DNA from: Macrostomum lignano
Taxonomy: Eukaryota
Direction of reading: 5' to 3'
DNA length: 28,511 nt
NCBI GenBank assembly: GCA_002269645.1
Contig: NIVC01005015.1
Coordinates: 1-28,511, forward strand
The first letter of the stretch is position 1; each line of letters opens with the position of its first letter. This document shows positions 1 through 28,511 of this stretch, piece by piece. Below the pieces are notes generated by a model. That model made no database searches, was not told the origin of the DNA, and saw only the letters and a list, made by a program, of their open reading frames with translations. The position numbers and the translations under genes were made by a program.

Positions 1-1319
1 TAAATTAATGGGTACACCGTGTGGTAACGAATAAACAGCGGGTGTAATCCCTATTCAAAAGACATTATGTACGAGCTAAAAAATAGGGGGGGGGGCGTGG
101 AGCCCTCAATTTACAGTACATGTACCAACTACTACGAGAAGGGGGATTTTCACGTAGGAAAATACTGACGTCAACTACACGTCAAAGTTACACTTAAAGA
201 AATGTTACAGTACAAGTTTACGTTTCGTCTACCTTAAACACCACTTCTAGGAACAAAACTTACGCTTAGATATGTTTGGGTTAAAAAAATATAGCTTAAA
301 AACGAAACCTAAGAATATTAACGAATTAAAATAAAAATAGTTAAAGTTCTTTACTACATAATTTTAAAAATATAGTCGTGCAGTGACTGACAGCTCTACT
401 CTTCACAAGGTGTAACTTTAAATTTATACTGTCAGCGTGCAGTACTTTAGTTAAGCAAAATATGTTGGACTACCACACAAAAACAATATGCGCGAGATGA
501 AAAAAAGACAAAACAATTAAAGAAAACAAAAAACAATCATATTTGAAAGAGCGTTTTACCTACAAACATACAAACAGCACAAAAAGTATAAGTGCGCCAT
601 TAAGTTTTCATGCTACAGAAAATTTCCACAGAATAATTCAAAAGAACATATCGTATTTTTTAGTTTTTCATTTGAAAACTTTAAAGAACGTGTTGATCAT
701 CGATCGATCATCGATCTCTATCACAATATTACAGGATTAAAATTACATTTTAATCTTGTAAAAGAGGAATTAAAACAAAGAGTAGTTACCGAAAAGCAGC
801 AAAGAGGTTAGCGAGAACTTTGAAAGATTAATATTTGAAAATATAAACTTTACGATGATTTCAAGCAATGAAACTTTGTAATTTCGCATTTCCAAATAAA
901 ACACCAATAAATTATTCTTCGTTGTCATTCTATTTGTATTAAATCAGGAACAAAAATGTCAACTGAGAGCACTACATAATTTGCTTAGGATGATTCTGTG
1001 TTTAAAAAGCTACTACAAAAAAACCTAAAAATCATAAATTTAAAAAGCTGTAAACTGTTTTACCATCAATTTCTACAACATAAAAATTGCTCACCTTGGA
1101 ATTCCAAATTTTTGGATTTCCAATTGATTTGGATTTCTGCAATTTTACTTATGAATATTTAATAACAGACGTAGATGTACTGTTTTCATTGGGATGATAA
1201 TTTAAGACGATTCGTAGAATTTGCAACCTAATTGTTTTTTTAAGTCAACCAATATCATAAAATATCTCGATCTTGTCTCAAAATATCACCTCTGAATTCG
1301 AGCTCCATCCGCCAGCTTC

Positions 1320-1806
1320 TCAGACGCAGCTACCGGACGCGGACTCCAGCCGGATGGACGCGAAGCCCTGGTCGCCAGTCGAGACGGTTCCGGACACGCA
1401 GCCCCCAGGCAGAAGGAGCCGCCGCCGCCAGCGATGTGCCCGTAGCCGACCCCGGCCCCGCCACCGCTGAAGCCGCCGCCAGCGCCCGGAGCTCCGTATT
1501 TGCCGCCGCACATGCAGCCGCCTCCGCCGCCTCCGCCGAAGCCGCCGTCGCAGGCGCTGCCACCACCGGCGCTGCCGCCGACCCAGCCTTCGGCCAGACC
1601 GCCGCCTCGCTCGCCATCACTGGAGCTGCGCCTTGGGTTGACGGCCCTGCCGAGCCAGCCGGCGCCGCAGCCGCCGTGGTTGGTAGCGTTGCGCGTGCTG
1701 CTTGGATCGTTTGTGCCCGGCTGGCCATTGCTGCCTCCGAATCCCATAGCAGTGTAGTGAGCTCCAATGGTGTCGGAGCCGTTGACACCGACTTCTGCTG
1801 GCCTTC
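1320..1806 (-). CDS. Exon 4 (last coding exon) of host gene A: C-terminal half of an ALK/LTK-type glycine-rich domain
   Basis: Acceptor TTAG at 1810-1807, phase 1, in frame with ORF 1286..1747 (GFGGSNGQPG...GGCGAGW...GGFGGGGGGG...GAGGGFSGG...GGGGSF). One G is missing in the G-run near 1402-1406. Restoring it gives ...CLGGCVSGTVSTGDQGFASIRLESASGSCV* with TGA at 1322-1320, matching the paralog C-terminus (CRGGCVSNGTWTGDQGFVSVLLESAS). Confidence 0.85.
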
Positions 1807-1883
1807 CTAATCAGAGTATCAAGCATTGGAACACATAACATATACATATACAGCACGGTGAATTTACATATAGTCGTAACAGA

Positions 1884-2702
1884 TGTTGTATCCCTGCAGC
1901 CCCCGGCCCGGCAGTAGGGTGGTCCTACAGGGTACAGTACAATCGGGTCCTTGCTAAGCCTGCGCGCGGGCGCTAGGGCGAGCACTTCCCTTGACAGTCT
2001 GGGGCGTCAGGACGCACCCACGCAGCCTTCCCACGCGTCGGGACGCAGTGGTGAGGGCCGCCTTCAGCGAGGCGTCGGGACGCACTGGCTGGCGTAGAGG
2101 CGTACGGTAGGTATCCTACTGCCGTATAAACCCCAACTAGCTGAGTCGGCGTCCGGACACACGGACTCTCTGCCCCCTAGGCAACCGAAAGAACGAAGAC
2201 AGGACGCGCACTTACTTAGTTGGCAGCTGTCGCTCAGGGCTCAGGAAGATGGCCTTCTTTGGTGTATTTCTTTATCAAAGTGGGTCTGTATAACTTGGGC
2301 TGTTTAACTTGGGCTGTAGATAGCTCTGACGAAGAACCACGTGCACGGAGAGGGGACAGTCGAGACGCGCACCGCTCCAACCCGCCGCGAGCGATGTTAA
2401 ATAGCACACGCCCGCGGAGGGGGAGGGCCACGCGCTCTCAACCCCACCACCCCACCAACCCCCAGCCAACCCCCCCCGGGGCCGGCCACCAAGCCCGCCG
2501 CCGGCTCAGCCAATCACCACGCGACTGGCTGGCCGCGACCAATCGCCACGCAGGGCGAGCAAACAAATGCCAAAACTTAAGCCTCTGGCTGCGGCAACGC
2601 AAAAAGGGGGGTGAATAACAAAAACTGAAAACAACTAGTTGAGGGGTGACTCAGCCCGCTGGGGCTAGGTGCACAGGCCCCGCAAAAGTGCACAACACAA
2701 CA
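1884..2702 (-). repeat. 3' LTR (819 bp)
   Basis: Direct repeat of 10031-10853. Manual alignment gives 3 substitutions and 5 indels, all in homopolymer runs. Confidence 0.97.
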
Positions 2703-2713
2703 CCCCGCCTCCC
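2703..2713 (-). other. Polypurine tract (GGGAGGCGGGG) preceded by a U-rich tract (TTTTGTT)
   Basis: Immediately 5' of the 3' LTR on the minus strand. Confidence 0.85.
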
Positions 2714-3521
2714 AACAAAAGGAAGAAGCTCATACGAGCCAGTAACGCTGATTACAGAAACAAATGACAACGAATGACACCACAGCTGCACAACCTGCAC
2801 CGCACATGGGCAAGGGGTTCAAAGGCTGCTTGACCTACATGACTGACAACACGCGTACATTAAATCGATGGGGTTGAACACGAAATAAAACAACCAGATG
2901 AACCAATGATGACAAAAGGAATTAACGTGTGATGCCACAAAAATTCGACCATTGACGACGCAAAAAAACTTGACTGCTAATGACGCAAAAAGATTTATGG
3001 AATTCTGACACCAATGATTTAACGATGAACGACACAAAAGAGTTTAATGATAAATGATTAGAGCTAGTCACTGTTCTCCACCGCACCGTCCCTGTGCTAA
3101 TCCTTGCCGAGTCGGCTGCCCTTTCTCCGTTGACTCTCGACACCTCGCCTGGGTCCGGGGTTCCGGCGCTGGCGTCGGCGTCACCAGAATTAAGCTTCAG
3201 CCCGGTGACTGCTTGGCGTCCGCTGGAACCCGCCTGGCCTGGGACCATCACTTCAGTGGAGGACGCCGCTGCTTCTCACCCGGCCGCCGCTATTGCTGTC
3301 CACTCTGGACGACCAGGTGCTTGCCAATCGTGCGCCTCCCGCCTCCAGTCTCCCGGCTGCCCCTCTACCTAACCCTCATACCACCCATACGGTAACCCAA
3401 CTGCATACGACTAACACGGAAAATACGATACACCCAACCCCCGCACCAGGGACAGGGAAACGAACAACCGGACACGCCCGACAGGGCCTGCACCCCCAGC
3501 CCAGCCCACACTCACACCCTA

Positions 3522-4505
3522 CTAGCACTCGCACGCCACCACACGAGCACAACAGCGCAGCAGCGCCTGGACCTGGCCCGCACCTAGCAGCTCGAACCGA
3601 GGGATCACCACCTTCCGCATCACTCGAGCTGCTCGCTTTAAACATTCGCGTTTCCAACCGCTCCGACGACCGCGTCCCTTGGACCACGTCACTGAAATGT
3701 CCCGGCGCAGAAACTTGAGCACTTGAAGTGTCACCGCCGTCAGATAACGCCTCGGCTCTTCTCGCCGCACCCTAAACAGGTCAGCCAGCTCCTCAAACAC
3801 GTTTACGATCTCTTCCTCCTCGCCCTTCAGCAATGCCGTTCTCAGACTCCGGCGCAGCTCCACAAATCTCGTTGTGCTCGGTAACGGTAGCTCCTCCATC
3901 TCGACTGTCGTCGCCCCGACCGGTACCAGCTTCCAAGCCTCGACATCCGGCAGGTCCTCCCCGTCTGTCTCCATCTCTCCGACCTGGTCTGTTTCGTCGT
4001 CGCTGATAATGATGCAGTAGCCGCTGTCTGGCGCATAGCTTCGCTCGAATGACTGACGAAAACCCTGCTCCTCGGCCTCCCAGCCGGGCGGCCGACTTCC
4101 GTCGCTGACGGCCGACTCACTGTCGGTATCCCCGGGTTCGTCGTCTCCACGGAAGGCGTCCGCATCCGACTGCTCGTCCTCACTCGGCATGTCCTCATCT
4201 TCCAGCCTGATCGCTTCCAGGATGTCCTCTGGCACGGGAATGTCTGACGGGGGTTGAACCTGTCTAGCCAACTCTACCGCCCCGCTGAACGAGATTGACG
4301 AATCACCGTACATGTCATACAACCACCGCCGAAATGGGCACCCGAGAATTTCATACGCGACGTTGAGGGCTTTGCATTTCTCTTCTGCGAATGCCCGGTC
4401 CGGGTGCTTGTCCGGGTGATACTTCAGGGCTAGCCGCCGATAGGCTCTCTTGACTGCAGTTGCCTCCACCCCCTGGTCGATCTCCAGTTCGTCGTACAAG
4501 GACAT
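3522..4505 (-). CDS. Retrotransposon-encoded J-domain (DnaJ/Hsp40-type, class C-like) protein, 327 aa
   Basis: aa 2-67 (LYDELEI...AVKRAYRRLALKYHPDKHPD...AEEKCKALNVAYEILGCPFRRWLYDMYG) match the J-domain consensus, with the HPD motif intact. Followed by an acidic region and a basic, helix-like C-terminus. Intronless, uninterrupted, ends in tandem TAG TAG, and lies inside the LTRs on the sense strand. Confidence 0.93.
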   Translation of the reverse strand: MSLYDELEIDQGVEATAVKRAYRRLALKYHPDKHPDRAFAEEKCKALNVAYEILGCPFRRWLYDMYGDSSISFSGAVELARQVQPPSDIPVPEDILEAIRLEDEDMPSEDEQSDADAFRGDDEPGDTDSESAVSDGSRPPGWEAEEQGFRQSFERSYAPDSGYCIIISDDETDQVGEMETDGEDLPDVEAWKLVPVGATTVEMEELPLPSTTRFVELRRSLRTALLKGEEEEIVNVFEELADLFRVRREEPRRYLTAVTLQVLKFLRRDISVTWSKGRGRRSGWKRECLKRAARVMRKVVIPRFELLGAGQVQALLRCCARVVACEC

Positions 4506-4530
4506 CTACGGAGTGCCGTTTCTTGCCGTT
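4506..4530 (-). promoter_or_regulatory. Candidate splice acceptor directly before the J-ORF ATG
   Basis: Minus strand reads TTTTAAC (branch-like)...CACTCCGTAG|ATG. The pyrimidine tract is weak. Confidence 0.45.
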
Positions 4531-4623
4531 AAAATCGCATTTTCCGCTACTAAACCTGGTCCGTGTGCCTTCCGACTCATCCACCCGCTACAACCACCTA
4601 ACCGCCGACAACCCCCAACCCGT

Positions 4624-5784
4624 TCAGAACCTCAGCCGATCCGGCGGTCGCCTGTGCCGAGTCGGATATCTCCTGGTGGTGAGAGTCTCCGCTGCGGGCG
4701 CTTCTAGTCCTTTCCATTCTTCTGGTGGATCGGGTCCTTCCCATTCTTCCGGCAGGCCACTTTGAGGCGACTCCGAGCTTCTCACGCTACCACCGACCTC
4801 GTTCTCCAGTCCTTGCTCGACCTCCGCTGGTGGTGGTCGACCACGTCGGCCTACCTGCTCAGCTTCCTCCTCTTCATCCTCTTGGCTCTGCACGTCCTCT
4901 GTCACCGCACCTCCTTCCTCCTGGCTCGCTTCGTTCGCCGCTGACCTCGACTTCTTATAAGGCGACAGGTTGTTGAAATGTACTCTTTTGGTCCTCCTTG
5001 GATTAGCCGGATTCTGAACTTCGTACACGGTCTCGGAAATCTTCCGCACCACTTCAACTGGTCCCTTCCAATCGACCCGGAACTTGTTCGGCACCTCCCC
5101 CGGCTTGGCTGGCACGAACACAAAAACTAGGTCCCCGGGTTGGTGCGCGGATCCACGTACTTTCCTGTCGTAATAGTCCTTCTGCAACTTCTGGTATGTG
5201 CCGGTCGCTCGTCGCACTGCTTCATGTGCTTGATGGAGGTGCTTTCTCAAGCCGGCCACGTACGTTGACTCGTCCAGCGGCTCTTGTGGTGTTTTGTAAG
5301 CTACATCCAGTGGTAATCGCATCTCTTGGCCGTGCAGGAGGAAGTACGGTGTGTAGCCAGTGCCGCGATGCACACTTAAACGGTACGCCATCAAGGCTGA
5401 GTCGATTAGTTCATCCCATTTGTGTGACTCTGCTCCCTCAGCGATGTAGCTTCGCAGTACTGACTTCAACGTCTGATTGAACTTCTCCACCTGCCCATTT
5501 CCACTTGGATGGTAGGCCGTGGTTCTGGTTTTCTGGATTTTCAGAAGCGTGCACAGCTCTCGCATTACTCGAGACTCGAAGTTCCGCCCTTGGTCACTGT
5601 GAATCGAACTCGGGCAACCGTAGATACTAACCCAGTGCCCAAATATGGCGCGCGCCACTGTTGATGCTCGTTGGTTGCGGATCGGGATCGCTGCCGGCCA
5701 TTTAGTGAACGCATCCTGCAGCGTTAAGATGTACTGATGACCTCTGGCACTCCTTGGCAACGGCCCGACAATGTCCACCATCAC
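4624..5784 (-). CDS. Integrase catalytic core and C-terminal part of pol
   Basis: DDE motif (VDIVG, SDQG, QVEKF), GPY/F-like WKGPVEVV, and terminal RRYPTRHRRPPDRL. No chromodomain seen. Disconnected from the upstream pol by the inverted duplication at 5773-5869. Confidence 0.95.
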   Translation of the reverse strand: MMVDIVGPLPRSARGHQYILTLQDAFTKWPAAIPIRNQRASTVARAIFGHWVSIYGCPSSIHSDQGRNFESRVMRELCTLLKIQKTRTTAYHPSGNGQVEKFNQTLKSVLRSYIAEGAESHKWDELIDSALMAYRLSVHRGTGYTPYFLLHGQEMRLPLDVAYKTPQEPLDESTYVAGLRKHLHQAHEAVRRATGTYQKLQKDYYDRKVRGSAHQPGDLVFVFVPAKPGEVPNKFRVDWKGPVEVVRKISETVYEVQNPANPRRTKRVHFNNLSPYKKSRSAANEASQEEGGAVTEDVQSQEDEEEEAEQVGRRGRPPPAEVEQGLENEVGGSVRSSESPQSGLPEEWEGPDPPEEWKGLEAPAAETLTTRRYPTRHRRPPDRLRF

Positions 5785-5869
5785 TCTCTCAAAAGGTTCG
5801 CCCGTTCGAATCGGCTCTCCACTGGAGCCGATTCGAACGGGCGAACCTTTTGAGAGAGTGATGGTGGAC
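5773..5869. repeat. Perfect inverted repeat (45-bp arms, 7-nt loop) from a local inverted duplication inside integrase
   Basis: GTCCACCATC...TCGGCTC / TCCACTG / GAGCCGA...GATGGTGGAC. The native integrase peptide PLEPIRTGEPFERVMVD appears on the plus strand (ORF 5771..6061). Confidence 0.95.
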
Positions 5870-6451
5870 TCTAGCCTTCTTCGCCAACTTCGAGCGGCCG
5901 CAGACTTCGCAGCTCCTTACGCTCTCGGCGATCTCGCGGCTGATCCCGGGTCTCCAGAACCGTGCAAGGACCTTTCGCTTTGTCTTCTGCAGGCCGAAAT
6001 GGCCGCCCGCCACGCCACTATGACAGTCGATCACAATCCTCTGCAGCAGACTCTGTGGTAGCACAATCTGGTCCGCGCCTTTCCACCTCCGCACCAATAT
6101 TCCGCCGTCCACCTTGAGCTGCTCGCACTGCGCCATGAGCGCTCTGCCCCCTGGGGTCCATCTCAGCTTCTCGCTCACGCTCTCATTTCCGCTGACCAGC
6201 TCTTTCATCCATCGAATCTCGTCTTCCGCGTACTGCGCTTTTACCAGTTCATGTCGCTCGTCAGCCACGTTCAGCGCACTCACACCATTTGAGATCACTG
6301 GTGCAAAATCTGAGCAGGATGGAAATTCTAGGAAGCCTGCATGTCGCCGGGTCTGCCGTCTTGACAACGAATCCGCATTTCCGTGACAGAGCCCGCTGCG
6401 ATGCACCACGTAGTAGTCGAATTCTGCCAGCTTTTCCAGCCACCTAGCACA
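5870..6451 (-). CDS. End of RNase H, connection and integrase HHCC zinc-binding domain
   Basis: In frame with 6452..8899 after a TAG: CARWLEKLAEFDYYVVHRSG...HGNADSLSR...HSGVAGGHFG...CEVC. Confidence 0.9.
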
Positions 6452-8899
6452 CTAACCTTCTGGATCCTTCAGATTTTGAATCCACTTCAAGTTGTTGTGA
6501 TCCGTTCGCAAGCAAAATCTTCTTCCAGCCAGATAGTACCGATACTTGACCATGAACGTCACCACCGCCAGCAGCTCTACTCTGGTCGTGCAATAGTTCC
6601 GCTCTGCCGATGACAACGATCTTGAGCCATACGCGATAACCTTCTCACTTCCGTCCACTTGCTTCTGAGACAACACGGCGCCAATGCCAATAGATGAGCT
6701 CGCATCCGTGTCAAGAATGAACTCGCCGGCCTCGGGTCCAAAATCCGGAAACGCCATCACGTCTGTACTCGTCAGCCGCGCTTTCAAGTCCCGGAACGAT
6801 CGCTCTTCGTCCGGTCCCCACTCAAACTCGACACCTTTGCGAGTCAACCTGAGCAGCGGCTCGGCAACACTCGAGAAGTTTTTGATAAATCGGCGATAAT
6901 AGCTGCACAATCCCATGAACGATTGCACGTCTCTGGTGTTCTTCGGTTGGGGCCAGTTTCTGATCACTTCGACCTTCTCACTCTCCGTCTCCACTCCCGC
7001 CTCCGACACCTGATGGCCCAGGAACGTTACCTTCTTCATCAGAAAATGACACTTCTCTGGCTTCAACTTCACTCCAGCCTTCCGCAGCCGAATGAACACC
7101 TCTTCTAACCTTTCCAGATGCTCGTCAACCGTCTTGGACCACACGAGGATATCGTCCAGGTAGATTAAGCATGTCTTCCAGGCCACGTCGCGCATTGCTA
7201 GAGCCATCAGCCGCGTGAAAGTTGCAGGGCTATTGACGAGTCCGAACGGCATCACTTTCCACACGTACTGACCCTTCAGAGGCACCGAGAAGGCCGTCTT
7301 GAGTTGATCCTCTAGTCTTAATTTCACCTGCCAGTAGCCGCTGTGGAGGTCCATCGAGCTGAACACTCTGGCTCCCGCCAGTTCGTCCAACGCATCATCC
7401 ATCCTCGGCAACGGAATTGCATCTCGTGTCGTTACTTTATTCAAACCACGGTAGTCTACACACATCCGTAAGCTGCCATCCTTCTTGCGTACACAAACGA
7501 TTGGCGCGTTCCAAGGAGACTGTGCTGACTCAATGCGTCCCTGCTCTTCTAGCTCATCCACGAGAGCATGCACTTCTTGCCTAAGGTGCGGGGGCAGCCT
7601 CCGTGGCGGGATGTTGACCGGCTTGGCCTCTCCAGTGTCGATCTGGTGCTCCACCAAGGGTGTCACACCCAACTGTGCTGAGTCCGTCGCGAAAAGATCA
7701 CCGTACGAGTCGACTAAGTCCTTAAACCGCTGGCGCTGCCTCTCAGTCGTCATTCCGTCACCCCACTTGCCGAGCTTCTCCCAAACTTTGTCCTCTTCGC
7801 GTTCCTCGGCCTTATCTGTCCTGCTGAGACGTTCCTTTGAATTACTTTGCAACGCCGCGATCCTTGGCTGCTCTTCCAGTTCCAGCGGTCGATACCAGCC
7901 AACAGCCTCTCCTCGCCGCAACCGCACCGGTTGCTCTGATAGGTTGCAGACACAAACCACAATCTTTCCGTTCTCATCTGGGGTCACAAGCGTTCTCGCG
8001 GCAACCACTCCAGTTCCCTTGAGGTGCTTCAACGGATCCATCATTCCTGCTACTCGGACATTTCGACCTCCCCTCGTATCCAGTCGACCGAGCAGAACCG
8101 CCTCGTGGCCTGGTTTAACCGTTGCTGTATCATTCAGGCGAATCCGGCACACCACTGGTCGCTCTCGTTGGAACCGGATCGGAAGCACTACATTCCTGAG
8201 TCGCAGCTCTGCTCTGGCGTAATCGATTTGGCAGCCATGCCGTTGCAGAAAGTCCGAACCCAGCACGAGGTCGTAACCAATCCCTGCCACCACCAGCACG
8301 TCGATCGGCACGCTCTCATCCATTTCTAAGTCCAACGTGGTGACACCAATCACCTGAATGGGACTGCCATTTGCAGTTGTGACTTTGGCGAATGGCCCCC
8401 GGAAAAGCTCTGGTTTGTACCGCAACCACGAGAACATCGCCTCCGACATGATGGTACACGAAGCTCCCGAGTCCAACAGCGCTGACACGTGATTATCTTT
8501 GGCAATCTTTATACTCACATAGACTGATGTCGGGACGATGTTGATGGTGGCCTGTGAAATACTCGGCTTCGGGACAGTGCTAGATGCTCGAGTCAGTGAT
8601 GTCGCAGCCGGTGCAAACGTCGATGAAGCAGCAGGTGCGACGGTTGATGACGCAACAGGTGGGACGATTGATGACGCAACAGGTGGGACGATTGATGACG
8701 CAACAGGTGAGACGGTTGATGATGCAATAGGTGGGACGACTGATGACGCAACAGGTGAGACGATTAATGACGCAACATGTGGGACGATTGATGACGCAAC
8801 AGATGGGACGACTGATGACGCAACATGAGAGACGATTGATGATGAGTTAAATGACGCCTGATCCCTTTTCCTCGACGGCTCCATTTGGGGGCGTTTCAT
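6452..8899 (-). CDS. pol: aspartic protease, reverse transcriptase, RNase H
   Basis: LLDSGAS (PR), CVDYRGLN and YLDD (RT), ILDTDAS...AERNY...ELLAVV (RH). Ends at a premature TAG in PEG*CARW, where PEGQxARW is typical. Confidence 0.97.
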   Translation of the reverse strand: MKRPQMEPSRKRDQASFNSSSIVSHVASSVVPSVASSIVPHVASLIVSPVASSVVPPIASSTVSPVASSIVPPVASSIVPPVASSTVAPAASSTFAPAATSLTRASSTVPKPSISQATINIVPTSVYVSIKIAKDNHVSALLDSGASCTIMSEAMFSWLRYKPELFRGPFAKVTTANGSPIQVIGVTTLDLEMDESVPIDVLVVAGIGYDLVLGSDFLQRHGCQIDYARAELRLRNVVLPIRFQRERPVVCRIRLNDTATVKPGHEAVLLGRLDTRGGRNVRVAGMMDPLKHLKGTGVVAARTLVTPDENGKIVVCVCNLSEQPVRLRRGEAVGWYRPLELEEQPRIAALQSNSKERLSRTDKAEEREEDKVWEKLGKWGDGMTTERQRQRFKDLVDSYGDLFATDSAQLGVTPLVEHQIDTGEAKPVNIPPRRLPPHLRQEVHALVDELEEQGRIESAQSPWNAPIVCVRKKDGSLRMCVDYRGLNKVTTRDAIPLPRMDDALDELAGARVFSSMDLHSGYWQVKLRLEDQLKTAFSVPLKGQYVWKVMPFGLVNSPATFTRLMALAMRDVAWKTCLIYLDDILVWSKTVDEHLERLEEVFIRLRKAGVKLKPEKCHFLMKKVTFLGHQVSEAGVETESEKVEVIRNWPQPKNTRDVQSFMGLCSYYRRFIKNFSSVAEPLLRLTRKGVEFEWGPDEERSFRDLKARLTSTDVMAFPDFGPEAGEFILDTDASSSIGIGAVLSQKQVDGSEKVIAYGSRSLSSAERNYCTTRVELLAVVTFMVKYRYYLAGRRFCLRTDHNNLKWIQNLKDPEG
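8603..8842 (-). repeat. 24-bp coding minisatellite, about 10 units of SSxVxPVA, upstream of protease
   Basis: Plus-strand unit approximately GACGATTGATGACGCAACAGGTGG; translated SSIVSHVA SSVVPSVA SSIVPHVA ... SSTFAPAA. Confidence 0.92.
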
Positions 8900-8948
8900 G
8901 ACCTCCGGGGCTCACTTCCCCCACTGCGGGCCCCGCTCTCCATTTCCC
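8884..8948 (-). promoter_or_regulatory. Candidate -1 ribosomal frameshift signal at the end of gag
   Basis: G GGA AAU heptamer in the gag frame (8948-8942), a 6-nt spacer, then potential H-type pseudoknot stems CGGGGC/GCCCCG and UGGGGG/CCCCCA. Confidence 0.65.
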
Positions 8949-9873
8949 TCCGATCTACACTTGGCAGCCACGTGACCAAGTTTGCCACACCGGTGGGACC
9001 GAATGCCGCGTCCCGCTTGAGCTCCTTGGTGCGGACCTCCGGCTTTCTTCGGACAACGGTTCGCCATGTGCCCCTTCTCATGGCAATTCCAACACTCCAC
9101 ATCGCTCTGTTGATTCGCTGGTGGTGGTCTCTGAGAACTCTTCCCTCCGCCGGATCCTGACGCCTGACTCTGCCGTAGCTGCCGTTCCAGCGCCTCGATC
9201 CTGGCCCGCAGGGCGCCGACGTCCTCTTGATTTGCCTCCCCGGCTGCGCCCACAGCGTTGAAAGCCGCCGTCTTGCCTTGTCCCGGCTGCCCCACGTGAG
9301 CCGCTCGAATTGCAGCGTCCAGCTGACGGGCACTCCTGATCGCAGCAGCCAGACTCTCCGGCTGGCTAAGAAATACTTTCTCCCGGACTGGCTCGGCTAC
9401 TCGCACAACTTCATGAATCGGTCCTTGGCCAGCTCCGACCTCGCGTCCTGATCAATCGTCGGATAGGCGTTCCGGACTATCTCGAGCAGGGCGTCACCGT
9501 AGGCCTCCATCGACTCCTTCTGGTCTTGGTCCCGTCCCGCCAGCTCCAATCTGAAGTCTTGCGGAGTCCGATGCTGCGTGAACCTGTTCAGCAGATGTTC
9601 AGTAAACTCCTCATACTCCAAATCATCCGCCAGATTAAGGTTGTCCACCGCGATATACGCTGTGTTGAGATCCAGCAGACTCATCAGATGTGGCCTTCGA
9701 TCCGCTTCTTCAATCCCAGTCGCCTCACAAAATTCGTTGAAACTCCTCAACCACAGGCGAAAATTCATTCCAGTCACATACTTAACTGGCTTCGCAACTC
9801 TTGGAGGCCCATGGTTCAAATTCTCGCGCAGCCTGTCCGTCAGCGCACCAATCAGGTCATCGATACCCGCCAT
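8912..9873 (-). CDS. gag, split by a 1-nt frameshift near 9405
   Basis: Capsid-like region (FRLWLRSF...FRLELAGRDQ...ESMEAYGDAL...KDRFMK) continuing as RVAEPVREKV.... Zinc knuckle CWNCHEKGHMANRC plus a second knuckle SHRCGKLGHVAAKC whose first Cys is TCC (Ser) at 8998-8996. Confidence 0.92.
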
Positions 9874-9960
9874 TGGTCACAGTAAAACCACAAGCCGCCG
9901 ACTGCACTGGCACAATTAAGCGACTCGACTCGAAGCTCGATCCAGAACTCGACACGAAGA

Positions 9961-9966
9961 ACTCAC
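9961..9966 (-). promoter_or_regulatory. Candidate leader splice donor GTGAGT between the PBS and the gag ATG
   Basis: Exact GTGAGT hexamer, the same as host-gene donors in this window, with no ATG between the PBS and the donor. Confidence 0.45.
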
Positions 9967-10009
9967 TACCCTCAACACAACACACCCAGAAAAACTACAG
10001 GCAAAGCAG

Positions 10010-10027
10010 GTCCCTGTTTGGGCGCCA
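10010..10027 (-). other. Primer-binding site, tRNA-Lys(UUU) type
   Basis: TGGCGCCCAAACAGGGAC, 3 nt from the 5' LTR. It is a 17/18 match to the tRNA-Lys3 PBS TGGCGCCCGAACAGGGAC. Confidence 0.9.
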
Positions 10028-10030
10028 ATT

Positions 10031-10853
10031 TGTTGTATCCCTGCAGCCCCCGGCCCGGCAGTAGGGTGGTCCTACAGGGTACAGTACAATCAGGTCCTTG
10101 CTAAGCCTGCGCGCGGGCGCTAGGGCGAGCACTTCCCTGACAGTCTGGGGCGTCAGGACGCACCCACGCAGCCTTCCCATGCGTCGGGACGCAGTGGTGA
10201 GGGCCGCCTTCAGCGAGGCGTCGGGACGCACTGGCTGGCGTAGAGGCGTACGGTAGGTATCCTACTGCCGTATAAACCCCAACTAGCTGAGTCGGCGTCC
10301 GGACACACGGACTCTCTGCCCCCTAGGCAACCGAAAGAACGAAGACAGGACGCGCACTTACTTAGTTGGCAGCTGTCGCTCAGGGCTCAGGAAGATGGCC
10401 TTCTTTGGTGTATTTCTTTATCAAAGTGGGTCTGTATAACTTGGGCTGTTTAACTTGGGCTGTAGATAGCTCTGACGAAGAACCACGTGCACGGAGAGGG
10501 GACAGTCGAGACGCGCACCGCTCCAACCCGCCGCGAGCGATGTTAAATAGCACACGCCCGCGGAGGGGGGAGGGCCACGCGCTCTCAACCCCACCACCCC
10601 ACCAACCCCCCAGCCAACCCCCCCCCCGGGGGCCGGCCACCAAGCCCGCCGCCGGCTCAGCCAATCACCACGCGACTGGCTGGCCGCGACCAATCGCCAC
10701 GCAGGGCGAGCAAACAAATGCCAAAACTTAAGCCTCTGGCTGCGGCAACGCAAAAAGGGGGGTGAATAACAAAAACTGAAAACAACTAGTTGAGGGGTGA
10801 CTCAGCCCGCTGGGGCTAGGTGCACAGGCACCGCAAAAGTGCACAACACAACA
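10031..10853 (-). repeat. 5' LTR (823 bp)
   Basis: Direct repeat of 1884-2702, adjacent to the PBS. Confidence 0.97.
10543..10804 (-). promoter_or_regulatory. Putative U3 promoter of the 5' LTR
   Basis: AP-1-like TGACTCA 10798-10804, two CCAAT boxes (10690-10694, 10661-10665) and TATA-like TATTTAA 10549-10543. Motif matches only. Confidence 0.4.
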
Positions 10854-10910
10854 CAGATGAGCATTTAGAAGAAACTTGAATCCGTCTTTCCTTGATAGGA
10901 AGGTTCAGCA

Positions 10911-10932
10911 AACTGGGGTGGCGGGCATGCAC
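10911..10932 (+). repeat. 22-bp direct repeat, left copy (AACTGGGGTGGCGGGCATGCAC)
   Basis: Identical to 14451-14472. The pair brackets the degraded gypsy element. Confidence 0.9.
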
Positions 10933-13900
10933 TGGTTAAAGCGAGATGACTGGGCTTGGCTGGCGGCCTGTCGCTCAGATTTGGTCGCGGTCGATAAAAC
11001 GCTTCAAGCGGTCGTGGTGGCCCATCAAATGGCGCCTGCCGTTCACAGCCTGCAGCCTGTAGTTCACAGGGCCGACTGTTTAAGGACGATGAACGGGCCG
11101 GACCACCGGTTCCACAGCGACTTGCACTGGCCGCGCTTCATCGCATGGTGCGTCAGCATCACTCGATCACCGGTCTAGAAGTCGGCAGTCTCGGCCCCTA
11201 GACTGTAAAACTCGTGCTGCGCCCTCTGGGCCGTGTGCAGGTGCGCCCGCACTACCTGGAAGCCTGATTCTCGTCTGCAGGTCTGCGCCGTCCTGCGGCT
11301 GTTCGCGCTGCCCACCGAGTGCCAAGTCAATTGGCAGTCTGGGCTCCATGCCGCGTAGAACCTTGAACGGCGACTCGCCCGTGGAGCCGTGCTCAAAGCT
11401 GTTGTGGGCCCCACACGACGTAGGGCAGCAGGGCGTCCCAGCCGGCCTGGTTCTTCGAGCAGAATGCAGAGAGCATGTTGCCCAGCGTCTTATTGAACTT
11501 CTCGACGTTCCCGTTACAGCTGCGGTGAAACGGTGAGGTCCTCGATTTTTCTGTTCCGAGCAGTGCGCAGGTTTGCTTGAAAACTTTGGCCTCGAACTGG
11601 CGACCTTGGTCCGAGTGCACGACCTCCGGAACCCCTTGCCGCAGCACCACACAGGTCACCAGAGCCTCGGCGACCGTTTTGGCGTCAATCTGCATGTCTG
11701 AGGGCCGCCGCCTCCACCCACTTTGAAAGCGTACATGAAATGTATCAACAAAGCAGAGGATGTAGCGCTTGCCTCACTCGGTGGCTGGCAGCGGGCCCTA
11801 CCAGCTGGGGGATCACCGATGGAGCAATGCGCCGACCGGTGACAGCGTCAGACAGGGCAGCAGCTTCTGGACCGACGCACTCACCGTCACTGGGAATTGA
11901 AAGCTGGGCTGGAGCATCGCGTATCAAACCGCGAGTAGAACCTGGTCCTGGTCCTGCTCGTCAGGCAGATTAGCGATCTGAAACTGCACCGCCGCTGCTC
12001 GGCTGAGGGTGTCTGGCACGATGTTCTCCTTGCCGAGCCGGTACAGGATCTCCACAGGGGGAACTTCTGAATGAGCTGCAGCCAACGTACCGGCTGACGG
12101 ATTGGCTCCTTCGCGTTGAGCAGCCCAGTGATCGTCTTGTGGTCGGTGAACACCTGGATCTTGCAGCTGTTGCTCAGGTACATGCGGAACTGCTTGAGAC
12201 TCTAAACAATCGCGGGCAGCTCCCGGTCCGTGGTGCTGTAGTTGCGCTCTGCCTTGCTCAGCGTCCGGGAAGCGTAGGCCACTGGCAGCTCCTGGCCGTC
12301 GCGCTCCTGGCTGAGCACCGCACCCAAGGCCACAGCACTGCTGTCACAGCTGATGACGATAGGCCGGCTGAAGTCGGGCAGCTGGAGCACCGGGGCCTGG
12401 GTCAGCGCGTCCTTCAACTTGTTCAGCGCCGCAGCATGCTCTGACGTCCACATGAAGCCGCCGCCCGCGCCTTTCTGAGCCAGGTGATGCAACGGTTTGG
12501 CGATGTCAGGGGAGTTGGGCACGAACCTGCGGTAGAAGCTGAGCATGCCGATGATGCGCCGGACGCCCTCCTCGGACTGCGGCTCCGACATCCGCCTGAT
12601 CGCCTCGATCTTCTTCGATCGAGTTGCCGCTCTCAGAGACTTGATGGCCCAGGTACGCGACGCTCCGGTATGCGAAGAAGCCTTGCCCGGGTTCAGCTTC
12701 AGCTTGGCATACCGCAGTCGATGCAGCACCCTGGACAGTGACTGAACGTGGCTCTCAAAGTCCCTGTTAAAAATGATCAGGTCATCAATGTACGCGATGA
12801 CCTCCTCCCAGCTCAGGCCGGTCATGATGAGCTCCATCATTTGCTGGTAGGTCGCAGGAGCGTTGCACATGCCGAATCCTGTTTTGCGGAATTGCATCAG
12901 GCGCTCGGTTTAGAACACTGTCAACGGCCGATCCTCCTCTCTGACCTCCACCTAAAGGAAGACTTGCGCATGTCGATGGTAGAGAACCATGAGCAGCCAA
13001 GGAGTCGAGCGCCTGGTGCAATTTCGGTACTACGACGGCACCCTGAACTCTGGCGATGATCACTGTGGGAACCAAGCAACAGGACAGCGGGCCATCTGGC
13101 TTGGACTCGCAATTACTGAACGGAACCGCGTCACCATCGAATCCGACTGTCTTGGCACCCTGGTCGATGCTGAACTGCGATCTGGCCGCCTTGCTCACGA
13201 AATCTGAGCGAATCCCTCTGACCATCAGCCCCATTTGTCTGCGCAGATGATGACCGAGTCGCACCGTAATGCTCACGCTTCCCAACAGCTCGATAACGGA
13301 GTCGTCCACGGACACATGCCTGACATCTGCCGGCTTCAGCTCGTAGCGACCGTCCAGCTCTCTCAAGGCAACGTCGCTGATCAGCGAGGTCTGCGCTCGG
13401 GTGTTCAGCAGCCAACGGCGCAGCTTGCTGTTTGCCTCTCTAGCCAGGAATAAAAATCGCTCGGGAAGCACGGGATTGCTCCTTGGGGTTGGTGTAGGTC
13501 CCGCACCCGTTGCACCAACCCTTAGGAGTTTCCCAGAACCTTCGATGGACAGACTGAGGCTTTGTGTCCTCGCCCCGAGCACTTGTGGCAGATGATCTGG
13601 TCCGGCTGTTTATAACGCTCCTGACATTGCGCTGCACGGTGTCCGAGATGGCCGCAGTTGAAGCAGCCGCCTTCTCGCTGCTGACGACACGCCGAGTGTC
13701 AATACCGGACTGCACGCCGACCCTTCATGATGATGAGCTCGTCCATGCGTTTCTCCAGTCAGTCCAGGCGATCCTCGCCCGGTCCCGCTGCTGATGTAGC
13801 GCCGATGGCTCCGAATGCCGTCACCGACTGTCGCCGAGCGAGCTCCCCCAGCAGAGCCGCCCACTGCAGCAGAGTCTCCAAACTGCAGGTCTCTGCGTCC

Positions 13901-14450
13901 TCTGCCTTGAGCAGCTGCAGAAGTTTGAAGCGCATATCTAGATCTCGCTGAGAAACTGAATCACTCGACCTGGCATTCTGGTGCAGCAGCTTTAGGTTGA
14001 AACAGAGCTCATGGAGCGTCTCCGAGTCTTCACGCTTTTTTGAGTAGAAGTCGTTCATAGCCTCAAAAGCTGTGTGATTCACCTCCGTAAAACTTTGTGA
14101 GGTCCTCTTTGATACTATTGAAGCTCTTCTGCCTTGTCTCGGTGAGGTCCCAGACGACAAGTTGGGCTTCTCCCGTGAGCAGCAGCTTCACCTTTGATGC
14201 TAGGGTCGCGTCATCCCATTTCCCATCGTTGGCGAATTCCTCGAAGATGCATAGCAGATGCCGTCTGTTCCACTGAACTTTGGCAGTAGCAGGGTGTTCT
14301 AGGCCATTAGTGCACTTGCACTGGGTTCTCGCTGACACCAGTGTAAGCCGAGAAATTAGATCAATTCATGAAGTATATTTGGAATGCATGATTACTAAGG
14401 GGCGCGATTATAGAGTCAGCGATAGAATGGTTAAAATGACTCGATCACCC
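10933..14450 (-). mobile_element. Older, degraded Ty3/gypsy element of a different family (gag, PR, RT, RH and IN remnants)
   Basis: Gag WDDATLASKVKLLLTGEAQ. Degenerate PR LLNTRAQTSLIS. RT GFGMCNAPATYQ...YIDD. RH CDSSAVALGAVLSQ...AERNYSTTDRE. IN HSDQGRQFE...NVEKFNKTL. Many frameshifts, stops and deletions. No PPT or recognisable 3' LTR. Confidence 0.92.
14332..14340 (-). other. Probable PBS of the degraded element (TGGTGTCAG, tRNA-Leu type)
   Basis: Follows ...CTTACA C, an LTR-end-like CA, and lies about 30 nt before the gag-like ATG. Only 9 nt match. Confidence 0.55.
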
Positions 14451-14472
14451 AACTGGGGTGGCGGGCATGCAC
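14451..14472 (+). repeat. 22-bp direct repeat, right copy
   Basis: Identical to 10911-10932. Confidence 0.9.
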
Positions 14473-14811
14473 AGAGAAAAACGAGATACAAGTAATAAGA
14501 GAGCACCCACCCTGACGGCACAAATCAAACGCAACCTCACACAAGCATTTCTGCCTCAAAGCTCTATTGTTTCAGATTCTTTAGACATGAAAATATGACC
14601 CTACACTCCCAGTCTTAATATACACCAATCCGATGCCGGCCGACGTTCCCGACGCCAATCGCTGTGGCTGACAATTATGTGCTTTTTAAATTACAACGAC
14701 TGATAACGACGTCAAGCTAAACGGATTTTTGAGACTTTTGCAGTGTTGGTACCGCCAAATACAGGTGCGAATGCGTCTGCTGTGCCGTTAGCTGCACGCG
14801 TGGCATCTCAC

Positions 14812-16011
14812 CATTTTCCCAGCCAGTGGCGCCACCGCCGCCACCAGCAGCCAGCAGCAGCAGCCGGTCGCCCGTCCGGTACACGAAGCTGCTGCCGCCT
14901 CCGCCGCCTCCTTCGCTGCTCAGGGAGGTCGAACCGCCCATCTGGCCCACAACAATGCTCAGCTGGACTCCGGCCGTCAGATTGACTCTGGCGCTCACCT
15001 TTACTCCTGGGCCTCCGATGGTGTTCTTCATAGTGTTGTTGCCCCCTCTGGCTCCGGCAGCCTCGATCAGGTAGCAGCCGCTAGCGGGAGCCGTGAAGGT
15101 TTCGATCGATCCGTTTCTGCCCGAGCTGCTGTCTGCAGGGGTTCATAATGATAAAATTATAATATTTTATTGCAACTGCGCCAATGGGCAGCTATTGTGC
15201 GGCGCATCTGAAGGCTGCGTACGGCTGTTCAGTCCAAGGACTGGGGGTCGCCACACACACCCTCAATTACCCCAGCTAATGCTGGCACCCATTTTACAGC
15301 TGGGTGAACTGAAGCAATGCAGAGTTAAGTGTCTTGCTCAAGGACACAAATGGTTCTGAGTGAGTCGAGAACCCCCGACCTTTCAGTTGTGAGTTCGATG
15401 CTCTAACCACTAGGCTGCAACCCGTTTTAGGGGTTTATGCAGTGTCATATATAACTGTATTAAGAAGCTTTGATTGCAACTATTGTCACAGACATTTTCA
15501 AATTTCTATATCTCGTGACTCACTTCTCAGGAGACCCCCAGTTGACGTCAAACTCATCAAGTGCTGCTCAAATTCTTCCACTTTCCACAAAGTCACAGCG
15601 CTGTCGTCGGGCGAGCCGAGCTGTCTCGTCACGTGACTCCCGTTTAGGCCGGCAGGCTGCCCTGATGACTCATTGCTGAGGCTGACTGCCCGACAGACTC
15701 TGGCGGTCTTGTTCAGCTCGGCGACAGCGCAGCCTCGGAGCTGGCACAGCAGCAGGCAATGGCTTTCCCGAGCGACGTCGGTCTCGACGAACAAGCTGCT
15801 CACAGAGTCACTCAGCTCAACGGAGCCGTCGGTGACGAATCGACTGAAGCGTTTGCCACTTCCAGCGTTGGTCACTGAAATTCAATATATAATTTACAAG
15901 CATATGAAGGCTTTTGTTTTGCACCAGAGCACCCGACCTTACTTGTACTGAAGCTCTATACTCACCGTTAAATAAAATGAACACAATCGCTAAAATGAAT
16001 TCCGCCTGCAT
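14812..16011 (-). CDS. Host gene A exons 1-3 (16011-15966, 15874-15524, 15132-14812). Secreted protein: signal peptide, PAN/apple-like Cys module, ALK/LTK-type glycine-rich domain; about 401 aa with exon 4
   Basis: All introns are GT-AG and phase 1. Exon 2 (351 nt) and exon 3 (321 nt) preserve frame. Hydrophobic N-terminus MQAEFILAIVFILFN. CLLLCQLRGCAVAELNKTARVC resembles the PAN Cys spacing. IETFTAPASGCYLIEAAGARGG...IVVGQMGG...GGGGGSSFV...LLLAAGGGGG is the glycine-rich domain signature. Confidence 0.85.
15146..15420 (-). mobile_element. tRNA-derived CORE-type SINE in intron 2 of gene A
   Basis: A-box-like CCTAGTGGTTAGAGC and a degenerate B-box. Central GTGTCCTTGAGCAAGACACTTAACTC...CAGCTGTAAAATGGGT resembles the MIR/CORE domain. 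AT-rich tail. Confidence 0.7.
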
Positions 16012-16450
16012 AGTGGAATAAGTTTAGTCTCAATTTTGTGCATTCAAATTAGACTTCAGTTGCGAATGCAAGTCTTTAGGTAATTATGAGATCTGCATGC
16101 GCAGGTTTTGCATTTTATGCCGCCTTTGAACAGCAGCTGAGCAGCCAATCAGCAATGCAGGAAGCAGGAGTGATGGGCCGCTGCGCAAGCTTCATTAGGT
16201 TCAGCTTCAAGACACCATCAATTAAACATGCTAGCTCTCGCGTGCAAATAATGACAGAGTTATTCACCAGCCGAAAAGTTTCAGCCATCTGGTAAGAAGA
16301 AACTTTTCTACCCACATTAAGAATTCCTACAACAAAGCAATAGAGCTACCAGCTGGGTGAAATTGTTTGCTTTCATTTTGCTCCTACAGCAATGGCTTTG
16401 CTAAGAGTCGCTTCTGAAGCTAATTCAAAGTTTCCTGCAAGACCTCATAA
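16012..16450 (-). promoter_or_regulatory. Upstream region of gene A, duplicated upstream of gene B (about 24453-24850)
   Basis: Alignable blocks include CAGCAGC..CAGCCAATC (CCAAT), GCCATCTGGTAAG and CCCACATTAAGAATTCCTACAACAAAGCA. Confidence 0.55.
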
Positions 16451-17039
16451 TGGGGAAATTTTTAGTAGTTAGTTGGGTTGATTATGGCCAAAACAGAAGC
16501 CCGCGTAGCACACGATTTCTTCTTCTTACATTAGATTGGTTAGAAGAAGAAAAGAATGCTTTTTCTTACAATTGGCAATTATTTCAGCCTGCTCTCTCTT
16601 TTGAGCTGCGGTCATTGATGTTTGTTTTTACCATAGAAGGCGGCACCGTTTTTTGAGCATTGCCCCACGCGTCTATGGTAAAGAAACATTTCTGTGAAAT
16701 AGTTCGTCTTTTTTATTTGATTTATTCTTGCAAGATTGACCTTTCTATGATTTAACTGCATGACCTATGATTGAAATAGAATAAAAATGATTTTTTGCTA
16801 TAGAATTGCCCGTTAGCGTTCTACTACTGTATTACAGAATCGCTCCATTATTTCAGCACAGTGAGTGTGCGTGGATTTGGCCACAGACGAAAACGCATGA
16901 TGTGAAGGCGGAGTCGGGACTCGCCGGGATAGTGGAGTTAGAGGCAGTGGTAGGTTGTGTCACAGACGAAACTGATGAACAAGCGTGGGGCCTAAAAGAA
17001 GATGGAGGGAGGGCTAGCTAGGAAGACAGACAAGCAGAC

Positions 17040-17043
<4 letters not shown>

Positions 17044-17129
<86 letters not shown>
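17044..17129. repeat. (GA)n microsatellite
   Basis: About 85 bp of interrupted GA repeat. Confidence 0.95.
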
Positions 17130-18731
17130 CGAGACAGATAGCGTATAGAAAGTGTTGTGTATGCGGCTTGTACGCCGGTTAGAGTTCTTGCGCTCTGATT
17201 GGCTGGGGGGGGTTTAGTCTGTCTGCCCAGACCGGCCTAGGCCGGGTAGGGGGTTTGCTGTTTGCTGAATCATGCTAGTTAGTAGTTTAACTATAATATA
17301 GGTGCACACCGGCCTTTCAAGGCTTAGTGAATTTTTATACCCTGGAATCGCTTCTCGCATCTTATTCATTTGGCCACGCTGCCTCAAAGCACAACAGATA
17401 GCTTAACCTCTTACGCCTCAGCTATTCTATTTTGAAGCTTACATGTACGCTCGTACCAAACATGCATGACTCATCAACTGGGACCATCTCCCGATGGAAT
17501 TGCTTAACGGTCGTGAGTCAATAAAGCCGGATACCGGAACTCAGTGCCAAGGCCCACCAACATGACGCGGAACTTTTACAACTTTATAAACTGGCTGGAG
17601 TTATCTCTGCCAAAAACGACTAATGATTCGCCACGGTGAATCTTTTGAGTATTTTCTAACGGAGCATTCGGAGGAGGACTGTGACGACGCGTTGGACTCG
17701 TTGGACATTCCCCTGTTGATTCCTACCGATTCCTAATGTCTATATAGACCGTATCCCAGAAGAAAAATTCCTTGAGAAGGGTAGAGAGAGTGGCGGCATT
17801 TACTCGTAATAACAGATCAAAGGAAATACATGAGGGTAGACGGAGTTTAATATTTATTAAAAGGCATTAAATAAAAGATGAAGGAAACAGGGGAAGAGAA
17901 AATAAAGTAATAAATATTGCCGCACACAAATAAAACTCACAGGTGAGCACGATGGGCATGAGAGCTGTGAACATGAGAAACAGCACTCAGAAGAAATCCA
18001 TCGTTTCCGATTTTAACGGTAAGCCGACGGATGTCCTGAATACGGGACAAGCAGTCACTTCTGCTGCAGCCGAAAACTTAAAACTAAGTTCTATGGTCAA
18101 AACTGCAGCTGTGCTGCACTGCCGTTGCCGACGGCTGTGTCCCAAAAACGGGACACACTCATGGATGGACACACTACTTTAATTTAATTTAAAATAAGTG
18201 AAAGTGTAGCGTATTCACTAATATTATAAAAGTATTGCAGCTAGCGTATTATAACTACTGTATTCTAGAAACTTCCGCGTAAACACGCACTTTCCATATT
18301 TGGCATTTTGAATTCCCGCGCACCCCTTTCTAGAAACTGCTTCTCGAACTTTCCGGATTCCGGAATGTTCCATCAACACGAATATAAATATACAGCACCC
18401 TAGCACGCAATTACTCAAGCCCGCTTACCCTCTTCTTTTCCGCACGGAAAACAATCAAAGCAAAAACCAAAACAAACGAACCACCGCGTTTCACGCCTCA
18501 ATTATTTTCGCAATTCTACAAAAGTGCTAACAGAACAGAAACAGGATTAGAATAGATAATTTTGGATAGACATCATAGCAACGGAAACCTCCTTGTTAGG
18601 GTACTCCATAAATATTTACTTAAATTTTATTCAAGGGGTGGGGACAAAAAGGGGGTGCGGGTTAGGAATGGAGAGAGCAAAGTCAACTGGAGGTGTGGAT
18701 GAAAAAAACATGAAGACGAGGTCTGTAAAAG

Positions 18732-20434
18732 TCAGTGCGGTTGGCTGTGCCAGTTTCTAAAGCACTGGCCTATGCAAAGTGCTGGTACTCCCGGACAATC
18801 AGGGCATATGTACACTGTCTTCTTCGCGATTCGGTTCTCGCTGCACACGCGGCATAGATTGCGCGGCCGAACATGGGCAGCATTCAATGGAGCTTTGGTC
18901 AGCAAATGCTGTACTGCAGGGCCGTCACCTGCCGGTCCGACTGCTGCAGGACGGCCTGCCCTGACAGCGAAATGGCGCCTGCCCCTGCCAGTCTCCTCCA
19001 CCAAGATGCTGACCGCTTTGCGCAGAAACGCCACGAAAGTCTTGGTACCTCCGTGCTGGCGGTAGACGATCCACGAGTTCCGAACTAGAAGCAGCAGCAG
19101 GTAAAACGCAAGTTTCTGAAACCAGCGCAGCGTCTTCCGGCTGGCCAGGTAGGGGTTCGCTGCCGAATCCATAAGGTCCACGCCGCCCATACTCTTCGAG
19201 TAGGTGACCACTGTCACTGGCTTCGCGATCACCTGCTGCTCGCCTCCCCGACGGACTCGTGGCACGTTCACACAGGCAGCCTGCCCAGCAGTGTCCAGGA
19301 GATACATGGTCTTTGTTCCGCTGCTCTTCCTGTCCACGAACTTACAAGCGAGCACCTCACCTCACCGTTCCTCGCGAAAGCCGCCGCAGTCGGTCGCAGT
19401 TGCAGTTGCTGCAGCAGCTGCGGGACGCCTCGATTGCTGCGCACGGTGCCGGTGAGCCGAGTTTCTATTCGCTAGCAGCCAAACGGCCAGCCGATGCGAC
19501 GTGAACCAGCTGTCCGTGAACATGTTATAATTCATGTGCAGGAGTTCACGGCACAGCTCAGCCACAATCGCTCACTAATAGAGAGGCCGCCGCACTCGAG
19601 TCCCAGTCCAAACTGTGCATTCGCGTGCTCCGTGGAGTGGACTGCGAAATTCCACAAGTAGCCAGTCTCCGACTCGCACAGGCAGTACAGCTTGACACCG
19701 TATCTGCTCCTCTTAGTCGGGATGTACTGCTTGAACAGCAGACGCCCCTTGTACAAGACGAGCGTTTCGTCCACGGAAATGTGCTGGCGCGGCATGTAAT
19801 TGTTGCTGCACACCTGCTGCAGCTGGTGTAGAAATGGCTGGATTTTGGCCAAGGGCCCTCCTGAACATCCGTGCAGTCGTAGAAACGAAGGCAGGAAAGC
19901 AGCTGCTTGAACCTATCTCTCGAGAGGGCATTGGGCATGGATAGAAAGGAGCAATGGAAAACAGGGTCCTGGCTCCAGTAGCTGCTGATCTCCGGCTTTT
20001 TGTCCAGGCCTATCAACAGAACAGCTTCCTCACCTCATCATCTGTACAATCTCTCCAGTTCTTCACCAGCTTCGTCAACTGCTCTTCGCCAGCGCACTCC
20101 TCGAATATCTTCCACGCCCTATGATTCGTCCAGGTTTTCACGCTTGCAATAATTCCATCTGTGAGGTACAGACTCAGAAACTCCTCTTCGTTTCCATCAG
20201 CTGAAGCTGGAGGCCTCCAATCTGGGTGAACCCCTGGTGTTCCAGAAACTCGGCTTCATTCGGCACAGCATCCATTCCAGCCTGAACAAACTGCCACTCT
20301 GGTACATCACCAACTTCCTCTGTCTGCATGCCTTCTTCTTCTTATTCCTCCATCAACTCGTCCTCGATTCCATCTAGCGACTCCAGCGAGTCGTCATCAG
20401 TGAAAATGTCTGCGTATTCGTTTTCAGATTCCAT
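18732..20434 (-). pseudogene. piggyBac (PGBD4-like) transposase fossil
   Basis: Acidic N-terminus MESENEYADIFTDDD. SRDRFKQLLSCLRF. Catalytic motifs SVDETL, FTDSWFTS and GVDLMD. C-terminal Cys-rich CRVC...CPDC...LCIGQCF..WH. Several stops and frameshifts. TIRs not found. Confidence 0.92.
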
Positions 20435-20892
20435 GGCAAGAACAACGCGAGGAAGCGCAACAGCCAGTGAGACAGTAAATATAAAGTTGATAGGAGGCAG
20501 ATCCAGTGTTCATCTTTTGATATGTTGTACCTTTCTTATTGCTCTATCAATATTCATAAAGCTTTTCGTTCAGAAATAGTTTCAAAGGCAGATTTCACCG
20601 GAAAATACACTACGGAGATAGGAAATTTCACGATTTTCAACACTAAAACAGTGATCGGGTCTCTTAACAGTGTCAGAAAAAGTTCTAATCACACTATTTT
20701 GTGCCTCATATGCTGCTCTAACGACGCATTAATCGATTTTTCATGTTAAATTGGTCTGTCACTTGAAAAAACGTTTAAGATAATGACAAGACCAATTTAA
20801 CTTTTATATTATTAACTAGAATTCAATGGTCTGCGTTAGCTTAAAAATAGCACAGTCGCATGTAGCTCGAAGTTTAAGCTTATATAAAGCTT

Positions 20893-21000
20893 ATCTATAC
20901 CTATAAAAATGAAAACTCTGTGTGTGTGTGTGTGTGTGTCTGTGGCCAATTTTGTTCGCTATGGACTCCCAAACCATATAAATATATAAATAAAGTTTAA
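20893..21000 (+). mobile_element. Possible non-autonomous Helitron/Helentron-like 5' end with (TG)10
   Basis: TCTATACCTATAAAAATGAAAACTC followed by (TG)10 at 20919-20938, a layout I associate with such elements. No 3' end identified. Confidence 0.3.
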
Positions 21001-21215
21001 AATGCAGTTTTTCTTATTTAATATGTGTAACTTTGTAGGGTAAAGTTTTAAAATTCATAAGTTTGTTCAGTCAAAAGTTATAACAGAGTTGACTTTTGAA
21101 ACACCCCTGCCACCCGTATTTGGAAAACGTAATGAATTTTAACTTTATCGTGTCTTGAGTCTTCAGTGTCTGGTAGTAGCTGAATGTCATGCGTTATCCT
21201 TCTACGTTGGAGCAG

Positions 21216-21861
21216 CGTCCAGCATCTCTGCCAACGTCCTGCATCTCTGCCCACGTCCTGCATCTCTACCAGCGTCCTGCATCTCTGCCAATGTCCTGCA
21301 TCTCTCCCAACGTCCTGCATCTCTGCCAACGTCCAGAATCTCTCCCAACGTCCAGCATCTCTGCCAACGTCCTGCATCTCTGCCAACGTCCTGCATCTCT
21401 GCCAACGTCCAGAATCTCTCCCAACGTCCTGCATCTCTGCCAACGTCCTGCATCTCTGCCAACGTCCAGAATCTCTGCCAACGTCCTGCATCTCTGCCAA
21501 CGTCCTGCATCTCTGCCAACGTCCTGCATCTCTGCCAACGTCCTGCATCTCTGCCCACGTCCTGCATCTCTGCCAACGTCCAGAATCTCTGCCAACGTCC
21601 TGCATCTCTGCCAACGTCCTGCATCTCTGCCAACGTCCTGCATCTCTGCCCACGTCCTGCATCTCTGCCAACGTCCAGAATCTCTGCCAACGTCCTGCAT
21701 CTCTGCCAACGTCCAGAATCTCTCCCAACGTCCTGCATCTCTGCCAACGTCCTGCATCTCTGCCAACGTCCTGCATCTCTGCCAACGTCCTGCATCTCTG
21801 CCAACGTCCTGCATCTCTGCCAACGTCCTGCATCTCTGCCCACGTCCTGCATCTCTGCCAA
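21216..21861. repeat. 19-bp minisatellite (CGTCCTGCATCTCTGCCAA), about 34 copies
   Basis: 646 bp divided by 19. Three units give the 19-aa periodicity seen in the six overlapping ORFs. Confidence 0.97.
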
Positions 21862-22634
21862 TAGTAGACACTGAAAGACTCCTGAGAACACTTAAATTTA
21901 TTCCGCTCGTCTAAAAAAACCTCCAGAAACTCTCTGGCAGGAAAAAAAGACGAGCGGCTTCGGACAGACGAGTGCATTCAGTGTTTATTAATTGGCCAGA
22001 ATTGAGAACTGTTTAGTTGTCTGAGTACAAAGTCAGTAGCAGTTAAAGGTTCAAGAATCAGGTAAATACCAGTTTAGTTCAACGTGACATTAGGGAAAAG
22101 AACAAAATATTATTAAATAAAATTGCGTTAAGTAATGAAAACAAAGCTGATAGGAAATAGCAAGTCTTACGTGAAGGTCACAGCATTATTAATCAACCCG
22201 GGTTTCAAGATATGGACTTTAAAATGCACGTGCACTACTAATGTTGACAAGTTAATGTCTAGTTAGATTCAGAGTTACTTAACTCTGACATTTTACACTA
22301 CTTACAATGTTGTCATCACCAGTAGTATAGTGCTAAATATTATTAATTAACTATTGTACGAATTCAGGTGCTGAAATTAAGATATGTTGAAAATAGGATA
22401 GAATAGATTGAATGAACTGAATAGATGTACATTGAGTCTAATTTTCTAACCCTTCCCCGGCTATTCTGCTAGTAACTACCTACGAGCATAATATTCCTTT
22501 TACCTGTTTATGGTCTTCTAGTTGGCACCGCAGCCTCCTTTTAGCGTTTGAACCTTTGTCCCAAGCGACAAGCGTCAAGGTTCCCTAGCACGACTGGCCA
22601 AGCCCCGCATCAACAAGCGGTTGATCGAATGGCA

Positions 22635-24452
22635 TCAGGTGCCCGAGTCGCAGGCGGCTGAGGCCGACTCCAGCAGGACGGACACGAAGCCCTGGTCTCC
22701 GGTCCAGGTACCATTGGAGACGCAGCCGCCCCTGCAGAAGGAGCCGCCGCTGCCGCCGCTGTGACCGAAGCTCACTCCGGCTCCGCCGCCGCTGAAGCCG
22801 CCGCCAGCTCCAGCGGTGCCTTTTATCGGGCTCGTCGCACTGCCGCCCCGCCGCCTCCGCCGAAGCCTCCGTCGCAGACGCTGCCGTCTCCGGCGCTGCC
22901 GCCGACCCAGCCGTCGGCCAGACTGTCGCCTCTCTCTCCGTCCGAGGAGCTCCGTCTGGGGCTGACGGCCCTGCCGAGCCAGCCGGCACCGCAGCCGCCG
23001 TGGTTGCTATGGCTCGGGGTTCCAGAGGGGCTGTTGGAGCCCGGCTGACCGTTGGTGCCGCCGAATCCCGAGTAGGCGCTGTTGGTTCCCAGGCTGTCGG
23101 AACCGTTGACTTCAGTCTCTCCCGGTTTTCCTACGATGAAATAAATTAAAGCGCAGAATAAAACTACTTATCCATATTGATAATATTTAGTTTTTTTATT
23201 TTTCAAGCCTCCAGTGACTGCAGCCACTGAGCTCACCATTATTATTGTAGCAGGCTCCACCGCCCCCACCAGCAGCCAGCAGCAGCAGCCGGTCGCCCGT
23301 CCGGTACACGAAGCTGCCGCCGCCTCCGCCTCCTCCTCCGTAATCCAAAGAGGTCGAGCCGCCCGTCTGGCCCACAACGATGCTCAGCTGGACTCCGGCC
23401 GTCAGGTTGACCCTGGCGCTCACCTGGGCTCCCGGGCCTCCGATGGTGTTCGTCAGGGTGTTGTTGCCTCCTCTGGCTCCGGCAGCCTCGATCAGGTAGC
23501 ATCCGCTAGCGGGAGCCGTGAAGGTTTCGATCGATCCGTTTCTGCCCGAGCTGCTGTCTGCAGGGTTCATAATGATAAAATTATAATAATTGATTACACC
23601 TGCCCCAATGGGCAGCTATTGCGCGGCGCATCTGAAGGCTGCGTACGGCTGTTCAGTCCAAGGACTATTGGGGTCACCACACACACCCTCAATTACCCCA
23701 GCTAATGCTGGCACCCATTTTACAGCTGGGTGAACTGAAGCAATGCAGAGTTGAGTGTCTTGCTCAAGGACACAAATTGTTCCATTGGGATCGGGAATCG
23801 AACTTCCGACCTTCAAGTCGTGAGTCCGACGCTCTAACCTAGGGTCGTGGCCTAGCAGGGGGTGTAGCTATAGTGGTTCATGCAATGTCCAATATAACTA
23901 TGGGGTACTATGAAGCTTTGCCAGCAACGATTGTCACAGACATTAAAACAATTCCATATCTCTTGACTCACTTTTGAGCAGCACTGCAGCCGACGTCAAA
24001 CTCATCAAGTACTGCTCAAATTCTTCCGCTTTCCACAAAGTCACAGCGCTATCGTGAGGCGAGCCGAGCTGTCTCGTCACGTGACTTCCGTTTAGGCCGG
24101 CGGGCTGTCCCGATGACTCATTGCTGAGGCTGACTGCCCGACAGACTCTGGCGGTCTGGTTCAGCTCGGCGACAGCGCAGCTCGAAGCTGGCACAGCAGC
24201 AGGCACTGACTTTCCCAAGCGACTTCGGTCTCGACGAACAAGCTGCTCACAGAGTCACTCAGCTCAACGGAGCCGCCGGTAATGAATCGATTGAAGCGTT
24301 TGCCACCTTCTGCGTTGGTCACTGAAATTTAAAATATCATTTACTGCATACGTTTTGTTTTGCGCCAGAGCACCCGACCTTACTTGAACCGAAGCTCTAT
24401 ACTCACCGTTATATAAAGTGAACAAAATCGCAAAAATGAACTCCAAATGCAT
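22635..24452 (-). pseudogene. Host gene B, tandem paralog of gene A (exons 24452-24407, 24321-23972, 23557-23237, 23130-22635). About 404 aa if repaired; two 1-nt frameshifts as assembled
   Basis: Same exon sizes and phases as gene A. One base is missing in exon 2 near 24181 (350 vs 351 nt) and one in the GGC run near 22847. It could be an intact gene with consensus errors. Confidence 0.8.
23572..23855 (-). mobile_element. Paralogous CORE-type SINE copy in intron 2 of gene B
   Basis: GGTTAGAGCGTCGGACTC...GTTCGATTCC (A and B boxes) plus the same core and tail as 15146-15420, at the same intron position. Confidence 0.72.
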
Positions 24453-26354
24453 AGCGGAATGAGTTTAGGTTTAGTTTACGGTTATTCAAATTAGTTTTCA
24501 GTTGCGAATGCAAGCCGTTGGTAATTATAAAGATCCGGATGGGTGGTAGGTTCTGCATTTAATGCCGCCTATGAACAGCAGCTGCAGCCAATCCACGCTG
24601 CAGGATGCATGAGTGATGGGCCGCTTCCCAAGATTCGTTAGCTGCAGCCTCAAGACACCATCAATTTAACATACTCTCGCGTGCAAACAGTGACAGCATT
24701 ATTTCCCTGTCAAACAGCTGGAGCCATCTGGTAAGAAAATTTTCTTTACCCACATTAAGAATTCCTACAACAAAGCAGTTGTTGCTGGTGAATTTTTGTC
24801 TTTACTTTTGTTCCGAAAGCAAGAGCTTTGCCAAGAGCGTTCCTATAATTAGATTTGCTGCAATTAAGATCTCAATCTCAAGATTCTAACGAAAGAAATA
24901 AAGTACAATACAATGATAACTACCAAAATTAATGAGAATATTAGCTGAAACCTAAAAATCAATTTAGAAAATGACAAGAAGGAAAAACTAAAGCAACTTA
25001 GTTTTTCTCTAAATTTCAAATTTTCGTGTTCGTGTTTCTGAAAAATAGACGACACTTATGAATTACTGTTTAACGTTTTTGACGTACATGTCATTGTGCA
25101 TGTACACAACCACTGCATGTGTGCGGTCTTTGATCACCAAAATTGTAAATTTATCGTTCGTTGCACCAGATTTCAGTTGCAACGTGGTGGCTGCGAAGTT
25201 TTCAAGAATACTTGAACACATTCGAGAACTTGGGCGTGGGCACCCTGACGCAACGCCTTCGGCGACATCGTCCCACAACCAGCGCTGACGGCAATTCTAC
25301 CCATTCAATGGTACGCATGTCAGGCACTCACTCATACACACGCTCACACGGGGTGTACATGGCGGCCCGGGCCAAATGTTTACAAGTACATTTAGGTCCA
25401 TAGCAGCTAAAATAGTTACAGAAAGTCAACGCTAAATAAAAAGTTCTAGATGCAAAATTAATCTGAATTTCGTCTGTTAGATTATTCGGATCGAGATCGA
25501 TCGCATTATTTAATTTCAGTGTGCAACTGAGATAAATATAAATGTTTATTATATGTTAATAGGAAGTTAATAGGAATTTATTTTCAAACAGTCGCAGACC
25601 TCCTAAGATTATCGAATAAAATTCAAATTTAACGCCAACATTTGAAGTTTGAAGAAATAAAAAAAATTCAATACTTTTTAAATTCATGAATTTTGGCGCG
25701 TATTTGATTTTTTTGGATTTACATACATAACGGATCAGTCCGTTACCCGATAATAACTCAGTTATTAGATCTTAAACATATATAATATTAGAAGTAACAA
25801 AAGACTAAAAATTTTTCTTCATCTTACGGCTTGATTATTGCGCAAGGAAATTAGTAGCCCCAACGTTATTAAAAATTAATTTCAAACATGGATAATAATT
25901 CTGTAGGTGCTACAGTGACTAGAAATGACATCAGAATGTACGCTCGTAACTGCCCAAACTGAAAGACCTTCGAATCTCGTTCACACTGATTTGGAGAAGG
26001 GGTTAAAATAAACAAAATTTTAGCTGTTTAAACTGGCTGACTAGTTAGTAGTGCAGTTAGGATATAGTCAATTTTTTAGTTTTGAGAAAATTAAAAACTT
26101 GAAATTGGATAAATATGAACAATAAAAATGAGATCCAAACATGGCAATATTTTTGAATTAAAAATTAATTCACTGCATTAGTCTAAGCAATATTGCTAAG
26201 TGTTGCTTTGAAGTAAATAATGCATAATTCGATGACTAAGTGTAAGAAAAATGTGACATTTTGCAAACTATAATAGATATAAACTGAAAAGTTTAGTAAA
26301 AGAAAATTAAAAAATCACTGTTATTAAAGCTCAAACGAAATTTTCTGACTAATA

Positions 26355-27251
26355 CAACAGGTGACACTCTCCGTCTAACAGGTGACATTCTCTGTCTAAC
26401 AGGTGAAATTCCTATCTAACAGGTGACACTCTCTGTCTAACAGGTGAAATTCCTATCTAACAGGTGACACTCTCTGTCTAACAGGTGAAATTCCTATCTA
26501 ACAGGTGACACTCTCTGTCTAACAGGTGACACTCTCTGTCTAACAGGTGACACTCTCTGTCTAACAGGTGACACTCTCTGTCTAACAGGTGACACTCTGT
26601 CTAACAGGTGACACTCTCTGTCTAACAGGTGACACTCTCTGTTTAACAGGTGACACTCTGTCTAACAGGTGACACTCTCTGTCTAACAGGTGACACTCTG
26701 TCTAACAGGTGACATTCCTGTCTAACAGGTGAAATTCCTACCTAACAGGTGACACTCTCTGTCTAACAGGTTACATTCCTGTCTAACAGGTGACACTCTC
26801 TGTCTAACAGGTGAAATTACTATCTAACAGGTGACACTCTCTGTCTAAAAGGTGAAATTCCTACCTAACAGGTGACACTCTCTGTCTAACAGGTGACACT
26901 CTCTGTCTAACAGGTGACATTCCTGTCTAACAGGTGACACTCTCTGTCTAACAGGTGACACTCTCTGTCTAACAGGTGACACTCTGTCTAACAGGTGACA
27001 CTCTGTCTAACAGGTGACACTCTTTCTAACAGGTGACACTCTGTCTAACAGTTGGCACTCTCTGTCTAACAGGTGACACTCTGTCTAACAGGTGGCAATC
27101 TGTCTAACAGGTGACATTCTCTGTCTAACAGGTGACACTCTCTGTCTAACAGGTGACACTCTGTCTAACAGGTGACACTCTCTGTCTAACAGGTGACACT
27201 CTGTCTAACAGGTGACACTCTGTCTAACAGGTGGCACTCTCTGTCTAACAG
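26355..27251. repeat. 19-21-bp satellite (CTAACAGGTGACACTCTCTGT), roughly 44 units
   Basis: Tandem array with GACACTCTCTGT, GACACTCTGT and GAAATTCCTAT variants. Confidence 0.97.
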
Positions 27252-27693
27252 ATTCAACAAAGAATATAAGCAATCACAAATATATACAAAAAAGCAACAA
27301 CAACGGAAGAAAAAGAATGTTTACATGAGTTTATAATACACATGACAAACCCATTCGACTACAACGTGAAGCTTGTACAGCAATACAAATCGACTGTTCA
27401 TTTTGACTGTCTACTTTCTCAAAAAAGTGAAATAAATTCGCATGCAGCAAGGAATGAAGTACAAAAAAAGTTGAAACAATGCCTTTATTGCACAAAGATT
27501 ATCAACCAAGCTACATGCTAGGAAAATGTCAGTTACTAATACAAAGATTCCACTAGAGCCTACGATTTGTTGATAAATATAATATTGCAATCTGTGTGTG
27601 CTGCTGTGCAAGAATAACTTAACAAACACAATTTATACATTTATTTTGCAAAAAGCAACTGCCAGTGAGTCGATTTGATGTGTGAATAGAAAT

Positions 27694-28200
27694 AGGGGGA
27701 GATGGGGAAGGAGAGGGAGAGATGAGGAAGGAGAGGGAGAAATGGGAAGGAGAGGGAGATGGGGAAGGAGACAGAGATGGGGAAGGAGAGAGAGAGATGG
27801 GGAAGGAGACAGAGATGGGGAAGGAGAGAGGGAGAGATGGGGAAGGAAGAAGGGAGAGATGGGGAAGGAGAGAGAGATGGGAAAGGAGAGAGAGATGGGA
27901 AGGATAGAGAGATGGGGAAGGATAGAGAGATGGGGAAGGATAGAGATGGGGAAGGATAGAGAGATGGAGAAGGGAGAGAGAGATGGGGAAGGAGAGAGGG
28001 AGAGATGGGGAAGGATAGAGAGATGGGAAGGATAGAGAGATGGGAAGGATAGAGAGATGGGAAAGGATAGAGAGATGGGGAAGGATAGAGAGATGGGGAA
28101 GGATAGAGAGATGGGAAGGAGAGAGGAGAGATGGGGAAGGAGAGAGGGAGAGATGGGGAAGGATAGAGAGATGGGGAAGGAGAGCTATATGGAGAGGAAG
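27694..28200. repeat. Purine-rich minisatellite (about 18-bp unit GATGGGGAAGGATAGAGA)
   Basis: About 500 bp that is almost entirely G and A on the plus strand. Confidence 0.93.
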
Positions 28201-28511
28201 AGAGGAAGAGAATGAGATCACGGAGAGAGAACATCACAGATGTTAAAAGGTAGATCGGAGATGCAAAGAAAAAGATCAGAGGTAGACAGACTATCTACTT
28301 CAATACCTGCGATCGATAACAGACCAAATAGATTCGATCAAGACAGTTCAAACCTGAAGCATACTTCAGTTCCAAAATCTCCAATGAGCTCATCGACTCG
28401 CTCTTGTGCGGAATTTCAAGATCAGAAAGCACAGGCCGCGCAGAATGACAAAGAACATGCACGCACGATGAAGTCCACGTAGATCTTGGCTCCGTCCGCG
28501 CTGAAGAACTT

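What the first reader, a model, noticed from the sequence alone, without database searches (positions are those of the whole stretch)
3522..4505. Ty3/gypsy retrotransposon carrying an Hsp70 co-chaperone (J-domain) gene in the env position
Seen: an intact, intronless 327-aa ORF with a full J-domain and HPD motif, on the sense strand between the integrase stop (4624) and the PPT, inside a TSD-bounded element with near-identical LTRs. It therefore moved as part of the element. Established: J-domains recruit and stimulate Hsp70 through HPD; polyomavirus T antigens use a J-domain to direct Hsc70 to host complexes; closteroviruses encode their own Hsp70 homolog; errantiviruses carry env at this position. 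Inference: this lineage encodes its own adaptor to direct host Hsp70 to VLP assembly or uncoating, or to disassemble silencing complexes. I do not recall a described gypsy lineage with this cargo, but I cannot check that here.
Basis: partly seen in the sequence, partly recalled or inferred. Interest (0 to 1): 0.92.

Follow-up and report, generated by a model that had tools for sequence, protein, structure and literature searches.

The report
Flatworm gypsy retrotransposon carrying J-domain gene
A gypsy-type retrotransposon of the flatworm Macrostomum lignano carries, after its integrase, its own intact gene for an Hsp70 co-chaperone (a J-domain protein), and diverged relatives keep the same gene in the same place, so it looks like a selected accessory gene of a kind I could not find described for retroelements.

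Summary
Window 3522-4505 (minus strand) is an intact 327-aa ORF with a complete J domain (Pfam DnaJ, E=9.5e-17; HPD at residues 30-32). It lies between the integrase stop and the polypurine tract of an 8,970-bp Ty3/mdg4 (gypsy) element. The element has 99.6%-identical LTRs, TG..CA ends, a tRNA primer site and a 4-bp target duplication (CAGA). The host is Macrostomum lignano.

The ORF is not a one-off capture. Seven further lineages carry a homologous ORF, two of them in M. lignano. Wherever upstream sequence exists (5 of 5 other loci), an integrase lies just upstream on the same strand. All seven members whose N-terminus is available keep HPD. The spacers and 3' regions are unconserved, and pN (0.32-0.51) is below pS (0.67-0.79). 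The C-terminal 125 residues form a confident, basic helical domain with no relative outside this family and no fold match. A splice-acceptor-like YAG abuts the start codon in most lineages, and a GTGAGT donor sits between PBS and gag, which suggests a spliced env-like mRNA.

This copy's gag and pol are broken (three breaks). Hsp70 recruitment is a strong inference; the client is unknown. I found no prior description. Verdict: new variant of a known kind, interest 0.72.

The parts
1880..1883 (.). Target-site duplication, CAGA (flank next to the 3' LTR)
   Evidence: Same 4 nt at 10854-10857.
1884..2702 (-). 3' LTR (819 nt), TGTTGT...ACAACA ends in element orientation
   Evidence: 99.6% identical to 10031-10853: 3 substitutions and 4 indel events in homopolymer runs. 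No heat-shock element, even with one mismatch allowed.
2703..2713 (-). Polypurine-tract-like GGGAGGCGGGG directly upstream of the 3' LTR
   Evidence: Read from the sequence.
2714..3521 (-). About 0.8 kb non-coding stretch between the ORF3 stop and the PPT
   Evidence: No similarity by blastn or tblastx to the corresponding stretches of L001, L007, L008 or L009.
3522..4505 (-). ORF3: intact 327-aa J-domain protein, class C architecture
   Evidence: Homologues at 27-45% identity in seven other lineages.
4308..4505 (-). J domain (residues 1-66), HPD at residues 30-32
   Evidence: Pfam DnaJ E=9.5e-17. pLDDT about 90. Foldseek and phmmer hits to solved J domains of DNAJB2, DNAJC5 and DNAJB1.
3903..4175 (-). 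Acidic, disordered, length-variable linker (residues 111-201)
   Evidence: pLDDT below 50. 26 D+E against 5 K+R, pI 4.1. Poorly aligned among relatives.
3525..3902 (-). Family-specific basic all-helical C-terminal domain (residues 202-327) with an exposed invariant G-R-R..W loop (SKGRGRRSGW in the window)
   Evidence: Modelled alone: pLDDT 85, pTM 0.79. pI 10.1. Invariant columns R218, L221, G228, P251, Q261, R268, D269, G279, R280, R281, W284, C319. No Pfam, PDB-sequence, PDB-fold or BFVD-fold match. Only 6 clusters among 1.84 billion representative proteins.
4506..4623 (-). 118-nt spacer between the integrase stop and the ORF3 ATG; its last 3 nt (tag, 4506-4508) are a splice-acceptor-like YAG and an in-frame stop
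   Evidence: YAG abuts the ATG in the window, L001, L002 and L009. AG ends one base before the ATG in L007. ttgttgcag lies 17 nt upstream of the ATG in L090. The rest of the spacer is unconserved.
4624..8899 (-). pol (protease, RT, RNase H, integrase zinc-binding, core and C-terminal domains, in that order); broken by one in-frame stop and one frameshift
   Evidence: Pfam RVT_1 1.3e-37, RT_RNaseH 2.9e-27, gag-asp_proteas 1.4e-8, Integrase_H2C2 2.6e-15, rve 9.7e-10, Integrase_p58_C 2.7e-8. Breaks counted against the intact 1254-aa pol of L007.
8912..9873 (-). gag with a CCHC zinc knuckle; broken by one frameshift. One stop codon separates it from pol in the same frame
   Evidence: Pfam zf-CCHC 2.9e-7. 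The 316-aa gag of L007 aligns in two frames, 68% and 40% identity.
9961..9966 (-). GTGAGT, a consensus 5' splice-donor hexamer between PBS and the gag ATG (candidate major donor)
   Evidence: The same hexamer lies 5 nt after the PBS and upstream of gag in L007.
10010..10027 (-). Primer-binding site TGGCGCCCAAACAGGGAC, 3 nt after the 5' LTR
   Evidence: L007 has TGGCGCCCGAACAGGGAC at the equivalent place.
10031..10853 (-). 5' LTR (823 nt)
10854..10857 (.). Target-site duplication, CAGA (flank next to the 5' LTR)

Best explanation
The window holds a recently inserted copy, now coding-defective in gag and pol, of a Macrostomum lignano Ty3/mdg4 (gypsy) LTR retrotransposon. Its lineage carries a third gene after pol. 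The product is a class C J-domain protein. It has an N-terminal canonical J domain, an acidic disordered linker, and a basic all-helical C-terminal domain found only in this family.

Shown: the gene lies inside the LTR and target-duplication boundaries. It is conserved in position, orientation and reading frame across eight diverged lineages. It evolves under constraint while the flanking non-coding DNA does not.

Strongly inferred: the HPD loop and helices II and III engage host Hsc70/Hsp70 and trigger its ATPase, as in all J-domain proteins.

Inferred from conserved signals: the protein is made from a sub-genomic mRNA. That mRNA would be spliced from a GTGAGT donor in the leader to a YAG acceptor abutting the start codon, or the flatworm spliced leader would be trans-spliced onto that acceptor. 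ORF3 has its own AUG, is in a different frame from pol, and is preceded by an in-frame stop.

Speculative: the basic C-terminal domain, with its invariant exposed G-R-R..W loop, selects the client. The likeliest client is the element's own ribonucleoprotein or Gag assembly, so host Hsp70 would be brought in to assemble, remodel or disassemble it.

My confidence by step: accessory gene of the lineage 0.9; Hsp70 co-chaperone 0.8; spliced or trans-spliced expression 0.55; own RNP or Gag as client 0.3.
For: Element anatomy.

J domain: Pfam E=9.5e-17. Fold match to solved J domains at rmsd 1.1-1.8 A. Nearest solved sequences are DNAJB2, DNAJC5 and DNAJB1, E 1e-14 to 1e-13. HPD is at the same position in all seven members that have an N-terminus. 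None has a G/F region or a CxxCxGxG zinc finger.

Family: a profile of the C-terminal domain, searched against 1.84 billion representatives, finds only six clusters, E 1e-13 to 1e-70. These are P0001, P0002, P0241, P0242/P0245, P0243 and P0244. An unannotated intact copy lies in M. lignano assembly contig NIVC01001446.1 (L090; DnaJ E=1.2e-12).

Linkage: an integrase lies directly upstream on the same strand in L002 (58% identical to the window's integrase), L007 (intact 1254-aa pol, ORF3 83 nt after its stop), L008, L090 and P0244.

Grouping: (window, L002, L007) and (L008, P0244) group together by both integrase and ORF3 similarity.

Constraint: pN 0.32-0.51 against pS 0.67-0.79 in all ten pairs. 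Spacer and 3' regions have no detectable similarity.

Sister elements without ORF3: L003 has only about 270 nt between the integrase stop and the 3' LTR. The family HMM finds nothing in L003-L006.

Expression signals. Trans-splicing is common in this host: 39% of transcripts, and 7% of transcriptional units encode two or more proteins (PMC5730564).

Host identity: a window ORF is 100% identical to M. lignano UniRef A0A1I8I4L8.
Against: No RNA or protein evidence was available, so expression and the splice model rest on sequence motifs alone. In L090 the acceptor-like site is 17 nt upstream of the ATG rather than abutting it.

This copy's gag and pol carry three breaks. From that break density about 0.56 breaks would be expected in ORF3, so an intact ORF3 in this copy alone is not significant (P about 0.57, my arithmetic). 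The case rests on the cross-lineage comparison.

dS is saturated, so dN/dS is only semi-quantitative.

A neighbour-joining tree on 158 integrase columns does not recover ORF3-bearing elements as one clade. P0133/L090 groups nearer the ORF3-less elements. Either the tree is weak, or there were losses or more than one gain.

The C-terminal domain has no homologue or fold match, so nothing points directly to a client.

Copy number in the M. lignano genome could not be measured with these tools.
Confidence: 0.55

Rival explanations
1. ORF3 is a Rev/CERV-like RNA-handling regulator. The basic C-terminal domain binds the element's unspliced genomic RNA, and the J domain uses Hsp70 to remodel that RNP for nuclear export or packaging, rather than acting on Gag shells.
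For: The C-terminal domain has pI 10.1 with 27 K+R in 126 residues. It has an invariant, exposed arginine-rich loop, G-R-R..W, of low pLDDT between two helices. If the element splices, its unspliced RNA needs an export solution. Cer1, another Ty3/gypsy element, encodes CERV from a spliced mRNA for exactly this purpose (PMC10309623).
Against: No RNA-binding family or fold was matched. There is no sequence similarity to any known export factor. Basic charge alone is weak evidence.
Confidence: 0.2
2. ORF3 manipulates the host rather than serving the element's own particles. It would divert or titrate Hsp70 away from small-RNA silencing machinery, or alter control of the heat-shock response, to favour element expression.
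For: A phage-encoded J-domain protein acts on the host heat-shock regulator through DnaK (PMC3486835). In M. lignano several LTR retrotransposon families are driven by heat-shock elements, so the Hsp70 circuit matters to elements in this host (PMC12801592).
Against: This element's own LTRs contain no heat-shock element, even with one mismatch allowed. Nothing in the C-terminal domain resembles a known partner of Argonaute/Piwi or HSF.
Confidence: 0.15
3. ORF3 is a passenger: a host DNAJ fragment transduced once and carried without benefit. Alternatively, in some loci it is a domesticated host gene that merely sits beside retroelement debris.
For: In L090 only the integrase part of pol remains upstream of an intact ORF3. 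P0244 is annotated as a cellular 'J domain-containing protein'. In the window copy ORF3 is intact while gag and pol are broken.
Against: The ORF is open in seven of the eight loci read as DNA (only L008 is disrupted), from lineages only 27-45% identical in protein. The arrangement is the same in each, and pN is below pS. Integrase linkage holds at every informative locus. The window copy sits inside 99.6%-identical LTRs with a target duplication. No cellular protein shares the C-terminal domain. P0244 is a 3375-aa chimeric gene model that also contains protease and integrase pieces.
Confidence: 0.07

Closest known systems
Env-bearing Ty3/gypsy elements (errantiviruses) and other gypsy lineages with a third ORF, e.g. 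bdelloid rotifer Juno/Vesta elements with GDSL-lipase, DEDDy-exonuclease or env-like ORF3 (PMC5408684)
   Same: An extra sense-strand ORF between pol and the 3' LTR that is specific to a lineage. It was acquired from outside the gag-pol core and is presumably expressed from a spliced message.
   Different: The cargo is a J-domain co-chaperone with no signal peptide or transmembrane segment. None of the ORF3 types listed in that survey, or in the plant additional-ORF review (PMC7264820), is a J domain; both papers have zero occurrences of DnaJ or J-domain.
CERV of the C. elegans Ty3/gypsy element Cer1 (PMC10309623)
   Same: A non-env accessory protein of a gypsy element, encoded by a spliced sub-genomic mRNA and acting on the element's own RNA or Gag pathway.
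   Different: No sequence or domain relationship. CERV has no J domain. Splicing is only inferred from motifs here.
Polyomavirus T antigens (N-terminal J domain with HPD)
   Same: A mobile or viral genome encodes its own N-terminal J domain and fuses it to a targeting module, so that host Hsc70 works on a chosen complex (established knowledge; cited in PMC10410713, reference 50).
   Different: Different genome type. No LxCxE motif in six of seven family members, including the window. No helicase or origin-binding domain. The client here is unknown.
Rki, the J-domain protein of the T4-like phage RB43 (PMC3486835)
   Same: A small, orphan, element-encoded J-domain protein consisting of a J domain plus a unique C-terminal part, which works through the host Hsp70.
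   Different: Bacterial virus with DnaK and sigma-32 as targets. No homology outside the J domain.
Cellular class C (type III) J-domain proteins; the nearest solved J domains are DNAJB2, DNAJC5 and DNAJB1
   Same: Canonical four-helix J domain with HPD and the basic helix II.
   Different: No G/F region, zinc finger or DnaJ_C client-binding domain. The C-terminal domain is found only next to gypsy integrases.
Catalogued M. lignano LTR retrotransposons (Mag, CsRN1, Gmr1/Osvaldo, Mdg3/Micropia clades; PMC12801592)
   Same: Same host and same superfamily. Domain order PR-RT-RH-IN and a canonical CCHC gag.
   Different: That study does not mention any J-domain or additional ORF. Its heat-inducible families carry heat-shock elements in the LTR, and this element has none. 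I could not assign this element to one of their clades or family numbers, because no reference sequences were available.

Membership tests
Ty3/mdg4 (gypsy) LTR retrotransposon | Two long terminal repeats with TG...CA ends, flanked by a short target-site duplication | tested here: met
   819 and 823 nt LTRs, 99.6% identical, TGTTGT...ACAACA ends, CAGA duplication.
Ty3/mdg4 (gypsy) LTR retrotransposon | PBS next to the 5' LTR and a polypurine tract next to the 3' LTR | tested here: met
   TGG-initiated 18-mer at 10010-10027; GGGAGGCGGGG at 2703-2713. The matching tRNA was not identified with the tools. From memory it is a tRNA-Lys type; this was not tested.
Ty3/mdg4 (gypsy) LTR retrotransposon | pol domain order protease, RT, RNase H, integrase (integrase last) | tested here: met
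   Order of the Pfam hits along the minus strand. This also argues against the Gmr1 arrangement, in which integrase precedes RT (my recollection of that arrangement).
Ty3/mdg4 (gypsy) LTR retrotransposon | Uninterrupted gag and pol (autonomous copy) | tested here: not met
   Gag has 1 frameshift; pol has 1 in-frame stop and 1 frameshift. The family is still gypsy; this copy is simply defective.
J-domain protein (Hsp40/DNAJ), class C | J-domain fold (four helices) above the family threshold | tested here: met
   PF00226, 61.3 bits against a cut-off of 27.8. Foldseek probability 1.00, rmsd 1.1-1.8 A to solved J domains.
J-domain protein (Hsp40/DNAJ), class C | HPD tripeptide in the loop between helices II and III | tested here: met
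   Residues 30-32. Conserved in all 7 members that have an N-terminus.
J-domain protein (Hsp40/DNAJ), class C | Absence of the class A/B modules (G/F region, CxxCxGxG zinc finger, DnaJ_C) | tested here: met
   No other Pfam domain. 2 G+F in residues 71-110 and no CxxCxGxG.
J-domain protein (Hsp40/DNAJ), class C | Stimulates the ATPase of a partner Hsp70 | not testable with these tools
   Inferred from the conserved motifs only.
Errantivirus-type env gene | ORF after pol, on the sense strand, before the PPT | tested here: met
   ORF3 at 4505-3522, between the integrase stop (4624) and the PPT (2713).
Errantivirus-type env gene | Signal peptide, transmembrane anchor, fusion-glycoprotein homology | tested here: not met
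   Maximum hydropathy 1.22 over 19 residues. Acidic linker. Only DnaJ in Pfam. No BFVD fold match. It is not an env gene.
Errantivirus-type env gene | Expression from a spliced sub-genomic mRNA | tested here: inconclusive
   Donor and acceptor consensus sites are conserved in position, but no transcript data were available.

The most novel reading that the evidence does not exclude
A clade of flatworm gypsy retrotransposons has long encoded its own Hsp70 co-chaperone. It is made from an env-like spliced or trans-spliced message. Its private C-terminal domain directs the host's main chaperone to the element's own RNP or capsid, or against a host control system. That would make it the first retroelement-encoded J-domain protein. 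It would also link element biology directly to the heat-shock system, which other LTR retrotransposons of the same host are already known to exploit through their promoters.
Probability: 0.35. Interest if true: 0.85.

Novelty: new variant of a known kind. Interest (0 to 1): 0.72.

Why it matters
LTR retrotransposons are usually thought to borrow host chaperones. Here a lineage encodes the specificity-determining half of the Hsp70 machine itself, as polyomaviruses and one phage are known to do.

The gene has been kept across lineages whose copies are now only about 30% identical. That implies a lasting benefit, and it provides a natural handle on which step of the retroelement cycle is limited by chaperone activity.

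The host is a laboratory model. In it, other LTR retrotransposon families have independently acquired heat-shock promoters, so the finding adds a second, protein-level link between retroelements and the heat-shock system in one genome.

The C-terminal domain is a new, confidently folded helical domain with no known relatives.

Practically, automatic annotation currently labels such ORFs as cellular 'J domain-containing protein' (UniRef A0A1I8G8I7) or leaves them unannotated (L090). DNAJ gene counts in flatworm genomes may therefore be contaminated by retroelement copies.

Tried and rejected
1. A metagenome scan with alignment A2 returned only generic bacterial J domains, because one search pattern was the HPDK motif. 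Alignment A4 was too diverse for that tool.

2. A viral-contig scan with the C-terminal alignment found nothing.

3. Fold searches of the C-terminal domain against PDB and BFVD gave best E 0.2-0.6 and TM below 0.45, mostly designed helical repeats. I treat this as no match.

4. I looked for heat-shock elements in the element's LTRs, prompted by the M. lignano literature. There are none.

5. dN/dS from the closest pair, L008 and L009, was uninformative because their shared 780 nt are identical.

6. I tested whether the extra 50 nt that disrupts the J domain in L008 is an intron. It lacks GT..AG ends, so I treat it as an indel in a defective copy.

7. I tested whether this copy's frameshifts could be homopolymer assembly errors. 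The longest runs nearby are 3-4 nt, no more than background, so this is not supported.

8. Exact look-up of the window's ORF3 product found no record. Copy number in M. lignano therefore could not be estimated.

9. The supplementary tables of PMC12801592, which hold the family list, are not held as text. The element could not be matched to a published family number.

10. Clade assignment (Mag, CsRN1, Osvaldo and so on) could not be made, because no reference sequences are available in the tools.
Full report
WHAT IS THERE

The window contains an LTR retrotransposon on the minus strand, from 1884 to 10853 (8,970 bp, 57% GC).
- The LTRs are 819 and 823 nt. They differ by three substitutions and four homopolymer-length indels (99.6% identity) and end in TGTTGT...ACAACA.
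- The element is flanked by the 4-bp duplication CAGA.
- Three bases after the 5' LTR lies an 18-nt primer-binding site beginning TGG (10010-10027).
- A purine tract (2703-2713) abuts the 3' LTR.
- In element orientation the coding content is gag with a CCHC knuckle, then pol with protease, reverse transcriptase, RNase H and a three-part integrase, all above Pfam thresholds.
- After a 118-nt spacer comes the ORF of the finding, 4505 to 3522. It is 327 codons long, has no stop, and is in a different frame from pol.
- About 0.8 kb of non-coding DNA follows, up to the purine tract.

THE OBSERVATION

It is confirmed.
- Residues 3-64 match the DnaJ profile end to end (E=9.5e-17), and HPD is at 30-32.
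- The AlphaFold2 model of this part has pLDDT about 90 and superposes on solved J domains at 1.1-1.8 A.
- The nearest solved sequences are the J domains of DNAJB2, DNAJC5 and DNAJB1.
- One qualification concerns the rest of the element. Using the intact gag (316 aa) and pol (1254 aa) of relative L007 as guides, this copy's gag carries one frameshift and its pol carries one in-frame stop and one frameshift.
- A single stop separates gag and pol in the same frame. I could not decide whether that stop is the natural gag terminator.
- At that break density, about 0.56 breaks would be expected in ORF3. Its intactness in this one copy therefore proves nothing by itself (my arithmetic).

HOST

A neighbouring ORF (23196-23570, ALK/LTK glycine-rich domain) is 100% identical to Macrostomum lignano UniRef A0A1I8I4L8, and that protein maps at 98-100% identity onto 23238-24307. 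The window is therefore M. lignano DNA.

A paralogous copy of that gene (14864-15857 and 1404-1685) is interrupted by this element and by a second, heavily degraded gypsy-like element at about 11167-14338.

IS THE ORF PART OF THE LINEAGE OR A ONE-OFF?

This was the key test, and the ORF belongs to the lineage.
- A word-indexed search found two full-length relatives, P0001 and P0002, at 40-45% identity.
- I built a profile of the C-terminal 143 residues only, so that generic J domains could not swamp the search. Run exhaustively against 1.84 billion representative proteins, it found just six clusters, E 1e-13 to 1e-70: P0001, P0002, P0241, P0242/P0245, P0243 and P0244.
- P0244 is M. lignano UniRef A0A1I8G8I7, named 'J domain-containing protein'. 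It is a 3375-aa chimeric gene model. Its first 800 residues are protease, then the integrase C-terminus, then the J-domain ORF.

The contigs behind these proteins show the same synteny every time enough sequence is present.
- In L002 the ORF follows an integrase 58% identical to the window's.
- In L007, a 7-kb metagenome contig, gag and an intact 1254-aa pol are followed 83 nt later by an intact 264-aa J-domain ORF.
- In L008 an integrase C-terminus precedes the ORF.
- I also fetched the M. lignano genomic locus of a 46%-identical integrase (P0133, assembly GCA_002269645.1, contig NIVC01001446.1). About 600 nt downstream it holds an unannotated, intact homologue 293 aa long, with DnaJ E=1.2e-12 and 27-31% identity to all other members.

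That makes eight lineages, at least three of them in M. lignano, and integrase linkage at 5 of 5 informative loci besides the window.

Some related elements really do lack the gene.
- L003 has an LTR pair with only about 270 nt between the integrase stop and the 3' LTR.
- A family HMM finds nothing in the six-frame translations of L003 to L006.

CONSTRAINT

- All seven members with an N-terminus keep HPD at the same position.
- Seventeen columns of the C-terminal domain are invariant across all seven sequences aligned, including the N-terminally truncated P0243.
- The acidic linker varies freely in length and sequence.
- The integrase-to-ORF3 spacer and the region after ORF3 show no detectable similarity between lineages, by blastn or tblastx.
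- Nei-Gojobori proportions for all ten pairs are pN 0.32-0.51 against pS 0.67-0.79. dS is saturated, so the ratio is only a rough guide, but it is far from neutral.
- Integrase and ORF3 similarities group the lineages the same way: (window, L002, L007) and (L008, P0244).
- A caveat: a neighbour-joining tree on the 158 integrase columns shared by all does not make the ORF3-bearing elements one clade. P0133/L090 sits nearer the ORF3-less elements. Either the short alignment is weak, or there were losses or more than one gain.

THE PROTEIN

- AlphaFold2 on a seven-sequence alignment gives three parts: a confident J domain (1-66), a disordered acidic linker (111-201, pLDDT below 50, pI 4.1) and a confident all-helical C-terminal domain.
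- Modelled alone, the C-terminal domain has pLDDT 85 and pTM 0.79.
- It is basic (pI 10.1). Between two helices it carries an exposed, lower-confidence loop with the invariant G-R-R..W motif, SKGRGRRSGW in the window.
- It has no Pfam match, no PDB sequence match and no fold match in PDB or BFVD.
- There is no G/F region, zinc finger or DnaJ_C domain, so the architecture is class C.
- There is no hydrophobic segment, so it is not an envelope protein.

HOW IT IS PROBABLY EXPRESSED

- ORF3 cannot be a pol extension. It is in another frame, and a stop codon immediately precedes its ATG.
- That stop is tag, and the comparison is telling. The conserved start ATG is directly preceded by YAG in the window, L001, L002 and L009. 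In L007 an AG ends one base before the ATG, and in L090 ttgttgcag lies 17 nt upstream of it. Nothing else in the spacer is conserved.
- Four of six with AG in exactly that place has a binomial chance of about 2e-4 at 1/16 per site (my arithmetic). The lineages are related, so the point is retention rather than independence.
- A perfect 5' splice-donor hexamer, GTGAGT, lies between the PBS and the gag ATG in both elements whose leader is available, the window (9961-9966) and L007.
- This is the layout of retroviral and errantiviral env messages.
- M. lignano also trans-splices about 39% of its transcripts, and 7% of its transcriptional units encode two or more proteins (PMC5730564). Spliced-leader addition at the same acceptor is therefore an equally simple route.
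- No transcript data could be examined.

MECHANISM

- Shown: an element-borne, conserved, constrained J-domain gene.
- Strongly inferred from what J domains do: the product docks on host Hsc70/Hsp70 through HPD and triggers ATP hydrolysis, locking Hsp70 onto whatever the C-terminal domain holds.
- Speculative: the client. I favour the element's own RNP or Gag assembly. The domain exists nowhere but in these elements, which suggests co-evolution with an element-encoded partner, and it is basic.
- First rival: a Rev/CERV-like role on genomic RNA.
- Second rival: manipulation of the host's silencing or heat-shock control.
- Third rival: a passenger or domesticated gene. This last one is largely excluded for the lineage.

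COMPARISON WITH WHAT IS KNOWN

- Extra ORFs after pol are well known: env in errantiviruses; GDSL lipase, DEDDy exonuclease and env-like ORFs in bdelloid elements (PMC5408684); several types in plants (PMC7264820); CERV in Cer1 (PMC10309623). None of these is a J domain.
- Genome-encoded J domains are known in polyomaviruses and in phage RB43 (PMC3486835).
- A survey of about 280,000 J-domain proteins mentions no transposon, integrase or reverse-transcriptase association (PMC10410713).
- The M. lignano LTR retrotransposon catalogue lists 137 families in the Mag, CsRN1, Gmr1/Osvaldo and Mdg3/Micropia clades and describes heat-shock elements in some LTRs, but it mentions no J domain or extra ORF (PMC12801592).
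- Full-text searches for the combination found nothing.
- I could not check Repbase, Dfam or GyDB. An unremarked consensus containing this ORF may exist there.

VERDICT

It is a new variant of a known kind: an LTR retrotransposon with an accessory ORF, where the cargo and its private C-terminal domain are new. The function is unproven. Interest 0.72.

HOUSEKEEPING

This report gives each broken gene only as one span with counts.

Noticed in passing
window 18263-18370: A tight cluster of three perfect heat-shock-element triplets (GAAnnTTCnnGAA) plus two one-mismatch copies. None of 100 shuffles reaches three. It is outside the J-domain element, just 3' of the piggyBac-like remnants. M. lignano LTR retrotransposon families with such elements in their LTRs are published, so this may be a solo LTR or a heat-shock promoter.
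   Followed up: partly
window 8622-8842: A 24-nt tandem repeat (9.2 copies, 86% matches) lies inside the pol reading frame upstream of the protease. It encodes repeated octapeptides of the type (V/I)ASS(I/V)VP(P/H).
   Followed up: no
window about 11167-14338 (minus strand): A second, heavily degraded gypsy-like element (gag-like, protease, RT, RNase H and integrase remnants) abuts the 5' LTR of the J-domain element. It has no ORF3 remnant. Both elements lie between exons of one host gene copy.
   Followed up: partly
window 14864-15857 with 1404-1685, and 22729-24307: Two paralogous copies of an ALK/LTK glycine-rich-domain gene (UniRef name 'receptor protein-tyrosine kinase', M. lignano). Copy B is 98-100% identical to A0A1I8I4L8 and copy A is 83-91% identical. 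The segmental duplication is 84-97% identical at the DNA level.
   Followed up: partly
window 18732-20016 (minus strand): piggyBac-type transposase remnants (DDE_Tnp_1_7 E=5e-19; C-terminal zf-Tnp_2), split over several ORFs.
   Followed up: no
window 17036-17138, 21216-21861, 26356-27251, 27699-28184: An (AG)52 microsatellite and three long minisatellites (19 nt x 34, 21 nt x 44, 18 nt x 26). The 19-nt array is open in all six frames and produces spurious 200-300-aa ORFs.
   Followed up: no
L090 11684-12565 (M. lignano NIVC01001446.1): An intact J-domain ORF3 homologue, unannotated in the public assembly, sits behind an integrase-only remnant of pol and downstream of a very long 12-nt tandem array. 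It is a candidate for either a truncated element or a domesticated copy.
   Followed up: partly
P0244 (UniRef A0A1I8G8I7): A 3375-aa M. lignano gene model named 'J domain-containing protein' is a chimera of retroelement protease, integrase and ORF3 with unrelated downstream sequence. Retroelement ORF3 copies can therefore be counted as cellular DNAJ genes.
   Followed up: partly
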